This document shows, piece by piece, positions 1-64,000 of a stretch of 64,000 nt of DNA (the first letter of the stretch is position 1; every line of letters begins with the position of its first letter). The notes beneath the pieces are model-generated. The model had not been told where the DNA came from and ran no database searches. It saw only the letters and a list, made by a program, of their open reading frames with translations. Both the position numbers and the translations under genes were made by a program. The stretch is from Candidatus Firestoneibacteriota bacterium. GTDB taxonomy: Bacteria > Oederibacteriota > Muellerivitia > Muellerivitales > Muellerivitaceae. The DNA lies in the NCBI GenBank assembly GCA_013286205.1, contig JABDGD010000003.1:16558-80557 (forward strand), read 5' to 3'.

Positions 1-36
1 ACGTATCCCGTTGTTTCAATCATCCCTGGAGGATTT

Positions 37-831
37 ATGTTTAAAACGATTTTGAAAGTGGTGGGTGTGTTGGCCGCTTTGTTTGTGCTGACCATCGGTT
101 TATTGATTGGTTATATTTTCGGCCTTAATCAAAAACCCCGCTCCGGCCCGGCTTTGGGCCACGGTATTGAGCAAATCGCGGACAGTATCGCTACGACTTA
201 TTATTTTGAGGTCGGCGGCGGCAAAGTGGTTTTGATTGACGCGGGTAACGACCCCACGGGCGCGCCAATCCTGGCGGCTTTGAAAAGCCACGGCAAAACC
301 GCGGATGACGTGGAAGCCATCTTTATTACTCATGCCCATCCGGATCATGACGCGGCAGTAAATGTGTTTAAAAAAGCCAAAGTTTACGCCATGAAAGACG
401 AGGCCTATGTGGCCGATGGCGAACAGGCTTATGGCAGCCCCCTGTCCGGCTTAATGGGCAAGTTTAATCCCCATCCTTTTAAAGTGACCAATCCTTTGAA
501 AGACCAGGAAACAGTCAATGTGGATGGATTGAACATAACGGCTTATGAAGTGTCGGGCCACACGCCCGGCAGCGCGGTTTATCTGGCGGACGGCGTGTTG
601 TTTTTGGGCGACGCGGCCAGCATTGGCAGCAATCAGAAAATACGCGGGCCGGTTTATCTTTTTAGCACCAACGCGGCTCAAGGTATCGCGTCTTTAGGCG
701 CCTTGCTCAAAAAGCTTGAACCCCGTTTTCACGAGGTGGAGTTTATTACCTCGTCTCACAGCGGCACCTTGCCGGGCCCCCAGGGCTTGAGCGCGCTGGC
801 CGACTATGTCAAAGAACATTCCGCAAACTAG
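37..831 (+). CDS. MBL-fold metallo-hydrolase, N-terminally membrane-anchored
   Basis: The 264-aa ORF carries the metallo-beta-lactamase-fold motif 'ITHAHPDHD' (HxHxDH), with a downstream His/Asp ('SGHTPG', 'LGDAA'). A hydrophobic N-terminus (VVGVLAALFVLTIGLLIGYIFG) suggests a TM anchor. Confidence 0.8.
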   Translation: MFKTILKVVGVLAALFVLTIGLLIGYIFGLNQKPRSGPALGHGIEQIADSIATTYYFEVGGGKVVLIDAGNDPTGAPILAALKSHGKTADDVEAIFITHAHPDHDAAVNVFKKAKVYAMKDEAYVADGEQAYGSPLSGLMGKFNPHPFKVTNPLKDQETVNVDGLNITAYEVSGHTPGSAVYLADGVLFLGDAASIGSNQKIRGPVYLFSTNAAQGIASLGALLKKLEPRFHEVEFITSSHSGTLPGPQGLSALADYVKEHSAN

Positions 832-854
832 CTTCAAAAGCAATTATTGTTCTA

Positions 855-890
855 AAAAGCGGTCAGGAAACCCTGGCCGCTTTTTTATTT
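855..890 (+). terminator. Rho-independent terminator after the MBL hydrolase gene
   Basis: Hairpin gcggtcagg-aaaccc-cctggccgc followed by a TTTTTTATTTT run. Confidence 0.5.
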
Positions 891-894
891 TGAT

Positions 895-1704
895 ATGATG
901 ACGCCTATGAAAAACATCATTCTTCTTTTATTCCTCGTCTGGGCAGCCCCGCTTTGGGCGGGGGATGAAATCATGGCCCGTGCGGAAAGTACCGCTTATC
1001 CCCGCGCCTGGCTCAACCTGGACGCGCTGCTTGATAACGGCAATATTCGCGTCAATGTCAGCGGGCCTTTTTCCCATGGCGCTCTGATTTACAATCGCAC
1101 CACTTCTGAAATGATTCTGGTGGATGATCTGCACAAGATGATATTTCCTTTAGAACCCAGCGTTCAAACTGGCCTCAAAATGATGGGTTATATGTTTTCG
1201 TCCAGACTCAAAGGGGAAGCCAAAGGAGCAATGCCCAGCATCAAACTGGCTTATGAGGTGATTCAGCAAAACGCCAGGGCTTTGTTTAATGGTAGCGGGA
1301 CTTTGCAAAAAAAGAACGATCATATGAATGGCTATGTTTGTGATCTGTATGAGGCGCAGGCCGGCGCGGGGGAAAAACGCCAGGTTTGGATGACCTCGCT
1401 GGCTTCTACGGGTATCGATCCTGATAATCACCAAACTATTTGGAGTTTGACTCAGCGCCTGGTCGACATTTTCGGTTATGAGCTGGGCGAATTGGGCGCG
1501 GATACGAATTCTTTAATAAAAAATTATTCCGCTTCGCAGTTTCCCATTCATGTTGGGCTTTTTACCCAGGGCAAATTGGTAAGCCGGTTCAAAGTCATTC
1601 AAATCAATCATCCGCATCTTGGGCCTGATGTTTTTAACCCGCCCGTCGGTTATCAGATGGTGAGCTTGATCGATTTGATTCAAACAGGGATAAAAGGTAA
1701 GTAG
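895..1704 (+). CDS. Secreted hypothetical protein (signal peptide)
   Basis: The 269-aa ORF has an N-terminal signal peptide (MKNIILLLFLVWAAPLWAG). I recognise no catalytic motif. The true start may be the internal ATG at 907. Confidence 0.5.
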   Translation: MMTPMKNIILLLFLVWAAPLWAGDEIMARAESTAYPRAWLNLDALLDNGNIRVNVSGPFSHGALIYNRTTSEMILVDDLHKMIFPLEPSVQTGLKMMGYMFSSRLKGEAKGAMPSIKLAYEVIQQNARALFNGSGTLQKKNDHMNGYVCDLYEAQAGAGEKRQVWMTSLASTGIDPDNHQTIWSLTQRLVDIFGYELGELGADTNSLIKNYSASQFPIHVGLFTQGKLVSRFKVIQINHPHLGPDVFNPPVGYQMVSLIDLIQTGIKGK

Positions 1705-1869
1705 CCTGCTGGTCTTGGATGGCATGATTTCAATTGGAAGAGTTAGTTTAAAATTTTTTTCTTAAAAGATGCTCGTTTTGATGACTGCTTTCTCCGCTGA
1801 AATTAAAATTCGCTCTAACTCGTTGGTTTTGTTTTTTCCCTAAATTAACAAATTGTTTTCACAATTAGT

Positions 1870-3159
1870 TTGTCTGCCATGATGGACCCCCTTTATCCTT
1901 TGACTGTTGCCGTGCGGTTCAAAACATTCAAAGGACTCATTATGGCCAAAAAGAAAAAGCCGAGCGCCGTTCCTTCCTCTAAAACTTCCACTACTTATGT
2001 CAAACGCACCACGCATGAGCCCCGTCCTGTGGGCCATAACGGTAAAAATTGGGTGCCGACCAAAACTCACGCGGCACCTAACCGCAACACACAATTTCAA
2101 GAATTGCCGCCGCTTCCTTCAGGTAGTTTACATTTAGACTTAGCCGCGGTTCTGCCGCCTTCTCAAATGAGCGCGATCAAAAAAGCGGGCAAATTGGTGT
2201 TTCACTTGACGGGCGACGTCGGCGGTATTTTGGATCCCAATCCCCAGCAGATCGTGGCGGATCATATGGAAGCCGATATTGTGAACTCGGAGGCGGATTC
2301 CAAGCCCGCCTTTATGTACATTGTGGGTGATGTGGTTTATTTTGACGGCCAAAGCCCGCAGTATTTTCCTCAGTTTTATCAACCCTACGAACATTATCCA
2401 GCTCCCATCTTCGCTATTCCAGGCAACCATGACGGCGAGGTAGACCCGGCGGACGCTACTGTGCCCACGCTGGAAGCCTTCATGAAAAATTTTTGCGCCA
2501 TCACGCCGGTCATCACCTCCGACGCGGGTGAATCTCACCGGGAAGCCATGACCCAACCCTATTGCTACTGGACGCTGGATACGCCTTTTGCCACGCTGGT
2601 GGGTATTTACACCAATGTGCCCGAAGGCGGGGAAGTGGAAGACAGCCAAGTTCAATGGCTGATTAACGAATTGAAAACAGCCTCCAAAGATAAGGCGCTC
2701 ATTTTCAGCCTTCACCATCCGCTCTTTTCGCTCGATCAGTTTCACGCGGGTAGTTTGAAAATGCTGACTATGGTTAACGGCGCTTTTGCCAAGGCTGACC
2801 GCATCCCCGATATTATTTTCGCGGGCCATGTGCACAACTATCAGCGTTTTACGTGGCTCAATAACGGCCAGCAGGTTCCCCAACTGGTAGTGGGCAATTG
2901 CGGTTATCACAATCTGCATGCCATGGCGAAAGACAAGAACACCGGCAATAAACCGTCAGAACCAGAGGTAGTGAGTTCTTCTTTGACGCTGGAGTCTTAT
3001 GTGGACGACCGCCACGGCTTTTTGCGGCTGGAAGTGGATAGCAGCACCATTACGGGGAAGGTTTACTCCGTCCCCAAACCCAGCGAAGACCGTACTGGCG
3101 CGGCGAACCTGGAAGATAAGTTTGTTTTGAACTATAAGACGGGCAAATACAGTGTTTAA
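1870..3159 (+). CDS. Calcineurin-like metallophosphoesterase (purple-acid-phosphatase-like)
   Basis: Phosphoesterase motifs 'GDVVYFDG' (GDxxY), 'GNHD' and 'GHVHNYQR' (GHxH). The start may be the ATG at 1942 (MAKKKK...), which has an AAGGA SD 7 nt upstream. Confidence 0.75.
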   Translation: MSAMMDPLYPLTVAVRFKTFKGLIMAKKKKPSAVPSSKTSTTYVKRTTHEPRPVGHNGKNWVPTKTHAAPNRNTQFQELPPLPSGSLHLDLAAVLPPSQMSAIKKAGKLVFHLTGDVGGILDPNPQQIVADHMEADIVNSEADSKPAFMYIVGDVVYFDGQSPQYFPQFYQPYEHYPAPIFAIPGNHDGEVDPADATVPTLEAFMKNFCAITPVITSDAGESHREAMTQPYCYWTLDTPFATLVGIYTNVPEGGEVEDSQVQWLINELKTASKDKALIFSLHHPLFSLDQFHAGSLKMLTMVNGAFAKADRIPDIIFAGHVHNYQRFTWLNNGQQVPQLVVGNCGYHNLHAMAKDKNTGNKPSEPEVVSSSLTLESYVDDRHGFLRLEVDSSTITGKVYSVPKPSEDRTGAANLEDKFVLNYKTGKYSV

Positions 3160-3277
3160 GTAAAACGACCTACTCCAGCGAATCGGGTTAAACATTCGTA
3201 GGATTAGGCAAGGGAATGGCCGCCTCTATTTCTATCATTCAACCATAGCCGTAAGGTGGTTGAACTGACAAAGGTGA

Positions 3278-4285
<1,008 letters not shown>

Positions 4286-4311
4286 TACTTAGAGAAAAAA
4301 AGGAGACAGTT

Positions 4312-5148
4312 ATGAAAAATCAAAAGGTTTGGTTCGTTACAGGAGCTGGTCGTGGAATGGGGATTGATATCGCGAAGGCCGCTTTGGCTGCGGGTCACGC
4401 GGTGGTTGCTACGGGTCGTAACCCGAACGATGTGGAAAAGGCTGTGGGCAAGACGGACAACCTGCTAGTGGTAAAGTTGGACATCACTCAACTTGCAGAC
4501 GCGGAGGCGGCCGCGAAGGCGGCTGTCGATCGATTTGGCCGAATTGACGTGTTGGTCAACAACGCGGGCAACTTCTATGCGGGTTACTTTGAAGAACTTT
4601 CGCCGGAAGAAATGTTAAACCAAATCACCACGAATCTGATCGGCCCGATGAATGTCACCCGGGCTATTTTGCCAGTGATGCGTAAGCAGCGTTCGGGCCA
4701 CATTATTACGATATCTTCAACCGCCGGTCTGTCTGGTTTTGAATTGGGTTCGGCCTACTCCGCTTCGAAATTCGGCCTGGAGGGCTGGATGGAATCACTG
4801 CAGGCGGAAATCGAGCCATTCGGCATCAAAACAACCATTGTGAATCCAGGCTTTTTTCGGACAGATCTACTTTCCGCCAAATCGACCAGCTACGCTTCGC
4901 ACTTTATTGAGGATTATAAAGCGCGTCGAGAAGAATTATTTGGATGGTGGCAGACTCAAGCTGGGAAACAGACGAATGACCCTCTTAAACTGGCTGACGC
5001 TCTGATCAAAATTGCCAGCGAGGCGAATCCGCCCCGGCGTTTTATGGCAGGTGCCGATGCGGTCGCTACCGCAAAGCAAAAGTCCGCTGATCTATTAGCG
5101 CAAAGTGAAGCCTACTTGGAACTTTCGTCATCCATGGCACACTCTTAA
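4312..5148 (+). CDS. Short-chain dehydrogenase/reductase (SDR) family oxidoreductase
   Basis: Rossmann motif 'VTGAGRGMGIDIA', 'NNAG', and catalytic 'YSASKFGLEG' (YxxxK). The start was moved to the ATG at 4312, which has an AAGGAG SD. Confidence 0.8.
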   Translation: MKNQKVWFVTGAGRGMGIDIAKAALAAGHAVVATGRNPNDVEKAVGKTDNLLVVKLDITQLADAEAAAKAAVDRFGRIDVLVNNAGNFYAGYFEELSPEEMLNQITTNLIGPMNVTRAILPVMRKQRSGHIITISSTAGLSGFELGSAYSASKFGLEGWMESLQAEIEPFGIKTTIVNPGFFRTDLLSAKSTSYASHFIEDYKARREELFGWWQTQAGKQTNDPLKLADALIKIASEANPPRRFMAGADAVATAKQKSADLLAQSEAYLELSSSMAHS

Positions 5149-5163
5149 CAAAGGAGAACCAGT

Positions 5164-5808
5164 ATGAAAATTGGAATTTTGGGTTCAGGGTTGATGGGTG
5201 GAAAACTGGGCACACTCTTCGCGAAAGCGGGACATGAAGTGATTTTCAGTTACGCCAAGACTACCGGAAAGCTGGAAAGGCTCGCGAAGGAAGCGGGGAA
5301 CAAGGCGAAAGCCGGAACCCCCGCCGAAGCCGCGCAGGGAGCGGATGTTCTTTTGCTGGCCGTGCATTGGTCCAAGACTGAGGATGTTTTGAAGAAGGCG
5401 GGTAATTTGTCAGGCAAAGTCATCATCACTTGCTCACTGCCCATGGACGTCCCGAACAGCAAGTTAGTTCTGGGTCTTACTACTTCGGGTGCGGAAGAAC
5501 TAGCGAAGATGGCTCCCAAAGCCAAAGTGGTTTCCGCTTTTAACACGGTTCCCAGTGAAGTGTTCTTCGGCGTTTTTGGCGCTCGTAAGAAAGCTGATAA
5601 GCCTAGTCTTGTCTATTGCGCGGATGACGCGGGGGCCAAGAAAACTGCCGCTAAGCTGATTGCAGACGTTGGGTTTGAACCTGTGGACCTTGGCGGACTC
5701 AAAAATGCCCGCTATACAGAGCCTTTAGCTTTGCTGATGGCCGAGATTGCTTATGGCGGGAAAAAGGGACCGGAAATGGCTTACCAGTTTAAGTGGTTTA
5801 AAAATTAA
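5164..5808 (+). CDS. NADP-binding oxidoreductase (F420-dependent NADP reductase / P5C-reductase-like)
   Basis: N-terminal dinucleotide-binding 'MKIGILGSGLMGGKLGTLFAKAGHEV'. The length of about 214 aa is typical of NpdG-like proteins. Confidence 0.6.
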   Translation: MKIGILGSGLMGGKLGTLFAKAGHEVIFSYAKTTGKLERLAKEAGNKAKAGTPAEAAQGADVLLLAVHWSKTEDVLKKAGNLSGKVIITCSLPMDVPNSKLVLGLTTSGAEELAKMAPKAKVVSAFNTVPSEVFFGVFGARKKADKPSLVYCADDAGAKKTAAKLIADVGFEPVDLGGLKNARYTEPLALLMAEIAYGGKKGPEMAYQFKWFKN

Positions 5809-5818
5809 GGAGGGCAGC

Positions 5819-6148
5819 ATGAACCAAGAACCTTCAGGGGTTAAAAAAATGTTCGGTGACTTAGCGCCGAAGCTGGTGGATTTGACCGACAACGTACTCT
5901 TTGGGGATGTGTGGGAAAGAAAAGAACTATCCAAACGGGATCGCAGTCTGGTGACGGTATCGGCTTTGGTGGCTTTGAACCGCACCGAACAACTGGGGCA
6001 TCATTTAGGGCGGGCACTGGACAATGGGGTTAAAAAAGAAGAATTGATTGAGGTTATTACGCATCTTGCCTTTTACTCGGGTTGGCCCTGTGCGATGAGC
6101 GCTATTACCATCGCGAAGGATGTGTTTTCGAAGAGAGAGGTCTCATGA
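5819..6148 (+). CDS. Carboxymuconolactone decarboxylase family protein (AhpD-like)
   Basis: CMD-domain pattern 'DRSLVTVSALVALNRTEQLGHHLGRALDNGVKKEELIEVITHLAFYSGWP'. The start was set at ATG 5819 with a perfect AAGGAGG SD, avoiding overlap with the upstream gene. Confidence 0.7.
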   Translation: MNQEPSGVKKMFGDLAPKLVDLTDNVLFGDVWERKELSKRDRSLVTVSALVALNRTEQLGHHLGRALDNGVKKEELIEVITHLAFYSGWPCAMSAITIAKDVFSKREVS

Positions 6149-6208
6149 GGTGGTTGAAAAGCGGAGGCCGTGGGGCGAAACTATCCGGGAAATGAAAGGT
6201 AATAAAAA

Positions 6209-7162
6209 TTGAAAACAACCTCTAAAAAAACTCAGCTACCGGCTATTGATTCAGAGGTTGATCTGGCACGATTGACTTCTCTGATTAAGAATTACTCACC
6301 TTACGACGGCAGTTTTGAGCAGAAAATCCCAGGAGTGCACACCATCCGCCGGTCCAAAATCAACGGCGAGTTGGTGCATGGTCTAGCGATTGCGGGTCTA
6401 TGTGTTGTGGCGCAGGGTTCTAAGAACGTGTTGTTGGGCCGGGAAGTTTTTAACTACGACGCCTCTAAGATGGTGGTTTATTCGGTAGATATGCCGCTGG
6501 CTTCCCAGGTGATGAAAGCCAGCCACGCTGAGCCCTTTCTCTGCGTGCGGATTGACCTGAACCCGCAAAAGATCGCGGAATTGACCTTAAAGGTTTATCC
6601 CCATGGCATCCCTCCGGTTCGTGAGAACCGTGCGGTTTATGTGGGCCGCTCTGACGCTAAAATTACCAGCGCAGCTATTCGCTTATTGGAATTACTCTCG
6701 CGCCCCGAAGAGGCCGAATTGCTCAGCCCGCTGATCATCGATGAAATTCTTATTCGCCTGCTTCGCAGCCCGCTGGGCTCCAGAGTGGCCCAAATGGGTC
6801 TGAAAAACTCAGGCCTTAATGGGGTTTCTAAATCGGTGGCCTGGTTACGCGGTAACTTTACCCACCCGGTCAAAATGGAACACTTGGCCAAGCTGGCCAA
6901 TATGAGCGCCTCAACCTTCCACAGTCATTTCAAGGCGGTCACCGCCATGAGTCCGTTACAGTTCCAAAAGGTTCTACGCCTTCAAGAGGCACGGCGCTTG
7001 ATGCTCTCTGCCATGATGGATGCGGGCATCGCCAGCCGTCAGGTGGGTTATGTAAGCGCCTCCCAGTTCAGCAGGGAATATGGACGGTTTTTTGGGGAAG
7101 CGCCGACGCAGGATATCGCCAAACTGCGTGAACAAATCTCTCCTGTCAGCGAGCTGGTTTAA
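6209..7162 (+). CDS. AraC-family transcriptional regulator
   Basis: C-terminal AraC HTH ('HLAKLANMSASTFHSHFKAVTAMSPLQFQKVLRLQEARRLM', 'ASRQVGYVSASQFSREYGRFFGEAP') with an N-terminal ligand-binding region. TTG start with a GAAAGG SD. Confidence 0.8.
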   Translation: MKTTSKKTQLPAIDSEVDLARLTSLIKNYSPYDGSFEQKIPGVHTIRRSKINGELVHGLAIAGLCVVAQGSKNVLLGREVFNYDASKMVVYSVDMPLASQVMKASHAEPFLCVRIDLNPQKIAELTLKVYPHGIPPVRENRAVYVGRSDAKITSAAIRLLELLSRPEEAELLSPLIIDEILIRLLRSPLGSRVAQMGLKNSGLNGVSKSVAWLRGNFTHPVKMEHLAKLANMSASTFHSHFKAVTAMSPLQFQKVLRLQEARRLMLSAMMDAGIASRQVGYVSASQFSREYGRFFGEAPTQDIAKLREQISPVSELV

Positions 7163-7175
7163 AAAAAGGATATTC

Positions 7176-8030
7176 ATGTCTGAACACCAAACCATAGCGC
7201 CCGAAAGCACCGCCTTGCGTGTCGCTTTATGGCGGGCCATCCATGTTCAATTTGACCCTTTGCCTCATGTGTTGGAAGACGAGATTGGTTTAAAACTGGC
7301 GGCACCTGACGAGGGTTGGCGTGAGCGCTCTGACATGAATCCGCAATGGACCAGTCGCTTCCGCGCTTCCATTCTGGCCCGTGCCCGCTTCATTGAAGAT
7401 TTGGTTTTAGAAAAGGCCGGTCAGGGATTGGGGCAGTACGTTATTTTGGGCGCGGGACTGGACACCTTCGCTCAGCGCCATCTGGAAATGGTTTCGAATT
7501 TAAAAATATTTGAGGTTGATACGCCCGGGCCCCAGACCTGGAAGCGTCAGCGCTTGGTTGAACTGGGCTATGGCATTCCGGATAGGTTAAAGTTTGTGCC
7601 TGTCGATTTTGAGGCAGGCGCTTCCTGGTTGGACCAGGTCAAGAGCGCGGGCTTCAACGCGGGCCAAAGCGTAGTGGTATCTTCCACCGGCGTTAGCATG
7701 TATCTGACCAAGGAAGCCATTATGGCCACGCTGCGCCAGATGGCGCGGCTGGCTCCGGGTTCTACTTTCGCTATGACCTATATTTTGCCCATTGAATTAG
7801 TCGGCGATGAGGAACGGATTGGGTATGAGATGGCGATTAAGGGAGCGAAAGCCAGCGGTACACCTTTTATCAGTTTCTTCACGCCTGCGGAAATAGTGGC
7901 CATGGCCAAAGAGGCAGGCTTTAAAGAAGTAAAAACCGTTTCGGGAGCCGATCTAACTCAGCGTTACTTCGCTGGCCGAACTGACAACCTTCGTCCCGGC
8001 TCTGAAGAACTGCTGGTCGCGACTACCTAA
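7176..8030 (+). CDS. Class I SAM-dependent methyltransferase (LCM / TIGR00027-like O-methyltransferase family)
   Basis: Motif 'VILGAGLDTFAQR' plus 'FEVD' and 'VVVSSTGVSMYL', characteristic of the putative SAM-dependent MTase family. The start was chosen at ATG 7176 (AAAGGA SD) rather than the overlapping ORF-track start at 7080. Confidence 0.75.
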   Translation: MSEHQTIAPESTALRVALWRAIHVQFDPLPHVLEDEIGLKLAAPDEGWRERSDMNPQWTSRFRASILARARFIEDLVLEKAGQGLGQYVILGAGLDTFAQRHLEMVSNLKIFEVDTPGPQTWKRQRLVELGYGIPDRLKFVPVDFEAGASWLDQVKSAGFNAGQSVVVSSTGVSMYLTKEAIMATLRQMARLAPGSTFAMTYILPIELVGDEERIGYEMAIKGAKASGTPFISFFTPAEIVAMAKEAGFKEVKTVSGADLTQRYFAGRTDNLRPGSEELLVATT

Positions 8031-8053
8031 CGTCGAAATTCTAAATTAAAAAT

Positions 8054-8395
8054 CTACCGGTTCGGAGTAGGTGTGGGTTTACCGAAGGGAAACTTCTGCT
8101 GGGACCGCCAATCGTGTTTGACGGGCTTGGGCCTGGGGGTTGGTTTGGGTTTGGGGGTCTTGATGGGTTTGGGGGTCTTGATGGGTTTGGGATTGGCTCT
8201 TTTAGAAACCATGGGGTTTTTAACTACAGGCACTATCGTAGCCGTGGCGGTGGGTAAGGCCGCGATGGGGGGTATCGTCGCAATGGGTTCCATCGGCGGC
8301 CCGGGCGGGTTTTGATATAGGGTGAAGTAGTACATCACGGAACAAATGGCGATCAGAGAAATCAATCCGGCCAGGATGATCTTTGCGATGCTCAT
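8054..8395 (-). CDS. Membrane-anchored Pro/Lys-repeat protein
   Basis: N-terminal TM helix (IILAGLISLIAICSVMYYF), then a proline-rich tract with 'PKPIKTPKPIKTPKPKPTPRPKP' repeats. The ORF on the opposite strand (8073..8315) is a Gly/Leu artefact of this repeat. Confidence 0.45.
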   Translation of the reverse strand: MSIAKIILAGLISLIAICSVMYYFTLYQNPPGPPMEPIATIPPIAALPTATATIVPVVKNPMVSKRANPKPIKTPKPIKTPKPKPTPRPKPVKHDWRSQQKFPFGKPTPTPNR

Positions 8396-8429
8396 CGGTG
8401 CGTTCCCTCAATCATCAAATTGGATATTT

Positions 8430-9095
8430 TTACGCGGTCAGTTCACAGATGAAGGGAATTCTCGGCGTTAGCGCGTAATTTAATTGAACCAACACAATAA
8501 AGCCGATGCTCCAGTAGGGATTAATCAAACAGAGCGAGGCGCCAATCGCGTAAAGAATTTGAGCCCGGATAATTCGCCGATTGACCGAATGAAAAGTTTC
8601 TTTTGTGACAGAAATTTTCAATAGCTCTTTTTTGCCCGCGTAATTCCAACTGGCCATGACTAACATCCCTAAAGCGAAAATGTTTCCCCAGTAAATCAGT
8701 AGAGCCAGACGGTAATCAATAAACTCGTTCAAGAGGCGGGTTGAAAAGGGAATAGCGGTGACGAAAGCCAGGAAGGTTAGTTGAATCCAGGCATAGCGCA
8801 GGTTGGAATGTTTTAAATGGTTGAGCTGGGTTTGCTGGCCCACCCAGTAGAGGCCCAGGGTTAAGACACTCATTAGCCAGGTAGTGACGTGAGGAAACAT
8901 GGTGTGGAGCGCCATGAAAAGATCCTGGTCGTTATGGATTGGGTCATGAGCTGGCAGGCGTATTTCCAACACCAACAGCGTCATCGCGAAGGCGAAGATG
9001 TTGTTGCTTAAAGACATCAGGCTATTAAGGCTTTGGCCTGCTATCTGGTTGTAGTGCTGTTGTAAAGCGTTCAGTCGGGGTGTTTTCATTTTCAA
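8430..9095 (-). CDS. DUF1211 / TMEM175-like membrane protein (putative K+ channel family)
   Basis: N-terminal signature 'NIFAFAMTLLVLEIRLP' resembles the TMEM175/DUF1211 'FSDGVFAIAITLLVLEI' helix-1 motif. Multiple TM segments. A paralog lies at 53703..54371. Confidence 0.6.
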   Translation of the reverse strand: MKMKTPRLNALQQHYNQIAGQSLNSLMSLSNNIFAFAMTLLVLEIRLPAHDPIHNDQDLFMALHTMFPHVTTWLMSVLTLGLYWVGQQTQLNHLKHSNLRYAWIQLTFLAFVTAIPFSTRLLNEFIDYRLALLIYWGNIFALGMLVMASWNYAGKKELLKISVTKETFHSVNRRIIRAQILYAIGASLCLINPYWSIGFIVLVQLNYALTPRIPFICELTA

Positions 9096-9184
9096 GAGGT
9101 TCCTCGGAATGGTTTGGACGGCGATTCCAAATATAACCTAACCGGATAAAGAAAACTTCAATTTAAGACAGCGCTCAACCGTGA

Positions 9185-9230
9185 AAATAAAAAAGGCGGC
9201 AACCCCAACAGCGATGGAGTGGCGCCAATC
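9185..9230 (-). terminator. Possible terminator downstream of the Pro/Thr-rich protein gene (minus strand)
   Basis: On the minus strand, an imperfect GC hairpin (ggcgcc...gccgcc) is followed by TTTTTTATTTT. Confidence 0.35.
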
Positions 9231-9242
9231 TTTTACCCTGGA

Positions 9243-10331
9243 TTACCAGCCGTTAGAGTTGCCCGACGAACTGAAATTGGTCGTCACACCCGGCACGCCA
9301 TTCGCCGGCGGCGGAGCGCTGGGCTGAAAGTGGTCGACCAGGCCGGGTGAAAGCGAAGAGGTCACATGCTGCGGCAGCGGCTGCGAGTGATTCACGGGCT
9401 GTACCGCCGGGGGTTGAGCGACCACATTCATCGCGCGGTCACTGCTGTCAGCTGGCGGAGCGTTGCCACTCGGCTGGGAGCCGGAACCGGTTTGGTTGGT
9501 CGCGGGATTTTTTCCGCTGCCGGCGCCTGCGGATGAGGGCGGCGGCACTGCTGAATCATTGGAGCTAATGGTGTTGAACATGGAAGAACCGGTGTCCGTA
9601 CCGTCAACCGAAGTTAAACCACTACCCTTCGACGGGGGCGGAGCCACGATGACGGGCGGGGGTGGAGCCGAGGTAAAGAGGCCTGGGCTGGATAGGGAGG
9701 GGAGGGGAGCAGCAGACGATTGAGTGACGGGGGCGAATGACGACGGGGCGGTGCCGGTTGTTGGTTTTGAGCTGGTGAGGTTAGAGGATGAATAAGGAAT
9801 GGACGCGGCTGGAGCAGTTCCGTTGGTAGTTGATAGTTGAACAGAACTTGCCACGGGGACCGATGGAGCACTCTGGCTCGCTGGCGGAGCGGAAGGGGCG
9901 CTGCTGGCTGGCGACTTGGGGGATGAAGAAAGGTTGGTGACGACTGATTTCGTGCCGTTAGAAGTTCCACTGGCGGTTGACGGCGAGGATGAAGTACTAG
10001 TAGTCGGGTTCGAGGCGGATGTGGTGCCGGTCGTCGTTGTCGCCGGTTTCTTGTTCTTGTGTGTTCCTGTGTTATGGGCGGTAGTTACCGGCTTCTTGTT
10101 CCCCGCTACAGAAGGATTGGTTGTCGTTGTGGACGGTTTCTTCTTGTGAGTTCCCGTGTTGTGGGCGGTGGTCACCGGTTTTTTGTTGGTGACAGGTTTG
10201 GGTTTGCCAGCGGTAGTATTGGGTAAAGTGTTTGGCTTTACAGGCGGCGCGACGACGGGCGGCGCGGCAAAGGACAGGGAGCTTGCGGTCCCGAGTGAAA
10301 CGGCGAATAAACTAATGATTAATTTCTTCAA
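9243..10331 (-). CDS. Secreted Pro/Thr/Ser-rich low-complexity (mucin-like) protein
   Basis: Signal peptide (MKKLIISLFAVSLGTASSLSFA) followed by 340 aa dominated by P/T/S/A, with a duplicated 'NKKPVTTAHNTGTHKKKP' unit. Confidence 0.55.
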   Translation of the reverse strand: MKKLIISLFAVSLGTASSLSFAAPPVVAPPVKPNTLPNTTAGKPKPVTNKKPVTTAHNTGTHKKKPSTTTTNPSVAGNKKPVTTAHNTGTHKNKKPATTTTGTTSASNPTTSTSSSPSTASGTSNGTKSVVTNLSSSPKSPASSAPSAPPASQSAPSVPVASSVQLSTTNGTAPAASIPYSSSNLTSSKPTTGTAPSSFAPVTQSSAAPLPSLSSPGLFTSAPPPPVIVAPPPSKGSGLTSVDGTDTGSSMFNTISSNDSAVPPPSSAGAGSGKNPATNQTGSGSQPSGNAPPADSSDRAMNVVAQPPAVQPVNHSQPLPQHVTSSLSPGLVDHFQPSAPPPANGVPGVTTNFSSSGNSNGW

Positions 10332-10505
10332 ATGAGCTCTCCTTGTTTTAACGACGGAGAACTATAGCGAATTGGGTTCGATCTGTAAAATGCTGCCAGA
10401 ACTTCTTTATATTAGGCGGAAAAACGAAGAAGCGTGGGAGCGGCCATTGGCGGGTTTCCTGCCGCCATTCAGCTAGCTGATGGGATTGGCGGCTGAGATT
10501 GATTT

Positions 10506-10739
10506 TTAAAAGGCTGGATTCATTTCAAAGTCCGGCCCTTTTAATAAATTTTTGGAATTACTTTTTTCTATCTTTTCCATTTTTCCGCCGCATTTGCCGC
10601 ATTTTTCCGCCTGATTTGATTTCACGTTCGGGTGATCGGGGCAAATGTATTTCGCTTCCACAGTATTTCTTTTCATCACCAAACTCCTTTTCGAAAAACT
10701 TTCACCACTCAGGCCGACATAAGGAACCCGCACCCTCAT
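10506..10739 (-). CDS. Small heavy-metal-binding-domain (HMBD-like, YxCPxHP...CxxCG) protein
   Basis: 'YICPDHPNVKSNQAEKCGKCGGKM' matches the YxCPMHPEV...CPxCGMxL heavy-metal-binding domain pattern. The true start may be the internal Met (start 10676 on the minus strand). Confidence 0.4.
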   Translation of the reverse strand: MRVRVPYVGLSGESFSKRSLVMKRNTVEAKYICPDHPNVKSNQAEKCGKCGGKMEKIEKSNSKNLLKGPDFEMNPAF

Positions 10740-10816
10740 GGCAGGGAGTGCGGGTCGGCACCAGGAAATAGCCTGTTCTATTTCCGGCGCTTCAAAGAAC
10801 CAAAGTCGGCGAGTTA

Positions 10817-11098
10817 TTACTGAACCGTGTCAGTGGCTGTGGGCGCTATTTGGGGCGTGGGTGTCCGATGGGGCCGGGGTGTTTTTCTGGCTTTGGCCAC
10901 TGGCGTCGGCGTGAACTCGTAATCATCCGTGGGATCGGAGGTGACCATGTTGTCGCGTGTTTCATCTGTCACCGTCGGGGTGGAACTGGTTTTTGAATAA
11001 GAAGAGCTTTGAGCTCGTATATAACTGGCACTTCCCGCGCTGACAGCCAATGCGAAAACCGAACAAATAATCACTCTCGATTTTGTTTTTGATTTCAT
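10817..11098 (-). CDS. Small secreted hypothetical protein
   Basis: The internal Met gives 'MKSKTKSRVIICSVFALAVSAGSASY...', a signal peptide, with an S/T-rich mature region. The start was trimmed from the ORF-track value of 11233. Confidence 0.4.
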   Translation of the reverse strand: MKSKTKSRVIICSVFALAVSAGSASYIRAQSSSYSKTSSTPTVTDETRDNMVTSDPTDDYEFTPTPVAKARKTPRPHRTPTPQIAPTATDTVQ

Positions 11099-11529
11099 GC
11101 CGCTTCTCCTTTTGTTTTCGGTTTTTGAAAGATGGCCGAAAACTTTTCTGGATTGATTCAAAGCAAGTTGTGTGCCCGCGGTGTTTGAAAATAAATAAAC
11201 GTTTTCCAAATTAAAAATACCAGGTGGGGTCAAGGGCTCGGGGATAAGGCTTGGAAATGTCTATCAAAACGACATTTTTAAAATCAGGTGAGAGACACCA
11301 GCGGAATTTTGGGTAAGAAAATCGTTTTTAATTTTTTATTTTAAAAATCAAATTGATAGCAGCGTTCTAATTTTGGAACAGCGCGGCGCCAAAACCCCCA
11401 TTTCCTTAAAGAGAAGTGGCTGGTTTGTTTTAGATAGCTGGCCCAAATCTTGCTTTTGATCACGACTGTGAAGAGGGAAGAAATCATCTTCTTTCTGAGA
11501 GTGGTTGTTTAATAACAAGGAGCAGAAAC

Positions 11530-12102
11530 ATGAAAAAGATTTTAATTTTGTCTTTGATGCTGATGTTGGGTTCGGTTTCGTTCGCGATGGCGGATGACAC
11601 CACGGGAGGCGCCTGGGTGATCCAGCTGAATGGCGACACTGGTTTTGCCACGGGTAATTTGGCCAAGAACGTAAACCAAGGCTGGGGCGGCGAGGGATCC
11701 ATTGGCTATCGCTTTCCCTCTAATATCTTGTTGGCGGTAGAAAGTGGATTTGATACCTATTCGGCGAAAAATGGAACCTTTAATGCTCAATGGAATATGG
11801 TTCCTTTGATCGCCAAAATACAATCTTGTTTTGGCACGGGTATGGTTAAGCCCTATTTGTTTGTCGGCGGTGGTCTGGCTTTTAACTCCTCCACGGCTTC
11901 GGCTTTTGGCGTTTCCGGCACCACCACTGAGACCGACTTTTTAGGGGAAGCTGGTTTAGGTTTTGATTTTGCTGTGGCTGAAAATGTAGCCCTGTTCGTT
12001 CAAGGAAAAGTGGAAATGGATACCACTTCTAAAAACTATTCTTCTGATGTGCCCACGGTTTTGATCCCGATCAACGCCGGTTTCAAATTCGCGCTGAACT
12101 AG
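11530..12102 (+). CDS. Outer-membrane beta-barrel protein (OmpW/OmpA-like porin family)
   Basis: Signal peptide (MKKILILSLMLMLGSVSFAMA), alternating hydrophobic beta-strand pattern, and a C-terminal 'GFKFALN' aromatic beta-signal. Confidence 0.6.
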   Translation: MKKILILSLMLMLGSVSFAMADDTTGGAWVIQLNGDTGFATGNLAKNVNQGWGGEGSIGYRFPSNILLAVESGFDTYSAKNGTFNAQWNMVPLIAKIQSCFGTGMVKPYLFVGGGLAFNSSTASAFGVSGTTTETDFLGEAGLGFDFAVAENVALFVQGKVEMDTTSKNYSSDVPTVLIPINAGFKFALN

Positions 12103-12112
12103 AAGTCAGTTT

Positions 12113-12145
12113 AAAAAGCCGTCCTCGAAAGGGACGGCTTTTTTT
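12113..12145 (+). terminator. Rho-independent terminator
   Basis: aaaaagccgtccc-tcgaaa-gggacggc followed by TTTTTTT immediately after the OMP gene. Confidence 0.8.
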
Positions 12146-12336
12146 ATGCGTAAAATAAGAGCTAATGGGCGATGGTGACGGGGTTAGACCTGCTGCCAAA
12201 CTTCAGGGTAAATTAGTTTTCGATGATTTTTGAGAAAAAGGCGGCTGGATGAGTTTGAATTGGCGAGCTAAGGAGTAAACTTGGATCTGGTGAAGTTAAA
12301 AAGTTGGTTAGTGCCATCAAATTTAAGGGGGCTTAG

Positions 12337-12687
12337 ATGAACATTCTTCTATGGGTGCTGCAAATTTTGTTGGGCTTTTACTATTTGATGGGCGCTAATT
12401 TTTTGGCATTTAAAGCACCGGCTCCTTGGTTGAAGCTTTTGCCGAAATCCGGCTGGATGGCTCTGGGCTTGCTTCAAGCTTTTTTCGCGTTAGGTTTGGT
12501 TTTGCCTGGAGCGGTTGGGATAATGCCAAAACTAACCGCCTATGCAGCGGTCGGCGTGGCCACAGAAACGATCTTGGTTGCTGTTGTGCTGACCAAGCCT
12601 AAGCCTCAAGGCCTGCTTTGGGTGGTGATCCCCGCCGTCTTGTCTTTGTTCGTGGCCTATGGACGGTTGGTTTTGGTTCCGTTTTAA
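12337..12687 (+). CDS. Small integral membrane protein (DoxX-like?)
   Basis: 116 aa with four predicted hydrophobic helices. No catalytic motif. Confidence 0.45.
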   Translation: MNILLWVLQILLGFYYLMGANFLAFKAPAPWLKLLPKSGWMALGLLQAFFALGLVLPGAVGIMPKLTAYAAVGVATETILVAVVLTKPKPQGLLWVVIPAVLSLFVAYGRLVLVPF

Positions 12688-12720
12688 CTCATTGTTGAAA
12701 TTTTTTTAAAGGAGACTCAA

Positions 12721-13038
12721 ATGCGCTGGTATCACTACATTGCTTATTTTTTCGGCGGTGCTTTTCTCGTTAATGCCATTCCTCATTTTGTAATGGGGGT
12801 GACGGGTCATCCTTTTCAAAGCCCGTTTGCCCATCCGCCAGGAGAAGGGTTATCTTCTTCGGCGGTAAATGTCTATTGGGGTTCTTTCAATTTTCTAGTG
12901 GCTTACTTGCTGTTAGTCCGTGTGGGAAACTTTGACCTTCGTAAGAACGTTCCGGTGTTGCTGGCCGCTCTGGGTGGGTTGCTGATGGCGGTAATGCTGG
13001 CCAATGCCTTTGGCCGTTTTTATAACGGGATTATGTAG
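12721..13038 (+). CDS. Small integral membrane protein
   Basis: 105 aa with three hydrophobic helices. Adjacent to, and co-oriented with, the previous small membrane protein. Confidence 0.45.
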   Translation: MRWYHYIAYFFGGAFLVNAIPHFVMGVTGHPFQSPFAHPPGEGLSSSAVNVYWGSFNFLVAYLLLVRVGNFDLRKNVPVLLAALGGLLMAVMLANAFGRFYNGIM

Positions 13039-13262
13039 CCTCTCACTAATAAAAAAAGGCTGGAACTCACAGGAGTTTCGGCCTTTTTTTATTTCAAGAC
13101 GAATTGCTGAAGCGAAGTGGTTTGGTTTTTGGTTTTGGCGAGTTTTAATAGCGTTTTTCAACAGTTTTTATGGATAAAAGATAGCCTGCTCAGGTTTAAA
13201 TATCCTCCAAAGGAGTAAACTTAAATCAGACGAAGATCAAAAGATGATCACTCAGAGGCGTT

Positions 13263-14342
13263 ATGAAACAACGAATCTTAGTTCCGATCTTACTTCTGCT
13301 TTTTAGCTGGGTGGTTTCGGTTCGGGCGCAGGACTGCCAAACCATTCCCGCAGATGTGCCGGTTCGTGTGGATATTGACGGCGTCAACATGGTTTCTTCC
13401 CGTTTTTATCTCAACCTCGCTTTTGGTCCCTGTGATCTGCCCTTGTCGCAAGCCGTTCCTAAAACCGCGGAAGCCGCGGTGAGCGCCATCGTCCAAACTT
13501 TGATCAGCGGAAACTTTGCCGCCTACCAAAAAACATTCTCGCCTATGGACGACACCAATGAAAAAAACGTTGAAATGGTTTTTGACTATCAATCCGCTGC
13601 CTACCAAAAAGACCCGCCGGACCGAATTACCCAAAAATACATTCTGGGCGATCTGGCTTTTTTTGTTCTGGGCGACGCCAACCGTCCTTTTCTGCACAGC
13701 CTGGTGGTGATACGGTCATCGGATAAGAATTACTATAACGGGCGGTCTTTTACACTTAATCCGTTGGTGGGAAATCTCGATGCGTCGATTAAGATTTTGC
13801 CTGAGGATTTCAAAGTTTTTGCCGATCCGCCTCAAGGAAACTATGTCACGGTTTCGGATGTTCTTCCGAATGACCACGGCGCGGTGACCTGTTTTTTTAA
13901 AGGTCAAACCGCTGATTGGAATGTTTTAAAACAACCCCTCTCGGATTACCGGGGCGCTTATACGGATCTGATAGCTTTTTATCAGTCGTCCTATCAAAAC
14001 CTTTTCAAACGGAAAGAGGAAGCTTTTTTGGATAGCTTTTCACCCGAGAGCCGTCAAAAGGTTCAGTTGTTGATCGACAACAGATCGTTTGAGGAATACG
14101 CGTTTAATACTACTTTGCCGGTACATCGCGTCAGGTTTATTTTGGATGCTGATCCGGTTTATTTCATTTATTGGAACAGTGTTGACGGAGACGGCCTTCA
14201 ATATGAAACAGTACTTAAAACCGGTGTCGGAAAGTTTGAGAGAGTGAATATTGAGCATCCCACCATGCTGGATCATTTACTGGGCGACCAGTCTTTCGCG
14301 GGAAATTTACAAAGTAAGGTGGCAGGAACTGCCGGCCAGTAA
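13263..14342 (+). CDS. Secreted hypothetical protein
   Basis: Signal peptide (LVPILLLLFSWVVSVRAQD). No recognised domain. First gene of a co-directional, tightly spaced four-gene set. Confidence 0.55.
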   Translation: MKQRILVPILLLLFSWVVSVRAQDCQTIPADVPVRVDIDGVNMVSSRFYLNLAFGPCDLPLSQAVPKTAEAAVSAIVQTLISGNFAAYQKTFSPMDDTNEKNVEMVFDYQSAAYQKDPPDRITQKYILGDLAFFVLGDANRPFLHSLVVIRSSDKNYYNGRSFTLNPLVGNLDASIKILPEDFKVFADPPQGNYVTVSDVLPNDHGAVTCFFKGQTADWNVLKQPLSDYRGAYTDLIAFYQSSYQNLFKRKEEAFLDSFSPESRQKVQLLIDNRSFEEYAFNTTLPVHRVRFILDADPVYFIYWNSVDGDGLQYETVLKTGVGKFERVNIEHPTMLDHLLGDQSFAGNLQSKVAGTAGQ

Positions 14343-14547
14343 GAAAAGCTATTAACCGATGGACCGCGCCGGTTCAGGGATTTCTGTAAATTTCCTGATC
14401 AAGTTTTCCTGTGAATAAGTGGTTAAATTTTGTGATTTGCTTATTTCCGCCGGGGTTTATTTTGTTTTAATTGCCCCTAAAACCGTTTAACCTTTATCCG
14501 TTATAAAGCTCTCCTCATCCTCTCTGGCTTCACCATTTCTGGGGGTC

Positions 14548-15780
14548 TTGATGCGAAAAACGCTGCTGATACTAACCTTCGCCGCGAGTATTTTTTTGAC
14601 GCTCAATCCGGTTTGGGCTTCTTGGTGGGTGCACGGTTTTACTAACCGATGTGAAATGGGGCCCTTCGCGACCCGGGCAGCAGCGCAAGCTTATATCAAC
14701 GAAAACAACGATACGCCGGCCAGTGATGGCGCGCCCGCCGCGACGGCTGGCCTGGCCATTTGTCCAGGCGGGAGTGATGACGTGGCCAGTTCGACCAGCT
14801 CGGTGCCGGTGGGCACTGATTCCGCTACTCAACTCGGAACTCAACTGGGAAATATGTTAGGAGACGCTGTCATCAATATGTTTCGACAGGATGAGCAGGC
14901 TGCGGCTATTCGAAGGGCTCAATATGAGGAACAAAAAAGACAGGAAGCCGAAAGAAAAAGACTGGAAGCTGAACAGCGCCGTCTGAAGTACGAGGCCGAT
15001 AAGTCGGAGGTTTTAAGCAACTTGAGAGGCTCGGCGCCGGAAGCCGGCGGTGGTTTGAGAGACGTTGATACGGCCTCCGATAACCAGGGCCTGCGAGAGA
15101 TTCATACTGATACAGATACGGCGCCGCCAGTTCGGGCTGAGGCTCCCAAAAATAATCCAGTGGTGCCGGTGGATAACAGTTTGCAAATGAGCAATTACTT
15201 CTTTGAGCTGCAAACGAGACAAGTGGGCTCAGACGGTAAGGCGTTAGTGGGTGGAAAGCCGGTTGGCTTGCCCATTGATACGACGAACATGGTCACGGCC
15301 TCTTCGACTGATTTATATCAGGCCTCAACTGAGGCCGCACCGGAAGTGGATACATCCGCGGAGATGCTCAAAGCGGGAGTGGGAGAAGCTGTCAATCAGG
15401 GCTATGACATGGCCGCGCCCGCAGTAGCCGAATCAGTTTTATCCAAATCCTTTGATGAGGCGCCCGGTGTGGAGAGTGCCTATACGGCGGCCCAGATTAT
15501 GCTTCAGATAAAAGAGGGCGACTATACAGGGGCGGGTTCGAGCTCCATTAAATTCGCTGTGGGCCACATACCGCTGGAAGGTTATGGAATCGCCTCGGCG
15601 CAGGCAGGCGGCGCGATTGTGAGCAAAACAGTTCGGGCTGATGTGATTGGTTTTTTCCAATCGGCGAACGGCGCGGTGGGCGACGACGCTTCCTGGGAAC
15701 ACGCCGAACAGCAATACAATGATATTTTTAGCCGCCTCACGACGGCTCAAAAAACCGCAGCCGCTGATATGGGGCAATAG
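14548..15780 (+). CDS. Secreted hypothetical protein with coiled-coil segment
   Basis: Signal peptide (LLILTFAASIFLTLNPVWAS) and a charged coiled-coil stretch 'RRAQYEEQKRQEAERKRLEAEQRRLKYEADKSE'. Confidence 0.55.
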   Translation: MMRKTLLILTFAASIFLTLNPVWASWWVHGFTNRCEMGPFATRAAAQAYINENNDTPASDGAPAATAGLAICPGGSDDVASSTSSVPVGTDSATQLGTQLGNMLGDAVINMFRQDEQAAAIRRAQYEEQKRQEAERKRLEAEQRRLKYEADKSEVLSNLRGSAPEAGGGLRDVDTASDNQGLREIHTDTDTAPPVRAEAPKNNPVVPVDNSLQMSNYFFELQTRQVGSDGKALVGGKPVGLPIDTTNMVTASSTDLYQASTEAAPEVDTSAEMLKAGVGEAVNQGYDMAAPAVAESVLSKSFDEAPGVESAYTAAQIMLQIKEGDYTGAGSSSIKFAVGHIPLEGYGIASAQAGGAIVSKTVRADVIGFFQSANGAVGDDASWEHAEQQYNDIFSRLTTAQKTAAADMGQ

Positions 15781-15782
15781 AA

Positions 15783-16763
15783 ATGAAAACAAACTCCCTT
15801 CTTCTAGTACTGGCGGTCGTTTTAGCGGTGAACGTGATGGGCTGTCTCAAAAAGACGGCTAAAAATACGGCCTTTGTGCCGGGTACGGCGCTGGCATTGC
15901 CGGTCGATCAAGGTGTCAAGGTGGGCTGGGCGGTTCCACCGCTGGGTGAGGGCGTGGATACATCCCAATGGGCTTCCTGCCAATTTGTGGTGGATGGCCG
16001 GGGAGATTGTTGGCTAAAAAAGGGTTCCAATATTTTGATGAATGTTTCCAAGGGATTTTCGTTTCAACTGGATAAAGATATTGATGATTTTGTCTGGCTG
16101 GATGGCGGCGATCTTCAAATCATTTCCGGCAATCTGCTGGGGACTGTAGAAGTGGCGCTAAAACATGAGCATTCGCCGAAAGGTCTGTTACTGGTTCATT
16201 TTAAGCCCGAATTAAAGCTTCCGGTCAATTCACCCCGATTCACCCAGGCGGGTCCCCATGGTATTTACATTTGGGGCTCCAATCCTAAAACCTCCAAAAA
16301 CGAGATCTATTTTTTCAGCGCGTCCGGCAAGGCAATTCAAGTGCTTTTCGCGTCTGATGAAAAAATTGGGGCAGTGGGCGGTGACGGCGTAAGAACTTTC
16401 GCGGCGGTGGACCACCTGATACTGGAACTTTCAAAAAAGAAGATGACGGGCCTCTATCAGGATCCGAAGAACCCGATTCAAAGTCTTAATTATTCCAAGT
16501 CGATGGGTCTTTTTTACCGTACCGCTTCGGGTGTTTCTTATCTAAATCCGGACAATCGAAAAGATATTGAGTTCTTCCGGTCGTTAAATACCCAAGTTGG
16601 TCTGAAGAATGATGTTTTGTATCTCTGTCTGGGAGAATCTTCCGGTGTGATCAAAATCACCGGTCTTGAGGTTTTGGATCAGTTTAAACCTGTTCCGTCG
16701 GCCGCGGCTGACGGAACGCAAAAAGTGCAGTCGGTTGACAATGCCAAAAAGCGCTCATCTTAA
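15783..16763 (+). CDS. Hypothetical lipoprotein
   Basis: Lipobox-like 'LAVNVMGCLKK'. Its start codon lies 3 nt after the previous stop, so translational coupling is likely. Confidence 0.55.
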   Translation: MKTNSLLLVLAVVLAVNVMGCLKKTAKNTAFVPGTALALPVDQGVKVGWAVPPLGEGVDTSQWASCQFVVDGRGDCWLKKGSNILMNVSKGFSFQLDKDIDDFVWLDGGDLQIISGNLLGTVEVALKHEHSPKGLLLVHFKPELKLPVNSPRFTQAGPHGIYIWGSNPKTSKNEIYFFSASGKAIQVLFASDEKIGAVGGDGVRTFAAVDHLILELSKKKMTGLYQDPKNPIQSLNYSKSMGLFYRTASGVSYLNPDNRKDIEFFRSLNTQVGLKNDVLYLCLGESSGVIKITGLEVLDQFKPVPSAAADGTQKVQSVDNAKKRSS

Positions 16764-16773
16764 GGGGGACGGT

Positions 16774-17997
16774 ATGATTTATCGCAGGACTATGTCGGTG
16801 ATGGGAAGTTTGATTCTTTTGTTCGGATGGCTGTCTGTTTCGCCAGCTCAAGCGGAAAACGCCAAACTTCAAGAGCTCATCACCAAGCTAAGAGAAAATC
16901 CGCGCTATGACGCGAATATCCGCGTGGAGATTATCAAATATGTCCAAAGCATGAGGGTAAAGCCGCCTATGCCCGAAGGATTGGATGAGGCGATGGGAAA
17001 GGCCAAGTACATTCTGAATAATGGCGAAGACAAGCAAGCTTTCGCGAATGCCGCGGCGGCTTACCGGGAGGCGTCTTTATTAGCCCCCTGGGTCGCGGAC
17101 ATTTATTACAACCTGGGCACTATGCGTGAAAAAGCGGGACAGACCACCAATGCGTTAATTGACTACAACCTGTATCTTTTGGCCAGGCCAAACGCTCCGG
17201 ATAAAAAAGCGATTAAAGAAAAAATTGGGGCGATGGAATACGCTTCCCATACCACCTTCAAGGACATTCTGTCTCCGGGGCAGGGAAAAATGGTTTTGAT
17301 CCCCGCGGGAGAATTCACGATGGGGTCGCCGGTCAGCACCGGCGGCTGGAATGAACAGCCCGAGCATAAAGTTTATGTCGACGCTTTTTACATGGATAAG
17401 AATTTGGTCACTCAGCTTGATTGGATGGAATATTGCAAGGCTTCGGGCGTCGACGCGCCAATAGACGAGGGTCCGAACTTTCCCGTTTATGGCATCACCT
17501 GGGCTCAGGCTGATGCTTATGCCAAGTGGGCTGGTAAACGCCTGCCGACCGAAGCGGAATATGAAAAAGCTCTGCGGGGCGGCACCACGACAAAGTGGTT
17601 TTGCGGGGATGACCCCGATCAATTGGCCGAATATGCCTGGTATGGTGTGAACTCGAACCATGAAGTTCACGAGGTGGGGCAGTTGAAGCCGAATCCTTAT
17701 GGTTTATATGACATTATCGGTAATGTCAGCGAATGGTGCTCAGATTGGTATGGCGATCAGTATTACAAAGATAGCCCGGAAAAAAATCCACAGGGGCCAA
17801 ATAAGGGCGGGGATAAGGTTCTGCGGGGCGGTTGGGCCTACAGCGATGCCAATAACATACGCTCAGCCTATCGTATTCGAAATAATCCCACCTGGTTTCA
17901 TGGCGACAATGGCGACTGGTTTGGGCTTCGCTGCGTGATGGATCCCAGCCCGGATGACCCGGCTGTGAAAAAAACGAAGAAGAGTAAAAATAAATAG
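16774..17997 (+). CDS. Secreted TPR-like + FGE-sulfatase (SUMF1/PvdO/GldK-fold) domain protein
   Basis: FGE-sulfatase domain signatures 'MVLIPAGEFTMGSP', 'NLVTQLDWMEYC', 'GLYDIIGNVSEWCSDWY', 'VLRGGWAYSD...RSAYRIRNNP'. The N-terminal roughly 170 aa is helical/TPR-like with a signal peptide. The start was set to ATG 16774 (AGGGGGA SD). Confidence 0.7.
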   Translation: MIYRRTMSVMGSLILLFGWLSVSPAQAENAKLQELITKLRENPRYDANIRVEIIKYVQSMRVKPPMPEGLDEAMGKAKYILNNGEDKQAFANAAAAYREASLLAPWVADIYYNLGTMREKAGQTTNALIDYNLYLLARPNAPDKKAIKEKIGAMEYASHTTFKDILSPGQGKMVLIPAGEFTMGSPVSTGGWNEQPEHKVYVDAFYMDKNLVTQLDWMEYCKASGVDAPIDEGPNFPVYGITWAQADAYAKWAGKRLPTEAEYEKALRGGTTTKWFCGDDPDQLAEYAWYGVNSNHEVHEVGQLKPNPYGLYDIIGNVSEWCSDWYGDQYYKDSPEKNPQGPNKGGDKVLRGGWAYSDANNIRSAYRIRNNPTWFHGDNGDWFGLRCVMDPSPDDPAVKKTKKSKNK

Positions 17998-18020
17998 ACG
18001 AAGTAGTGTGCTGGAAATAA

Positions 18021-18056
18021 AAAGCCCCGAGCGGAAAATCCGCCGGGGCTTTTTTA
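18021..18056. terminator. Bidirectional rho-independent terminator between convergent genes
   Basis: agccccgagcgg-aaaat-ccgccggggct followed by TTTTTT, with A-rich flank upstream. It sits between the + gene ending at 17997 and the - gene ending at 18068. Confidence 0.8.
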
Positions 18057-18067
18057 TTAAACGGACA

Positions 18068-19054
18068 TTACGGAATATATTCGTAGATATGGTTGCCGGG
18101 TGAATTGTTGCGGTCGCTAAAGTAAACATCGCCCGTACTGTCCACCGCAATACCCTGAGGTCCGACAATCGCCGGGGAAGTGAATGCCGGGGTGACGCTG
18201 CCGCCGCTGGGGCCTACCAGAGTACTGACTGTCGCGCTCGACACTTTGCGGATGGCGTTGTTGCCTGTGTCAGCTACGTAAACGTTGCCGCTGCCATCTA
18301 CCGCGATAGCTTGGATGCCGTTGAACTTGGCGGTCGTGGTGGCCGCGCCGTCAACATAGGCGCCCGCGCCTATTTGGCCCGCGATGGTGGTGCTGCCAGA
18401 GACGCCGGGGGTGTATTTGACAATCAAGTTGCCCTGGGCGACATAAAGACTGCCGGTGTTGTCGAAAACCAAGCATTCTTCTCCTGATGGGCCGCTGGAA
18501 AGAGTAATGTTGCCGAGTACGCTAAAAGCAGGAAGGGAATATAAAGTGACCGCGCTGCCGCTGGATAAGGCCATGGTAGTCGCGGCGGAGTTGATCGCGA
18601 CACCGCTGATGCTGCTGGTGGCGGTAATCGGCGAGGTAGTCACAGCGGCGCTATTTCTATAAATGAAATAGGGGCTGGTGGTTCCTGTAGACATATACCA
18701 GTTGGTACCGTCATAGACCACATCCGAAACGGCCGGGATTTGGGGTGTCAGCTGAGTTGTCACGCCCGCGGAAGTTACCTTAATCAGATTGGAAGTGGCG
18801 CCGGAGCCGTTATAGTCTGCGGCGTAGAGATTACCCGAGTTGTCCAAACAAATTCCCATGATGGAAGCCGCGCCTGAAAAGGTGACGATAGTTTTGACCG
18901 AGGGAGTCGGCGTGTTGGTGGCGGTGGGAGCGGGGGTAGGGGTATTGGTGGGGTTGCTGGAGTTGGAGCTGGTAGGCGTATTATTGCCGCAAGAAACTAA
19001 AAACGAAGCGATGGGCGCCAACAGCAAAGTCAAAACCAAGATCAACTTTTTCAT
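18068..19054 (-). CDS. NHL-repeat (six-bladed beta-propeller) lipoprotein
   Basis: Lipobox 'FLVSCGNN', a Thr/Pro linker (TPTPAPTATNTPTP), and NHL-type repeats ('DNSGNLYAADYNGSG', 'DNTGSLYVAQGN', 'VDGSGNVYVADTGNNAIRKV', 'DSTGDVYFSDRNN'). Confidence 0.65.
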   Translation of the reverse strand: MKKLILVLTLLLAPIASFLVSCGNNTPTSSNSSNPTNTPTPAPTATNTPTPSVKTIVTFSGAASIMGICLDNSGNLYAADYNGSGATSNLIKVTSAGVTTQLTPQIPAVSDVVYDGTNWYMSTGTTSPYFIYRNSAAVTTSPITATSSISGVAINSAATTMALSSGSAVTLYSLPAFSVLGNITLSSGPSGEECLVFDNTGSLYVAQGNLIVKYTPGVSGSTTIAGQIGAGAYVDGAATTTAKFNGIQAIAVDGSGNVYVADTGNNAIRKVSSATVSTLVGPSGGSVTPAFTSPAIVGPQGIAVDSTGDVYFSDRNNSPGNHIYEYIP

Positions 19055-19361
19055 ACGAACTCTCCCGCGGATATTTTTAAAGGACCCCCGGTATCTGAGG
19101 TTCTATCAACACGAGCAATAAAGCTAACTCAAATCCAACGGTGCTTCAACCCCCGGGTAGGTAAATTAACCCAGCTTTTCTGGCCCCTCATTATATAGAT
19201 CAGGTGCATCCCCTTTTATTGGGAAGCAGGCTTGCATCGGGCTTCTAGGCTCAACGCGGGGCGGGCCTGGCCCAGCGGACAAACGATAGTACAAAAGCCT
19301 AAAAGCGGTATGAGCCTTAAGGCACCAGCGATAGTCTTCTTCCAACAAGGGAGGAGACTCG

Positions 19362-22300
19362 ATGAGCGCTCACTACAAACAATCGATAACGTTTTTAACG
19401 GTTTCGAGGTTTTTCAACTTCGCTCTTTTCGGCTATTTGTTTCTGGCTCTTTCCACACCGCTGGGGGCTACCAGCGCCACTACGGGTACTGATCAGTTTG
19501 GCCGTACTTGCGATCTGGTGACCTGGACCGATTCCACGGGCAACCCCCGCACCGTTTGGATTGTTAACCAGACCCCCGGCAGTTTTATTTCCAAGATGAC
19601 CTATTATGCGGGCGGCTCTCTGGTCACGGCCACTGTACCAACCACAGGCTTCGCTTTTTGTACTTTGGTCAATCACTATTACAGCGCCAGCACCAACTTC
19701 AATGACAACTTCGGCGGCAATTACACTTCCAATAATGGGGCCAGCAATCCGGCCAGCGCCCAGCCGGGGGGCAGCACTTACGTTTCGGGCGCGGGCGTCA
19801 CCCGTACCATCGCTTTCGCGGGCACTCACCATTTGATCTGGCAGGGCAACTTTCAAATGTACGCCCATCCCTGGGAATCGGCCGAAGAATGGTACATCAC
19901 GGTTCAATACACCTTTATGGATGGCCGTGACGACTTCATTTTTAGCGACGCTTATGACTCGGGCGCTATTTCTCAGGCCAATCTGGGTTCTTCCAATCTG
20001 GCGCCCTATGACGACTTTAGTTACGACGGTGTGGGCGACTCGCAAACTGATCCACAAAGCGGGATTGGTTTTGGAACAAATTATAAGTTCGCCACCAATT
20101 ACGCCTCCGGCGCTTCCTTAAGCGCGAGCACGGGCTGGACTTATAACACCGCCAACACCATTCCTTATGCCTGGATGTACAAAGACGGCACCAAGACCAA
20201 CCGCGAAATGGGAGAAATACAGAACCAGCCTTATAGTGAAAAAGACGCGGGGTATAACGCCTACTGGGCAATGACCGCTCCGCCCTCGACAGGCGTGACT
20301 ATGCCGTCTACTTTGCCCTTTCAACTGAACGAATTTGCCAGCTATGTAGGTATGCGCTTTACCTGGGGCACCCAATACACAGCTTTTCAAAACAATCATA
20401 CGGATGGTCAAAGCGCCTATGGGGCTGGCGGTCCGACGGGTTCGTGGAATGTTTATCCGGTCAATGCCGCCAGCTTCAATGTTCTGATCGATCAATACAC
20501 CAATCAGGGCGTGCCCAATTTAATTACAGATACGGAAAATATTTATAAGTCCACTTTGACGGCCGCAGTGGGGACGGTGGTGACGACGGGCCCCAAAGGT
20601 CCCGGTTCTTATATGTCTCCTGCCACTGGCAGCATGCCCTCGATGACCTATACCCACCCGGGTTTTGATTTTGTGATGCGCCGCTGGAGAGTTACCTGCG
20701 CCGCGGGAGCCGCGGATGTGACTTTGAATGCGGGAGGAACGGGTCTTTATCACCTCACCTTTACCTTTGAAAATCTGACTTCTACGCCCTGTTCACTCAC
20801 GCTCAATGGGACGCTTCAGGTCGGCGGTACGGATTATTTTGGATCTTTTGACTCAACGAACCAAATTTACTATGTCACCTTCGCCAAAACCCTGGCGGCG
20901 GGTTCAAACCATATCGTACTTCAAACCGCTTGCGGGTCACCCACCAGCACCCCTACGGTTACTAACACAGGCACCTCTACGAGCACGTCTACTATGACGC
21001 GGACTATTACGCCTACGGCCACTTCGACTTCCACGGCCACGGGCACTTTACCCACTTCTACTTTCACGCCTACTTATACGATAACTCCCATTCCTACCAG
21101 CACTCCCACCATTACGGCAACGCCTTCGGGCATTATTAAACCGAACTTAAAAATCTGTTTTATCGGCGACTCCATTACCTATCGGGGCAATTATGTGAAA
21201 CAGGTAGAAAATTACCTGACGACTATTTATCCCACTTACAACCTTACTTTCACGAACGTCGGGGTAGGGGGATGGACCTCTACCCAATTTCTTCAATACA
21301 CCGGCAGTGAACCGACGGGTTTGGGTTATGTGTTGAATACGGTTAAGCCTGATATCGCGACTATTTGTTTTGGTATGAATGACGCGGGTTACACCAGTGA
21401 AGCCGCCAGCTATTTAAACCAATTCATTTCCAGCATGACTTCGATCATTACCCAGCTTCAAAGCGCGGGGGTGTCGGTAGTTTTGTTGACGCCCGGCATG
21501 GTGGATCTGACGGTTCCTTATGCCTCGAACCCCGCCAATATTCCGGCGGACTATAACACCAACACCAGCTATGGCCTGGCCGCTTACGCGAATTGGGTGA
21601 TGAACTATGGCGCTACCAATAACATCCCGGCTTTTAATGTTCACACGCTGGCGATGTCGGTGAACGCGGCGGCCCGGGCGGCTCACACGGGCCTGCCGGC
21701 TTATACGGATCAACCGCAGGACGGTATCCATCCAAATCCCTCCGGCGGCTTGGTTTACGCTTATGGTTTGTTGACCGCATTAGGCGTGCCTACTCAAAAC
21801 CGCACCATTACTTTAAGCGGCGGTTCGCTCACGGGTTCAGCGGGCGCGGCCACAGGATCCTGGATACCCAGCGGCAATGGCGGATCCTTTACTCTGACCG
21901 CCAATCCCATGCCTTATATCGGCAATCCGCAGGCGGCTAAAATATTGCCGTTCCTGAATTTTCAGCAGACCTTTAACAACATTCATTTCACCGCTAGCGG
22001 TTTATCCGCGGCTAACTATTACATTGTGGTGGATGGTTATCAGGCCGGGCCGGTTTCGTCCTCGGCTTTGTCTTCGGGAATCAATCTGTTGGATTACTGG
22101 ATACCGCCCGCTACTTCACCCTCTCAGATTCATACGGTTCAATTGGTGGATGCCAGTACGACGACAGCAGCCTGCTACAACACGCTGATTGATGATGGGG
22201 AGAAGAGCAATGACTTTCCGCAGATCGCTCCTTTGGGCGGCAATGTTCCCTGGCCGGAAAATCTCTGGGGCGGTTGGTGGTGGTCAGGCGCCAGCAGCGG

Positions 22301-23849
22301 CGCCGCGGGTTCTTTCTCGCCCAGCCCTTTTATCATGACCAGCCCGGGCTATAGCTCTACTTACGCCGCCAGCATGTCGGGCACAACTAACTTGTCCAGT
22401 TCCAGCACCACGGCGCTTTTGCAATGCGCCTGCTATACCCAATATGTGAATCCGCAAAACGGGGTGCAGTTCATGTTCAAAGGCACTGCGGGCGAATCCT
22501 TCCGCTTTCAATGTCATATCGAGCTTGAAGACGCGAAACCCCAGTACAACGATTATGGCTCTACCTTTACGGCGACGGGCAGCTGGCAGTTAGTTCAATG
22601 TCCCTATTCGGCCATGACTCAGCCCACCTGGGACACGCTGTTTACTTTTGATCCGGGACAAATCGAGGAACTGGAATGGATACCTTATTCCAACGGCGCT
22701 TTCACTATGAGCGTGGACAATGTGTCTTTCTATTGCACCAGCCCGGCCTATACCCCCACCGCCAGCAATACGCCCACCAAAACGATGACCTATACTTCTA
22801 CTCCGGCCGTGACCAACACCAGCACAGCTACCAACAGCGCTACGAACACGGCGACTAATAGCTCAACCAACACAGCGACCAACACCGCGACTAATACGGT
22901 CACCAATACGGCTTCCAACACCGCTACCAACACAGCTACGGATACTTATACGTCGACCGCCACGAGTACTTTTACGACGACTATTACCAATACCGCTACC
23001 AATTCGCCCACGGTGACCGTCACCAATACGGGAACCATCAACACGCCTACGATCACCAATACGCCCACGGCGACGGGAACCTCTACCATGACCAACACAC
23101 CAACATTAACCGCGACCGCCACCATCACGAATACGCCGACCGCTACTTTCACCGCCTCGTTTACGGCGACACTCACGGATACGAGCACGGCGACCAACAG
23201 CGCGACGAACACCTGCACGAATACAGCGACTAATACCGCCACCAATAGTTATACGGTGACCGACACAGCCACGATAACCAACACGCCCACCACTTCTTGG
23301 ACGCCTACGAATACCAATTCATCTACCGCGACGAATACGCGCACCGCCAGCCCTACGGCGACCAATAGCCCGACGGCTTCCTGGACGCCCACCAATACCA
23401 ATTCGTTTACGGCGACCGCCACGCCGACAAATACTTCCACCAAAACTTTTACGCCCACCGCGACCGCTACCTGGACAGCCACCTCCACTCAGACGTTAAC
23501 TTTTACGCCGACCAGCACCCTTACGGTTACACCCACGGCCATTACGGGCGTTATTTGCACCGCGCCTTATCCGAATCCAGCGACTACGGGGCCGATTGAA
23601 ATTGACGTGACCACGCCAGGCGCGGCGACGATCGAAATGGATATCTTTTCTACGGCCTTCCGTAAAGTCATCGAGCACACGATTCAGGCGGCTGGCGGCA
23701 ACGGACCTTTAGGAACCGTCACCAGGGTCCAATGGGACCTGCGCGACCGGATGGGTGTGAAAGTCGCGGATGGCCTTTATTACGTCCGTATTCACGTCTC
23801 GGGTGCCAAGACTTTTAACAAGATCTACAAGGTTTTGGTTTTGAGGTAA
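19362..23849 (+). CDS. Giant (1495 aa) secreted multidomain protein: N-terminal unknown domain, SGNH/GDSL esterase domain, Thr-rich linkers, T9SS-type C-terminal sorting domain
   Basis: Signal peptide. SGNH blocks at about 21130-21800 ('ICFIGDSITYRGN', 'GVGGWTS', 'GMNDAG', 'DGIHPNPSGG'). Two Thr-rich linkers. The C-terminal roughly 85 aa ('APYPNPATTGPIEIDV...GLYYVRIHVSGAKTFNKIYKVLVLR') matches the Por/T9SS CTD pattern. Confidence 0.8.
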   Translation: MSAHYKQSITFLTVSRFFNFALFGYLFLALSTPLGATSATTGTDQFGRTCDLVTWTDSTGNPRTVWIVNQTPGSFISKMTYYAGGSLVTATVPTTGFAFCTLVNHYYSASTNFNDNFGGNYTSNNGASNPASAQPGGSTYVSGAGVTRTIAFAGTHHLIWQGNFQMYAHPWESAEEWYITVQYTFMDGRDDFIFSDAYDSGAISQANLGSSNLAPYDDFSYDGVGDSQTDPQSGIGFGTNYKFATNYASGASLSASTGWTYNTANTIPYAWMYKDGTKTNREMGEIQNQPYSEKDAGYNAYWAMTAPPSTGVTMPSTLPFQLNEFASYVGMRFTWGTQYTAFQNNHTDGQSAYGAGGPTGSWNVYPVNAASFNVLIDQYTNQGVPNLITDTENIYKSTLTAAVGTVVTTGPKGPGSYMSPATGSMPSMTYTHPGFDFVMRRWRVTCAAGAADVTLNAGGTGLYHLTFTFENLTSTPCSLTLNGTLQVGGTDYFGSFDSTNQIYYVTFAKTLAAGSNHIVLQTACGSPTSTPTVTNTGTSTSTSTMTRTITPTATSTSTATGTLPTSTFTPTYTITPIPTSTPTITATPSGIIKPNLKICFIGDSITYRGNYVKQVENYLTTIYPTYNLTFTNVGVGGWTSTQFLQYTGSEPTGLGYVLNTVKPDIATICFGMNDAGYTSEAASYLNQFISSMTSIITQLQSAGVSVVLLTPGMVDLTVPYASNPANIPADYNTNTSYGLAAYANWVMNYGATNNIPAFNVHTLAMSVNAAARAAHTGLPAYTDQPQDGIHPNPSGGLVYAYGLLTALGVPTQNRTITLSGGSLTGSAGAATGSWIPSGNGGSFTLTANPMPYIGNPQAAKILPFLNFQQTFNNIHFTASGLSAANYYIVVDGYQAGPVSSSALSSGINLLDYWIPPATSPSQIHTVQLVDASTTTAACYNTLIDDGEKSNDFPQIAPLGGNVPWPENLWGGWWWSGASSGAAGSFSPSPFIMTSPGYSSTYAASMSGTTNLSSSSTTALLQCACYTQYVNPQNGVQFMFKGTAGESFRFQCHIELEDAKPQYNDYGSTFTATGSWQLVQCPYSAMTQPTWDTLFTFDPGQIEELEWIPYSNGAFTMSVDNVSFYCTSPAYTPTASNTPTKTMTYTSTPAVTNTSTATNSATNTATNSSTNTATNTATNTVTNTASNTATNTATDTYTSTATSTFTTTITNTATNSPTVTVTNTGTINTPTITNTPTATGTSTMTNTPTLTATATITNTPTATFTASFTATLTDTSTATNSATNTCTNTATNTATNSYTVTDTATITNTPTTSWTPTNTNSSTATNTRTASPTATNSPTASWTPTNTNSFTATATPTNTSTKTFTPTATATWTATSTQTLTFTPTSTLTVTPTAITGVICTAPYPNPATTGPIEIDVTTPGAATIEMDIFSTAFRKVIEHTIQAAGGNGPLGTVTRVQWDLRDRMGVKVADGLYYVRIHVSGAKTFNKIYKVLVLR
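22749..23544 (+). repeat. In-frame tandem degenerate 18-bp repeats encoding (T-N-T-A-T-N)n Thr-rich linker
   Basis: DNA reads accaacacagcgaccaacaccgcgactaatacggtcaccaatacggcttccaacaccgctaccaacacagct..., a long run of ACN-AAY codon periodicity. It generates the spurious antisense poly-Val ORFs 22946..23488. Confidence 0.7.
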
Positions 23850-23861
23850 TCGGGAGGGATC

Positions 23862-25712
23862 GTGTTGCTTGACGGAGCAGGGACCATGATCGAGAATAAA
23901 GAACCGATGAAGAAACCCTTGAATCCTCCCATCGATCCATTGAGGAGCGCGGTTGTTCAAAGCGACCTCCTTAACCTTTTTGACAATTACATTCCTTTGC
24001 CCGGCTATCTGGTTCCGGCGGGACAAGAGTATTTTTGGTACGGCCTCACCCCCAACCCCCGGGGGCTCCATCCTTTTCAATTTGAGCTGTATTTCGGCAA
24101 GAAAAAGCAAAGACATGATTACAACCGGCGCTGTTTTCAAAAAGCCGCCAAGACGGGTAAGGCGGTGCTGGGCTGTCACCAGGGCCTTTACGATCTTTTT
24201 GTGCCTGTGGTGGATAAAGGGAAAGTCATCGCTTTCGTCGTATCAGGTTCCTTCTTAAAAACTCTGCCGTCGGAAAACTGGTTGACGGGGCAGTGGAAAG
24301 TCTTGTCGGGCCGGCAGCCCGCAGCTAATGACATGGAATTTTTAACTTACGCTCGGGTCATGATGAGTACACCGGTTTTGAGCCGGACCGTCATTGCCGA
24401 TTACACCCGTTTATTAGAAAACATGGGGCAATTTACTTTGGGCGGCGCTTCTAGCGCCCGCGCGGGCGAGGAAATTCAGCGGCTGAGGGCGAAAATATTA
24501 ATCTCCGGCCTGCCTACCCGGATGATCCACTATGTTTCCACGAAAAGAGACCGGCTCAGCTGGGGACCCTGGGAAGGGGAAGATTTGGCTCCTTGGGATC
24601 AGGAAGAATTTGGTTTGTCCCGTCATCCCAATACGGTTCTGGCGGTACGGCCCCAATGGGTCGGCGCTCAGTCGCCGCTGAACCGAATTGTGCAGGCCGC
24701 GCGGCTGCAGCGTTTTAGCTACGATTGGTGCGGTTCGCAAAAAGAAATGGTGGCCGGTCCTTTGGAAGGGGAAGGCTGCTTTCTTTTAACCTCGCCGGAC
24801 ACGAAGAAAAATCAGGCGCAGGCCCAATTGCAGATCAGGGATATGACCCGGCGTTTTTCCGAGGCGGTTCATCAGACCCTTCATTTAAAAGTGGTGGTAG
24901 GGATCAGCCGGGTGGGCGCGGCGATTGAGGACTTGCCCGAATATTTTCATCAAGCGCTGACCGCTTTGCGTTTCGCGGGCCACTTGAAACAATCGCCTTA
25001 TTTTTACGGCGACTTTCCCCAGGCACCTCAGGAAGGTTTTTACGGTTTGTCCCGGGAAATGGCCCAGGCGATTGGCGAGGGAAAAGAGGGGCAGGTTTCA
25101 GTTATTCGGGGTCAATTGGTACAGGAAGCCTTGCGTCTCTCGGGCGGCAGTCCGGACAGTTTACGGATTTATTTTTTACATTTGTTTTATCTGGTCTGGG
25201 ACGAAATGGCCCGCCGGGCGATCCTCAACGAGAGCGAGTTTCAAACTTACCGCAAATCGCTGGAAGAAAAACTGGCCCAGGCTTTCTCCGTTGAAGAGCT
25301 GCTTCAACGATTTCAGGAATTGGTCGAACAGGCCATTCGAATGTTTGAATCGCCCGCGGAGGGTACGCGGCTGGAGAGGCTGGAGGCGGCCCGGCGTTAT
25401 ATGGCGCTCAATTGCCGCCGCAAACTGACGGTCGGCGAAGTCGCCCGGGAAACGGGCTTTTCGGTGTCGCGGTTCAGCCACCTTTTTCACGAGGTTTTTG
25501 GCGAAAGTTTTATCGATTATTTCACCCGGCTTCGCTGCGAGGAAGCGGGCCGTCTGCTGAAAACCAGCTCTCTGTCCGTGGCTCAGGTGGCTCAGACTTG
25601 CGGTTTTGGCACCTCCAGCCATTTCACTCATATCTTCAAGCAAAGAGTGGGCTGCACTCCGGTGGAATACCGCCTCGCGGGGCAGCCGAAAGACGACATC
25701 AAAAAAGCCTAG
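23862..25712 (+). CDS. AraC-family transcriptional regulator with large (~500 aa) N-terminal sensory region
   Basis: C-terminal AraC HTH: 'LTVGEVARETGFSVSRFSHLFHEVFGESFIDYFTRLRCEEAGRLLKTSSLSVAQVAQTCGFGTSSHFTHIFKQRVGCTPVEYR'. The true start may be ATG 23886 or 23907. Confidence 0.75.
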   Translation: MLLDGAGTMIENKEPMKKPLNPPIDPLRSAVVQSDLLNLFDNYIPLPGYLVPAGQEYFWYGLTPNPRGLHPFQFELYFGKKKQRHDYNRRCFQKAAKTGKAVLGCHQGLYDLFVPVVDKGKVIAFVVSGSFLKTLPSENWLTGQWKVLSGRQPAANDMEFLTYARVMMSTPVLSRTVIADYTRLLENMGQFTLGGASSARAGEEIQRLRAKILISGLPTRMIHYVSTKRDRLSWGPWEGEDLAPWDQEEFGLSRHPNTVLAVRPQWVGAQSPLNRIVQAARLQRFSYDWCGSQKEMVAGPLEGEGCFLLTSPDTKKNQAQAQLQIRDMTRRFSEAVHQTLHLKVVVGISRVGAAIEDLPEYFHQALTALRFAGHLKQSPYFYGDFPQAPQEGFYGLSREMAQAIGEGKEGQVSVIRGQLVQEALRLSGGSPDSLRIYFLHLFYLVWDEMARRAILNESEFQTYRKSLEEKLAQAFSVEELLQRFQELVEQAIRMFESPAEGTRLERLEAARRYMALNCRRKLTVGEVARETGFSVSRFSHLFHEVFGESFIDYFTRLRCEEAGRLLKTSSLSVAQVAQTCGFGTSSHFTHIFKQRVGCTPVEYRLAGQPKDDIKKA

Positions 25713-25800
25713 AACAAATAGATGGTTTCTATCCCGCCCCCTAAGCTTTCTCTAACAAGGGTGGGGGGAAGTATGTCTGCCAAACCAAAACAACAAAAAT

Positions 25801-26901
25801 TTGAAAGCGGGGACCGCTATGAAACGATCTCTTTGGGGATGGGCCTTTGTGGCTAGTTTTCTCGTTCTAGCGCCGCCAGTCGGCGCGCAAGAAAAGCCCG
25901 CGCAAGCGATCGCCTTTCCGGATCCGAAACTACCGGTCTTTGGTCTGCCCTGGTTTAAAGAAGACTCGCCCTTACTTTGCCGCCTGCCAGCCCGGTTAAA
26001 AAAAACCTTTACCCCCAAAGTGTGGGAATTAGCCCGATGCCCCTCGGGCGGCCGAATTCGTTTCCGTACCAACTCACGAAAACTTACCTTAACGGCCAAG
26101 TGTGAGAGTGATTACACCATGTATCACATCACCAGTATTGGGCAGAATGGTTTTGATCTTTATGTGGACGGTTTTTACCAAGGCAGCACTCAGGCGGTGG
26201 GGCCGGACCGGAAAGAAATAGGCGAGTGGGATTTAGGCCCGGCCGGAGTCGACAAAGAAGTCACAATTTATATGCCGCTCTACAAAGCGGCCACGATTCA
26301 AGAAATTGACCTGGATGAAAAGGCCGAAGTGAATCCGCCCCGTTCTTTTGCCCAGCCCCATCCAGTGGTTTATTACGGCACCAGCATTACCCAGGGAGGC
26401 TGCGCGTCCAATCCGGGTATGAGTTACGCGGCTATTTTGGGCCGCCGGCTGGATTGCGATTTTGTGAATCTGGGGTTTAGCGGCAACGGCAACGGCGATA
26501 TCGCGGTAGCCAAAGCCATCACAGAACTTCAACCCTCGGCCATTGTGCTGGATTATTGGGCGAATGTTTCCGCTGAGCAAATGGGGAAAACCCTGTCCTC
26601 TTTCGTGAAGATACTCAGGGAAAAATTTCCCGAAGTTCCGATCTTTGTTATCACCCCTTACTACACGATCACTGGCATCAATCAAGAACTGAAAAAATCG
26701 GAAGTGGATTTGGTGACGGCCCGGCAAAAAAAAGGAGACGCCCATATCCAATGGATCGACGGCGAAACCATGATCAGCCGAAAGACCGCTTACGCTTTAG
26801 TGGATGGTATCCATTGCAACACTCTGGGATTTAAATTAATGGCGGATCAGTTGGAAAAGCCCCTGCGTAAAGTGATTTTGCCGAAAGGGAGAGGCCGATG
26901 A
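25801..26901 (+). CDS. Secreted SGNH/GDSL-family hydrolase (carbohydrate esterase-like) with N-terminal beta-sandwich domain
   Basis: Signal peptide (MKRSLWGWAFVASFLVLAPPVGAQE). SGNH blocks 'YYGTSITQGG', 'GFSGNG', 'DGIHCNTLG'. Confidence 0.75.
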   Translation: MKAGTAMKRSLWGWAFVASFLVLAPPVGAQEKPAQAIAFPDPKLPVFGLPWFKEDSPLLCRLPARLKKTFTPKVWELARCPSGGRIRFRTNSRKLTLTAKCESDYTMYHITSIGQNGFDLYVDGFYQGSTQAVGPDRKEIGEWDLGPAGVDKEVTIYMPLYKAATIQEIDLDEKAEVNPPRSFAQPHPVVYYGTSITQGGCASNPGMSYAAILGRRLDCDFVNLGFSGNGNGDIAVAKAITELQPSAIVLDYWANVSAEQMGKTLSSFVKILREKFPEVPIFVITPYYTITGINQELKKSEVDLVTARQKKGDAHIQWIDGETMISRKTAYALVDGIHCNTLGFKLMADQLEKPLRKVILPKGRGR

Positions 26902-27947
26902 TCATCCATCCAAACCATCCCTGGATTCAATATTCGGGCAGAGTTGATGTGAGCGACCAGATGACCGCCCGCTTTGATTGGCCCCTGACGGGTGTGACTG
27001 CCGCGTTTGAAGGCAAGGGGATTGGGTTTCTTTTAGAAGACGGTAAGAATAATTATGATGTTTATGTGGATGGACAATTATTCGGTGTCTGGGTAACCAG
27101 CAGCGCCATTGAAGAATATGAGGTGACAGGGCTCAAACGGGGACGCCATGTTTTGCAGGTTATTAAGCGCACTGAATCCAGCTGGGGAACCGCAATTTTC
27201 AAAGGTCTGGTTCTCCCCAAGGGTACGGTTTTAGCTGAACCGCCTAATCCTTCGGAGCGGCGCATTGAAATTATCGGTGACTCTATCTCCGCGGGTTATG
27301 GCAATGAGGGATCGAATTTTCTTTGCGCTGATTTGAGGCCTTTTCAGAATGCCAATCAAGCTTATGGCGCGATGCTGGCACGGCGATTCGCGGCGGACTG
27401 CCATGTGGAAGCCATCTCAGGCAAAGGCCTGGTACGCAACTGGGGAGATTTTAAAAAAGTCTCACCTGATCCAATGCCGATTTATTTATCCAATACGCTG
27501 GGGTTATATCCCGGTGTGCCATGGAATTTTAATAGCTGGATTCCTGATGTGGTGATTTTGTTCCTGGGAACCAATGATTTTTCCACCAATCCCAAGCCAG
27601 ACCCAGACTTTTTTGTTTTGGCTTACGAAAAGTTGATACAAAAGATTCGAGGTCATTATCCTAAGGCGTGGATTCTTTGTCTGGGCCGAAAGGATATGCC
27701 GGACATGGCGTCCGCGGTATGGGATGCGGTTCACCGGGAAAAGAAAATAGGAAATATCCGATTAAGGTATATCTCCATTCAGCCTTTTAACGCCGCAGAT
27801 ATGGGCTGCGACGGCCATCCCAAGGTGGCGGATCATAAGCGATTGGCTGATCATTTAACGCCTTTTATCGCCCGTTTATTGAAGTGGCGCAAAGCGCCAG
27901 CCCTTTCCAGACGCCATTCCTCAAAAAAGACCCCGTTGAAAGTTTGA
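26898..27947 (+). CDS. CE2-like acetylesterase (N-terminal jelly-roll + SGNH hydrolase domain)
   Basis: N-terminal beta-sandwich region, then 'IEIIGDSISAGYGNEG' (GDS block), 'GTNDF' and 'DGHPKVADH'. ATGA overlap with the upstream esterase points to an operon. Confidence 0.7.
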   Translation: MIIHPNHPWIQYSGRVDVSDQMTARFDWPLTGVTAAFEGKGIGFLLEDGKNNYDVYVDGQLFGVWVTSSAIEEYEVTGLKRGRHVLQVIKRTESSWGTAIFKGLVLPKGTVLAEPPNPSERRIEIIGDSISAGYGNEGSNFLCADLRPFQNANQAYGAMLARRFAADCHVEAISGKGLVRNWGDFKKVSPDPMPIYLSNTLGLYPGVPWNFNSWIPDVVILFLGTNDFSTNPKPDPDFFVLAYEKLIQKIRGHYPKAWILCLGRKDMPDMASAVWDAVHREKKIGNIRLRYISIQPFNAADMGCDGHPKVADHKRLADHLTPFIARLLKWRKAPALSRRHSSKKTPLKV

Positions 27948-28013
27948 GGGTCAATTCTTCTTGGTGGGTCCCCGAATCTTAGTTATGATTTAAAAAACTA
28001 GTTCGGACCACCG

Positions 28014-29099
28014 ATGACCAATTCTCACCAACAAAAACTGAACAAAATGAACCGCCGCATCCGCGTGCTGGTGCAGGAAGTCAGCATGTTTCAGCAGGCC
28101 ATGCGGGGCATGCGAACCACGTTGAAGGTGGATGAGCTGCTGAAAATCGCTATCCAATCCATCCGCAAGGGCATGGGGTTCAAGCGAAGCGGCATTTTTT
28201 TGGTGGAACCGGACGGCAAACATCTTCGCTTGGCGCTGGGCATTAATCCGCAGGGTAAATGGGAAAAAGGCGCAAGCCGGTTTCCGATTCATCCCCGGCG
28301 GGGGTTTAACGACCAGTCCGATTTAATCTTTGGTTATAAAAAATATCTTTTATCCAACAATGTGGGCGGGCGCTACAAAGAAGGTCTGGGCGACGGCAGC
28401 ACCATTTACAACATGGCGTTGGTGCCGATTTACGCCGGTCCTGGACGGCCCATCGGCAATCTGGCGGTCGATAATTTGAACAAGTACCGCCATATTACGA
28501 AGGCTGACGTTTCCTTTCTCTTTGATTATTCCACTCTACTGGGGCTGGTGATTCAATCGGCCCGCAATTACGAAAACGCTGTGACCCTTTCGGTGACCGA
28601 TCCCATGACAGGCCTGGGCAACCGCCGGTCTTTTGAACAGACGTTGGAACAAGAAATTAAACGGTCTGAACGCTATAAAAAGTCTTTCAGCTTGATCATC
28701 GGCGACATTGATTTTTTCAAGAAAGTGAACGACACCTATGGCCATGATGTGGGGGATAAAGTAATTAAACACATGGCGCATATTTTGAAAACAAATGTGC
28801 GCAACATGGACACGGTGGCCCGCATCGGCGGCGAGGAATTTGCCGTTCTGCTTCCGGAAATTCCCGCTAAAAACCTAACCGAAGTCATTGAGCGTATGTT
28901 GACCAAGGTTCGGCAGTCGAAGGCGCCTCTGCCGGTTCATCCGGTTCCCATGTTGACCATGAGTCTAGGTGTGGCGACTTATAAAAGCGGCGCGGTGACT
29001 CCGGCCCAGCTTTTCAAACTGGCAGATAAGAGTCTTTATGCGGCTAAACGCTCCGGGCGCAACTGCTGCGGTCCTCTTTCGATTCTGACGAAAAAATAA
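28014..29099 (+). CDS. GAF-GGDEF diguanylate cyclase
   Basis: GGDEF domain 'MTGLGNRRSFEQ...RYKKSFSLIIGDIDFFKKVNDTYGHDVGDKVIKHMA...ARIGGEEFAVLLPE', with GGEEF as the active-site variant. The N-terminal roughly 170 aa is GAF-like. Confidence 0.8.
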   Translation: MTNSHQQKLNKMNRRIRVLVQEVSMFQQAMRGMRTTLKVDELLKIAIQSIRKGMGFKRSGIFLVEPDGKHLRLALGINPQGKWEKGASRFPIHPRRGFNDQSDLIFGYKKYLLSNNVGGRYKEGLGDGSTIYNMALVPIYAGPGRPIGNLAVDNLNKYRHITKADVSFLFDYSTLLGLVIQSARNYENAVTLSVTDPMTGLGNRRSFEQTLEQEIKRSERYKKSFSLIIGDIDFFKKVNDTYGHDVGDKVIKHMAHILKTNVRNMDTVARIGGEEFAVLLPEIPAKNLTEVIERMLTKVRQSKAPLPVHPVPMLTMSLGVATYKSGAVTPAQLFKLADKSLYAAKRSGRNCCGPLSILTKK

Positions 29100-29309
29100 G
29101 TTTAACTACCGGGGCGTGAGCCTCATTTCTAAGACCAGACCAAAAACTCAGGCCGAAAAAAATGCGTCCCAGTATGCGTGGCTAAGTAATAGAGCCTGTA
29201 AAACGTAGATTTTCTCCATCTTTTTATTCCATTTAATTTTGAACTAAAACCCTACAGCGCCGTCTATAGGCCGCCACGGCGTTGGTTAAATGATCATTTT
29301 GGGGGAAAT

Positions 29310-29636
29310 ATGAAAAAGGTTCTTTCTTTGGGTTTTTGTCTTTGTTTGTCTTTGATGATGTTGGAAGGCTGCGCCACGAACCAGCCCATGGCGGGTAGTT
29401 TAGTTTCGATTGTATCGGGGCCCGTGGGAGCGACCGCTTATCCAGTAACGGCGACCGCCAAAAAAGGCGAAGGTTCGACTTTTTGTATTTTTGGACTATT
29501 TAGTTTCGGCGACGCCAGCATTCACTCCGCTTGCGCCAATTCAGGCATCACCAAAGTTCAACATGTGGATTATCAAAGCACCAACATCTTATTCGGCATT
29601 TTCTCCAGCTATAAAGTGCTCGTGTACGGCGAATAA
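29310..29636 (+). CDS. Small lipoprotein, TRL-like family
   Basis: Lipobox 'LMMLEGCATNQ'. The C-terminus 'FGDASIHSACANSGITKVQHVDYQSTNILFGIFSSYKVLVYGE' resembles the TRL-like lipoprotein family consensus. Confidence 0.5.
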   Translation: MKKVLSLGFCLCLSLMMLEGCATNQPMAGSLVSIVSGPVGATAYPVTATAKKGEGSTFCIFGLFSFGDASIHSACANSGITKVQHVDYQSTNILFGIFSSYKVLVYGE

Positions 29637-29656
29637 CAAGCTCTAAGGGAAATTCT

Positions 29657-30739
29657 ATGAAACAAAAGCTTGTTTTCGTATTGGTGTTTTTCTGTTTGTC
29701 CGCGGGGGTGCTTTTCGCCACGGAGAGTGATGAGGACTTTCAGAAAGGTCTTCAGGCTTACCATCGACAGGACTACGCCAACGCGCAGAATTTATTTAAA
29801 ACCGCTCTGGCGGCGGACGCCACCAATTGGAAGGCCGCCCAAATGCTGGGCTCGAGCGACATTCGTTTAAATCAAATGGATCAGGGTGTGGCTGATTTTA
29901 CCTTGAGCCTTCAAATCAAACCGGATAATCCTGAACTGGTCAAATATTTAGATCAGATCAAAAGCCTTGTTGACGCCTCTCATTACACCTGGGATCCGGG
30001 CGTGGATCCTTATCCGCGTTTCACGGGGATCGCTAATCCCTTGGTCCCGGTAAAAATTTCGATCCTGCCGAAAGTTTATGTCACCGCAGCTTATTCGATG
30101 GGTTCCAATAATTTAATTGAGGGGCCGGGCTACAACAGTATGACTGGAACAACTTCTTATACCGCCATACCTTTGCGACTTCATTATGAGTTAAATTCGA
30201 TTCTTTCTCTGGCGGCGGGGGTGGAGTTCTGGTCGAACATCAACAGTCAGAGTTTTCACCAATATAACTATTCTTCTACATCCAGTGATTCTGAAGCGGC
30301 GACGATTTCCTATCAAGTGACGCCGGTGACGTTGGAGTTATTTGTTCACCATTGGGAGAAAGGGTTTGCTGTCGATTGCGGGGCTGGCTTGATGGGGTGT
30401 TTTTATCAATCCTCGTACTTGAATGAGGAGGTCGAAAAAAGCGGCTCCAACAATGATGTTTATTCCAACAAGGAGACCGTTAATGGTCTATCGCTCGGGG
30501 GAGTCGCTGAGATAAATATAAGTTGGATTCTGGATGAGGAGAATCATTTCGCGATTTTCGCCACGGGAGAAGGATACGCAGCCGGGGTGAGCGGGTATGG
30601 AAACGGCAGCACTGAATTTCTTGATAAGTATGGGAGTGGAACAACTACTACTATTAGTGACACTATTGTCCCTGAGATTGGCGACAGTCAGTCTATTACA
30701 GGGTTCGCTTTTGGCCTGGGCGCCCGCGCGGGGTTTTGA
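29657..30739 (+). CDS. Secreted protein with N-terminal TPR-like region and C-terminal beta-barrel (outer-membrane) domain
   Basis: Signal peptide and TPR-like helices ('FQKGLQAYHRQDYANAQNLFKTALAADATNWKAAQMLG'). The C-terminal half is beta-rich and ends 'GLGARAGF' (aromatic beta-signal). Confidence 0.5.
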   Translation: MKQKLVFVLVFFCLSAGVLFATESDEDFQKGLQAYHRQDYANAQNLFKTALAADATNWKAAQMLGSSDIRLNQMDQGVADFTLSLQIKPDNPELVKYLDQIKSLVDASHYTWDPGVDPYPRFTGIANPLVPVKISILPKVYVTAAYSMGSNNLIEGPGYNSMTGTTSYTAIPLRLHYELNSILSLAAGVEFWSNINSQSFHQYNYSSTSSDSEAATISYQVTPVTLELFVHHWEKGFAVDCGAGLMGCFYQSSYLNEEVEKSGSNNDVYSNKETVNGLSLGGVAEINISWILDEENHFAIFATGEGYAAGVSGYGNGSTEFLDKYGSGTTTTISDTIVPEIGDSQSITGFAFGLGARAGF

Positions 30740-30821
30740 TTTCTAAAACGCGCCTATTCCATTGTTCGTTTTTCTATCCAGCTAATCCAGAAGAGGTAGT
30801 CTGCACGCCCGATGGCGTGGA

Positions 30822-30845
30822 GCGGAAAGCGAGATCCGCTTTTTA
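30822..30845 (+). terminator. Possible weak terminator after the TPR/beta-barrel gene
   Basis: gcgga-aagcgagat-tccgc followed by TTTTT. Confidence 0.35.
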
Positions 30846-31007
30846 ATTAAACTAGCCGAGATGAGACATCCTTTTTCTGTGTTAAATCTCTAAAAAGCCC
30901 CGTTTTTTGTTTAAAACAGGGGTAAGTGGACATAGGTAAATCGAGTAACGTGACCGAATCTAGGATAAAATTCAGACCTGTTTTACTTATTTAAATCGTC
31001 GGGCTAT

Positions 31008-34000
31008 ATGAAATTTTTTAAATTATTAATCTTTCGTCTCTTTTTGACTGAATTGATGGCAATAGGCGCTTCGCCCGTTCTGCCCAATACCCTGTCATAC
31101 CATTCTCCCGCTCCGGTTCGTCCGGCTTCCGCGTCCACAAATGCGGGCGGTAGCTTTCAATCCAATTACGGCAAACTGTCTTTGGCTTTCGAGCCCAATG
31201 AAGGTCAAACCGATTCCCGGGTCAAGTTTCTCGCTCGGGGGGCGGGCTATAGCCTTTTTCTGACGAACGATGAAGCGGTTTTTGTTTTGAAGCCGAATAA
31301 GACAAATCGTGCGGGCAAGTTTCCGAAAATCAAATCAAGAGAATCCGCTGCTGAAGGGAAACCGGACGAGGTTCTGCGCTTGGGGTTGGCGGGCGCCAAT
31401 CCACAAGTTCGTTTTGAGGGACTGGAAGATTTAGGCGGGAAAAGCAATTACCTCATCGGCAACGACCGTACCCAATGGCGCACCGGTATTTCCCAATATG
31501 CGAAGGCGCGGATGAATCAGGTTTATTCCGGCATCGATATGGTCTACTACGGCTACCAGGGCCGATTGGAATATGACTTTGTGGTGGCCCCGGGTGCAGA
31601 CCCTAAAATCATCAGCCTTCAATACAAGGGCGCGCAAAGCGCTGAGGTGGATACGGACGGGAATCTGGTTTTTCAAATGAACGCGGGAAATGTGTCTTTC
31701 AAAGCGCCTGCGGTTTACCAAATGGTTGGAGAACAAAAACAGCCAGTCGCGGGCCGCTATGTGATTCGACAGGATCAAAGTATTGGTTTTGAGGTGGGGA
31801 GCTATGACGAGGCCCTTCCACTGGTGATCGACCCGGTGCTGGATTATTCCACCTATATCGGGGGTAACACTTTTGATCTTACAGCTCAACTGGTGGTGGA
31901 TTCGGCCGGCAACGCCTACGAAGTGGGCGGAAGCACCTCCACGGCTTACCCCACCACTGCGGGCGCTTTCCGGACGGTCTACACCGGATCAGAAGATGTG
32001 ATTGTCTCCAAGCTCAACTCGACGGGTACCGCTCTCATTTATTCCACTTATCTGGGCGGGACCAACGCGAGCGATGGTTTAGGTATTGTTCTGGACGGGT
32101 CGGATGACGCTTATGTGACGGGCTATACCGCTGCTACCGATTTTCCCACGACGGCGGGCGCCTATCAGTCGCTGGTGAGAGGACCTCAGAATGCTTTTGT
32201 CACTGAACTGAATCCGTCGGGTTCGGGCCTGGTGTTTTCCACCTATCTGGGCGGAGGGGGTGACGATAACGGCAATGGCATCGCGCTTGATTCCACTGGA
32301 AACGTCTGCGTCGTGGGTATTACCAGTTCCACCAATTTTCCTACGACCGCTGGGGTTTACCAGCCAGCTTATGGGGGGGGCTCCAACGACGGTTTTGTGA
32401 CTAAGCTAAACTCGACGGGTACAGGCCTGATTTTTTCGAGCTACATCGGCGGGAGTGACAATGATCAGGCTTTGGGCATCGCGTTGGATGGGGCGGACAA
32501 CCTTTATATTACGGGCTTTACGCATTCCGCTAATTTTCCCCATACAGCGGGCGCGGCTCAGGCGGCCTTAGCGGGCCCGGTGAACGGATTTATCACGAAA
32601 ATGAACACAGCGGGTACGGCCTTACTCTATTCCACTTTTTTGGGGGGCAGCGGCAGTGGCTTGAACGGGGATGTTGCGGTCGCCATCGCCATTGATTCAT
32701 CGGGGAATGCCTATGTGACGGGCTATGCCACTTCGACGAATTTTCCCATCACTGCCGGAGCGGCTAGTTCTACCCATGTGGGCACGTTGGACGCTTTCGT
32801 GACCAAACTGAATGCGGCGGGATCGGCCTGGGTCTATTCCACTTATCTGGGCGGTTCCGGATCCTTAAACTATGGCCGGGGCATCACGGTAGATTCATCC
32901 GGAAATGCCTATGTGGCGGGTGAGACGAGTTCGGCGACTTTTCCGACGACGGCAGGAGCCTTCCAAACGGCTTTGATGGGGTCCATCGCCGCTTTTCTCA
33001 CCGAAGTAAATCCGACAGGTACGGGTTGGCTTTATTCCACTTATTTGGGTGGAAGCGGCGCGGACGAAGGAGAGTCTGTCGCGCTGGACTCGGCCGGTGC
33101 TATTTATGTTTCGGGAGACGCGGGGTCCCTCGATTTTCCGATCACGGCGGGAGCTTACCAGACAACTTATGCTGGCGGAAGTTCGAATACTTTTGTTACC
33201 AAATTCGACGCCGCTGATTTTGTGGCGGCGCCCACGGGAACGGTCAGCCCCACCTTTAGTCCGACGGCGACCTTTACAGCTACGACTACTTGGACCCCGA
33301 TGGCCGCCACAGCCACCAATACGCCGGGTGGATTTACCTCGACTAATACTCCTACGCCTTCACCCACTAATACTACTGGAGTGGTGTTTACTGCCACAAC
33401 CATACCCGGCGGCGGCTGCTATGACTTTGATGATTTCGATGAGGGTCCCTGGAATAATCCCATCCCCAGTTATTTGACGCAATTTTTCAATCAAAACGCG
33501 TCTCAAGCCACCTCCATCAATAACAATATCTTTCAAACTTATGCCGGGTCCATCGGCAGTCTTCAAGACGCGATTACCTTTACGGGTTCCGGCAACCTGG
33601 CCGAGATGGATGTGTTGAACGGCGTTAGTTATGGGGCTTCGGTCGATGTACAGACCGGTGGCGTGAATCCTACCACCTTTAGTTTTGAAATGAATCCTTC
33701 TCAAACTATCACGCTGACGAAATTTTATATTTGGGATGGATCGACACACGCGGTTACGGTGAATCAGACGATTCCCGCCAATACCTGGACCAACGTAGTG
33801 GTGAATCTGACTTCCATTACCTTTAACGACCTCGCGGTGAGCGGCGTGATATTTGATATGACCAGCCCCCCGTCGGTGAGCACTTTCCCTTACGTCTCAA
33901 ACGTCCTGTTTGATAATTTCAGTTTCTGCGGGACGGGCACGGCTGTTCCGACAACCGGAAGTACTTTCACCAGTACAATCACGCCCACTATCACTCCTAC

Positions 34001-35450
34001 GCTGACTTCCGTTCTTCTTACCGCGTCGCCGACCAATACGGGAGGTTTTCCGACTTCTCCCTGGACGCCAAGCGCGACCTGGACACCGAGTGTGACGGAT
34101 ACGCCCAGCCCGGCCGTTGCGACGGCAGGAACTTCGACAAATACGCCGTCGCCGACTAACCTGGGAACGTCTACGCCCGGTTGCTTCAGTTACACCGACG
34201 ATTTCAGCGATCCCGCGACTTCATCCAATTACACTTACCGGGATAAAAACTGGGTTTTATCCGGCGGCACCCAGTGGAGTATATCGAGCGGCCAGTTCCA
34301 GGAAGGCCCCATGCTTTCTCCCGCGGGTTCTTATTTAACGCTGAACACCAGTGTGTTTCCTTCAACCTTATCGAGTTATACCGAAGAAGCCGATTTTAAT
34401 TTGGGCACGGGCGGGCAGGGGTTGTTTGGATTAATATTCCTGGCTTCTAATCCGGCAGGCGGCCAGGGTTATATTTTTCAATGGAATGGTTTGAACAGTC
34501 GGTGGGAAATTGAGAAACAAACTTCGCCGGGACTTTATTATTACGTGGCGACAAACGCTTCACCCGCTTACGTTCTCGGCACCTGGGTTCATTTAAAAGT
34601 AGTTATCGTGGGCGGCGTGATGGATGGGTATGAAACACCCGAAAGCGCTCCGGGTGTGGCCAGCGGTCCCGCTGTACATATCTTTAGCGGCGTCACCGAT
34701 CCGGGAACCACCGCGCCCTATACCAGCGGCATGGCGGGAATTCGCAGCTACAACATTGTGACGGGCAATATACTTCTAGTGGACAATTACGAAGCTTACA
34801 ATTGCGCGCCCTCTGGGACGCCAACCCTTACTCCAACGGGTACCCTGAATACTTCTACTGCTACGGTGATGACGACGAGCACGACCACTGTTCTCATGAC
34901 GAATACCCCGACCACTACACCTACGGGCACCTGGTATACATCAACTTTCACCTATACGCCGACGATCACACCCACGCCCAGTGTGACCCCGATGGGTACC
35001 TGGTTTACTTCCACACCCTCGCCCACGGGCACCTGGTATACATCGACCCTCACGAACACGCCAACGATCACGCCCACGCCCAGCGCGACACCTACCGGTA
35101 CCTGGTACACTTCTACACCCTCGATGACTCCGACGCTTGCGGTGACACCGACAGGCACTTCGACGGGTGATCACTTCTGGATCTCTAAAAATGTGTTCTT
35201 TCCCAGCAGCCCCGTTTCGATCTATGTGTCCACTCAAGATTATCCGGGTATTTACGGACTGAACATTTTCAATAGCGCGGGGGAGAATATTAAGAATTTG
35301 GACAGCAGAACTATCGGCGGACCTTATCAGCAATCTTATAATTGGGACGGTCGAAATAAGTTCGGCAATCCATGCGCTTCAGGAGTTTATATCATTATTC
35401 TCGTCACGCCATTCCACGTTCATAAGGCGCGGGTGGTTCTGATCCATTAG
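31008..35450 (+). CDS. Giant (1480 aa) secreted protein: conserved N-terminal module + about 9 SBBP beta-propeller repeats + LamG/concanavalin-like domain + Thr/Pro linkers + T9SS-type C-terminal sorting domain
   Basis: Signal peptide. N-terminal module 'YSGIDMVYYGYQGRLEYDFVVAPGADP...LPLVIDPVLDYSTYIGG'. Repeated 'D.SGNAYVTGYT.STNFPTTAGA.Q' SBBP units (about 31845-33230). Thr-rich linkers with 'TPTGTWYTSTPS' repeats (34800-35180). The C-terminus 'YNWDGRNKFGNPCASGVYIIILV...KARVVLIH' is T9SS CTD-like. Confidence 0.8.
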   Translation: MKFFKLLIFRLFLTELMAIGASPVLPNTLSYHSPAPVRPASASTNAGGSFQSNYGKLSLAFEPNEGQTDSRVKFLARGAGYSLFLTNDEAVFVLKPNKTNRAGKFPKIKSRESAAEGKPDEVLRLGLAGANPQVRFEGLEDLGGKSNYLIGNDRTQWRTGISQYAKARMNQVYSGIDMVYYGYQGRLEYDFVVAPGADPKIISLQYKGAQSAEVDTDGNLVFQMNAGNVSFKAPAVYQMVGEQKQPVAGRYVIRQDQSIGFEVGSYDEALPLVIDPVLDYSTYIGGNTFDLTAQLVVDSAGNAYEVGGSTSTAYPTTAGAFRTVYTGSEDVIVSKLNSTGTALIYSTYLGGTNASDGLGIVLDGSDDAYVTGYTAATDFPTTAGAYQSLVRGPQNAFVTELNPSGSGLVFSTYLGGGGDDNGNGIALDSTGNVCVVGITSSTNFPTTAGVYQPAYGGGSNDGFVTKLNSTGTGLIFSSYIGGSDNDQALGIALDGADNLYITGFTHSANFPHTAGAAQAALAGPVNGFITKMNTAGTALLYSTFLGGSGSGLNGDVAVAIAIDSSGNAYVTGYATSTNFPITAGAASSTHVGTLDAFVTKLNAAGSAWVYSTYLGGSGSLNYGRGITVDSSGNAYVAGETSSATFPTTAGAFQTALMGSIAAFLTEVNPTGTGWLYSTYLGGSGADEGESVALDSAGAIYVSGDAGSLDFPITAGAYQTTYAGGSSNTFVTKFDAADFVAAPTGTVSPTFSPTATFTATTTWTPMAATATNTPGGFTSTNTPTPSPTNTTGVVFTATTIPGGGCYDFDDFDEGPWNNPIPSYLTQFFNQNASQATSINNNIFQTYAGSIGSLQDAITFTGSGNLAEMDVLNGVSYGASVDVQTGGVNPTTFSFEMNPSQTITLTKFYIWDGSTHAVTVNQTIPANTWTNVVVNLTSITFNDLAVSGVIFDMTSPPSVSTFPYVSNVLFDNFSFCGTGTAVPTTGSTFTSTITPTITPTLTSVLLTASPTNTGGFPTSPWTPSATWTPSVTDTPSPAVATAGTSTNTPSPTNLGTSTPGCFSYTDDFSDPATSSNYTYRDKNWVLSGGTQWSISSGQFQEGPMLSPAGSYLTLNTSVFPSTLSSYTEEADFNLGTGGQGLFGLIFLASNPAGGQGYIFQWNGLNSRWEIEKQTSPGLYYYVATNASPAYVLGTWVHLKVVIVGGVMDGYETPESAPGVASGPAVHIFSGVTDPGTTAPYTSGMAGIRSYNIVTGNILLVDNYEAYNCAPSGTPTLTPTGTLNTSTATVMTTSTTTVLMTNTPTTTPTGTWYTSTFTYTPTITPTPSVTPMGTWFTSTPSPTGTWYTSTLTNTPTITPTPSATPTGTWYTSTPSMTPTLAVTPTGTSTGDHFWISKNVFFPSSPVSIYVSTQDYPGIYGLNIFNSAGENIKNLDSRTIGGPYQQSYNWDGRNKFGNPCASGVYIIILVTPFHVHKARVVLIH

Positions 35451-35508
35451 CGGTCAAAATCATCCGGGCCGATTTCACTCCCTGTCTTTTTAGGTTAAAC
35501 TAGCTTCC

Positions 35509-36588
35509 GTGAATACCACCTCTCTATATAAGAACATTCTCGTCCGCGTGCCCAATTGGTTGGGCGATTCTATGATGGCTACTCCGGTGGTCTCCGCCAT
35601 TCACAAAGTCTTTCCCAAAGCCAAGCTAACAATTCTCTGTAAATCCAACTTCGCGCCCTTTTGGAAGAGCTTTTCGGAAGTGCATGAAGTTTTGACCGTG
35701 CAAAAGGGTTTACCGGGGTACATCCACACTGTTCGTGAAATTAAAAAACGCCAGTTCGACGTAGCGGTGACGCTGCCATCCTCTTTCTCTTCCGCGTTTC
35801 TCTTGTTTGCCGCTGATATTCCCAAACGTATCGGCTGGGGAGGGGAAGGCCGTGAATTTCTTTTGACCCATGTGGCGCCAGCGCCGGACCCCCGGCAAAA
35901 GCATTTAGTCTGGGAATATTTAGAATTGATCCGTGCTGGATTGGGGCGGCCATTGGGGCTGAAAACTTACCAGCTGGTTTTTCCGTTAGACGCGAAAATT
36001 AAGAGCGAAGCGAAACAGCTGCTGAAATCACTTCGTGTCAGAGGAACCTCGTTCGTGGCTTTGGGGCCGGGGGCCACCTATGGCCCCGCGAAGCGCTGGC
36101 CTTTGGTCTATTGGAAACAGCTGATCCTCAAAATGCTCGAATCCGGTCATGAGACCCTATTAGTCGTAGGTGGGGCGGAAGAAAAAGAATACCTGACAGA
36201 ATTATGGCAAGAATTACCTGAAAAATACGCGGATCGGCTGGTGTCACTGGTGGGAAAAACCACACCCCGGGTGCTCGCGGGTGTACTAGACCAGTGTAAA
36301 GTATTGGTGACCAATGACACGGGCCCGATGCATGTGGCGGCGGCAGTGGGGACGCCCACGGTGGCGATTTTTGGATCCACCTCGCCGACCTGGACCCGGC
36401 CTTTTGGTGAAGGCCATACGGTGATTTATAAAGCGGTGGAATGCAGCCCCTGTTTTCAAAAGACCTGCCCGATTGGGTACATTTGCTTAAATCGTATTTC
36501 GGTTTCAGAAGTGTTTGAGGCGGCGAAGAAGAAGTTGAAGGGCAACGCGGTGGTTCGGGGTGAAAAACCACCGATAGGTTTAATCTAA
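35509..36588 (+). CDS. Glycosyltransferase family 9 (ADP-heptose:LPS heptosyltransferase, WaaF/WaaC-like)
   Basis: GT9 N-terminal signature 'ILVRVPNWLGDSMMATPVVSAIHKVFPKAKLTILCK', plus 'GPGATYGPAKRWP' and 'LVTNDTGPMHVAAAVGTPTVAIFGSTSP'. GTG start. Confidence 0.8.
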   Translation: MNTTSLYKNILVRVPNWLGDSMMATPVVSAIHKVFPKAKLTILCKSNFAPFWKSFSEVHEVLTVQKGLPGYIHTVREIKKRQFDVAVTLPSSFSSAFLLFAADIPKRIGWGGEGREFLLTHVAPAPDPRQKHLVWEYLELIRAGLGRPLGLKTYQLVFPLDAKIKSEAKQLLKSLRVRGTSFVALGPGATYGPAKRWPLVYWKQLILKMLESGHETLLVVGGAEEKEYLTELWQELPEKYADRLVSLVGKTTPRVLAGVLDQCKVLVTNDTGPMHVAAAVGTPTVAIFGSTSPTWTRPFGEGHTVIYKAVECSPCFQKTCPIGYICLNRISVSEVFEAAKKKLKGNAVVRGEKPPIGLI

Positions 36589-36650
36589 AGAAACGAGTCT
36601 CCCTGCGCCAAGGCTTCGGGAGACGGGGCAAAAGCCCCGGGAACTTATAT

Positions 36651-37700
36651 TTGAAACGCATTCTGATCGTAAAACTTCGGCCCCTGGGTGACGCTATTTT
36701 GGCGGGCACTTGTTTTGAGGCCGTGCGTCAGGCTTTTCCCAACGCCTGGATTACGGCGTTAGTCCAACCCCCGGCCAATGAACTTTACAAAAAATCTCCA
36801 TGGGTCAATGAAACGATGGCCTATAACCGCAAATCGATCGACCAAAAATCTTTTTTCACCCGCCTATCGAAGAACAACCAAATGATTCAGGCCATCAAGA
36901 AGCGACAGTTTGACCTGGCGATCGACCTGTCGGACTCGCACCGAAGCGCCCAGCTGATTACCTGGGGCAAGGCGGGTTTTAAGATTGGGTTGGGATTGTC
37001 TGATATTAAGAAGTTTTATGACCTGAGCGCTCCAGCGGATGACGAACTGCAAGTATCAGCTACGGAGTTGGATAAGCGGGTATTGGGACTGATTGGCCTG
37101 ACGCCCAAGCCTCATGACCGGTCGGGGGGCTATTGGTCGGTACCTCCTGAGGGAGATACTTTTGCTGACACCTTTTGGAAAGCGAATCAATTTAGTCACG
37201 ACGACGTGGTGGTGGGCATTAACCCCTTCGCCAGCTGTGTAAGCAAAGAATGGTATCCGGAAAAATGGGCGGTCGTGATTAAGGAACTCCTGGGACATGG
37301 CGTGAAACTTTATTTCACCTGCGCGCCGTTAGAGCGCAAAGGTCTGGAAAAAATTGAAAAAGAATTGGGGCACACTCTGCCGGTTTACGCCGGAAGTTCG
37401 CTGCTGCCGCTGATGGGCATTTACCAAAAGTCCAAGGCGGTTATCAGTGTGGATTCGGGTCCCCGGCATTTAGCCGCGGCGGTAGGTACGCCTACCTTGA
37501 CGGTTTGGGGACCAGAGCCGGTCGAACGCTGGCACCCTTACAACCGTGAAAAACACCCTATTGCCCTGAAGGCGGTTTTTTGCCGCCCCTGCGGACTGAC
37601 TATCTGTATTGAACGCAAGCATGAATGTATGAAGACACTGGAACCCGAAATGGTTATCCAGGCCTTGAAGCCGCTTTTGCGGAAAGCGGTGGGAGTTTAG
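36651..37700 (+). CDS. Glycosyltransferase family 9 heptosyltransferase paralog
   Basis: 'ILIVKLRPLGDAILAGTCFEAVRQAFPNAWITALV' and 'VISVDSGPRHLAAAVGTPTLTVWGP'. TTG start. Confidence 0.75.
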   Translation: MKRILIVKLRPLGDAILAGTCFEAVRQAFPNAWITALVQPPANELYKKSPWVNETMAYNRKSIDQKSFFTRLSKNNQMIQAIKKRQFDLAIDLSDSHRSAQLITWGKAGFKIGLGLSDIKKFYDLSAPADDELQVSATELDKRVLGLIGLTPKPHDRSGGYWSVPPEGDTFADTFWKANQFSHDDVVVGINPFASCVSKEWYPEKWAVVIKELLGHGVKLYFTCAPLERKGLEKIEKELGHTLPVYAGSSLLPLMGIYQKSKAVISVDSGPRHLAAAVGTPTLTVWGPEPVERWHPYNREKHPIALKAVFCRPCGLTICIERKHECMKTLEPEMVIQALKPLLRKAVGV

Positions 37701-37767
37701 AGGATAATTTTGAATTTTGAATTAAAGTCTAAATCTTAAAATAATTAAAATTTAAAATTAGACGAAA

Positions 37768-38838
37768 ATGGTTAAAAGGGAATTAAGGAACATTTTGATT
37801 AACGAAAAAACTGAAAATACATCACTGCGCAAGATTTTACTGGTTCGCCCCCGATTTTTGGGAGATCTGATTTTGGCCACCGGTCTGGTGGACGTGATTC
37901 ACCAAAACAACCCTGAAGCGGAAGTCTGGTTTTTGGCTGAGGACAACTACGCCGAAGCGCTGGCCCATCACCCTAAGGTGGCGGGAATTATTCCATTTGA
38001 CGCGAAGCGCAAGAATAATCCCTTTTATCTCTTTAGCTTCTACAGCTCGCTGCGCGACTTTCACTTTGACGCGGTGCTCGATTTATTCGGCAATCCCCGT
38101 TCAGCCCAAATGACTTTTTTCACCGGCGCGCCGATTCGGGTGGGCTATGACCTGCGGGGCCGCCGTTGGGCCTATAACGTAATCGCCAAACCTTCGTCGG
38201 ATCCTCTACCTTCGGGCCGCCGCAAAGTGACCGAAGCTTATCTGGATCTGGTGCGGGCATTGGGTTATACAGTGAATGAACCTTATCAAACCTCGCTGTA
38301 TATCAGCGCTGAAGAGCGGACTTATGTTCAAAAGCTTTTTGACCGGGCGGGAATTGAGCCGAATCAGGCGGTCGCGGTGCTGACGCCGGGGGCCTCCTGG
38401 CCAGCCAAACGCTGGTCGCTGGATAACTTTATTGAGCTGGGCTTTATGCTGCAGGCGAGAAAAATCCGCCCCATCTATATCTTTGGCCCCAAGGAAGACG
38501 CTTTGGCCAAAGAGTTTGAAGAGCGAATGAACAAAGACTGGATCTTTTTAAACCAACCCTCGCTGAGGGGGTTGATGGCCTTTATCGCGGCGGCGGATGT
38601 GTTGATCGCCAATGACTCCGGCCCGATGCATGTGGGGCCGGCGGTCGGAACACCCACCCTGGGCATTTTTGGCCCGGGCGAGCCTGAAATTTGGTTTCCT
38701 TATGGAAAACCCCATGAAACCTTTTATAGTGAAGTCGCTTGCAGCCACTGCGGCTTGGATGAGTGCCCCTGGATGACCTGTATGGACCGGTTAATCCCAG
38801 TGGAAGCGGCCAAGAAAGTCTTAAGTCTTATTTCCTAA
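37768..38838 (+). CDS. Glycosyltransferase family 9 heptosyltransferase paralog
   Basis: 'ILLVRPRFLGDLILATGLVDVIHQNNPEAEVWFLAE', 'GASWPAKRWS' and 'LIANDSGPMHVGPAVGTPTLGIFGP'. Confidence 0.75.
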   Translation: MVKRELRNILINEKTENTSLRKILLVRPRFLGDLILATGLVDVIHQNNPEAEVWFLAEDNYAEALAHHPKVAGIIPFDAKRKNNPFYLFSFYSSLRDFHFDAVLDLFGNPRSAQMTFFTGAPIRVGYDLRGRRWAYNVIAKPSSDPLPSGRRKVTEAYLDLVRALGYTVNEPYQTSLYISAEERTYVQKLFDRAGIEPNQAVAVLTPGASWPAKRWSLDNFIELGFMLQARKIRPIYIFGPKEDALAKEFEERMNKDWIFLNQPSLRGLMAFIAAADVLIANDSGPMHVGPAVGTPTLGIFGPGEPEIWFPYGKPHETFYSEVACSHCGLDECPWMTCMDRLIPVEAAKKVLSLIS

Positions 38839-38853
38839 TCAATAGAAAGAGTT

Positions 38854-40182
38854 GTGATGAAGCGGGCTCAACTGATACTGCTGTTTGTATTTCTTTATGT
38901 CTTCAGGGTTCTTTTTGGGCTCTCCCACCAGTTTTTTGGTTCGGGCGAGGTGGAACGGGACGCCCTGCAAACTTACCTGATTGGTTTAAAGTTTTACACC
39001 ACCGGGTTATGGCCTTTCTTCGGGCCGGACCAATATCTTCTCAATACGGGCTATCACGCGCAGGTACCCGGGGCTTTAGAAGGTTTAGCCGCGGGACTGC
39101 CTTTTTATCTATTGCCGATTCCTGAAGCGCCTTTTTTATTTTTAAACCTGTTGTCTCTCTCAGTTCTGGCCTTGCTGGCTTTTTATATTTGCCGGCGTCT
39201 GCCGAATCTTTCGTTTCCTTTTGTGCTGGTCTGGATTTCGCTTTTGCCCTGGACGCTCAATTTTTCCACCCATGTGTTTAACCCTTCTTATGTCTTGTTC
39301 GGCAGTGTTTTGTTTTTTGTGGGGTTCTTTGAGGCCCTGCCGACGTTCACCACGGGATGGTTTTCGCCGGTGCTGGCTTTTGCCCTGATGGGTTTCGGCA
39401 TGGGATGGGATATGCAGTTTCATTTGTCCTGGGTGCTTTTGACCCCCGTGGCGCTTTTGGCTTTTATGTGGCGGATCAAAGAAAAACAGGCGGGTTGGAA
39501 AGAATTGGCGGGAGGGATAGGCGGGTGGATTTTACCTTTTCTGTTTTTGCTGCCGACCCTTTTGAACTATGGTTTTGGCCAGGGGAAGGCGGGCATCGCG
39601 CATGCCGGTGAATTCTTGAACTTCAAGAATGTCAGTGAATTTTGGAATGTGCTGGGCCGTTACTTTTCGTTTCCCTGTTTTGAGATACCCCGCTTTATCG
39701 GTTCGGGAACAGGGGAGAGACTTCAGTTCTTTAAAGACGCGCCCTGGTTATGGGCGCCGGGAGTTTTCCTGATCCTGTTAGGCTGGCTGCAGCCATTGGT
39801 GCTGCTGTTCGCGGGTTGGGTTAAAGAACCGCCGAAGGGAACCCGCTTCATGGCGGCCCTGACCCTGGCGGGCTTTGTGTGGGTTTGGGTTTGCTTTTGG
39901 TTTACTTCCAACGGACCGGCGGCCCACATGTATTACCTGTTCTTCCCGCTGGTGACGGTTTATTTCTTTTATCTCTGGAATTGGTTTTCGTCAGTGAGTT
40001 GGTGGAACTATTTTGCGGCGGTTTGTGTGGCGGTGAGCCTATGGTTTCAAACGGGTTTTATGATTCACCAGTATCGCAACGGCAACAGCCTGGAATCGGA
40101 CCGCGGCAAAGTGGTTCAGGCGATTGAGAAGAAAGATTACCGCCTTTTATCTGAAAGACGCCCCTGGCCGGTTTTCTACTAA
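38854..40182 (+). CDS. Polytopic membrane protein, putative GT-C-fold glycosyltransferase (ArnT/PMT-like)
   Basis: About 12 predicted TM helices. The N-terminal loop 'GSGEVERDALQTYLIG' resembles the ArnT/PMT acidic-loop motif. It is embedded in the GT9 cluster. Confidence 0.4.
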   Translation: MMKRAQLILLFVFLYVFRVLFGLSHQFFGSGEVERDALQTYLIGLKFYTTGLWPFFGPDQYLLNTGYHAQVPGALEGLAAGLPFYLLPIPEAPFLFLNLLSLSVLALLAFYICRRLPNLSFPFVLVWISLLPWTLNFSTHVFNPSYVLFGSVLFFVGFFEALPTFTTGWFSPVLAFALMGFGMGWDMQFHLSWVLLTPVALLAFMWRIKEKQAGWKELAGGIGGWILPFLFLLPTLLNYGFGQGKAGIAHAGEFLNFKNVSEFWNVLGRYFSFPCFEIPRFIGSGTGERLQFFKDAPWLWAPGVFLILLGWLQPLVLLFAGWVKEPPKGTRFMAALTLAGFVWVWVCFWFTSNGPAAHMYYLFFPLVTVYFFYLWNWFSSVSWWNYFAAVCVAVSLWFQTGFMIHQYRNGNSLESDRGKVVQAIEKKDYRLLSERRPWPVFY

Positions 40183-40283
40183 AACCCTTCTTTTGACCCC
40201 ATTCGGGGCGATGACAATCTTTAAATATCCCCTGAAATCTGCCTATAATAGCCCCTCTTTTATTCCCTCTTGAGGAGTCTCCC

Positions 40284-41210
40284 GTGTTCGGCAAAGGCAA
40301 AATTTGGTTCGATGGCAAAATGGTGGATTGGAAAAAAGCCAATATTCATGTCATGTCGCACGTGGTTCATTACGGCTCGAGCATTTTTGAGGGCGTCCGC
40401 TGCTACGAAACCAAACAGGGTTCGGCGATTTTCCGCCTGGAAGAACACGTTGACCGTTTATACGATTCGGGCAAAGTTTACCGCATGGAAATTCCCTATA
40501 CCAAAAAGCAATTGATGGACGCGATTGTCAAAGTGGTGCGGGTGAATAAACTCAAGAGCTGCTATATCCGCCCGGTGGTTTTTCGCGGTTACGGCACGAT
40601 GGGTGTGAATCCTCTGCCGAATCCACTGCATTGCGTGGTGGCGGCCTGGAGCTGGGGTTCTTATTTGGGTAAAGCGGCTTTGGAAAAGGGCATCTCGGTG
40701 CGCATCGCTTCCTGGAACCGCCAGGCCCCGAATACCTTCCCGTCGCTGGCGAAGGCGGGCGGCAACTATTTGAATTCCCAATTGATCAAGATGGAAGCCC
40801 TGCAGGATGGTTTTGACGAGGGTATCGCTTTGGACAGCTTCGGTTTTGTGTCTGAAGGTTCGGGTGAGAATATTTTCATTGTGAAGAATGGCGTGATCTT
40901 TACGCCTCCGACCAGCTCGGCCATTTTGGCCGGTATTACCCGCCACTCGATGTTTGTGATTGCCCGCGAACTGGGGATGGAAATCCGCCAGCAAGTTCTG
41001 CCGCGTGAAAGCCTCTATATCGCTGACGAAGTGTTCTTGACCGGAACCGCCGCTGAACTGACGCCGGTGGCCAAAATCGACAATATCAAGATTGGCGATG
41101 GCAAACGCGGTCCCGTGACCGAGAAACTGCAAAAAGCCTATTTTGACATTTTGACCGGTGAAACCCCCGACCGCTTTGATTGGCTGACTCCGGTTTTCAC
41201 TAAAAAATAA
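40284..41210 (+). CDS. ilvE: Branched-chain amino acid aminotransferase
   Basis: Near-collinear with E. coli IlvE. Matches include '[35 protein letters not shown]', '[23 protein letters not shown]', '[19 protein letters not shown]' and '[11 protein letters not shown]'. GTG start with an AGGAG SD. Confidence 0.9.
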
Positions 41211-42271
41211 TGTCTCTTAAAGCCGTTAAACCCGAAATACCCCGGCGGATTTTGTTCATTCGTTTTAAGGGGATTGGCGATGTCATTCTTTCGACGCCGC
41301 TGTTTCGGGCACTGAAGAATAAATATCCCTCTGCTCAAATTGATTTAGTCACCCGCGCGATGTGCGAACCCATTGTGCGGCACAATCCTTATCTCAACCG
41401 TGTGATGATTTATCCTGACAAAACTGAAGGCACAGGCGCGCTGATTCGTTTTATTTCACGTCTGCGCCATGAAAAATATGACTGGGTCATCGACCTGGCT
41501 GCGGAGCCGCGGTCGGCCTGGCTGACCTTCTTTACCGGCGCGCCTTTAAGGGCGGGTTATGCTTTTCGTTTCCGCCAATGGGCTTTCAACCAACGAATTC
41601 CTAAAAACAAAGTGCGCAAATATCAGGCGGAAGTGAACCTCGATATTATTCGGGCGCTGGGTGTGCCCGATCAGGGCAATCAAACCGAAATCTATCTCGA
41701 TCAGGAAGACAAAGACTGGGCTGGGGAGCTTTTCCGTCAAAATGAACTCAATGGCATGCAGTACCGCATTGGCTTAAACCCTACGGGAACCTGGTCGTCT
41801 AAGCGCTGGCCTGCTGCCCATTGGAGGGCGCTGATAGAGCTGATTCACCAGCAATTAGGTGTTAAACCCATTCTTTTAGGCGCTCCCGGCGACAGCGGGC
41901 TAATCGCGGAGATTCGAAGCGGGTTAGAGGATAAGACTTTGGTCATGCCCGAAACGACCCTGTCTCAGGCGGCGGCCTATGTGTCGCATTTGGATTTGTT
42001 GATTGGAAACGACGGAACCCCCCAGCATTTTGCCCAGGCCTTTGGCACCAAGAGCCTCACCCTTTGCGGCCCCCACTGGGGCATGAGCTGGGTGAAACCG
42101 GGAGATTTGAGGCACCGGTTCTTGCAGCACTTTTTAGATTGCGGGCCCTGTGATCTGAATGTTTGCCCCCACCCGAAAGTGGCGGTGCCGGGTGGTCATG
42201 TGCATCAGGAATGTTTATTGAAGATTACGCCGGCTACGGTTTTGGGCGTTGCCAAAGAAATGCTGTCATAG
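41210..42271 (+). CDS. Glycosyltransferase family 9 heptosyltransferase paralog (4th)
   Basis: 'ILFIRFKGIGDVILSTPLFRALKNKYPSAQIDLV', 'GTWSSKRWP' and 'LIGNDGTPQHFAQAFGTKSLTLCGP'. Its ATG overlaps the ilvE stop (TAATG). Confidence 0.75.
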   Translation: MSLKAVKPEIPRRILFIRFKGIGDVILSTPLFRALKNKYPSAQIDLVTRAMCEPIVRHNPYLNRVMIYPDKTEGTGALIRFISRLRHEKYDWVIDLAAEPRSAWLTFFTGAPLRAGYAFRFRQWAFNQRIPKNKVRKYQAEVNLDIIRALGVPDQGNQTEIYLDQEDKDWAGELFRQNELNGMQYRIGLNPTGTWSSKRWPAAHWRALIELIHQQLGVKPILLGAPGDSGLIAEIRSGLEDKTLVMPETTLSQAAAYVSHLDLLIGNDGTPQHFAQAFGTKSLTLCGPHWGMSWVKPGDLRHRFLQHFLDCGPCDLNVCPHPKVAVPGGHVHQECLLKITPATVLGVAKEMLS

Positions 42272-44273
42272 CCGCTAGCAGTCCCGACAAAGTCATCAAG
42301 CTCATAAATAATCCCAAACGAAAACTGCTCGGCTCATAGCGCAGATCAGCGCTTTGCGTTCCTTGTGGTATGGGCACGCATTGAAAAATCCAGTCGGCTA
42401 AATACATATTCGTGGGTTTGCCGTCGACCCAGGCTTTCCAACCCGGCATGGCGTTTTGCGTGACCACCAGATAACCCGAGGCATTGGCAGGAACGTCGTA
42501 ATGGTTGTCGGGGTCATTGGGTGGTACGGCGTGCTGGGGCGCGTCCGTGAAAATTTCCCGTTCCATATAGAGCTTGTCCTGAGGATTGCTTTGACCCGAG
42601 GCGAAAGAACTAAAAACGTCTTTACGGTTCGCTGTGCTGACATCTCCCTTGTAAATAAAAGCCCGGCCCAAGGAATTGGGATTCCTCCAAAGTGTCCAGC
42701 CGTACAACGTACCCATGTTCACGAAGGGCGCTGGCATGGAGCTTTGGTTTAAGTAAAGCAGGTCGACTCCGAGTAAATCCAGCAGAGTGCCGTTGGTGTA
42801 AGGGAAAGCATATTTGAAATAAAGCTCGGCGTTCATAGACCCCCAGGAGGGGCAGGTAGAACCGTAAAAATTCGCCAGGGGAATATTGGCGAAAAGATTC
42901 GTGTTGGGCGCGAAGTACTTGAAATGGGCGTTTAGTTCGGGGTCGGGCATGGGCGTGTAAATATCGCCGCTGTTCTTTTGATCGATCAAGACCAACGCCC
43001 GGCCTGAACCCAGTTGGTCTTTTACTTTTTGGGCGGTTTGTTCCAGCGCGGAATTGGGAGGAATGAGATTTTTCTCCACCGGGTGCATCCAGATGGGAAT
43101 GATCAAATTTAAAACCGCGGCGGCCAGCAGGCCCCACTTCCAAGTGTCGGCTTTGGCGAAAAGGGATTCCCATAAAAGACCGATCAAGACCAGTTCGATA
43201 AAGTTCACCAGCACCCAGGCTTTGGCGGGTTCTAAAAAGACCGAGTGAGGCAGGTGGAGAAGTTGAAGCAGGTAAGAAAAGAAACCAAAAGTCCAAAGCA
43301 GGGAGAGGGCCAGGCTGAAAAACCAAAAGGCTGTGCCGGGCTTCCATTTTTTAAAGCCCAAGAGGCCGGTTAGAAGGATGCCGATGGGGATGAGCCCGCT
43401 GTAGAAATTGAAGTAAAAATAGGTGGGAGAGACCACATAGTCGGGCAGGCCCTTTTGGGCCAGGGCATTGGAAGTAATGAAGGTCAGCAGGTTATTGAGA
43501 GGCAGGACGAAATCGGGATTGTTGGCGATCGCGGGCAGGCGGACGGCCTGAAAGAAGAAGTATTCCAGCGAGGGAAGCCACTGGCCAATGGTGAGAAACG
43601 TTACGGCAGCGAGGGGAAGAATGAGGCGTGTGACTGAGCGGTAGACGAAGAAGGCGTAGGCCCCGAGGGCCAACAGGGTATAGAAGATGATCTGGGGATA
43701 GCCCGCGAAGATCTGAAGCGTCAGCGCGAGACCCAGTTTCCATTGACCCCAGCGTTTGTTTTCCAAAGTTTCTTGCGCACCGAGGAAAACCCAGGGCAGC
43801 CAGGCCATCGTATCCATAGAGGAGTTGCTGCCGAGATGATTGACCGCACAGCCATTGAGCAGGGCCAGGCTGGCACTGAAAAAAGCGCCGAAGGGCTTTA
43901 CTCCCTGGTTTCTAACGAAGAGATAAATGCCCAGCGAGAAGATCAGCAGATGCAGGACTCCTGAATAGTTCCAGAAGCTGAGGCCCAGCCAATTAAAGAG
44001 CAAGGTGACGGGATAAAAGGTTTCGGTCTGCCAGGTGGCCAGCCAGGGAATACCGAAAGCCGACAGGGGATTCCAAAGCGGAATATGGCCATCGCGCAGG
44101 GCATGAAGAACGGACCAGCGGATCGAAAGATTCCAGGTGTCGTTTTCAGGACAGGCGAGATGCAGGCTGGGGAATGTTAAAAGACGGCCATAGGCGATGG
44201 CGGTAATCAGCAGCAAACCCCAAAGGTGGGGATGGTCGGGAAGCTGGATTGACGCTAAACGGCTTTTCTTCAT
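42234..44273 (-). CDS. Large polytopic membrane protein, YfhO-like / GT-C-type putative glycosyltransferase
   Basis: 679 aa. The N-terminal roughly 400 aa has many TM helices ('HIPLWNPLSAFGIPWLA' type loop). A C-terminal soluble domain. Convergent with the GT9 operon. Confidence 0.4.
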   Translation of the reverse strand: MKKSRLASIQLPDHPHLWGLLLITAIAYGRLLTFPSLHLACPENDTWNLSIRWSVLHALRDGHIPLWNPLSAFGIPWLATWQTETFYPVTLLFNWLGLSFWNYSGVLHLLIFSLGIYLFVRNQGVKPFGAFFSASLALLNGCAVNHLGSNSSMDTMAWLPWVFLGAQETLENKRWGQWKLGLALTLQIFAGYPQIIFYTLLALGAYAFFVYRSVTRLILPLAAVTFLTIGQWLPSLEYFFFQAVRLPAIANNPDFVLPLNNLLTFITSNALAQKGLPDYVVSPTYFYFNFYSGLIPIGILLTGLLGFKKWKPGTAFWFFSLALSLLWTFGFFSYLLQLLHLPHSVFLEPAKAWVLVNFIELVLIGLLWESLFAKADTWKWGLLAAAVLNLIIPIWMHPVEKNLIPPNSALEQTAQKVKDQLGSGRALVLIDQKNSGDIYTPMPDPELNAHFKYFAPNTNLFANIPLANFYGSTCPSWGSMNAELYFKYAFPYTNGTLLDLLGVDLLYLNQSSMPAPFVNMGTLYGWTLWRNPNSLGRAFIYKGDVSTANRKDVFSSFASGQSNPQDKLYMEREIFTDAPQHAVPPNDPDNHYDVPANASGYLVVTQNAMPGWKAWVDGKPTNMYLADWIFQCVPIPQGTQSADLRYEPSSFRLGLFMSLMTLSGLLAAMTAFLWQRPKP

Positions 44274-44322
44274 GGGCGTCCTTTAGTGAAAAGCACTGAC
44301 CAAAAAGGTAATCCCCAACCTA

Positions 44323-45339
44323 TTAAGCGTTGAATTCGCCGCCGGCGATTTCAGGAACCAAACCCATGTCTTTAATCATTTGATGATCGGCGTCCTGGCC
44401 CTGGCCCTTGGTCGTCAAATAACCATTGGTGAAAATGGAATTGGCGGCGTAAAGCACGAGAGGCTGAAGGGCGCGGAAAGTCACTTCGCGGCCGCCTGCG
44501 GCGCGCACGTCCACATCGGGATGCACGAAACGGAAAAGGCTCAAAACGCGTAAGGCGAAATAGGGCTCGACCTTCGGCAAATGAGCGAAAGGAGTTCCCG
44601 GACGGGGATCTAAAAAGTTTACCGGTACCGAGGTGGCGCCCACTTCGCGCAGGGCGTAGCAAAGCTGAATGATGTCATCCAAGTCTTCGCCCATGCCCAC
44701 GATGCCGCCAGAGCAAACTTCCATGCCGGCTTCTTTGGCGTATTTGGTGGTTTGAACACGGTCAGCGTATTTATGAGTAGAAACCACGTCCGCATAACGG
44801 CGTTCAGACGTCTCTAAGTTGTGGTTAAAGCGGTCGACGCCGGCTTCGGCCAAACGCTTGGCTTTTTCGGCGGTCAAAATTCCAAGAGAGGTGCAAACCT
44901 TCACGCCGACTTCGGCTTTGATACGGCGGGTGGCTTCACAGACCACATCCAGGTCGCGGTTGCTGGGCCCGCGGGTGGCGGTGACCATGCAATATTTCCA
45001 GGCGCCGGCGGCTTTGGCTTTACGGGCGCCTTCCACAAGAGCTTCCACTTCCATCATGGGATATTCGGGAGCCGGGGTCGTGTATTTGGAAGATTGAGAG
45101 CAGAAGCCGCAGTCTTCCGGGCAGGCGCCGGACTTGGCGTTTTGAAGCACGTGGATGCGAACCTTGTTGCCGTGAAAGTGACGGCGAACCTTGTAGGCGG
45201 CATGGATGATCGAGAGGGTTTCTTCCGCCGAGGCGGTCAAGACGGCCTTGGCTTCTTCCTTTGTGGGAGCGATCTTTTGGAGGGCCTTTTCAGCCAGGCT
45301 GTCCCATAACTGTGTGGTTTGCGATTGAGCTAAAATCAT
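44323..45339 (-). CDS. bioB: Biotin synthase (radical SAM)
   Basis: '[17 protein letters not shown]' (CxxxCxxC radical-SAM plus the BioB-specific context), '[14 protein letters not shown]', 'YNHNLETS' and '[11 protein letters not shown]' all match E. coli BioB blocks. Confidence 0.9.
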
Positions 45340-45413
45340 TGGTTCGTCCTTTTACCGAAGGGAATCAGAAGGCCCTGAGTATAACACCGGCCTTTCAGAT
45401 TACAAATTGGTTA

Positions 45414-45447
45414 CCAGGGTGCTGAAAAATGTTTTTCAGCACCCTGG
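45414..45447. promoter_or_regulatory. Perfect 16-bp-arm inverted repeat, candidate operator about 75 bp upstream of bioB
   Basis: ccagggtgctgaaaaa-tg-tttttcagcaccctgg. Perfect dyad symmetry. No T-run follows on either strand, so a protein-binding site is more likely than a terminator. Confidence 0.45.
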
Positions 45448-45485
45448 CGACAGCCATGGGTTAGACCAAACCACTGAAAATATGG

Positions 45486-45540
45486 TTTTTCCTATTGTGG
45501 TTTGGCCGTAAATAGGAAAAAGTCCCTCAGGGACTTTTTT
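45486..45540. terminator. Tandem hairpins + T6 (bidirectional terminator-like structure) in the bioB / membrane-protein divergent intergenic region
   Basis: tttttcctatt-(14 nt)-aataggaaaaa is an 11-bp stem. It is immediately followed by gtccctcagggac and TTTTTT. The element is palindromic, so both strands see a hairpin plus U-run. Confidence 0.5.
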
Positions 45541-45613
45541 AACATCCTGTTAAAAAAAGCCCTATGGAGCTTTGATTTCTTTTATTCTGGGGAAGTATTA
45601 ACCCGAGGGATTT

Positions 45614-46213
45614 ATGGACAAACCTAAAAAGAAAAAGAAAACGCCGAAGCTCATCCAGTTTTTGATGGGTTACAGCCTGGGATTTATTTCCTGGTTGGTC
45701 GGCTTGCATTGCCTGGTGGTCGATCAAACAGGCAGTGTTTCGATTTCTGTTAAAAGATTTCGCAGACATTTGTTTAAGGTGTTTTTGTGGACTCTGGAGA
45801 TCGGCCTGCTGATTAATCTGATGGGTCTTTACCGCGGCTGGATCATGGGCGCTTCAACCTATGAGATTGAATTAGCTTTTTTAGTGAAGTCGATCATCTT
45901 TCTCTATATCAAGGTATTTTGGCCCCGGGTTTTTCCGGAAATTTTGCCGGGTATGCATGTATTCTTCTGCCCCCAATGCTATCAAAAGCAAACCTTCAAA
46001 TTTTTGCCCGTGTCGTTTCAGTTTGGTTTTTTCGTGACTTATCTTTGCAACTATTGTTCCTGCCTGGTCAATGGCTGGGGCGAACAGATCTTTTATCCCG
46101 TGACGGTCTCGGCGGGGAAAATTAAATCCAATTTGATGAAGACGGTTCCGGCTGTGCTAGTAGCTATGGCACTGGGCGTCGCGGCTTTTCAATATGTTTG
46201 GGGCCTGTTTTAA
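45614..46213 (+). CDS. Hypothetical integral membrane protein with Cys-rich segment
   Basis: 199 aa with several hydrophobic helices and 'CPQCYQKQ...CNYCSC'. No recognised domain. Confidence 0.45.
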   Translation: MDKPKKKKKTPKLIQFLMGYSLGFISWLVGLHCLVVDQTGSVSISVKRFRRHLFKVFLWTLEIGLLINLMGLYRGWIMGASTYEIELAFLVKSIIFLYIKVFWPRVFPEILPGMHVFFCPQCYQKQTFKFLPVSFQFGFFVTYLCNYCSCLVNGWGEQIFYPVTVSAGKIKSNLMKTVPAVLVAMALGVAAFQYVWGLF

Positions 46214-46220
46214 ACTTCTG

Positions 46221-47024
46221 TTATTTTCCGCTGATCGGATAAACCCAATTCACGCCCTGGCACTGAAGGGTCTGGGGATCCTGAATCCATACCGCTACTC
46301 CCGTGTGGGATAACTTCCAATCGTGATCGATGGGGATAGACCCCGTAAAAGGCTGGTCCGCTTTTAAAGTGCTTTCGAGAGCGCTGGCGTAATAGCGCAC
46401 GACAAAACCTTCATTTAATAAAGAACCCGAGTTTTCTCCCCGCTGTATCTGGGTCGAAAGACCGTTCTCGAAAACTACCACATTTAAAACAGGGTCGTGA
46501 ATTACGTTGATTTTTTCGTCTTGGGGCATATTGGCGCTGAAAGAAATCGTTTTAGAACCGGCTTTTACCCGCAGAGGAATCGAAGCGGGCGCTTTGAGTG
46601 AAGAGGCCTGGGCAAAAGCGGTCTTGGCCTGCCAGGCATCGGAGCCATTAAAACCCAATTGGCCGTTCACGACCATTTCGGGTGTGAAAGTCGATTCGGC
46701 GTTATAGAAAAGGCTGTGCCGTCTTTGCCGTTCGGAAGCGAAAGCGGCTGAGAAAGCGTCTTTCCAACCCAGGTTGTCCCAATAATCCACATGAAAAGCC
46801 AGGGGCAGGGCTTTGTGGGCTTTGAATAAATCCATGCCCCAGCTATTCAGCAGGGCTTCGGCGGGCGGACAGCTTGAACAGCCCTGAGACGTATAAAGTT
46901 CAATTAAAACAGGTGCGGCAGACGTAGGCTCGGCGGTATTTGGAGCGTCAGCGTTCTGAGCGCTGACGTAACCAGTCAGCATGAAGATGACGGTGAAAAT
47001 GAAGCGGTGAATGTTTGGATTCAT
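46221..47024 (-). CDS. Secreted DUF1223-family (thioredoxin-like) protein
   Basis: Signal peptide from the internal Met (MNPNIHRFIFTVIFMLTGYVSAQ). 'LYTSQGCSSCPPAE' matches the DUF1223 conserved CSSCPPA motif. The ORF-track start at 47192 is probably too long. Confidence 0.6.
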   Translation of the reverse strand: MNPNIHRFIFTVIFMLTGYVSAQNADAPNTAEPTSAAPVLIELYTSQGCSSCPPAEALLNSWGMDLFKAHKALPLAFHVDYWDNLGWKDAFSAAFASERQRRHSLFYNAESTFTPEMVVNGQLGFNGSDAWQAKTAFAQASSLKAPASIPLRVKAGSKTISFSANMPQDEKINVIHDPVLNVVVFENGLSTQIQRGENSGSLLNEGFVVRYYASALESTLKADQPFTGSIPIDHDWKLSHTGVAVWIQDPQTLQCQGVNWVYPISGK

Positions 47025-47109
47025 GGTTTCCCTCGATGAGTTTAAATACGTTGGGAAATGGATAAAGGTTTCAAACCAGGCGTTTGAAAAAGCGCTTTTT
47101 AAATACTTG

Positions 47110-48249
47110 TTAAGATTTTTCGGGGAAGTCTTTGAGCAGCTGGGCAACCACGCCGCTGAAGCGGTCGGGGATTTGGGGCACTCGGGGATCATCCATATTA
47201 ATAGGTTTGTCGAAGAGAGTATAAGCCTTGGTGATGCCTACTTCTTTAAGCCAGATGATGTTGGGGTCCATGGCTCCGACAACGGCCACGCAGGGAATAC
47301 CTAACTTTTTAGCCATGAGCGCCACGGAGACCGGAGCTTTACCTTCCAGGCTCGAAGCGTCCAACATACCTTCGCCCGTAATGACCAGGTCACAGCCTTT
47401 CATTTGGCTTTCCAGTTTCAAAATGTCGCTGACAAAATCAAAGCCGCTTTCCAGTTTGCCGCCCAGAGCCAGAATAGCCATACCCATGCCGCCCGCGGCA
47501 CCGGCGCCTCTTTGGCTTTTAAGAATGGTGCCGGAGGCTTTGGAGAGAACGCTCTCAAAGTGAGACATGCCCTTTTCGAGGTCGGTCACCATTTCGGGCG
47601 AGGCCCCTTTTTGAGGACCGAAGAAGCGGGCCGAACCATATTCGCCAAGCAGCTGAACCCGCACATCCACCAATCCGGTGAGGTGAAGGTCTTTAAGGTT
47701 CTTGTGGATGAACTCCAAATTGATCTTGTTGATTAAAGGTAAATGTTTTCCACCTAAACCTTTGGGAAGAGTTTGGTCGGCGATGAGTTGGGCACCCAAG
47801 GCCTGCAGGAATCCCAGACCGCCGTCGATGGTGGCGCTGCCGCCGAGGGCGATGCGGATGTGGCGCGCGCCCCGGCGGTAGGCTTCCAAAACCAATTCGC
47901 CGGTGCCATAGCTGGTGGTGACCATCGGATTTCTTTCCGCGTGGGTTAATTTGGAAAGACCAGAGGCTTGTGCCATTTCAATTACCGCCGCGTCTGGTTC
48001 AGGAAGGGTGGCCAAGCCATAAGTTGTATCGTGTGAGCGCATGAGCGGGTCATGAGCGGTGGCGGATAAGGTTTTACCCTTAAGGATGTGAATGACGGTA
48101 TTGAGAGTGCCTTCGCCGCCGTCGGCGACGGGGCATAAACGCACAAAAGTGCTGGGGCTTTGCTTGAGGATAAGTTTCTGCAGGGTCTCAGCTACCCCTT
48201 GGGCGGTTGAAATCCCTTTAAATTTGTCAGGAGCGATTAGTATTTTCAT
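47110..48249 (-). CDS. Glycerate kinase
   Basis: 'MKILIAPDKFKGISTAQGVAE' N-terminus and glycerate-kinase family blocks ('RIALGGSATIDGGLGFLQALGAQL', 'LVITGEGMLDASSLEGKAPV'). Confidence 0.85.
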   Translation of the reverse strand: MKILIAPDKFKGISTAQGVAETLQKLILKQSPSTFVRLCPVADGGEGTLNTVIHILKGKTLSATAHDPLMRSHDTTYGLATLPEPDAAVIEMAQASGLSKLTHAERNPMVTTSYGTGELVLEAYRRGARHIRIALGGSATIDGGLGFLQALGAQLIADQTLPKGLGGKHLPLINKINLEFIHKNLKDLHLTGLVDVRVQLLGEYGSARFFGPQKGASPEMVTDLEKGMSHFESVLSKASGTILKSQRGAGAAGGMGMAILALGGKLESGFDFVSDILKLESQMKGCDLVITGEGMLDASSLEGKAPVSVALMAKKLGIPCVAVVGAMDPNIIWLKEVGITKAYTLFDKPINMDDPRVPQIPDRFSGVVAQLLKDFPEKS

Positions 48250-48336
48250 AGTTTTGTGGGTTATTAGTCGGTTTAATTTTTCAAGATTCAGTATTAAACT
48301 AGCCGCCGGTTCTGGAACCTATTTTAAGGGGGAAAA

Positions 48337-50316
48337 ATGTCTTCGCAAGATCAATCGATGACTTCATTACAAAAAGATTCCGCGGTCTTTCCGCCGCCGG
48401 CCAAGTTTGCCGCCAAGTCCTACGTCAATTCGCCTGAAAAATACCAACAGATGTACGACCGTTCTATCAACGATTCCCATAATTTTTGGATGGAACAGGC
48501 TGAAGAGTTCGCTTGGTTCAAGAAACCGACCAAAAGCCTCAAATATACCTGGGACACCAAGAAGCGCGTCATTGAACATACCTGGTTTGAAGACGGAGAA
48601 ATGAATGTGTCAGTGAATTGCCTGGACCGTCATCTTTCTACCCCGGTTAAAGATAAAGTCGCCATTATCTGGCAAGGCGAAAAGGACGAGGAAGTCCGCA
48701 AGATTACTTATAAAGAGCTGCACGAAGACGTTTGCAAGTTCACCAACGTTTTGATTTCCAAGGGAATCAAAAAGGGGGACCGCATTTGTATCTATATGCC
48801 CATGGTGCCCGAAGCGGCGGTGGCTTTGTTGGCTTGCGCCCGTTTAGGCGCGATTCACTCGGTGGTTTTCGGCGGTTTCAGCGCTGAATCCATCAAGAGC
48901 CGTATTCAAGACTCTGACAACGTGGCGGTCATCACGGCAGATATGGGTTTCCGCGCGGGTAAAGTGATACCCCTGAAGAACATTATGGATGAGGCTTTGA
49001 AAGACTGTCCGGGCATTAAGAACGTGATCGTTTTGAAGCGCGGCGACGGCAAGGTGAGCATTCAAGCGGGCCGCGATTTCTGGTGGCACGATGAAATGGC
49101 CAAGGCTAAACCAGAACATAAGGCTGAGGCCCACAAGGCTGAAGATCCTTTGTTTATCCTCTATACCTCCGGCTCCACCGGAAAACCCAAAGGTGTTCTG
49201 CATACGACCGCGGGTTATTTGATGCATGTTGCTTTGACTCATAAATACATCTTTGACTGGCATCCGGAAGATATCTATTGGTGTACGGCTGATATCGGCT
49301 GGGTGACGGGCCATAGCTATATCGTATACGGCCCTTTGGCCAACGGCGCGACGTCTTTGATGTTTGAAGGCGTGCCGAACTTCCCTGACGCGGGACGTTT
49401 CTGGCAGGTCGTGGCTAAACATAAAGTGAACATCTTTTACACCGCTCCTACGGCTATCCGCGCTTTGATGCGCGAAGGTGAAGAGTGGCCGAAGAAGTAT
49501 GATTTGAGTTCTTTGAAAGTTTTGGGCTCAGTCGGCGAACCGATCAACCCCGAAGCCTGGATGTGGTATTACCGCAACATTGGCCACAGCGAAACCCCGA
49601 TTGTGGATACCTGGTGGCAGACAGAGACGGGCGGATTCTTGATCGCGCCTTTTCCGGGAGCGACCACTTTGAAACCAGGCAGCGCCGGACGGCCTTTCTT
49701 TGGTGTGGAGCCGGTGGTTTTGCGCGATGACAATACCGAATGTAACCGTAATGAGGGCGGCAAGCTTTGCATCAAAAAGCCCTGGCCCGGCATTATGCGC
49801 ACGACCTATGGCGATCATGAGCGCTTCATCAATACTTATTTCGCGACCTTCAACGATATGTACTTCACGGGTGACGGCTGCCGCGTGGACCAGGACGGCG
49901 ACTATTGGCTGATGGGCCGGGTGGACGACGTGGTCAATATCTCAGGTCACCGCATTGGTACGGCGGAAGTGGAAAGCGCTTTGGTTTCTTTCCCTCAAAT
50001 CGCCGAATCGGCTGTGGTGGGCTATCCGCATGATATTAAGGGTTCGGCCCTTTACGCTTTCGTCATGCTCAAGGACGGCGTGCAATCGTCCGAAGAATTG
50101 AAAAAGCAAATTATCCAGCATGTCCGCAAGGAAATTGGGGCGATTGCCCAACCGGATAAGATTCAATTCGCCGATGGATTGCCCAAGACCCGCAGCGGCA
50201 AGATCATGCGCCGTATTCTGCGCAAGATCGCCGAAAACGACATGTCTAACCTGGGCGATATCTCTACCCTGGCGGACCCGACGGTGGTCGAAAAGCTGGT
50301 GCATGGCAAACAGTAA
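48337..50316 (+). CDS. acs: Acetyl-CoA synthetase (acetate--CoA ligase)
   Basis: 659 aa. AMP-binding motif '[21 protein letters not shown]', 'WWQTETGG', '[41 protein letters not shown]' and C-terminal '[17 protein letters not shown]'. Collinear with bacterial Acs. Confidence 0.92.
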
Positions 50317-50335
50317 GTGTTAGCTGAACAGAAAT

Positions 50336-50373
50336 AAAAAAAGCCTCTGTGAGAAATCACAGGGGCTTTTTTG
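50336..50373 (+). terminator. Rho-independent terminator after acs
   Basis: aaagcctctgtga-gaaa-tcacaggggct followed by TTTTTT. Confidence 0.8.
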
Positions 50374-50389
50374 TCTGAGGCAGTTACGG

Positions 50390-51541
50390 CTAGTAGAACA
50401 TGTAAGCGTCTAGCACCGTGCCGTAAAAGGGGCCGGTGGTATAGTTTGCCGCGCCCGCCGTCGGATCCATCCGTTGAACATCTAATTGGCACTTCAAGTT
50501 GCGCACTGGGTAACAGCGGAAGCTGACCACATCCCGGAAGCCGTCAAAGCTGGCGCTTAAACTAGTGTCGGTTAAGTATTCGTTTACGAAGCGCAGATAC
50601 ATATTTTTCCCCAGATCAACTTCAACACTGGCGTGGTAGGCGGTGTAGTTGTTTTGCGGTACGACGGCGCCGCTGACCACGGTGTCATAACCCGAGTCAA
50701 ACTCACCCAAAATGACAAATGGGCCCAAGTGCGTCCAACCGAAAGCGCCGTAGCGCAGGTTGGTTCCGTACTGGCCGGCCACGCCGTTGGGCGTGTTCTG
50801 GTCGTAAATAGATCCGCCCAATGTGACTTCTTTCAGATTGATGCCGCCCTTGGCGGAGAAATCTTTATCGTTAGATGCCGCCGGATCATTAAAGGCCGCG
50901 GCGTTTAGGAAGAAAATCCCTGGATAAATACCAACCTCAATACCATCGGTGCTGAAAAAGGGATTGTTGAAAGTTAAAACGTTGGTATTACTTAAGTCGC
51001 CGCGCACCAGGCTATTGTCATCGGCTAATTGCAGACCATAGGGTGTCGTGAAGCGGCCCAGTTTGATGTAGGCATCTTGCGGCAAACCCGAGATAAGACC
51101 GTAAGCCTCGGTGGGGGAATTAATATCCAGGCGATAAGTGAAAACGCCGGAGATGACTTCATTCGCTTTAATGCCGATAGAAAAGCTTTGGCGGCCAAGA
51201 GGAACAAAAGGCGAATTGGGGTTAAAAGAAGCCAGGGTGCCGGTCGGCGCGGGCATAAAAAGGGCGCCGAAGCTTTCGTGCAGATCGACTCCCGCGCTGA
51301 TGAAGGTCGGGGTTTTGTGGGTGAAGGCCTGGGCGGTTTCAGCGATGCCCTGCCAGTCGAAAGTTTTCAGGTCGTTGCCGTAATTGCGGCCAAAGTCGTT
51401 GCGCAAATATCCGCCGGTTTCATTCATGTGGCAGGCGTTACAGTTAACGCCCTGCCAGGCGGCCAGATAAGGTTCTGCCCAAAGATTCGAGATTCCCAGC
51501 GCCATCAGAAGGATAGTCAGAATTCCTATCTGCTTTTTCAT
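50390..51541 (-). CDS. Cyc2-like fused monoheme c-type cytochrome / outer-membrane beta-barrel porin
   Basis: Signal peptide (ILTILLMALGISNLWA), then 'EPYLAAWQGVNCNACHMNE'. That gives a single CxxCH heme motif about 10 residues into the mature protein, preceded by a PxL motif as in Cyc2 homologs. The remaining roughly 330 aa are beta-strand-patterned and end 'LDAYMFY' (an OMP beta-signal). Confidence 0.55.
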   Translation of the reverse strand: MKKQIGILTILLMALGISNLWAEPYLAAWQGVNCNACHMNETGGYLRNDFGRNYGNDLKTFDWQGIAETAQAFTHKTPTFISAGVDLHESFGALFMPAPTGTLASFNPNSPFVPLGRQSFSIGIKANEVISGVFTYRLDINSPTEAYGLISGLPQDAYIKLGRFTTPYGLQLADDNSLVRGDLSNTNVLTFNNPFFSTDGIEVGIYPGIFFLNAAAFNDPAASNDKDFSAKGGINLKEVTLGGSIYDQNTPNGVAGQYGTNLRYGAFGWTHLGPFVILGEFDSGYDTVVSGAVVPQNNYTAYHASVEVDLGKNMYLRFVNEYLTDTSLSASFDGFRDVVSFRCYPVRNLKCQLDVQRMDPTAGAANYTTGPFYGTVLDAYMFY

Positions 51542-51680
51542 GAAAACTCCTGTGAGCCAGTTTTGATTTGAGCGTCTTTTTATAGAGGTGATAACCCTGA
51601 TACTTTAACTATTGTGTTGGGTAGGTAAATGTTACTGCTAAAAACTGTTTATGGGGCCTGAAGACCCGCTAAATGGGGGG

Positions 51681-52451
51681 TTAGAATGTTCTGGCAACCA
51701 TTAATTCGGTAGTACTTGCGGGGGAGTCGCTGAGGGATTCGCCCAGTTCGAAAAGCCATTCACCCGGTTGGAAGGCGATCTGGGGGATGAAAGCCCAGGA
51801 CGACCGGCTATTGGGCGCGGTGACAGCGGTCAGATCAGCTTCCCCTTGGATATACCAATCCCGGCTCAAGTGATAGCCCAGGCCTGTATTGGCTTTCCAC
51901 TGATTTGGAACTCGGGGATCGATCCCGCCCTGATAGCCATAGTTTCCCTCAAGGTAGAGTTTTCCCATGCGGTAACCACCCAGAACACTGGCGGACCAAC
52001 TGCTTCCCATCCAGGGGAAGGTCGTATTGGGAATGGCGTAAGCTCCGCCGCCCTCAATTGAAAAAGCTCCAGCCGTTTCGCTGGACCATCCTCCGAAATG
52101 ATAGAACTCATAACGTAAGTTAAGTCCGATGGGAGCCAGGATCAGGGGAACCTGCCCGAGGGGGTACTGGGTGCTCAAGTTTGGAAAATCAACCTCTAAA
52201 GCCCAATCGTTCGCGATGGCGAATAAGCCCTCTCCATAAAGATAAAGCCAACGATTAGAGGAAGTGTTGTTATCGAATGAAGCTGAAAAATAGTAGCTGT
52301 TTTCGATTTGCGCTGAATCAGTTTCCAGGGTTCGAATGATGCCGGGGTCGTTTTCCTGGGCGGGCAGGGAGGATGGAAGAAGTGCTTGGGCAGCCGCGCA
52401 GGCGGCTAAAAGCAGGAGGGAAACACTTAAGCGGGCCGAGATTCGGGTCAT
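51681..52451 (-). CDS. Outer-membrane beta-barrel protein (no heme motif)
   Basis: Signal peptide (LSVSLLLLAACAAAQA), alternating aromatic/Gly strand pattern, and a C-terminal 'LMVARTF'. Co-oriented immediately upstream of the Cyc2-like gene. Confidence 0.5.
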   Translation of the reverse strand: MTRISARLSVSLLLLAACAAAQALLPSSLPAQENDPGIIRTLETDSAQIENSYYFSASFDNNTSSNRWLYLYGEGLFAIANDWALEVDFPNLSTQYPLGQVPLILAPIGLNLRYEFYHFGGWSSETAGAFSIEGGGAYAIPNTTFPWMGSSWSASVLGGYRMGKLYLEGNYGYQGGIDPRVPNQWKANTGLGYHLSRDWYIQGEADLTAVTAPNSRSSWAFIPQIAFQPGEWLFELGESLSDSPASTTELMVARTF

Positions 52452-52607
52452 GTGTTTGGTCTCCTTTCTGAGTAGTTTAGGCGCGGGCCCCTCAACCGCA
52501 AAAGTCTAACCCCGAAACCCAAGGTTCGCAACATGGGAAAGGCCCAACGCCCATAAAACGCATTTATTTTTCGAAACCAATTCCTCTTCCTTCCTCTATT
52601 ACTATAA

Positions 52608-53636
52608 TTGAATCCGCCTGCCAACCTATCTGCCGAGGAACCCATGCGTTTGCTCAACTTGATTTTCATCTGTGCCGCCTTCTTGTTTTTGACCGGCTGG
52701 GGACACTGGGGTCCCAATGTCAAAATTGGACTAGCGCTGGATAACGCTCAAATCCGTGAAACGCTCGTTCAAAAATTGAAGGAAGCGATGGAGGATAACC
52801 GCGCGGAACTTCTGGTGAAGGACGCGAAGGATGATCCGGCTGCCCAACGAAGTGAAGTTGAAGAAATGATCCAGCGGGGCATTCAGGTCCTGGTGGTGAT
52901 CCCCTGTGACCCCTCGAAGGCCTCAGCTCTGGTGAACGAGGCGCATCACGCTGGAATTAAAGTGATTTCCTTAAAAGGTCTTATTCCGGACAGCGATTTG
53001 GATTACCTGATCGCCTTCAATAATGAGAAGGCAGGAGAATTACAGGCGCGGGCTATGGTTAAGAAAGTTCCCCGGGGCCGGTATGTCCTGTTGGGGGGGG
53101 ACGCGGCGGAAGAGGCTTCTCAGAATATTCGAAAAGGCCAGATGAAGGTGCTGCAACCCCTGATTGACCAGGGAGATGTTCAAGTCGCCGCTTCAAAATG
53201 GGACGCCGGGCGGGAAATTGCGACTACTTTGAACAGCATCCTGACCCGTGAAAAAAATAAAATAGATGCCATTCTAGTTTCTGATGAGGAAAAGGCGGAG
53301 CAAGCTGCCCGGGTTCTGGAAAAATTAAATCTCACCTCACGAATAAGTATCGGGGGTTTGGGAGAAGATGTGAATACCTGCCGAAGAATTGCCTCCGGCG
53401 CCCAATGGATGACCATCTATCATCCGCCGCAAAAGCTGGCCGAGGAAACAGCCTACCTGGCGGCCAAATCGGCCCGGCAGGCCACGGAGTTTGATTGTCA
53501 ATTTGTCGAGATGGATAACGGTCCCCAAAAAGTAAAAGCCGTTCTTTTAACGCCGCTGGCGGTGAACGCTCAAAATTTAAAGTCGACAGTGATTAGCGAC
53601 GGGGTACAAAAAGAAGCGGATATTTTTAAAAAGTAA
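52608..53636 (+). CDS. Periplasmic sugar-binding-protein-fold (Peripla_BP / type I SBP) protein, orphan
   Basis: Signal/TM N-terminus, then 'KIGLALDNAQIRETLVQKLKEAMEDNRAELLVKDAKDDPAAQRSEVEEMIQRGIQVLVVIP', typical of ribose/xylose-binding-like SBPs. No adjacent ABC permease or ATPase. Confidence 0.6.
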   Translation: MNPPANLSAEEPMRLLNLIFICAAFLFLTGWGHWGPNVKIGLALDNAQIRETLVQKLKEAMEDNRAELLVKDAKDDPAAQRSEVEEMIQRGIQVLVVIPCDPSKASALVNEAHHAGIKVISLKGLIPDSDLDYLIAFNNEKAGELQARAMVKKVPRGRYVLLGGDAAEEASQNIRKGQMKVLQPLIDQGDVQVAASKWDAGREIATTLNSILTREKNKIDAILVSDEEKAEQAARVLEKLNLTSRISIGGLGEDVNTCRRIASGAQWMTIYHPPQKLAEETAYLAAKSARQATEFDCQFVEMDNGPQKVKAVLLTPLAVNAQNLKSTVISDGVQKEADIFKK

Positions 53637-53702
53637 GGGATTCTTGAAAGACGAAAAGTGGCTGCAACGAAGTTTTGAGATGTATTTAAGAAAAGGAAAA
53701 AT

Positions 53703-54371
53703 ATGAGTGCGCTAGACAGGGATGACCCGAGCCTGGACCGTATCGGCGCCTTTAGTGACGGGGTGTTCGCCTTTGCCATCACTTTATTGGTTCTGTCGAT
53801 CCGCATCCCGCATCCAACCGACGCCGACGCCGCCCAGGGACTGCTGTCCCTTTTGGCCCAACAGTGGAGGACTTACCTTGTCTACGCCCTCAGCTTCATG
53901 AATATTGGAATCAACTGGACGAACCACCGGATGATGTTCTCAACCTTCAAACGCGCCGACCACACCCTCGTTTGGCTCAATCTTTTGTACCTGATGGTAG
54001 GGGTGGCTTTTATGCCCGTCCCGACGGCGGTACTGGGTGCGTGGCTGGGGGATCCCCAAAACCAGGTCACCGCCACCGTGTTCTACGGAGCTTCCGCTTT
54101 TCTCGGAGGGTTAGTTTATAACGTGGTTTGGTGGTACGGGGCCTACTGCGCCAAGCTCACTTCTGCGGCGCTCACCGCAGCCAAACGGCGGGCCCACACA
54201 CTGGCCTGGGCTCCAGCTCCGCTTTTCGCTATCGCGCTTACGGCGGTTGCCTTCGGGTATCCCGGTCTGGCGGTGGCCGGCTATGTGACTGTTGTTTTCG
54301 CGTATGTATTGCCGCTTCCGAGGTTGTTGGCGATGGTGCGGCGGCGCAGCGATTGGAGAATAAAAGGATAA
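53703..54371 (+). CDS. DUF1211 / TMEM175-like membrane protein (second paralog)
   Basis: 'RIGAFSDGVFAFAITLLVLSIRIPHP' matches the DUF1211/TMEM175 RxxxFSDGVFAIAITLLVLE signature. About 6 TM helices. Confidence 0.7.
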   Translation: MSALDRDDPSLDRIGAFSDGVFAFAITLLVLSIRIPHPTDADAAQGLLSLLAQQWRTYLVYALSFMNIGINWTNHRMMFSTFKRADHTLVWLNLLYLMVGVAFMPVPTAVLGAWLGDPQNQVTATVFYGASAFLGGLVYNVVWWYGAYCAKLTSAALTAAKRRAHTLAWAPAPLFAIALTAVAFGYPGLAVAGYVTVVFAYVLPLPRLLAMVRRRSDWRIKG

Positions 54372-54433
54372 GCGGCAGGTTCAATCATCTTAAAATCTTA
54401 TCCACGGCGGGGACCCGGCTCCGCTTTTATAAT

Positions 54434-55129
54434 CTATTTTCTCCAGCGGGCGAACCAGTAGCCGCCGATCCAGATCGGGAGGAAGATCAGCGTCAACATC
54501 GGCATCAGATGGTCTACCAGCATGTGGCAGGTTTCCCAGCGGGCGCAATGAAGTTGTATGGTTCCCGCTCCCAAAAGAAAGGCTGAGACTCCCAGCCAGG
54601 CTCCGGTCCATCTCGGATGGAAAGAAGCGTTCCGAGAAGCCATCCAGCCCAAGATTAACCACGTTGGCAAGGCGACCAATACCATGGTTCGAGCGCAAAA
54701 CCATTCATCAGCCCTGTCGCGCGCCAATGCTTGCGCGAGAGCGGATGTCTCGAAAAACAAAAAGGGCATGCTAAAAAGAAACAGGATGAGGATGCCCGCG
54801 ATCACTCGGGGGGCGGTACGAGGCCGGTAATCCGGCATGCTTGAGGCGATGCCCATCCGGGCGGTGAAAGCGGCCAGGACGAAAGCGAGCAGCAAGAATC
54901 CGCCTGACGAAAGGTCAGTGAGTCTTTCCTGAAGTTCGAATTGGGGTCCGATCAGCGAAAGGGTGAGGGCTACCGCCAGAAGAGAAAAAACTAACCAAAC
55001 CAGCCATTGCCCGAGAACCGTAGGCGCCGTTGGGGTAGATTTATTTTCAGCCACAAGTTTTTCCACCAAATCCCGGTGGGATTTGGGCAGGGAGTTTTTG
55101 ATGGGTTTAGAGTGAATCGATTCGCTCAT
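54434..55129 (-). CDS. Membrane anti-sigma factor, DUF1109 (NrsF-like) family
   Basis: It sits immediately downstream of the ECF sigma with a 4-nt overlap. Cytoplasmic N-terminus 'DLVEKLVAENKSTPTAPT', about 6 TM helices, and the C-terminal Cys/His pattern 'HCARWETCHMLVDHLMP' typical of DUF1109. Confidence 0.6.
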   Translation of the reverse strand: MSESIHSKPIKNSLPKSHRDLVEKLVAENKSTPTAPTVLGQWLVWLVFSLLAVALTLSLIGPQFELQERLTDLSSGGFLLLAFVLAAFTARMGIASSMPDYRPRTAPRVIAGILILFLFSMPFLFFETSALAQALARDRADEWFCARTMVLVALPTWLILGWMASRNASFHPRWTGAWLGVSAFLLGAGTIQLHCARWETCHMLVDHLMPMLTLIFLPIWIGGYWFARWRK

Positions 55130-55686
55130 TCGCTTTTTTCCACTTTAGTTTTAAGAATCTTCTTTAAAAGAGCGTATCCGCGATGAGCCCTCACCCTGAG
55201 GGCGGCCTGGGATATGCCCAGCGTTTTCGCCGCTGTTTCTACACTCATTCCTTTTAACTTCAACATTTCTACCGCCTGCCGGTTCATCTCAGGTATGGAC
55301 TCCAGAGCCTGTTGAATCAGGTCGTCGAGTCCGCCGTCCGCCGTCTCCAGAGCGGCGATGTCGAAAAAGTCCTCCAAAGGAACCTCGCGCTGGACGATCT
55401 TGTGGTTTTTTTTCAAAGCCGCCCAAATGGCGTTTCGAATCACCGCGAAGAACCAGGGAGGGAAAGGCAGATCGCTCCGGTAACTATGCTTGGCCTTGTG
55501 AAACGATAAAAGCACTTCCTGAAACACATCATCCACGTGGTCCTGATGGAAGACCCTTTTATGGACGAAATTATAGATTAAGGGACTCATTTCCAGCAAA
55601 AGGCGCTCATAAGCGTCCTTGTCGCCGGCCTGAGTCAGTTTCATCAACTGGGTCCAGGCTTGCCATTGGGCGTCATTGAAATCCAA
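55126..55686 (-). CDS. ECF (sigma-70 family, group IV) RNA polymerase sigma factor
   Basis: Region 2 'FQEVLLSFHKAKHSYRSDLPFPPWFFAVIRNAIWAALKK'. Region 4 'ESIPEMNRQAVEMLKLKGMSVETAAKTLGISQAALRVRAHRGYALLKK'. Confidence 0.85.
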   Translation of the reverse strand: MDFNDAQWQAWTQLMKLTQAGDKDAYERLLLEMSPLIYNFVHKRVFHQDHVDDVFQEVLLSFHKAKHSYRSDLPFPPWFFAVIRNAIWAALKKNHKIVQREVPLEDFFDIAALETADGGLDDLIQQALESIPEMNRQAVEMLKLKGMSVETAAKTLGISQAALRVRAHRGYALLKKILKTKVEKSE

Positions 55687-55860
55687 GGGCTAAGGCTCCT
55701 TATTCATGAATAGTGGGTGTCCGGCTGTAATGTTACCCCATCTGGAAAAAATATGATGGGGCTTCAGTAACATTTCGCCGGTTGGAGTAATACACATCAC
55801 CAAGAGCTCATCCCGTTCGGGGATGCGGCCGGCCGAATCTCAAAAGCCCTGGAGGCTGAC

Positions 55861-56283
55861 GTGAAAAACATACTTGTTTTGAGCTTTTTGCTTTGTTCCT
55901 TAATCTTGGTGGCGATGGCTTGTTCCCAGCAAAGCACTCCGACAACCACTCCGGCTTCGGCTACCGCGACGCCAACACCATCCATACAGACAATCTCTTA
56001 TGGCGGCGCCACCAATTACAGTCCGTCTGCGGTGACCATTACGCACGGTCAATCCGTAATTTGGGATTCGAGTTTGGCCGGTCATACAGTTCTTTTAGAT
56101 AACTATACGGGAACAGGGACCACCTGCGGTTCTTCCACTAACTACAGCTCTTTCCCCGTAACGGTAAATTTTCCGACAGCAGGCACTTATTATTTTCATT
56201 GCACAGTTCCAGGGCATTCGCCTTGTGGATCGGGAACCTGCGGCACCTGTACGGGTATGGCGGGTTCTGTGCAGGTTAATTAA
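55861..56283 (+). CDS. Cupredoxin (type-1 copper, plastocyanin/rusticyanin-like) lipoprotein with Cys-rich insertion in the ligand loop
   Basis: Lipoprotein signal (LILVAMAC) and a Thr/Pro linker. The cupredoxin C-terminus 'YYFHCTVPGH-SPCGSGTCGTCT-GMAGSVQVN' can be compared with plastocyanin 'YYCSPHQGAGMVGKVTVN' and rusticyanin 'CQIPGH..GM'. The Cys, His and Met ligands, plus an upstream His ('AGHTV'), are all present, with an extra C-x4-C-x2-C insert. Confidence 0.65.
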   Translation: MKNILVLSFLLCSLILVAMACSQQSTPTTTPASATATPTPSIQTISYGGATNYSPSAVTITHGQSVIWDSSLAGHTVLLDNYTGTGTTCGSSTNYSSFPVTVNFPTAGTYYFHCTVPGHSPCGSGTCGTCTGMAGSVQVN

Positions 56284-56346
56284 TCACCAGGATTCAAGCC
56301 GGGTTTTTAATGGAATTAAAAATCCCAACAGGTAAAGGCGAGCGCT

Positions 56347-56994
56347 GTGAATGAGAAAAGTCTTTTTCAATTAGCGGCGCTCTCGCTTTTATTGGCTCTG
56401 GGAATGGGGCTGGGTTGTACTAAAAATGTTTCGGTTTCTCCGACGATGCCGTTTGTTTTAACCAGCACCAATACGGCCGCCCCTGTTATTACCAATACTT
56501 TCACAGTCACCGCTACCAATACGGTGACAGCCACCAATACAGCGACTTCGCCCTATACCCTGACGAACACTCCCACGAATACCAATACGCCGACGATTAC
56601 CAATACTCCCACCGATACACCCACCATGACTTTTACTGATACGGCTACTCTGACACCGACGGCTACCCAAGTAACGCTGACTTATCTTTTTAATACCTAC
56701 ATCAACACTCCGATTGGCAGCAGCCGCCAGTGCAGTTCATGCCACAGCGCAGGCTTTCCGCCGGACCCGACTTCGGCCAATACTTTCTGGAGCACGACGG
56801 TGGGCCAGACCGCTTCTTTTGGCTGCGCGACCCTGCGGGTAAATCCGGGGGATAACACGACCAGCGCCCTTTATCTGCGTTTGGCGGGTTTGGGCTGTTC
56901 CCCCCAGATGCCCAATGGCGGGCCGACCTATTTAAACGCGTCCCAGCTGGCCGAGGTAGCGGCCTGGATTAATGAAGGGGCTTTAAATAATTGA
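56347..56994 (+). CDS. Monoheme c-type cytochrome lipoprotein
   Basis: Lipobox 'ALGMGLGC', a Thr-rich linker (TNTATSPYTLTNTPTNTNTPTITNTPTDTPT), and a C-terminal domain with the 'QCSSCHS' CxxCH heme site plus a candidate distal Met in 'CSPQMPNGG'. Confidence 0.6.
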   Translation: MNEKSLFQLAALSLLLALGMGLGCTKNVSVSPTMPFVLTSTNTAAPVITNTFTVTATNTVTATNTATSPYTLTNTPTNTNTPTITNTPTDTPTMTFTDTATLTPTATQVTLTYLFNTYINTPIGSSRQCSSCHSAGFPPDPTSANTFWSTTVGQTASFGCATLRVNPGDNTTSALYLRLAGLGCSPQMPNGGPTYLNASQLAEVAAWINEGALNN

Positions 56995-57048
56995 GGCTTA
57001 GTGAGGTTTTTTGGGCAGTTTGTTGACGAAAAAAGGGGAGTGAAAACC

Positions 57049-57153
57049 ATGAAAATTATCATTTTGGTGCTATCGTTGTTGGTGTTAGGTTTATCCGTGA
57101 CGGCTTGCGGAAACAATAACAGCCCGACGTCTTCCAAGAACAGCGGTTATTAA
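57049..57153 (+). CDS. Putative 34-aa small lipoprotein (not in ORF track)
   Basis: ATG preceded by a strong SD (AAAGGGGAG). It encodes MKIIILVLSLLVLGLSVTACGNNNSPTSSKNSGY, a lipobox followed by a short tail. Confidence 0.3.
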   Translation: MKIIILVLSLLVLGLSVTACGNNNSPTSSKNSGY

Positions 57154-57211
57154 GCTTTTGGCGGGTATTCGATTTTAAAACAACTATCCCAATCCATTAA
57201 AAAAAGGATTC

Positions 57212-57685
57212 GTGATGAAAAAAATGATTTTAAGAATATCGATTTTTATTTCGCTGGTCTTAGTGGCCGCGGCTTGCACCGTTAATACGAGCGTTAATAA
57301 CCCGGTGGTGATGACGCCTACGCCAACGCCGGTTGTGACCGCGACGCCCACAGCCACTCCGGGAACTGGAATTGGAGCCACTATTAGTTTGGGCGCGGGC
57401 CCGACCTTTAGCCCTTCCGGGGTCACCATTATTCACGGCCAGTCTGTGGTCTGGGATGGTTCTTTGGGAGTAGGATCGCACAATTTAACGTTAGATAATT
57501 TTTCGGGCACTACGGGATCTTGCGCGCCGACTATCAATACAACGTCTTTCCCGGTAACTCAGGTATTTCCAACGGTGGGTACCTATTATTATCATTGTGG
57601 TTTCCATGGAGGATGCGGCTCGGGCGTCTGCGGTGTTTGCAGCGGCGGCATTTCTAACATGATTGGCTTTGTTCAGGTTAATTGA
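57212..57685 (+). CDS. Cupredoxin lipoprotein paralog with Cys-rich ligand-loop insertion
   Basis: Lipobox 'LVLVAAAC'. 'YYYHCGFHGG-CGSGVCGVCSGG-ISNMIGFVQVN' has the same architecture as 55861..56283, including an identical C-x4-C-x2-C spacing in the insert and an upstream 'GSHN' His. Confidence 0.65.
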   Translation: MMKKMILRISIFISLVLVAAACTVNTSVNNPVVMTPTPTPVVTATPTATPGTGIGATISLGAGPTFSPSGVTIIHGQSVVWDGSLGVGSHNLTLDNFSGTTGSCAPTINTTSFPVTQVFPTVGTYYYHCGFHGGCGSGVCGVCSGGISNMIGFVQVN

Positions 57686-57714
57686 CGGCTTAAAGGGTTT
57701 TTAGGGCCTTGTTT

Positions 57715-57754
57715 AGCGGAGATGTGACATTGGTCAAATCTCCGCTATTTTTTT
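57715..57754 (+). terminator. Rho-independent terminator after cupredoxin paralog 2
   Basis: agcggagat-(14 nt)-atctccgct is a perfect 9-bp stem, followed by ATTTTTTT. Confidence 0.75.
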
Positions 57755-57869
57755 GCCTAAAGATGGGGTTTATGAGACCTTTTATCAGTGAAGATGAAAC
57801 TCTATATTTACTTGAAACGTCTAAATAGTAAGATCGATTTCTCGAATCCAAGGTTTTTGGAGGCTTCCC

Positions 57870-58976
57870 ATGAAAAAAGTTATTCTCTTAGCGTTAATTG
57901 CCGTTTTACTGCCCAGCTTGCTTTTGGCCCAGGAAGATAGAGGCGGCCGCGGCGAAAGAGGAGGGGATAGGGGGGGCGATCGCGCCAGCTCCTATGAAGG
58001 CTCGGGTGGCGGTTCGCCTCGCGCGGAAGGTTACCGGTCCGCAAGATCCGTTTCTCCCCGTTATCGATCCATGGGTGTGCGTAGTTACCCGAAAACTGTA
58101 GTCCGGAGCAAATTATTAGTGGCCGGCCGTGAACGTTCGTCGATTGCTTTTCCCGCTAGCGGACCCCACGGCGCGGCGTTGAACGCTCGCGTGGTGGCGC
58201 GTACCTCTATTAGCGGCAATCCCCTCATTAGAAGCCACATGTCGATCATTGCCGGGCCGTCTTTCAGAGCCCAGATTAATGTCTTCAACCGAAACGAAAG
58301 AGTGGTTGGCCAATACTATTGGCACACGGGCAATGGTTTTAATTACTGTCATTACTACGACCGCTGGGGTTATCACTGGTATGGCTGGTATTTGGGAAAC
58401 AATTATTTCTGGACCCGCTGGTACGCGAACAACTATTGGTGGTATGACCCCGCCTATTACCGCTGGTGCTACTGGCACGACGGCGGATGGTGGTGGCAGG
58501 ATCCGGATACGACCACGGTTTATATCTATAACAACGGCAGCTATGTATCGCCCGACGGACAGGTTGACGTGAACGTCAATTCTGACTCGCAGGCCGCGCT
58601 TCCGTCAGAGTCCGCTCCGCCCACTTCGAAAAATGTTTATAACAGCAAAGATGGAACCCGGCAGGTGAAAGTGGTGGGCAATGACGCCTTCTTATATGAC
58701 ATCTCGGGGGATAATGCTTTTAAACCGATTTTCATGGGTTCTAATGTGACCGGCGCGAAGTTTTCTAATTCGCAAAACGGAGGCGCTCTTCAAATTATGC
58801 TTTTATACGCGGACGGAAGTTTTGGATTGTTTGATGATATGGGAAACTCCATGAGCGGCGGCAATAGCGGCGCGACCAACCAGCCGGCTAGCGGCACGGG
58901 GGGCAATCAGCAAAATCCCCCTCCGCCCAATGGGCCTCAAGGCAATCCGCCGAACGTCCCTGGTTCGGGTACCTGA
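57870..58976 (+). CDS. Secreted Gly/Arg-rich and Trp/Tyr-rich low-complexity protein
   Basis: Signal peptide, 'RGGRGERGGDRGGDR', then the segment 'WGYHWYGWYLGNNYFWTRWYANNYWWYDPAYYRWCYWHDGGWWWQD', which has about 20 W/Y in 50 aa. Pro/Gly/Asn-rich C-terminus. Confidence 0.5.
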   Translation: MKKVILLALIAVLLPSLLLAQEDRGGRGERGGDRGGDRASSYEGSGGGSPRAEGYRSARSVSPRYRSMGVRSYPKTVVRSKLLVAGRERSSIAFPASGPHGAALNARVVARTSISGNPLIRSHMSIIAGPSFRAQINVFNRNERVVGQYYWHTGNGFNYCHYYDRWGYHWYGWYLGNNYFWTRWYANNYWWYDPAYYRWCYWHDGGWWWQDPDTTTVYIYNNGSYVSPDGQVDVNVNSDSQAALPSESAPPTSKNVYNSKDGTRQVKVVGNDAFLYDISGDNAFKPIFMGSNVTGAKFSNSQNGGALQIMLLYADGSFGLFDDMGNSMSGGNSGATNQPASGTGGNQQNPPPPNGPQGNPPNVPGSGT

Positions 58977-58977
58977 G

Positions 58978-59214
58978 TTAAGCCAAAGCCTTTTCCAAAT
59001 CGCCGATTCGAGGGTTAATGAGTATCTTGCCCTCGATTTCGACGGTGGGGATCACCCGCTTGCCGTTGGTGTAGCCCATCATGGTTTTATAATCCGCGTC
59101 ATTCTGCTCTATGTCCCGTTCTTCATAAGGGATGTTTCGTTCCTTCAGAGCATTCTTCAAATTACGGCAGTCTCCGCACCAGGATGTGGTGTACATAATG
59201 ATTTTTTTGGTCAT
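58978..59214 (-). CDS. Glutaredoxin-like (NrdH/mycoredoxin-type) small redox protein
   Basis: 78 aa. 'IIMYTTSWCGDCRNLKNAL' is a CxxC thioredoxin-fold N-terminal motif. The length and pattern are typical of NrdH/glutaredoxin-like proteins. Confidence 0.7.
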   Translation of the reverse strand: MTKKIIMYTTSWCGDCRNLKNALKERNIPYEERDIEQNDADYKTMMGYTNGKRVIPTVEIEGKILINPRIGDLEKALA

Positions 59215-59318
59215 CGTTCTCCCCTTTGTTCATCCCTAATTTACGTCGGCTCACTTGTTTTTTTCCAGTCCTGCTGGCTATATAGACAGGTCTTTTAAAC
59301 AAACCCAAGGAGATTGAT

Positions 59319-60092
59319 ATGAGTAAATGGCTTTTCTCGCTGGTGTTGATGATGTTGGTTAGCCCTCTCTTCGCCAAAGTAGTCACTCAGACGGTAGAAT
59401 ATAAAGACGGAAATCAGGCCCTGGAAGGTTATTTGGTTTATGACGATGCCACGACGGACAAACGCCCGGGCGTCCTGGTGTTTCACGCGTGGGATGGGAT
59501 CGGCGAACATGTAAAGGATAGCGCGAATAAACTGGCGAAAATGGGCTATGCGGCCTTCATCGCCGATGTTTATGGCAAAGGTGTTCATCCCGCGAGCCCG
59601 GCGGAGTTTAAAGCTCAAGCCGGAAAGTATTTTGCCGACCGTAAATTGATGCGCTCCAGAGCCCAAGCGGCGATGGACGCGTTGTCACAAGACCCCAGGG
59701 TGGACGGCTCGAAGATCGCGGCTATCGGTTATTGCTTTGGCGGCGCGGTTTCCCTGGAATTGGGACGCAGCGGAGCTCCTCTGGCGGCCATCGCGACCTT
59801 CCATGGTTCGCTGGCTAACCCCACCCCGGCGGACGACGCTAACATCAAGGCTAAGGTGCTGATTCTCCAGGGGGGCGATGATAAATTCACGCTGGGCGAT
59901 GTGCCGGCCATGGAAAAGAGCTTCAAAGATAATAAGGTGGATTACAAACTGGTCACCTACCCGGGCGCGGTTCATGGCTTTACCGAACCACAGTACAAGG
60001 GCGATATGCCGGGTTTGAAATATGACACTAAGGCCGACAAGGCTTCCTGGAAAGAAATGAAGAAGCTCTTTGCTGAGGTCTTCAAGTCTTGA
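59319..60092 (+). CDS. Secreted dienelactone hydrolase family protein
   Basis: Signal peptide. 'GVLVFHAWDGIGEHV', 'GYCFGG' (nucleophile elbow with Cys) and 'GGDDKFT...HGF' match DLH family blocks. Confidence 0.8.
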   Translation: MSKWLFSLVLMMLVSPLFAKVVTQTVEYKDGNQALEGYLVYDDATTDKRPGVLVFHAWDGIGEHVKDSANKLAKMGYAAFIADVYGKGVHPASPAEFKAQAGKYFADRKLMRSRAQAAMDALSQDPRVDGSKIAAIGYCFGGAVSLELGRSGAPLAAIATFHGSLANPTPADDANIKAKVLILQGGDDKFTLGDVPAMEKSFKDNKVDYKLVTYPGAVHGFTEPQYKGDMPGLKYDTKADKASWKEMKKLFAEVFKS

Positions 60093-60129
60093 TATAGATT
60101 TTTTAGAGCGGCGAAAATTTTTTGAAAGG

Positions 60130-60157
60130 TTCGGCGGGAAACCGCCGGGCCTTTTTC
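60130..60157. terminator. Bidirectional terminator between convergent DLH and mutY genes
   Basis: ttcggcggg-aaa-ccgccgggcc is flanked by a T-run downstream and an A/T run upstream. Confidence 0.6.
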
Positions 60158-61238
60158 ATTTTTTATGAGAAATGTTTTTGAGAACCCATTGGCGGAGTTT
60201 GCCCTGGGCGCTGGAAAAAGGAAGCTCTTCCAGCTCGGCGGCGGTCACCCACTTCAGGTGGCTGGTGGTTTTAATTGGTTTCTGGCTGGAGGCGGTGAAG
60301 AGGCTTAAGTGAATTTTGTGATTTGTGATTTGGTGTTTCACGTCTTTAGCGGGTTTCTTTTCGGATTTGATCTTAAATTCTTTTTCTAATTTTTGACGGG
60401 CCTCGTCCATGCTGGAGCCTTCGGCGCTGGGAAATTCCCAAAAACCTTTGAGCCACTTTTCACTCTCGTTCCGCTTTTTCACCAGTATTTTCTTTTTATT
60501 TTCCAGAAGCAGGGCCGCCATAGGCACTTCGATGCTTTTGGCCGCTTTGGGCATTTCGGGAAGATCGCTTTGAATGCCTCTTTGGGCTGCCTCACAAAAC
60601 TGAAATAATGGACAAAGAAGACATTGGGGATTGTCGGTGAAACAGACCGTGGCGCCCAGCTCCATCAGGGCCTGGTTAAAGTCGCCGGGTCTTTTATTGG
60701 AAATAAGCGATCGGGCTACTTCCCAGACTTTTTCATGGTTCGCGCCGGTTTTTAAATTGCCCCGCAAAACAAAGAGGCGGGAGAAAACCCGGATGACATT
60801 GCCATCAACCAAAGGTTCAGGTTTTTGAAAGGCGATGGAAAGCACCGCGCCGGCGCTGTACTGGCCCACGCCCGGAAGCTTGATGATCTCTTCGCGGGTT
60901 TGGGGCAGTTTCCCATTAAACTCCGCGATGATTTTTTGAGCGGCGGCCTGAAGATTGCGGGCCCGGCGGTAATAGCCCAGACCTTCCCAGAGCTTGAGGA
61001 TCTTTTCTTCTTTGGCCTTGGCTAATGACGGCCAGTCCGGCAATTCTTCTAAAAAGCGGCCGTAATAGGGAATAACGGTTTTAACCTGGGTTTGCTGCAG
61101 CATCATCTCGGAAACGAAAATGGCGTAAGGGTCTTTGGTTCGGCGCCAGGGAAGGTCGCGTTTGTACTGGTCATACCAATCCAACAGGTGTTTTTGAATC
61201 TGGGTAGAGTGCATATCGGCGGTTGATATTTTTGGCAT
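60156..61238 (-). CDS. mutY: A/G-specific adenine DNA glycosylase
   Basis: 'LDWYDQYKRDLPWRRTKDPYAIFVSEMMLQQTQVKTV' (HhH-GPD), 'LPGVGQYSAGAV', and the [4Fe-4S] Cys cluster 'CFTDNPQCLLCPLFQFC'. C-terminal NUDIX-like domain. Confidence 0.85.
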   Translation of the reverse strand: MPKISTADMHSTQIQKHLLDWYDQYKRDLPWRRTKDPYAIFVSEMMLQQTQVKTVIPYYGRFLEELPDWPSLAKAKEEKILKLWEGLGYYRRARNLQAAAQKIIAEFNGKLPQTREEIIKLPGVGQYSAGAVLSIAFQKPEPLVDGNVIRVFSRLFVLRGNLKTGANHEKVWEVARSLISNKRPGDFNQALMELGATVCFTDNPQCLLCPLFQFCEAAQRGIQSDLPEMPKAAKSIEVPMAALLLENKKKILVKKRNESEKWLKGFWEFPSAEGSSMDEARQKLEKEFKIKSEKKPAKDVKHQITNHKIHLSLFTASSQKPIKTTSHLKWVTAAELEELPFSSAQGKLRQWVLKNISHKK

Positions 61239-61240
61239 GG

Positions 61241-63022
61241 TTATAAGAATTCTATAATTTCAAAAGTTTTGAGAGGCGCTTTGAATCCTGGTACCACAAC
61301 GGCGTTGGCGGGAACGGCTTTGACCAGATCCTGGATTTTTTCATAGGTTTCTTCTGAAACAATCACCTGATCGGGCGCGGCCATCACGCAGAGTTTGTCC
61401 GCGGTTTGAAGCGCTTCGCCAATAACACTATAGTCGTAAAACTGGTCAGAACCCAAATTGCCTGAAACTACCGGGCCGGTATGAATGCCGATGCCCAGAT
61501 TAAAGGGCGTGTGGCCTTTTTGAATCCGGGAAATATTAATGTCTTTGACTGCTTCTTGAATTTCCAGAGCGGCTCGAACCGCTCTGATCTCTTTGTCCTC
61601 ATGGGAAAAGGGGGCGCCCCAAACGGCGATGGCCGTATCGCCGACAAATTTATCAATCATGCCTTCGTGTTTGAAAACGATCTGGTTAATGAGGCTGAGG
61701 TAGTGATTGAGGACCTCGACCAGAGTCTCGGGGGTCATGTTCTGGCTGAGCGTGTTGAATCCCTTAATCTGAGCCTCGAGAATGGTGCATTCGCGTCTTT
61801 CGCCCTTGATGGCGAAATAATTTTTCTCCGCCAATATTTTCAGGGTGGCCTGAGGTGAAACCACTTTTCCTAATACCAGCGAGACCCGTTCTTTATCTTT
61901 TAAATTTTGAATCATTTCGTGAATGGCCCGGGCCAAGTCGCCCCATTGGTCCTGTCTTTTGACGGGGAACATGGCGTTAATCTGGCTGTCTTTGACCAGG
62001 TCGACTTGCTTGGTAATGAAACGCAGGGGCGCGAAGAGATCCAAAATGTACCAAAGTCCGATGGCAGTCAGGATGAGAACGAAGCCAGCGCTTAACAAGG
62101 CCATGGATTTGAGGGTTGAGCCCTCCAGTGTGATGGATTCATGTATGGGCTGGAAAATAAAAAAGTGACCGCTGACCGCCTGATCCAAGTCGTTAACGGG
62201 AACGTCGTCCCATAAAAATTTATGATCATTCAGAATGATGGCGCTGTGCCGGGGGGCATAAGCGGTTTTTTCCACTTCGGAGGCGGCGCCGGGCGGAAAG
62301 GTGGAGACTTGAACGTGATTGCTGGCGTAAAAACCCACCTCGTTTTGAGTGATCGCTTTGAGATTGGCTAAAACGTCGCTGTTGAGCTTCATGCCCAGCA
62401 GAATGGCGCCGAGAATTTTTTTCTTATAAACGATAGGGGCTGAGACGGATAAGTAGTATTGATTGTTGTAGTTAGTCAGGCCCATTTCGGTATTTCTTTC
62501 AAAGGCCTCGGCGATACCGGGCCAGTTTTTTACCGAGTAAAAGGTGATGGCCGGCGGTGCATTAGGTGTGGCGACGTCGTCGGGATTGATGGTGGAGTCC
62601 AGCGGGGCGAGGGTCGGCGTAGGCGCGGGCTCAGTGCTGGATTTAGGCAGTCCGATAGTGTCGAAAAGCACCCCGCCGTTTTTGTTCGTTAAAATTAAAA
62701 GAGGTCTTTGTAAATAACCCGCCACGTCCACGCCCAGTTGATGGTATTGGGCGGCCGTCATATTGGGGTCTTGAAGGGCTTTTTGGAGCCAGTCTTTGTC
62801 GGTGGTGTGGTTAATTTGAGAAAGCAGAACTTGGTATTCTTCGTCCAGCGCGATTTTAAGCGCCGAGATGCTTCGGGACAAACCCGCGTCAGGGTCGTTG
62901 GTCACCACGGTTTTCATATGGCTGGCAAAGATAGCCTGGCCGAGCCACACATAAAGGACGGTAGGGACAATTACGATAATGAGGAGCTTGGCGGCGACCC
63001 AGCCCAATCGAGGTAAATTCAT
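61241..63022 (-). CDS. Membrane-bound class III adenylate/guanylate cyclase with periplasmic sensor and HAMP domains
   Basis: Two TM segments flank a roughly 280-aa periplasmic region. A HAMP-like segment follows. Cyclase catalytic blocks 'FVGDTAIAVWGAP' and 'LGIGIHTGPVVSGNLGSDQFYDYSVIGEALQTADKLC'. Confidence 0.75.
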   Translation of the reverse strand: MNLPRLGWVAAKLLIIVIVPTVLYVWLGQAIFASHMKTVVTNDPDAGLSRSISALKIALDEEYQVLLSQINHTTDKDWLQKALQDPNMTAAQYHQLGVDVAGYLQRPLLILTNKNGGVLFDTIGLPKSSTEPAPTPTLAPLDSTINPDDVATPNAPPAITFYSVKNWPGIAEAFERNTEMGLTNYNNQYYLSVSAPIVYKKKILGAILLGMKLNSDVLANLKAITQNEVGFYASNHVQVSTFPPGAASEVEKTAYAPRHSAIILNDHKFLWDDVPVNDLDQAVSGHFFIFQPIHESITLEGSTLKSMALLSAGFVLILTAIGLWYILDLFAPLRFITKQVDLVKDSQINAMFPVKRQDQWGDLARAIHEMIQNLKDKERVSLVLGKVVSPQATLKILAEKNYFAIKGERRECTILEAQIKGFNTLSQNMTPETLVEVLNHYLSLINQIVFKHEGMIDKFVGDTAIAVWGAPFSHEDKEIRAVRAALEIQEAVKDINISRIQKGHTPFNLGIGIHTGPVVSGNLGSDQFYDYSVIGEALQTADKLCVMAAPDQVIVSEETYEKIQDLVKAVPANAVVVPGFKAPLKTFEIIEFL

Positions 63023-63098
63023 GAAGGCCTTGGTGATGATTTGTATGTGCGCTTAGATGCGCACAATATATTACAGTTTGGTTTCGGGTGGAAGAGGA

Positions 63099-64000
63099 CT
63101 ACTCGTACCGCAGGGCCAAAATAGGGCTCAAACGGGACGCCTTATAAGCGGGCCAGATACCGAAAACCACACCCACGAGAGCGGAGAAGACAGTGGACAC
63201 GATGACGGATGTCGGTGTGACGATTGTGGGCCAGTTGAGCGATAAGTGAATAATTTGTGAAAAGCCCCAGCCCAGTAATATCCCGAAAAGTCCGCCTAAC
63301 AAGCTCACTACAACCGATTCGATGAGGAACTGGGACAGAATATCCACCCGTCTGGCACCGATGGCTTTTCTGAGACCGATTTCGCGGGTTCTTTCCGTGA
63401 CAGAGACCAGCATGATGTTCATGATGCCGATGCCGCCCACTAACAGCGAAATGGCCGCGATGGAGGACAAGAGGACAGTCATAATTTGAGTGGAGGCGCT
63501 GAGGGTGGCCTGGATGTCCGCCATGTTGCGAACCTGGAAGGCGTTTTCACTGCCGGGAAGGGCGGGGATATGTTTTTGTTTGAGCATAAAGTTTTTCACC
63601 GCGTCAGAAGCGGGGCCGGTGTCTTCGGTGCTGTCGGCTTCCACATCAACTGAACTGACATACAGTTTTCCGAAGAGGCGGTGCATGGCGGTGGTCACGG
63701 GAACCACAATAGCGTCGTCACGGTCCTGGAAGCCGTTAGAGCCCTTCACGGGCAACACGCCGATAACCTGAAAATTAACGCGGTTGATTTTGATCCACTC
63801 GCCGACCGGGTTAGCGTTATCGCCGAATAAGTTTTTGATGACCGTGATCCCCAGCAGGCACACGCGGTTTCGGGTTTGAACGTCCGTATCGCTGATGAAG
63901 CGGCCATAAATAGGCTGATAGGATTTCATATCGGCGTAATTGGGAGTGGTACCGACCACCGAGGTGCTCCAGTTTTTATCGCCGTAAGTCACCTGAACCT
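63099..64000 (-). CDS. ABC transporter permease, FtsX/MacB-like (partial, N-terminus beyond window end)
   Basis: MacB-like periplasmic core followed by three TM helices, with C-terminal 'SRLSPILALRYE' typical of FtsX-family permeases. The ORF probably continues past 64000. Confidence 0.7.
   Translation of the reverse strand, partial: VQVTYGDKNWSTSVVGTTPNYADMKSYQPIYGRFISDTDVQTRNRVCLLGITVIKNLFGDNANPVGEWIKINRVNFQVIGVLPVKGSNGFQDRDDAIVVPVTTAMHRLFGKLYVSSVDVEADSTEDTGPASDAVKNFMLKQKHIPALPGSENAFQVRNMADIQATLSASTQIMTVLLSSIAAISLLVGGIGIMNIMLVSVTERTREIGLRKAIGARRVDILSQFLIESVVVSLLGGLFGILLGWGFSQIIHLSLNWPTIVTPTSVIVSTVFSALVGVVFGIWPAYKASRLSPILALRYE

Follow-up and report, generated by a model that had tools for sequence, protein, structure and literature searches.

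Published surveys restrict type IX secretion systems (T9SS) to the Bacteroidetes or to the FCB superphylum (PMC4793230, PMC12398890), and the SGNH hydrolase 7BR2 of Bacteroides thetaiotaomicron has been described as a putative oligosaccharide deacetylase (PMC9862828). Here, we analyzed a gene whose product combines an esterase unit related to 7BR2 with a C-terminal domain (CTD) remotely homologous to those of T9SS substrates. The gene lies within a window of 64,000 nucleotides, by which we mean the whole stretch of DNA that was analyzed. Our preferred reading, to which we assign a probability of roughly 0.55, is that the protein would be a Sec-exported, multi-modular carbohydrate O-acetylesterase of a diderm from candidate division FCPU426, that its CTD would serve as a T9SS-type-A-like sorting tag, and that the locus would deacetylate glycans.

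The open reading frame (19362–23849, plus strand) begins with ATG and encodes 1495 amino acids. A strong Shine-Dalgarno sequence read directly from the DNA, GGGAGGAG (19349–19356, plus strand), ends 5 nt 5' of the start codon. Residues 1–36 (19362–19469, plus strand) form a predicted signal peptide, recognized heuristically from the sequence and its hydropathy profile: K6 and R16 are followed by a hydrophobic stretch (residues 17–30) and by LGA|TS near residue 36, with cleavage predicted after LGA. The N-terminus of the mature protein, T(S)GTDQFGR, can be aligned with those of orthologs that have different signal peptides. All of the features on which a preliminary description had based its secreted, multi-domain protein of 1495 residues are present. 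An ortholog of 1400 amino acids with the same architecture is found in an FCPU426 metagenome-assembled genome (MAG; L007), and the identical protein is on record in NCBI, JGI and Logan, indicating that the gene is real and not an assembly artifact. The folded modules are 80–83% identical to those of the FCPU426 ortholog whereas the CTD is just 39% identical, which indicates that the parts of the protein devoted to catalysis and binding are under purifying selection.

The genome closest to that of the host belongs to FCPU426; identity is 83% and the order of genes is conserved. NCBI taxonomy files this uncultured division under Bacteria candidate phyla and not within FCB, so the initial assignment of the host to the FCB group or its vicinity is not supported; 16S sequences tie FCPU426 to Goldbacteria (PMC7031533). 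With five heptosyltransferases, a beta-barrel OMP and TolC/MacB, the host is an LPS-bearing diderm. No T9SS components (SprA/Sov, PorV, PorK/L/M/N, PorU or PorZ) are encoded in the window plus flanks of ~30 kb (~95 kb of genome in all), which extends the earlier observation that the window holds no T9SS core genes. A neighboring gene with an FGE fold was considered as a candidate PorK/GldK and rejected, as its score with that model was 71 bits, far from the required 350.

The C-terminal sequence quoted in the preliminary description occupies residues 1399–1495 (97 amino acids; 23556–23849 including the stop codon, plus strand), and we annotate it as a divergent T9SS type A-like / FlgD-Ig-like domain of the sorting type. 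Its motifs are, in order, YPNP, FSTAFRKV, DGLYYVRI and KVLVLR. Taken in isolation, the CTD fell below the curated cut-offs for T9SS type A domains (TIGR04183, 16.6 versus 23 bits; PF18962, 16.7 versus 27), so the search with TIGR04183/Por_Secre_tail that had been proposed for it failed with both models. It also fell below the cut-off for Pfam FlgD_ig (14.2 versus 27), and the whole protein produced no NCBIfam match. Profile-profile alignment of the CTD to canonical T9SS CTDs with hhalign gave a probability of 81% (E=1.2e-5) over 66 columns. When the CTD profile was compared with the PDB, matches were limited to FlgD-Ig domains, one of which ranked first (E=8.5e-4), and T9SS CTDs (PorU 6za2 residues 1061–1150, 8glj_D, 8glk_D, 8jmw and 7pzj). 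Sister CTDs scored from 15 to 29.6 bits with TIGR04183, one of them (P0061, 29.6) above the cut-off.

This CTD also terminates an SBBP beta-propeller protein encoded by the same genome (E=2e-12), and in related contigs it ends GH8+CBM11, F5/8-type-C, supersandwich-only and other proteins. Across the lineage its passengers are of at least six unrelated types, and it invariably sits at their very C-terminus behind a long linker, as a sorting tag would. Sequence comparison gives moderate support to the CTD being a diverged, full-domain homolog of T9SS type A CTDs. The original assignment of a T9SS-type CTD stands as far as remote homology and tag-like recurrence go; recognition by TIGR04183 and PF18962 is the part that did not hold.

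These same data bear on a different account of the CTD, in which it would be a generic FlgD-Ig-like beta-sandwich with a role in structure, adhesion or anchoring and would carry no secretion signal, so that the protein would leave by another route (e.g., T2SS) or stay periplasmic or membrane-associated in a host without T9SS. The sub-threshold scores and the FlgD Ig domain at the top of the PDB matches speak for this account, as do a host lineage outside the groups with documented T9SS (PMC4793230, PMC12398890) and the ~95 kb of genome that encode no T9SS gene. It fits poorly with the invariable terminal position of the CTD on so many kinds of passenger, with an alignment to bona fide type A CTDs that runs from end to end (from the YPNP start to the GxYY...K.L.LR end), and with the sister CTD that passes TIGR04183. 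Relatives of the N-terminal module, moreover, carry Por_Secre_tail, FlgD_ig, SLH, dockerin or MYXO-CTERM-like tails, meaning that in other lineages recognized sorting tails occupy the same position in that family. On balance we regard a CTD of this generic kind as possible but doubtful, and retain the sorting tag as our preferred reading.

The catalytic domain is an SGNH/GDSL esterase (residues 593–805; 21138–21776, plus strand), delimited by PF13472, its catalytic blocks and an alignment to 7BR2. PF13472 matched residues 600–795 with E=9.5e-19 and 69 bits, above the cut-off of 32.9. Block I (FIGDSIT, with GDS at 602–604), block II (GVGGWT, residues ~634–639), block III (GMND, 671–674) and block V (DGIH, 787–790) can all be read in the sequence, bearing out the earlier report of an SGNH domain. 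The Ser/Asp/His triad (S604, D787 and H790) and the oxyanion Gly (~637) and Asn (N673) are intact. Immediately downstream is a beta-domain (residues 806–960; 21777–22241, plus strand), which was defined by the 7BR2 alignment and by homologs spanning the SGNH domain plus ~130 amino acids; it is common, to the same extent, to 7BR2 and to relatives named 'lysophospholipase L1-like' (P0004–P0009). Residues 596–910 of the protein align with chain residues 20–338 of 7BR2 (E=8e-7).

Next comes a CBM-like beta-sandwich module (residues 961–1127; 22242–22742, plus strand) that we recognized by its recurrence among relatives of the N-terminal module: the two co-occur in ~40 of 150 proteins of the N-terminal module family, the CBM-like family being defined by local jackhmmer search alone. 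This segment has no Pfam match in our protein and a faint CIA30 (CBM11/CIA30-like) match in the ortholog P0003. What had been taken for a single middle domain of roughly 300 amino acids and no recognizable family is in fact two modules, both of which have relatives.

The N-terminal module spans ~490 amino acids (residues 37–525; 19470–20936, plus strand), with boundaries drawn from its homolog family, an AlphaFold model and Foldseek. As first described, it has no match in Pfam or NCBIfam, nor any by sequence in the PDB, but it does belong to a family, one for which these databases have no model. Its homologs form 241 clusters at E<=1e-3 (176 at E<=1e-10), and ~79% of family members have a hydrophobic N-terminus. 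The structure prediction that the preliminary description had called for returned a confident model (pLDDT 91.3, pTM 0.93), in which a small beta subdomain is followed by a galactose-mutarotase-like beta-supersandwich core and then by an Ig-like C-terminal subdomain. Foldseek matched the model to GH38 C-terminal domains, aldose 1-epimerases, heparinase II, PL26 and LacZ domain 5 (E=1.4e-5 to 1e-3, probability up to 1.0), with TM-scores of up to ~0.5 when normalized on the target (0.4–0.5 for the epimerases) and of only 0.3–0.36 when normalized on the query. The model thus shows a galactose-mutarotase-like supersandwich core, as a match at the level of fold only. Assignment by sequence to the aldose 1-epimerases / galactose mutarotases (PF01263) was rejected because neither our protein nor any of 79 members of the N-terminal module family matched that Pfam model and there was no sequence match in the PDB. 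The family conserves H, H, D, E and Q in that order, which hints at a putative sugar-binding pocket, and we presume this ordered set to be comparable to that of GalM. In the clade of our protein, the near-invariant D and R of a D-x-R-x-P-Y motif are replaced by S211 and L213, so the conserved site may be altered.

Two linkers defined by composition separate these modules, in agreement with the long Thr-rich linkers noted at the outset. Linker 1 is Thr/Ser/Pro-rich (residues 526–592, 67 amino acids, 43% Thr; 20937–21137, plus strand), and the much longer linker 2 is Thr-rich (residues 1128–1398, 271 amino acids, 44% Thr; 22743–23555, plus strand), its DNA containing imperfect repeats of 12, 24 and 36 nt. 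Together the linkers account for 338 residues, and Thr makes up 19% of the whole protein.

Three genes follow on the same strand. The first (23862–25712, with a called start at 23907) encodes an AraC/PocR-type regulator, identified by Pfam HTH_18/HTH_AraC and by the NCBIfam PocR/AraC C-terminal model. The second (25801–26901) encodes a secreted SGNH esterase with a signal peptide and with GxDLY and Lipase_GDSL_3 domains (Pfam E=4e-35 and 2e-22). The third (26898–27947) encodes a CE2-type esterase (CE2_N plus GDSL, by Pfam) with no obvious signal peptide, which aligns over its full length to the NCBIfam AxeC2 acetylxylan esterase/glucomannan deacetylase at 119 bits, against an equivalog cut-off of 500. 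The regulator is 78% identical and syntenic in the FCPU426 MAG, as is the GxDLY esterase (67% identity), and both are also present in a second related genome (L006); synteny of the pair with our gene holds in both genomes. The two esterase genes sit directly downstream in a conserved locus.

Given the gene context and homology, our protein probably deacetylates glycans, with plant-type polysaccharides the most likely substrates. The deacetylase part of the surface esterase that had been proposed is thus probably correct, with 7BR2 as the nearest solved relative and GxDLY-SGNH and CE2 esterases as neighbors. Action of the SGNH domain on lipids or small esters, as a lipase, lysophospholipase or general esterase, would fit the Pfam name 'GDSL-like lipase/acylhydrolase' and the JGI name 'lysophospholipase L1-like esterase' given to two relatives (P0005 and P0009), but these are generic family labels. 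We consider such an activity improbable: the nearest solved protein with the same two-domain unit is the putative oligosaccharide deacetylase from Bacteroides (PMC9862828), the protein bears a supersandwich of carbohydrate type along with a CBM-like module, its conserved neighbors are CE2 and GxDLY carbohydrate esterases, some relatives of the N-terminal module are fused to CE4 deacetylases or CBM30, and other proteins of the lineage with this CTD include GH8 + CBM11. It is very improbable that the protein is mainly a structural, S-layer-like or fibril-like surface protein or adhesin with irrelevant or decayed enzymatic modules, as its great length, its Thr-rich composition and the two substituted N-terminal module residues might suggest, because the catalytic triad and oxyanion residues are intact and the folded modules appear to be under purifying selection.

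Under the preferred reading of a glycan deacetylase with a sorting tag, the protein would be exported via Sec in a Goldbacteria-related FCPU426 diderm. Its catalytic unit, an SGNH esterase plus beta-domain as in 7BR2, is flanked by two modules of glycan-recognition type, the N-terminal supersandwich and the CBM-like beta-sandwich habitually paired with it. The Thr-rich linkers, which are probably extended and may be O-glycosylated, would space the modules and could hold the enzyme tens of nanometers from the C-terminal end. The CTD, a C-terminal tag that many large extracellular enzymes and binders of the lineage have in common, may direct outer-membrane translocation and/or surface retention via T9SS or a T9SS-like pathway. 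Together with the GxDLY esterase, which is secreted, the CE2 esterase, which looks cytoplasmic, and the AraC/PocR regulator, the protein could take part in a staged deacetylation of acetylated hemicellulose or pectin-type glycans.

Like the galactose-mutarotase-like domains (aldose 1-epimerases, the GH38 alpha-mannosidase C-terminal domain, heparinase II, PL26 rhamnogalacturonan lyase and LacZ domain 5), the N-terminal module has a supersandwich core in its predicted structure, but it lacks sequence similarity to them (~7–10% identity) and adds N-terminal and Ig-like C-terminal subdomains. 7BR2 likewise has an SGNH domain followed by a contiguous C-terminal beta binding domain; however, the two show low identity, and 7BR2 stands alone as a protein of 450 amino acids, whereas here the unit is set among a supersandwich, a CBM-like module, Thr-rich linkers and a CTD. 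The CE2 and GxDLY/SGNH carbohydrate esterases (e.g., AxeC2) share the same SGNH chemistry, but our SGNH domain has neither a CE2_N nor a GxDLY N-domain, and no CAZy CE family is assigned to it. The FlgD Ig-like domain (PF13860; PDB 7EH9/7BHQ) has the 'nG.Y' strand in common with our CTD but lies inside a hook-cap protein of the flagellum, whereas our CTD is terminal and tags secreted enzymes. Finally, T9SS type A CTDs (TIGR04183 / PF18962; PorU 6ZA2 and the substrate CTDs 8GLJ/8GLK) are likewise extreme C-terminal domains of ~75–95 amino acids attached to many unrelated secreted enzymes, with a (Y)PNP start, a central 'v.iy....r.i' strand and a 'G.Y...i......K.l.l+' ending. Our CTD differs from them in that it has 'T.AFR' where they have the central 'D..G+' turn, an insert adds ~15–20 amino acids, the domain always stands behind very long Thr-rich linkers, and the host belongs to FCPU426 and not to Bacteroidota/FCB.

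The target protein, 1495 aa in length, is the product of an ATG-initiated ORF at 19362–23849 on the forward strand, which lies behind a strong Shine-Dalgarno sequence, GGGAGGAG, at 19349–19356. In its predicted signal peptide (aa 1–36), a basic n-region leads into a hydrophobic core at aa 17–30, with an LGA/TS site near aa 36. The signal peptide is followed by an N-terminal module (N-module, aa 37–525), a first Thr/Ser/Pro linker (aa 526–592, 43% Thr), an SGNH esterase domain (aa 593–805), a post-SGNH beta-domain (aa 806–960), a CBM-like beta-sandwich (aa 961–1127), a second, Thr-rich linker (aa 1128–1398; 271 aa, 44% Thr) with imperfect 12/24/36-nt repeats and just four N-glycosylation sequons, and a C-terminal domain (CTD, aa 1399–1495). 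The preliminary description was correct on the sequence itself: the ORF, signal peptide, modules, Thr linkers and C-terminal tail are all present. An identical protein, encoded on a 98-kb contig, is recorded without a name in NCBI, JGI/IMG and Logan, where two contigs of run SRR8424006 overlap the window. A GTDB genome encodes a 1400-aa ortholog of equal architecture, so the long ORF does not stem from misassembly. Scans of the window for tRNA genes and Rfam families were both empty.

The SGNH domain was matched by Pfam Lipase_GDSL_2 at aa 600–795 (E = 9.5e-19), well over the cut-off, and its blocks are intact: I (GDS, S604), II (GVGG), III (GMND, N673) and V (DGIH, D787/H790). The closest solved structure by sequence, 7BR2, aligned to aa 596–910 (E = 8e-7), spanning the catalytic domain and continuing into the post-SGNH beta-domain. 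7BR2 is a B. thetaiotaomicron GDSL/SGNH hydrolase, a suggested oligosaccharide deacetylase whose catalytic part is N-terminal and whose binding part is C-terminal (PMC9862828). Relatives further removed, P0004–P0009 (26–34% identity), have an equal two-domain extent.

The N-module had no sequence match in Pfam, NCBIfam or the PDB, and a word-indexed homolog search returned two close relatives only. An exhaustive HMMER profile search recovered 241 clusters (50% identity) at E ≤ 1e-3 and 176 at E ≤ 1e-10. Most matches span profile positions ~110–485, which indicates a core to which an N-terminal subdomain is optionally added. One relative, P0001 (647 aa), has nothing but the N-module and a homologous CTD joined by a short Thr/Pro linker, so the N-module is autonomous. 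The AlphaFold model (79-sequence alignment) reached a pLDDT of 91.3 and a pTM of 0.93, and Foldseek comparison with the PDB matched it to GH38 alpha-mannosidase C-terminal domains, aldose 1-epimerases, heparinase II and PL26 rhamnogalacturonan lyase, and further to chitobiose phosphorylase and LacZ domain 5. The modelled fold is a galactose-mutarotase-like beta-supersandwich, which is known throughout carbohydrate-active enzymes; because TM-scores were modest (0.3–0.5) and identity was ~8%, we assign the N-module at the level of fold, not family.

A hydrophobic N-terminus is present in 111 of 141 family members, and the family appears to be mostly secreted. The surface anchors at their ends differ by lineage: tails of the target CTD type, FlgD-Ig-type, classic Bacteroidota T9SS or MYXO-CTERM-like tails, and SLH domains or dockerins. 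Fusion to a CE4 polysaccharide deacetylase occurs in two members, and to CBM30 in one. The target retains the near-invariant polar residues H105, H157, D199, Y216, E282, Q321 and W335 (protein numbering). In a D-x-R-x-P-Y motif the D is found in 73/79 members, the R in 75/79, and the P-Y is invariant; the target clade has S211/L213 replacing D-x-R (window 19992–20009, aa 211–216), a substitution that may reflect altered specificity or loss of a site. The N-module belongs to a sizeable extracellular supersandwich family with no Pfam or NCBIfam model, a candidate for CAZy-type characterisation.

The CBM-like module (aa 961–1127) had no Pfam match, and that of a target ortholog matched CIA30 faintly. 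In a local iterative search, about 40 of the 150 N-module relatives contained this module too, and there it often immediately precedes the supersandwich. The two are habitual partners and probably address one common substrate. In L006, a long-read contig of a related genome (ENA ERZ26871208, contig_234800_np1212), frameshifts divide the target ortholog into P0002 and P0003, and an additional CBM-like copy follows the N-module ahead of the SGNH domain; close relatives thus differ in module number.

The tail had been expected to match TIGR04183/Por_Secre_tail, and on curated thresholds this expectation failed. The whole target had no NCBIfam match; a CTD signal surfaced only when the tail was scanned alone, at 16.6 bits for TIGR04183 (cut-off 23), 16.7 for PF18962 (27) and 14.2 for FlgD_ig (27). 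Every match under threshold fell on the C-terminal extremity of a T9SS protein (PorU, PorZ, T9SS-dependent M6/M36) or on an FlgD Ig domain. Comparison by hhalign of an alignment of 10 sequences of the target CTD type with one of 7 canonical T9SS CTDs from the same protein family gave a probability of 81% and E = 1.2e-5; the 66 aligned columns run from the initial YPNP as far as the GxY strand. Searched against the whole PDB, the target-type profile matched FlgD Ig domains (E = 8.5e-4), the PorU CTD (6ZA2 residues 1061–1150, E = 5e-3), the T9SS substrate CTDs 8GLJ_D and 8GLK_D (75 aa each), and two secreted-hydrolase C-terminal domains, and nothing besides. Scores of sister CTDs on TIGR04183 form a continuum (15.1, 16.0, 20.9, 20.9, 22.9 and 29.6 bits), the highest of which, P0061, passes the cut-off. 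From these profile comparisons we conclude that the target CTD belongs to a subfamily that has diverged within the type A CTD/FlgD-Ig superfamily. Whereas type A CTDs usually have a 'D..G+' turn, the target CTD has 'T.AFR' and an extra insert.

Domains of the target CTD type are terminal every time and are preceded by a Thr-rich linker. They end a giant GH8 + CBM11/CIA30 protein (E = 1.9e-13), an F5/8-type-C protein (E = 7e-21) and several other proteins in related contigs; one fragment is labelled Candidatus Goldiibacteriota. In the same genome, flanking contig L005 encodes at 1046–4228 a 1061-aa DUF7948/SBBP beta-propeller protein that has, behind a long Thr-rich linker, a target-type CTD (E = 2e-12) reading '...DIFTLAFRKI...NGLYYLRF...KIYKVLIAR'; this gene ends ~600 nt before window position 1. 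Compared with its FCPU426 ortholog, the window protein is 80–83% identical in the passenger and 39% in the CTD, and by this comparison the CTD evolves much faster. Judged by its distribution, the CTD behaves like a tag. A second giant secreted protein of 1480 aa (31008–35450, forward strand) combines DUF7948, SBBP beta-propeller repeats, more beta-sandwich modules and Thr/Pro-rich linkers, and has an FlgD-Ig-like tail, 'YNWDGRNKFGNPCASGVYIIILV', with a weak match to the target CTD profile (E = 0.026).

The Thr-rich linkers also pose a practical annotation problem, as gene callers fragment proteins there. Their ACC/ACG repeats yield long spurious antisense Val/Gly-rich ORFs, at 22946–23245 (reverse strand) and similar places in the window and in related contigs L008, L010, L011 and L012, so that public gene calls break up proteins and leave 'CTD-only' ones of 80–160 aa (P0162–P0183). 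We rejected the idea that stand-alone CTD-only proteins of ~100 aa head a conserved cluster, since stop-to-stop reading showed them to be the ends of long Thr-linker proteins. Downstream of a CTD-bearing protein, two unrelated metagenomes (L008 10479–17047 and L010 2446–9266) share a conserved gene set, encoding in order ~810-aa and ~737-aa proteins without a Pfam or NCBIfam family, a 247-aa CBM9_1-like protein and a CIA30/CBM11-like protein.

The preliminary description had placed the host in or near the FCB group, a placement that the genomic comparison does not support. In a GTDB search with a close alignment of target relatives, the sole species representative with a close relative was 'candidate division FCPU426 bacterium isolate clean3', at 83% identity. 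The two genomes have in common the order target, AraC-type regulator (78%), GxDLY esterase (67%) and GGDEF protein (80%), and the target-locus order recurs in a frameshift-rich long-read contig. NCBI files FCPU426 among Bacteria candidate phyla, outside the FCB group. FCPU426 belongs to the rare biosphere (PMC10434106); its 16S cluster has been linked to Goldbacteria, and cellulose degradation has been shown for one member (PMC7031533). Five Glyco_transf_9 genes (four at 35509–44273 and a fifth just upstream of the window in L005), an OMP beta-barrel protein and TolC/MacB mark the host as an LPS-bearing diderm. Beside the heptosyltransferase-like Glyco_transf_9 genes, 35509–44273 encodes an unannotated 441-aa protein, a class IV aminotransferase and a YfhO-like membrane protein, a gene content that suggests elaborate LPS-core or surface glycan synthesis.

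No T9SS component is encoded in the 64-kb window or in the flanks viewed, and T9SS models at permissive thresholds matched none of their unannotated proteins. Upstream of the target, three consecutive forward-strand genes (13263–16763; 359, 409 and 326 aa) had no Pfam or NCBIfam match even at E ≤ 0.1; scanning these and other unknown proteins for PorV, PorP, GldLMN and similar gave nothing. One secreted protein (16792–17997, forward strand) has an FGE-sulfatase fold and a TPR-like region at its N-terminus; it scored 71 bits on PorK/GldK and 42 on GldJ, a superfamily-level resemblance far below the cut-offs. It was rejected as PorK/GldK because 71 bits compares with a cut-off of 350, EgtB matched better and there is no lipobox.

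The interpretation given in the preliminary description is partly supported: the homology of the tail to type A CTDs stood, whereas the curated cut-offs were missed. According to published surveys, T9SS occurs only in Bacteroidetes (PMC4793230) or only in the FCB superphylum (PMC12398890), and our search for literature on secretion in Goldbacteria/FCPU426, by T9SS or otherwise, found no relevant paper. The target plausibly depends on a genuine T9SS, with odds slightly short of even. If the tag is T9SS-dependent, the documented T9SS range extends past the FCB superphylum; if it is not, a CTD-like Ig domain has been recruited to another surface-display route. Our boldest reading is broader. It holds both that the diverged CTD marks functioning type IX(-like) sorting in FCPU426/Goldbacteria, tagging giant polysaccharide-degrading enzymes outside the FCB superphylum, and that the supersandwich family (at least 241 clusters, across phyla, with varied surface anchors) is a new carbohydrate-active catalytic or binding family; we give this conjunction a probability of roughly 0.3.

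Downstream of the target lie four genes, for an AraC/PocR-type regulator, a GxDLY + Lipase_GDSL_3 esterase, a CE2 esterase and a GGDEF protein. Over its full length the CE2 esterase aligns to AxeC2, an acetylxylan esterase/glucomannan deacetylase. In 25801–27947 the GxDLY esterase has a signal peptide and the CE2 gene, overlapping by 4 nt, encodes no obvious one, which suggests that the two enzymes act in different compartments. From this gene content, the locus could deacetylate acetylated plant glycans in surface, periplasmic and cytoplasmic stages. Counts from a promoter/terminator scan around the target were within chance, so we call no operon. Divergent from the target, 18068–19054 (reverse strand) encodes an NHL-repeat beta-propeller lipoprotein with lipobox LVSC and a short Thr/Pro linker.

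FCPU426 and Goldbacteria are uncultured, and the locus shows how such organisms may build extracellular enzyme systems: the FCPU426-type enzymes here are very large and modular, with long Thr-rich stalks and one common C-terminal tag related to the T9SS signal. The description that fits the target best is that of a multi-modular, secreted glycan O-acetylesterase from an FCPU426 bacterium, with a diverged T9SS-type-A-like C-terminal tag. CTD-tagged modular carbohydrate esterases are already familiar; what is unfamiliar here is the lineage, along with the CTD subfamily and the supersandwich family that has no model.

Follow-up and report, generated by a model that had tools for sequence, protein, structure and literature searches.

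The window, by which the whole 64-kb stretch of DNA analysed here is meant, comes from an uncultured peat-bog bacterium and contains two genes for lipoprotein cupredoxins, cupA and cupB, with a gene for a cytochrome c lipoprotein sitting between them. On the opposite strand are found an ECF sigma factor gene, a gene for an NrsF-family membrane anti-sigma factor, whose start overlaps the stop of the sigma gene, and two genes for secreted proteins, one of which is a fused monohaem cytochrome-porin (Table 1). The two cupredoxins are paralogs (44% identity, E=5e-32 in a sequence comparison), and both open reading frames are present as the first-pass annotation of this DNA had described them.

Table 1. 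Features of the cupredoxin locus (positions are those of the window)
Feature	Position	Strand	Remarks
Cytochrome-porin, 383 aa	50390..51541	-	Monohaem cytochrome fused to a porin; a signal peptide is followed by CNACH (residues 34-38) and 16 predicted beta strands
Promoter-like motif, third exact copy	51610..51635	-	GTAACATT-N14-AATA, some 70 bp before the cytochrome-porin gene
Secreted protein, 256 aa	51681..52451	-	Ends ...ARTF; conserved neighbour in the module
Anti-sigma factor, 231 aa	54434..55129	-	NrsF-family membrane protein; PF06532 NrsF 7.4e-14, 52.5 bits (cutoff 26.8)
ECF sigma factor, 186 aa	55126..55686	-	Divergent from cupA; Sigma70_r2 2.8e-9 and Sigma70_r4_2 4.3e-9, above cutoffs
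Promoter-like motif, inverted	55711..55736	-	GTAACATT-N14-ACTA; precedes the ECF sigma gene and is a candidate promoter for its autoregulation
Promoter-like motif, ECF-type	55767..55792	+	GTAACATT-N14-AATA, some 70 bp before cupA; conservation extends to L001, L002 and L005
cupA	55861..56283	+	140-aa lipoprotein cupredoxin; GTG start 7 nt 3' of GGAGG
cupA Cys89 codon	56125..56127	+	His75+14; putative disulfide partner of Cys127
cupA insert, Ser120-Gly132	56218..56256	+	SPCGSGTCGTCTG; between His119 and axial Met133, holds Cys122, Cys127 and Cys130
Cytochrome c lipoprotein, 215 aa	56347..56994	+	Lipobox Cys24 (GLG-C24), T/N/P-rich linker, C-terminal monohaem domain
cupB	57212..57685	+	157-aa lipoprotein cupredoxin, paralog of cupA
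Secreted protein, 368 aa	57870..58976	+	W/Y/G-rich; downstream of cupB

Both cupredoxins carry export signals of the Sec lipoprotein type, with no twin-arginine motif. Their lipoboxes are VAMA-C21 in CupA and AAAA-C22 in CupB, the fit to the PROSITE-type rule being judged by eye; the lipobox Cys is invariant in the 19 sequences compared and, in CupA, is followed by an S/T/P linker. The full set of type-1 copper ligands which had been claimed for the pair is found in each, namely His75, Cys114, His119 and Met133 in CupA and His90, Cys129, His132 and Met150 in CupB, and the motif strings quoted in the first-pass annotation (HCTVPGHSPCGSGTCGTCTGMAGSVQVN and HCGFHGGCGSGVCGVCSGGISNMIGFVQVN) match the sequence exactly. 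The distance from the ligand Cys to the following His is canonical (4 residues in CupA, 2 in CupB), but the segment between this His and the axial Met, with 13 residues in CupA and 17 in CupB instead of the usual 2-4, is too long for the spacing Cys-x(2-4)-His-x(2-4)-Met. As had also been noticed, the loop contains three additional Cys at identical spacing, C-x4-C-x2-C, which in CupB are Cys135, Cys140 and Cys143. A fourth extra Cys, overlooked at that stage, lies upstream of the loop at position +14 from the first ligand His (His1+14) in both paralogs, being Cys89 in CupA and Cys104 in CupB.

The AlphaFold2 model is that of a cupredoxin, with the Greek-key beta-sandwich predicted and with plastocyanin, pseudoazurin and amicyanin as the best structural matches; the possibility, raised at the outset, that these proteins might lack the cupredoxin sandwich does not apply. 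Confidence in the predicted model is lowest at the insert and the upstream Cys loop (pLDDT 59-75, the insert itself 67-75). The ligands of CupA and CupB align with those of plastocyanin, and the plastocyanin profile alignment stops at the insert. Scans of both proteins with Pfam and NCBIfam gave weak generic cupredoxin matches and no family-level assignment: in the Pfam comparison that had been recommended, PF00127 fits neither paralog above its gathering threshold (19.6 bits against 21.2 for CupA, no match for CupB), and none of the NCBIfam models for plastocyanin, rusticyanin and halocyanin comes near its cutoff. Rusticyanin is among the sequence matches of the cupredoxins. CupA and CupB are most likely electron carriers with type-1 (blue) copper that are tethered to the membrane and belong structurally to the plastocyanin/amicyanin class, the ligand set of the predicted fold suggesting copper binding. 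They differ from plastocyanin, amicyanin and pseudoazurin (PF00127) in the long His-Met spacer, in the four extra Cys and in being lipoproteins with an S/T/P linker.

Two other copper sites were considered and rejected. A CuA-like binuclear centre requires that two Cys precede the His (C-x3-C-x3-H-x2-M), and the extra Cys of CupA and CupB come after the His. The idea that the 'HC' pair bridges to a second copper through its His and Cys, in the manner of nitrite reductase, was discarded because 'YHC' is also present in amicyanin and in many short-loop relatives.

A profile search collected 71 long-loop members from the best 150 of 862 profile matches, mostly from candidate division FCPU426 and from unclassified MAGs. 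In the 71-sequence alignment the ligand His, Cys and His are each conserved at 100%, the axial position is Met in 66 sequences (93%), and every sequence has the first and last loop Cys; conservation on this scale indicates that the pattern of Cys and ligands is not a product of chance. The His-Met spacer of the family ranges from 12 to 23 residues, the first loop Cys being separated from the His by a fixed distance of 2-3 residues and the last usually from the Met by 2, and the loop is rich in G, S and T, with no further conserved side chains. No Pfam or NCBIfam model fits the family, and literature searches brought up no description of a long cupredoxin ligand loop that contains Cys or is stapled by disulfides, in agreement with the earlier remark that no such insertion was known from described cupredoxin families; the titles and abstracts listed in a search for survey papers on FCPU426 make no mention of these genes. 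Judged from its sequences, an unnamed cupredoxin family is characterised by this insert, which is thus no local oddity.

The extra Cys had been read as either a second metal site or disulfides, and their distribution in the family bears on the choice. The upstream Cys (Cys89 in CupA) and the middle loop Cys (Cys127) are both present in 61 of the 71 members and both missing from the other 10, one never occurring without the other; counted as upstream and loop Cys, 59 sequences have one and three, and ten have none and two, while two members, P0032 and P0037, contain a fifth extra Cys. On an NJ tree the Cys89/Cys127 pair has been lost twice independently, in subclade B and in P0038. Moreover, the internal spacing of the loop Cys varies among the 61 four-Cys members (3-11 and 2-6 residues): C-x4-C-x2-C is the commonest combination, yet it is found in 21 of them, and the middle and last Cys are separated by two residues in 30. 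Co-loss, variable spacing and the Sec/lipoprotein signals together favour two disulfides and disfavour a second metal or Fe-S site, so that the disulfide half of the earlier reading is favoured and the metal half is argued against. The pairing suggested by the Cys co-variation is probably correct, and the extra Cys most likely do not bind metal.

A second metal site formed by the four extra Cys could be a structural Zn(Cys)4 centre, a cluster of Cu(I) and thiolates or a [2Fe-2S] cluster of the plant-ferredoxin kind. C-x4-C-x2-C...C is the spacing of plant-type ferredoxins, and its exact presence in both window proteins, together with its rank among the spacing combinations, the retention of all four Cys in 61/71 members and a faint Pfam Fer2 match at CupA residues 120-137 (E=0.24), speaks for such a site. 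However, the ten members with only two of the four Cys, which belong to two independent lineages, keep all the copper ligands, the spacing is not fixed and the loop has no further conserved residues of ligand type, while the Fer2 match is far below threshold in a protein whose predicted fold is cupredoxin and not beta-grasp. Furthermore, Fe-S proteins are exported folded through Tat, whereas these signal peptides are of the Sec type, and under the oxidising conditions outside the cytoplasm disulfides are more to be expected than thiolates. A second metal site is thus considered quite improbable, and the plant-type [2Fe-2S] ferredoxin reading was rejected on the spacing (21/61), the Fer2 score, the fold and the signal without RR.

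With two disulfides, a bond joining the loop Cys at His+3 and Met-3, the first and the last of the three, would pinch the base of the excursion, which would keep His and Met in ligand geometry, and the middle loop Cys, at the tip, would be bonded to the Cys at His1+14, pinning the excursion to the neighbouring loop. The stapled loop would lie over the copper-site end and may shape the partner docking surface, the solvent exposure of the copper and stability outside the cytoplasm. The putative bond from the tip to the neighbouring loop resembles that of the phytocyanins (cucumber basic protein 2cbp, plantacyanin, mavicyanin, stellacyanin). In cucumber basic protein, matched by CupA in BLASTP at E=2e-5, Cys52 lies at His1+13, within about two residues of the position of CupA Cys89, and its partner Cys85 is likewise in the His-Met segment. 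Phytocyanins are plant proteins with one disulfide, a loop of normal length (His-x4-Met/Gln) and a different N-terminal region, whereas two disulfides and a loop of 13-17 residues are proposed here, the partner of the upstream Cys being the middle loop Cys and not the one nearest the His.

In the same BLASTP alignment Cys85 of cucumber basic protein falls on CupA Cys122 and not on Cys127, as would be expected if the topology were instead a phytocyanin-like Cys89-Cys122 bond plus a local Cys127-x2-Cys130 bond, the latter perhaps redox-active like the CxxC of thioredoxin; the x2 spacing of middle and last Cys in 30/61 members is also in keeping with it. Under such pairing Cys89 and Cys122, or Cys127 and Cys130, should be lost together, and neither is observed in the 71 sequences, in which it is Cys89 and Cys127 that disappeared together on two occasions; moreover, with 2-6 residues between the middle and last Cys, CxxC is not conserved. 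This topology is regarded as distinctly unlikely. The cluster of Cys89, Cys122, Cys127 and Cys130 lies three residues from two of the copper ligands, and a more speculative idea, of low probability, is that it constitutes a second redox centre coupled electronically or conformationally to the type-1 copper, for instance a Cu(I)-thiolate site or a disulfide/dithiol pair with redox activity. It could then gate the one-electron chemistry of the copper or couple it to a two-electron chemistry of thiols, perhaps serving as a switch that responds to oxidants or metals in an NrsF-controlled, Cyc2-like extracellular electron-transfer pathway of FCPU426.

In the blue copper field the copper site is held to owe its geometry and properties to the length of the C-terminal ligand loop; in nature the His-Met spacer comprises 2-4 residues, and the six-residue Cys-His spacer of AcoP was reported as unprecedented (PMC4059628). 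A family with His-Met spacers of 12-23 residues, apparently held by two disulfides, extends the known range several-fold and provides a natural test of the tolerance of the type-1 site to loop expansion, and the stapled excursion one of the effects on redox potential, solvent access and partner docking.

As regards the neighbouring genes, the cytochrome c lipoprotein has the haem motif C129-SS-C132-H133, a candidate axial Met188 and further Cys at 160 and 184. It shows weak Cytochrome_CBB3/Cytochrom_C matches (its ortholog in L006 matches PSCyt1 at E=1e-3), and its gene adjoins cupredoxin genes in the loci L001, L005, L006, L007 and L009. The first-pass annotation was silent on this CSSCH gene, which falls within the span that it described. 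Neither Pfam nor NCBIfam assigned the cytochrome c, the cytochrome-porin or the 256-aa protein to a particular family. The cytochrome-porin has the architecture of Cyc2, that is, a signal peptide, a single N-terminal CXXCH, a 16-strand porin and a length of at least 365 aa, and it shares with Cyc2 the 16-stranded porin with OprP as best structural match (PMC8406198). The Cyc2 signature consists of AxPxFAR[Q/K][T/Y], placed 5 aa before CXXCH, and PXL, placed 4 aa after it (PMC8406198); it is absent from the 383-aa protein, whose sequence there is EPYLAAWQGVNCNACHMNETGGYL, read as EPYLAAWQGVN-CNACH-MNETGGY round the haem motif. Membership of Cyc2 was rejected on these motifs, and the protein is Cyc2-like in architecture.

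The ECF sigma factor, with regions 2 and 4, and the adjoining PF06532 anti-sigma factor form a pair of the SigF/NrsF type, like that of Caulobacter crescentus, where the gene for an ECF sigma factor shares a transcript with that for a six-helix anti-sigma factor of the NrsF family; the sigma gene is found in the same position in L001, L002, L003, L005, L015 and L017. The promoter-like motif occurs three times in the window, against 0.24 matches expected. The copy before the cytochrome-porin gene is also present upstream of the ortholog in L002 (at 4565, minus strand), GTAACC-N16-CCTA precedes cupredoxin genes in L006, L007 and L008, and the GTAACATT motif does so in L015. A -35-like element GTAAC(A/C) followed by N16 recurs before sigma, cupredoxin and porin genes, with AATA, ACTA or CCTA as the -10-like element. 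The sigmaF motif of Caulobacter, given as GTAACC-N16-CGAA in PMC3511200, has the same -35-like GTAAC and N16, and differs in its -10 (CGAA, against A[AC]TA or CCTA here). A scan of 50000-59400 for intrinsic terminators and sigma-70 promoters returned fewer sites than shuffled sequence and no operon boundaries. The module appears to be transcribed from putative ECF-type promoters under the adjacent sigma/NrsF pair, a dependence suggested by the recurrent motif. The SigF regulon of Caulobacter holds sulfur-metabolism and oxidoreductase genes and is not known to contain cupredoxins. Sulfur-metabolism genes are named as part of it in PMC3511200.

The shared motif and the gene neighbourhood point to an extracytoplasmic electron-transfer module. 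CupA and CupB would work with the intervening cytochrome c lipoprotein and the Cyc2-like outer-membrane cytochrome-porin as one chain, analogous to that from Cyc2 via rusticyanin to cytochrome c in Acidithiobacillus, and the direction and substrate of electron flow would be those suggested by the analogy. In Acidithiobacillus ferrooxidans, rusticyanin and AcoP, the latter noted for its unusually long ligand loop (PMC4059628), are cupredoxins likewise encoded and working with the outer-membrane fused cytochrome-porin Cyc2 and c-type cytochromes. Within the 64-kb window no terminal oxidase or other acceptor is encoded. As a whole, the best explanation of the locus, to which we assign a probability of roughly 0.6, is that of disulfide-stapled type-1 copper carriers in an ECF-controlled extracytoplasmic electron-transfer chain.

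NrsF-type systems are presented in PMC3511200 and PMC4436054 as stress regulators responding to metals or hypochlorite, and under such regulation a respiratory chain fits less well than a defence function. The cupredoxins might then be metal- or oxidant-stress defence factors instead of respiratory carriers: either CopI-like periplasmic buffers or oxidases for copper or thiophilic metals, or Cys proteins with redox activity whose synthesis the NrsF/ECF system induces, with a sacrificial or metal-binding loop. The tight and repeated linkage of the genes to the NrsF-type anti-sigma/ECF pair is consistent with this, as are the response of the NrsF system to chromate and cadmium in Caulobacter (PMC3511200) and to hypochlorite in other bacteria (according to abstracts), a faint NCBIfam CopI match (E=0.14), and peroxiredoxin genes which adjoin the sigma/NrsF cluster in L017/L018 and lie near the porin in L019. 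On the other hand, the complete type-1 ligands and the constant c-type cytochrome and cytochrome-porin partners argue for electron transfer, the His/Met-rich tracts of CopI-type proteins are absent, and the Cys co-variation indicates structural pairs; a purely defensive role is hence judged unlikely. The two roles are not exclusive, and a stress-induced electron-transfer chain is possible.

In genomic terms, the family marks a conserved, unannotated gene set (fused cytochrome-porin, one or more cupredoxins, cytochrome c lipoprotein and ECF/NrsF pair) in a peat/soil candidate phylum without cultured members, the layout of which parallels the Cyc2-rusticyanin iron-oxidation chain. For want of the Cyc2 motif, the set would escape the marker definitions now in use. 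If the module does move electrons across the outer membrane, more organisms and proteins would have to be considered in peatland iron and redox cycling.

Finally, the two other secreted proteins recur with the module. The 256-aa protein is probably a small outer-membrane beta-barrel, on the basis of its sequence, with a weak Porin_4 match and orthologs in L001, L002, L005, L006, L015 and L017. The 368-aa protein has no Pfam or NCBIfam match, and two tandem homologs of it follow cupB in L002 and L003.

The interval 55861-57685, which the first-pass annotation had read as two genes, contains three co-oriented ones: cupA and cupB, encoding the lipoprotein cupredoxins CupA and CupB, and between them a gene for a lipoprotein whose long T/N/P linker leads to a monohaem cytochrome c domain (CSSCH) at the C terminus. 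The paralogy proposed for cupA and cupB stands (44% identity, E=5e-32), and the sequence strings quoted for them match both products exactly. In each product the signal peptide terminates at a lipobox Cys (Cys21 in CupA, Cys22 in CupB); an S/T/P-rich linker then leads into a domain some 97-105 residues long. Downstream of the cytochrome c gene and ahead of cupB, a short ORF gives a product ending in MKIIILVLSLLVLGLSVTACGNNNSPTSSKNSGY, a lipoprotein signal peptide with 14 residues after it; the ORF may be the remnant of another lipoprotein gene or encode a tiny lipopeptide.

Coordinates of the genes, ORFs and promoter-like motifs in the window
Feature	Position	Strand	Remarks
Fused monohaem cytochrome-porin	50390-51541	-	383 aa; signal peptide, CNACH, 16-strand OprP-like barrel
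GTAACATT-N14-AMTA	51610-51635	-	upstream of cytochrome-porin ORF
Secreted protein, end ...ARTF	51681-52451	-	256 aa; weak Porin_4 match only
TMEM175-family potassium channel homolog	53703-54371	+	PF06736, 4e-25
NrsF-family anti-sigma gene	54434-55129	-	PF06532, 52.5 bits
ECF sigma gene	55126-55686	-	divergent from cupA
GTAACATT-N14-AMTA	55711-55736	-	upstream of ECF sigma operon
GTAACATT-N14-AMTA	55767-55792	+	upstream of cupA
cupA	55861-56283	+	140 aa
Cytochrome c lipoprotein gene	56347-56994	+	215 aa, between cupA and cupB
Short ORF	57001-57153	+	
cupB	57212-57685	+	157 aa
Secreted protein	57870-58976	+	368 aa; R/G-rich N-terminal part, W/Y-rich core, e.g. YYWHTGNGFNYCHYYDRWGYHWYGWYLGNNYFWTRWY

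Sequence models barely detect the two proteins as cupredoxins: the Pfam Copper-bind score of cupA, 19.6 bits, is under the cutoff of 21.2, and cupB has no match; models for plastocyanin, rusticyanin and halocyanin from NCBIfam stay far under their cutoffs. The structural evidence, drawn from a predicted model, is clear. The AlphaFold2 model of the cupA domain, with a 17-sequence alignment as input, is an all-beta sandwich (mean pLDDT 83), and Foldseek matches it to auracyanin A, pseudoazurin and plastocyanin in the PDB with probability 1.0; its lowest-confidence parts are the upstream-Cys loop (pLDDT 59) and the insert (67-75), the expanded stretch between ligand His and axial Met. Moreover, the family profile matches plastocyanin 1pcs (E=2e-6); the alignment pairs the first His and the Cys of 'YxC' and ends exactly at the insert start. 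The full type-1 set claimed earlier is found as candidate ligands (His75/Cys114/His119/Met133 in CupA, His90/Cys129/His132/Met150 in CupB). Cupredoxin assignment, ligand set and novel insert are all upheld. The C-x4-C-x2-C triad is likewise present, but in both proteins a fourth extra Cys, 14 residues past the first His, had been overlooked; the extra cysteines are Cys89/Cys122/Cys127/Cys130 in CupA and Cys104/Cys135/Cys140/Cys143 in CupB.

CupA and CupB represent an undescribed, putatively disulfide-stapled long-loop cupredoxin subfamily; the redox gene set around them is unannotated and belongs to an uncultured phylum. Searching 5.8 billion proteins by word index returned only 17 relatives, called 'plastocyanin' where named. 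With a full HMMER profile run against 1.84 billion cluster representatives, 862 matches came in at E<=1e-3. Among the best 150 of these 862, which were inspected, about 48 single-domain representatives have the long Cys loop, a few matches have long Cys-free loops, and multi-domain matches show ordinary short loops of 2-7 residues without Cys. Four multi-domain profile matches (P0066, P0084, P0126, P0156) carry a different His-Met loop, Cys-free and 15-24 residues long (for example H-VARADAAPGVVDANIGLGE-M), and therefore expansion of this loop has occurred more than once. Genome collections added members in MAGs of candidate division FCPU426 (bog, soil) and in unclassified MAGs.

In the family alignment (n=71), no sequence lacks the first His, the ligand Cys, the second His, or the first or last loop Cys (71/71), and the upstream and middle loop Cys each occur in 61/71. 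At the axial position 66 members have Met, 3 have Leu (locus L010 and matches P0101 and P0150) and 2 have Glu (P0086, P0089); Glu there would be atypical of a type-1 site. The gap from His to axial residue spans 12-23 residues, against 2-4 in canonical cupredoxins. The Pfam and NCBIfam scans gave no model fitting such a long Cys loop, now seen in 71 members, and the literature search found no paper describing one. In blue and red cupredoxins 2-4 residues separate Cys from His, the six-residue spacing of AcoP having been 'never reported' before, and ligand-loop length dictates site structure (PMC4059628).

The extra cysteines had been proposed to form either a second metal site or disulfides, and their chemistry, read here from sequence and co-variation, is the main uncertainty. 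Co-variation is the decisive observation. One upstream and three loop Cys occur in 59 sequences, none and two in 10, and an additional upstream Cys in 2; one sequence is a truncated fragment. Scored per alignment column, Cys89 and Cys127 (cupA numbering) are jointly present or jointly absent in 71/71; in the neighbour-joining tree their double loss arose twice, once in a nine-member clade with Cys127 replaced by Tyr, and once in P0038, whose closest relatives are four-Cys proteins. Among the three pairings of four cysteines, this pattern fits only Cys89-Cys127 with Cys122-Cys130, so disulfides are favoured and a metal site disfavoured. Loop geometry agrees: the first loop Cys always lies 2-3 residues past the ligand His and the last 2 residues ahead of the axial Met in 50/71, while spacing between loop Cys varies (3-11 and 2-6 residues), and apart from these Cys the loop is rich in Gly/Ser/Thr, with no conserved side chains. 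A base disulfide would keep His and Met near canonical separation, with the excursion bulging outward, and a tip disulfide would pin it to the loop after the first ligand strand.

The two-disulfide arrangement is reminiscent of phytocyanins. Cucumber basic protein (query identical to 2cbp) matches cupA by BLASTP at E=2e-5, and its disulfide, Cys52-Cys85, joins a Cys 13 residues past ligand His39 (+14 in the window proteins) to one in the His-Met segment. BLASTP pairs Cys85 with Cys122, not Cys127, and for this reason a topology of Cys89-Cys122 plus Cys127-x2-Cys130 retains some probability; it is quite unlikely, since the co-losses it predicts are absent from the family.

Decidedly improbable are the metal-site readings (Fe-S, Zn, Cu(I) thiolate). 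C-x4-C-x2-C is also the plant-type ferredoxin spacing, and a faint Pfam Fer2 match (E=0.24) lies exactly over the insert cysteines; however, that spacing is kept in only 21/61 four-Cys members, two Cys suffice in 10, and the fold has no beta-grasp. Fe-S proteins are exported folded via the Tat pathway, so the Sec-type lipoprotein signals, with no twin-arginine motif, also count against a [2Fe-2S] cluster. A Zn or Cu(I) thiolate site in the four-Cys forms is harder to exclude, although disulfides are the more parsimonious choice in an oxidising compartment outside the cytoplasm.

CupA and CupB, their expanded ligand loop braced by two disulfides, would be tethered blue-copper electron carriers, partnered by the tethered monohaem cytochrome c and the outer-membrane cytochrome-porin in an extracytoplasmic electron-transfer module switched on by the ECF sigma/NrsF pair; this is the best-supported prediction (probability about 0.62). 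CxxCH or type-1 copper motifs occur in the window only in these four proteins, and no terminal oxidase genes were found near the module. Together with the porins, a heptosyltransferase gene speaks for a diderm cell envelope. The cytochrome-porin has the architecture of Cyc2 but neither AxPxFAR[QK][TY] nor the PXL motif; Cyc2 family membership was therefore dropped, the protein being Cyc2-like in design only, and its 71 homologs found are all 'hypothetical' or unnamed. Its orthologs lie directly downstream of a long-loop cupredoxin in two related loci (L006, L019); in the window, L002, L005 and L015, cytochrome-porin and long-loop cupredoxin are within about 1-4 kb of each other. The cytochrome c lipoprotein has homologs alongside the cupredoxins in L001, L005, L006, L007 and L009. 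The module would work like the Acidithiobacillus Cyc2 - rusticyanin - cytochrome c chain, with members of other families; candidate substrates are Fe(II), another metal or an oxidant, and electrons might pass in one direction or the other.

Among the neighbours, the 256-aa protein, conserved beside the PBP-NrsF-ECF cluster in L001, L002, L005, L006, L015 and L017, is probably a small outer-membrane barrel of the module. The 368-aa protein matches nothing in Pfam or NCBIfam, and its homologs form a tandem duplicate after cupB in L002 and L003. A Haem_bd (PF14376) gene lies beside the cupredoxin cluster in L006 (5143-5616, -) and L001 (10169-10603, +); tblastn found no counterpart in the window.

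The divergent sigma/NrsF arrangement is seen again in all related loci whose flanks are long enough (L001, L002, L003, L005, L015), and the cupA-sigma intergenic region carries a conserved inverted pair of GTAACATT elements. GTAACATT-N14-AMTA has 3 exact copies in the 64 kb window, where 0.24 would be expected, which points to a small ECF regulon. For Caulobacter sigmaF, experiments define the motif GTAACC-N16-CGAA (PMC3511200), and the more distant L006, L007 and L008 have GTAACC-N16-CCTA just upstream of the long-loop cupredoxin gene. NrsF systems are known as sensors of metal and oxidant stress (PMC3511200; PMC4436054), which makes defence, instead of respiratory electron transfer, a serious if unlikely rival. 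The TMEM175 homolog, flanked by NrsF and the periplasmic binding protein gene, also has a relative near the L006 cupredoxin.

Finally, one L015 protein (4686-6929, +) combines an N-terminal long-loop cupredoxin domain without lipid anchor, about 600 residues of T/S/P repeats and linker, and a C-terminal 'YPNPVNG...' domain resembling a secretion-sorting tail; the V/G/E-rich ORFs called on the opposite strand are spurious. Lipoprotein linkers reach 150-430 residues in L007 and L008, and these long linkers, together with the sorting-like tail, indicate that some members may be exposed far from the membrane or at the cell surface.
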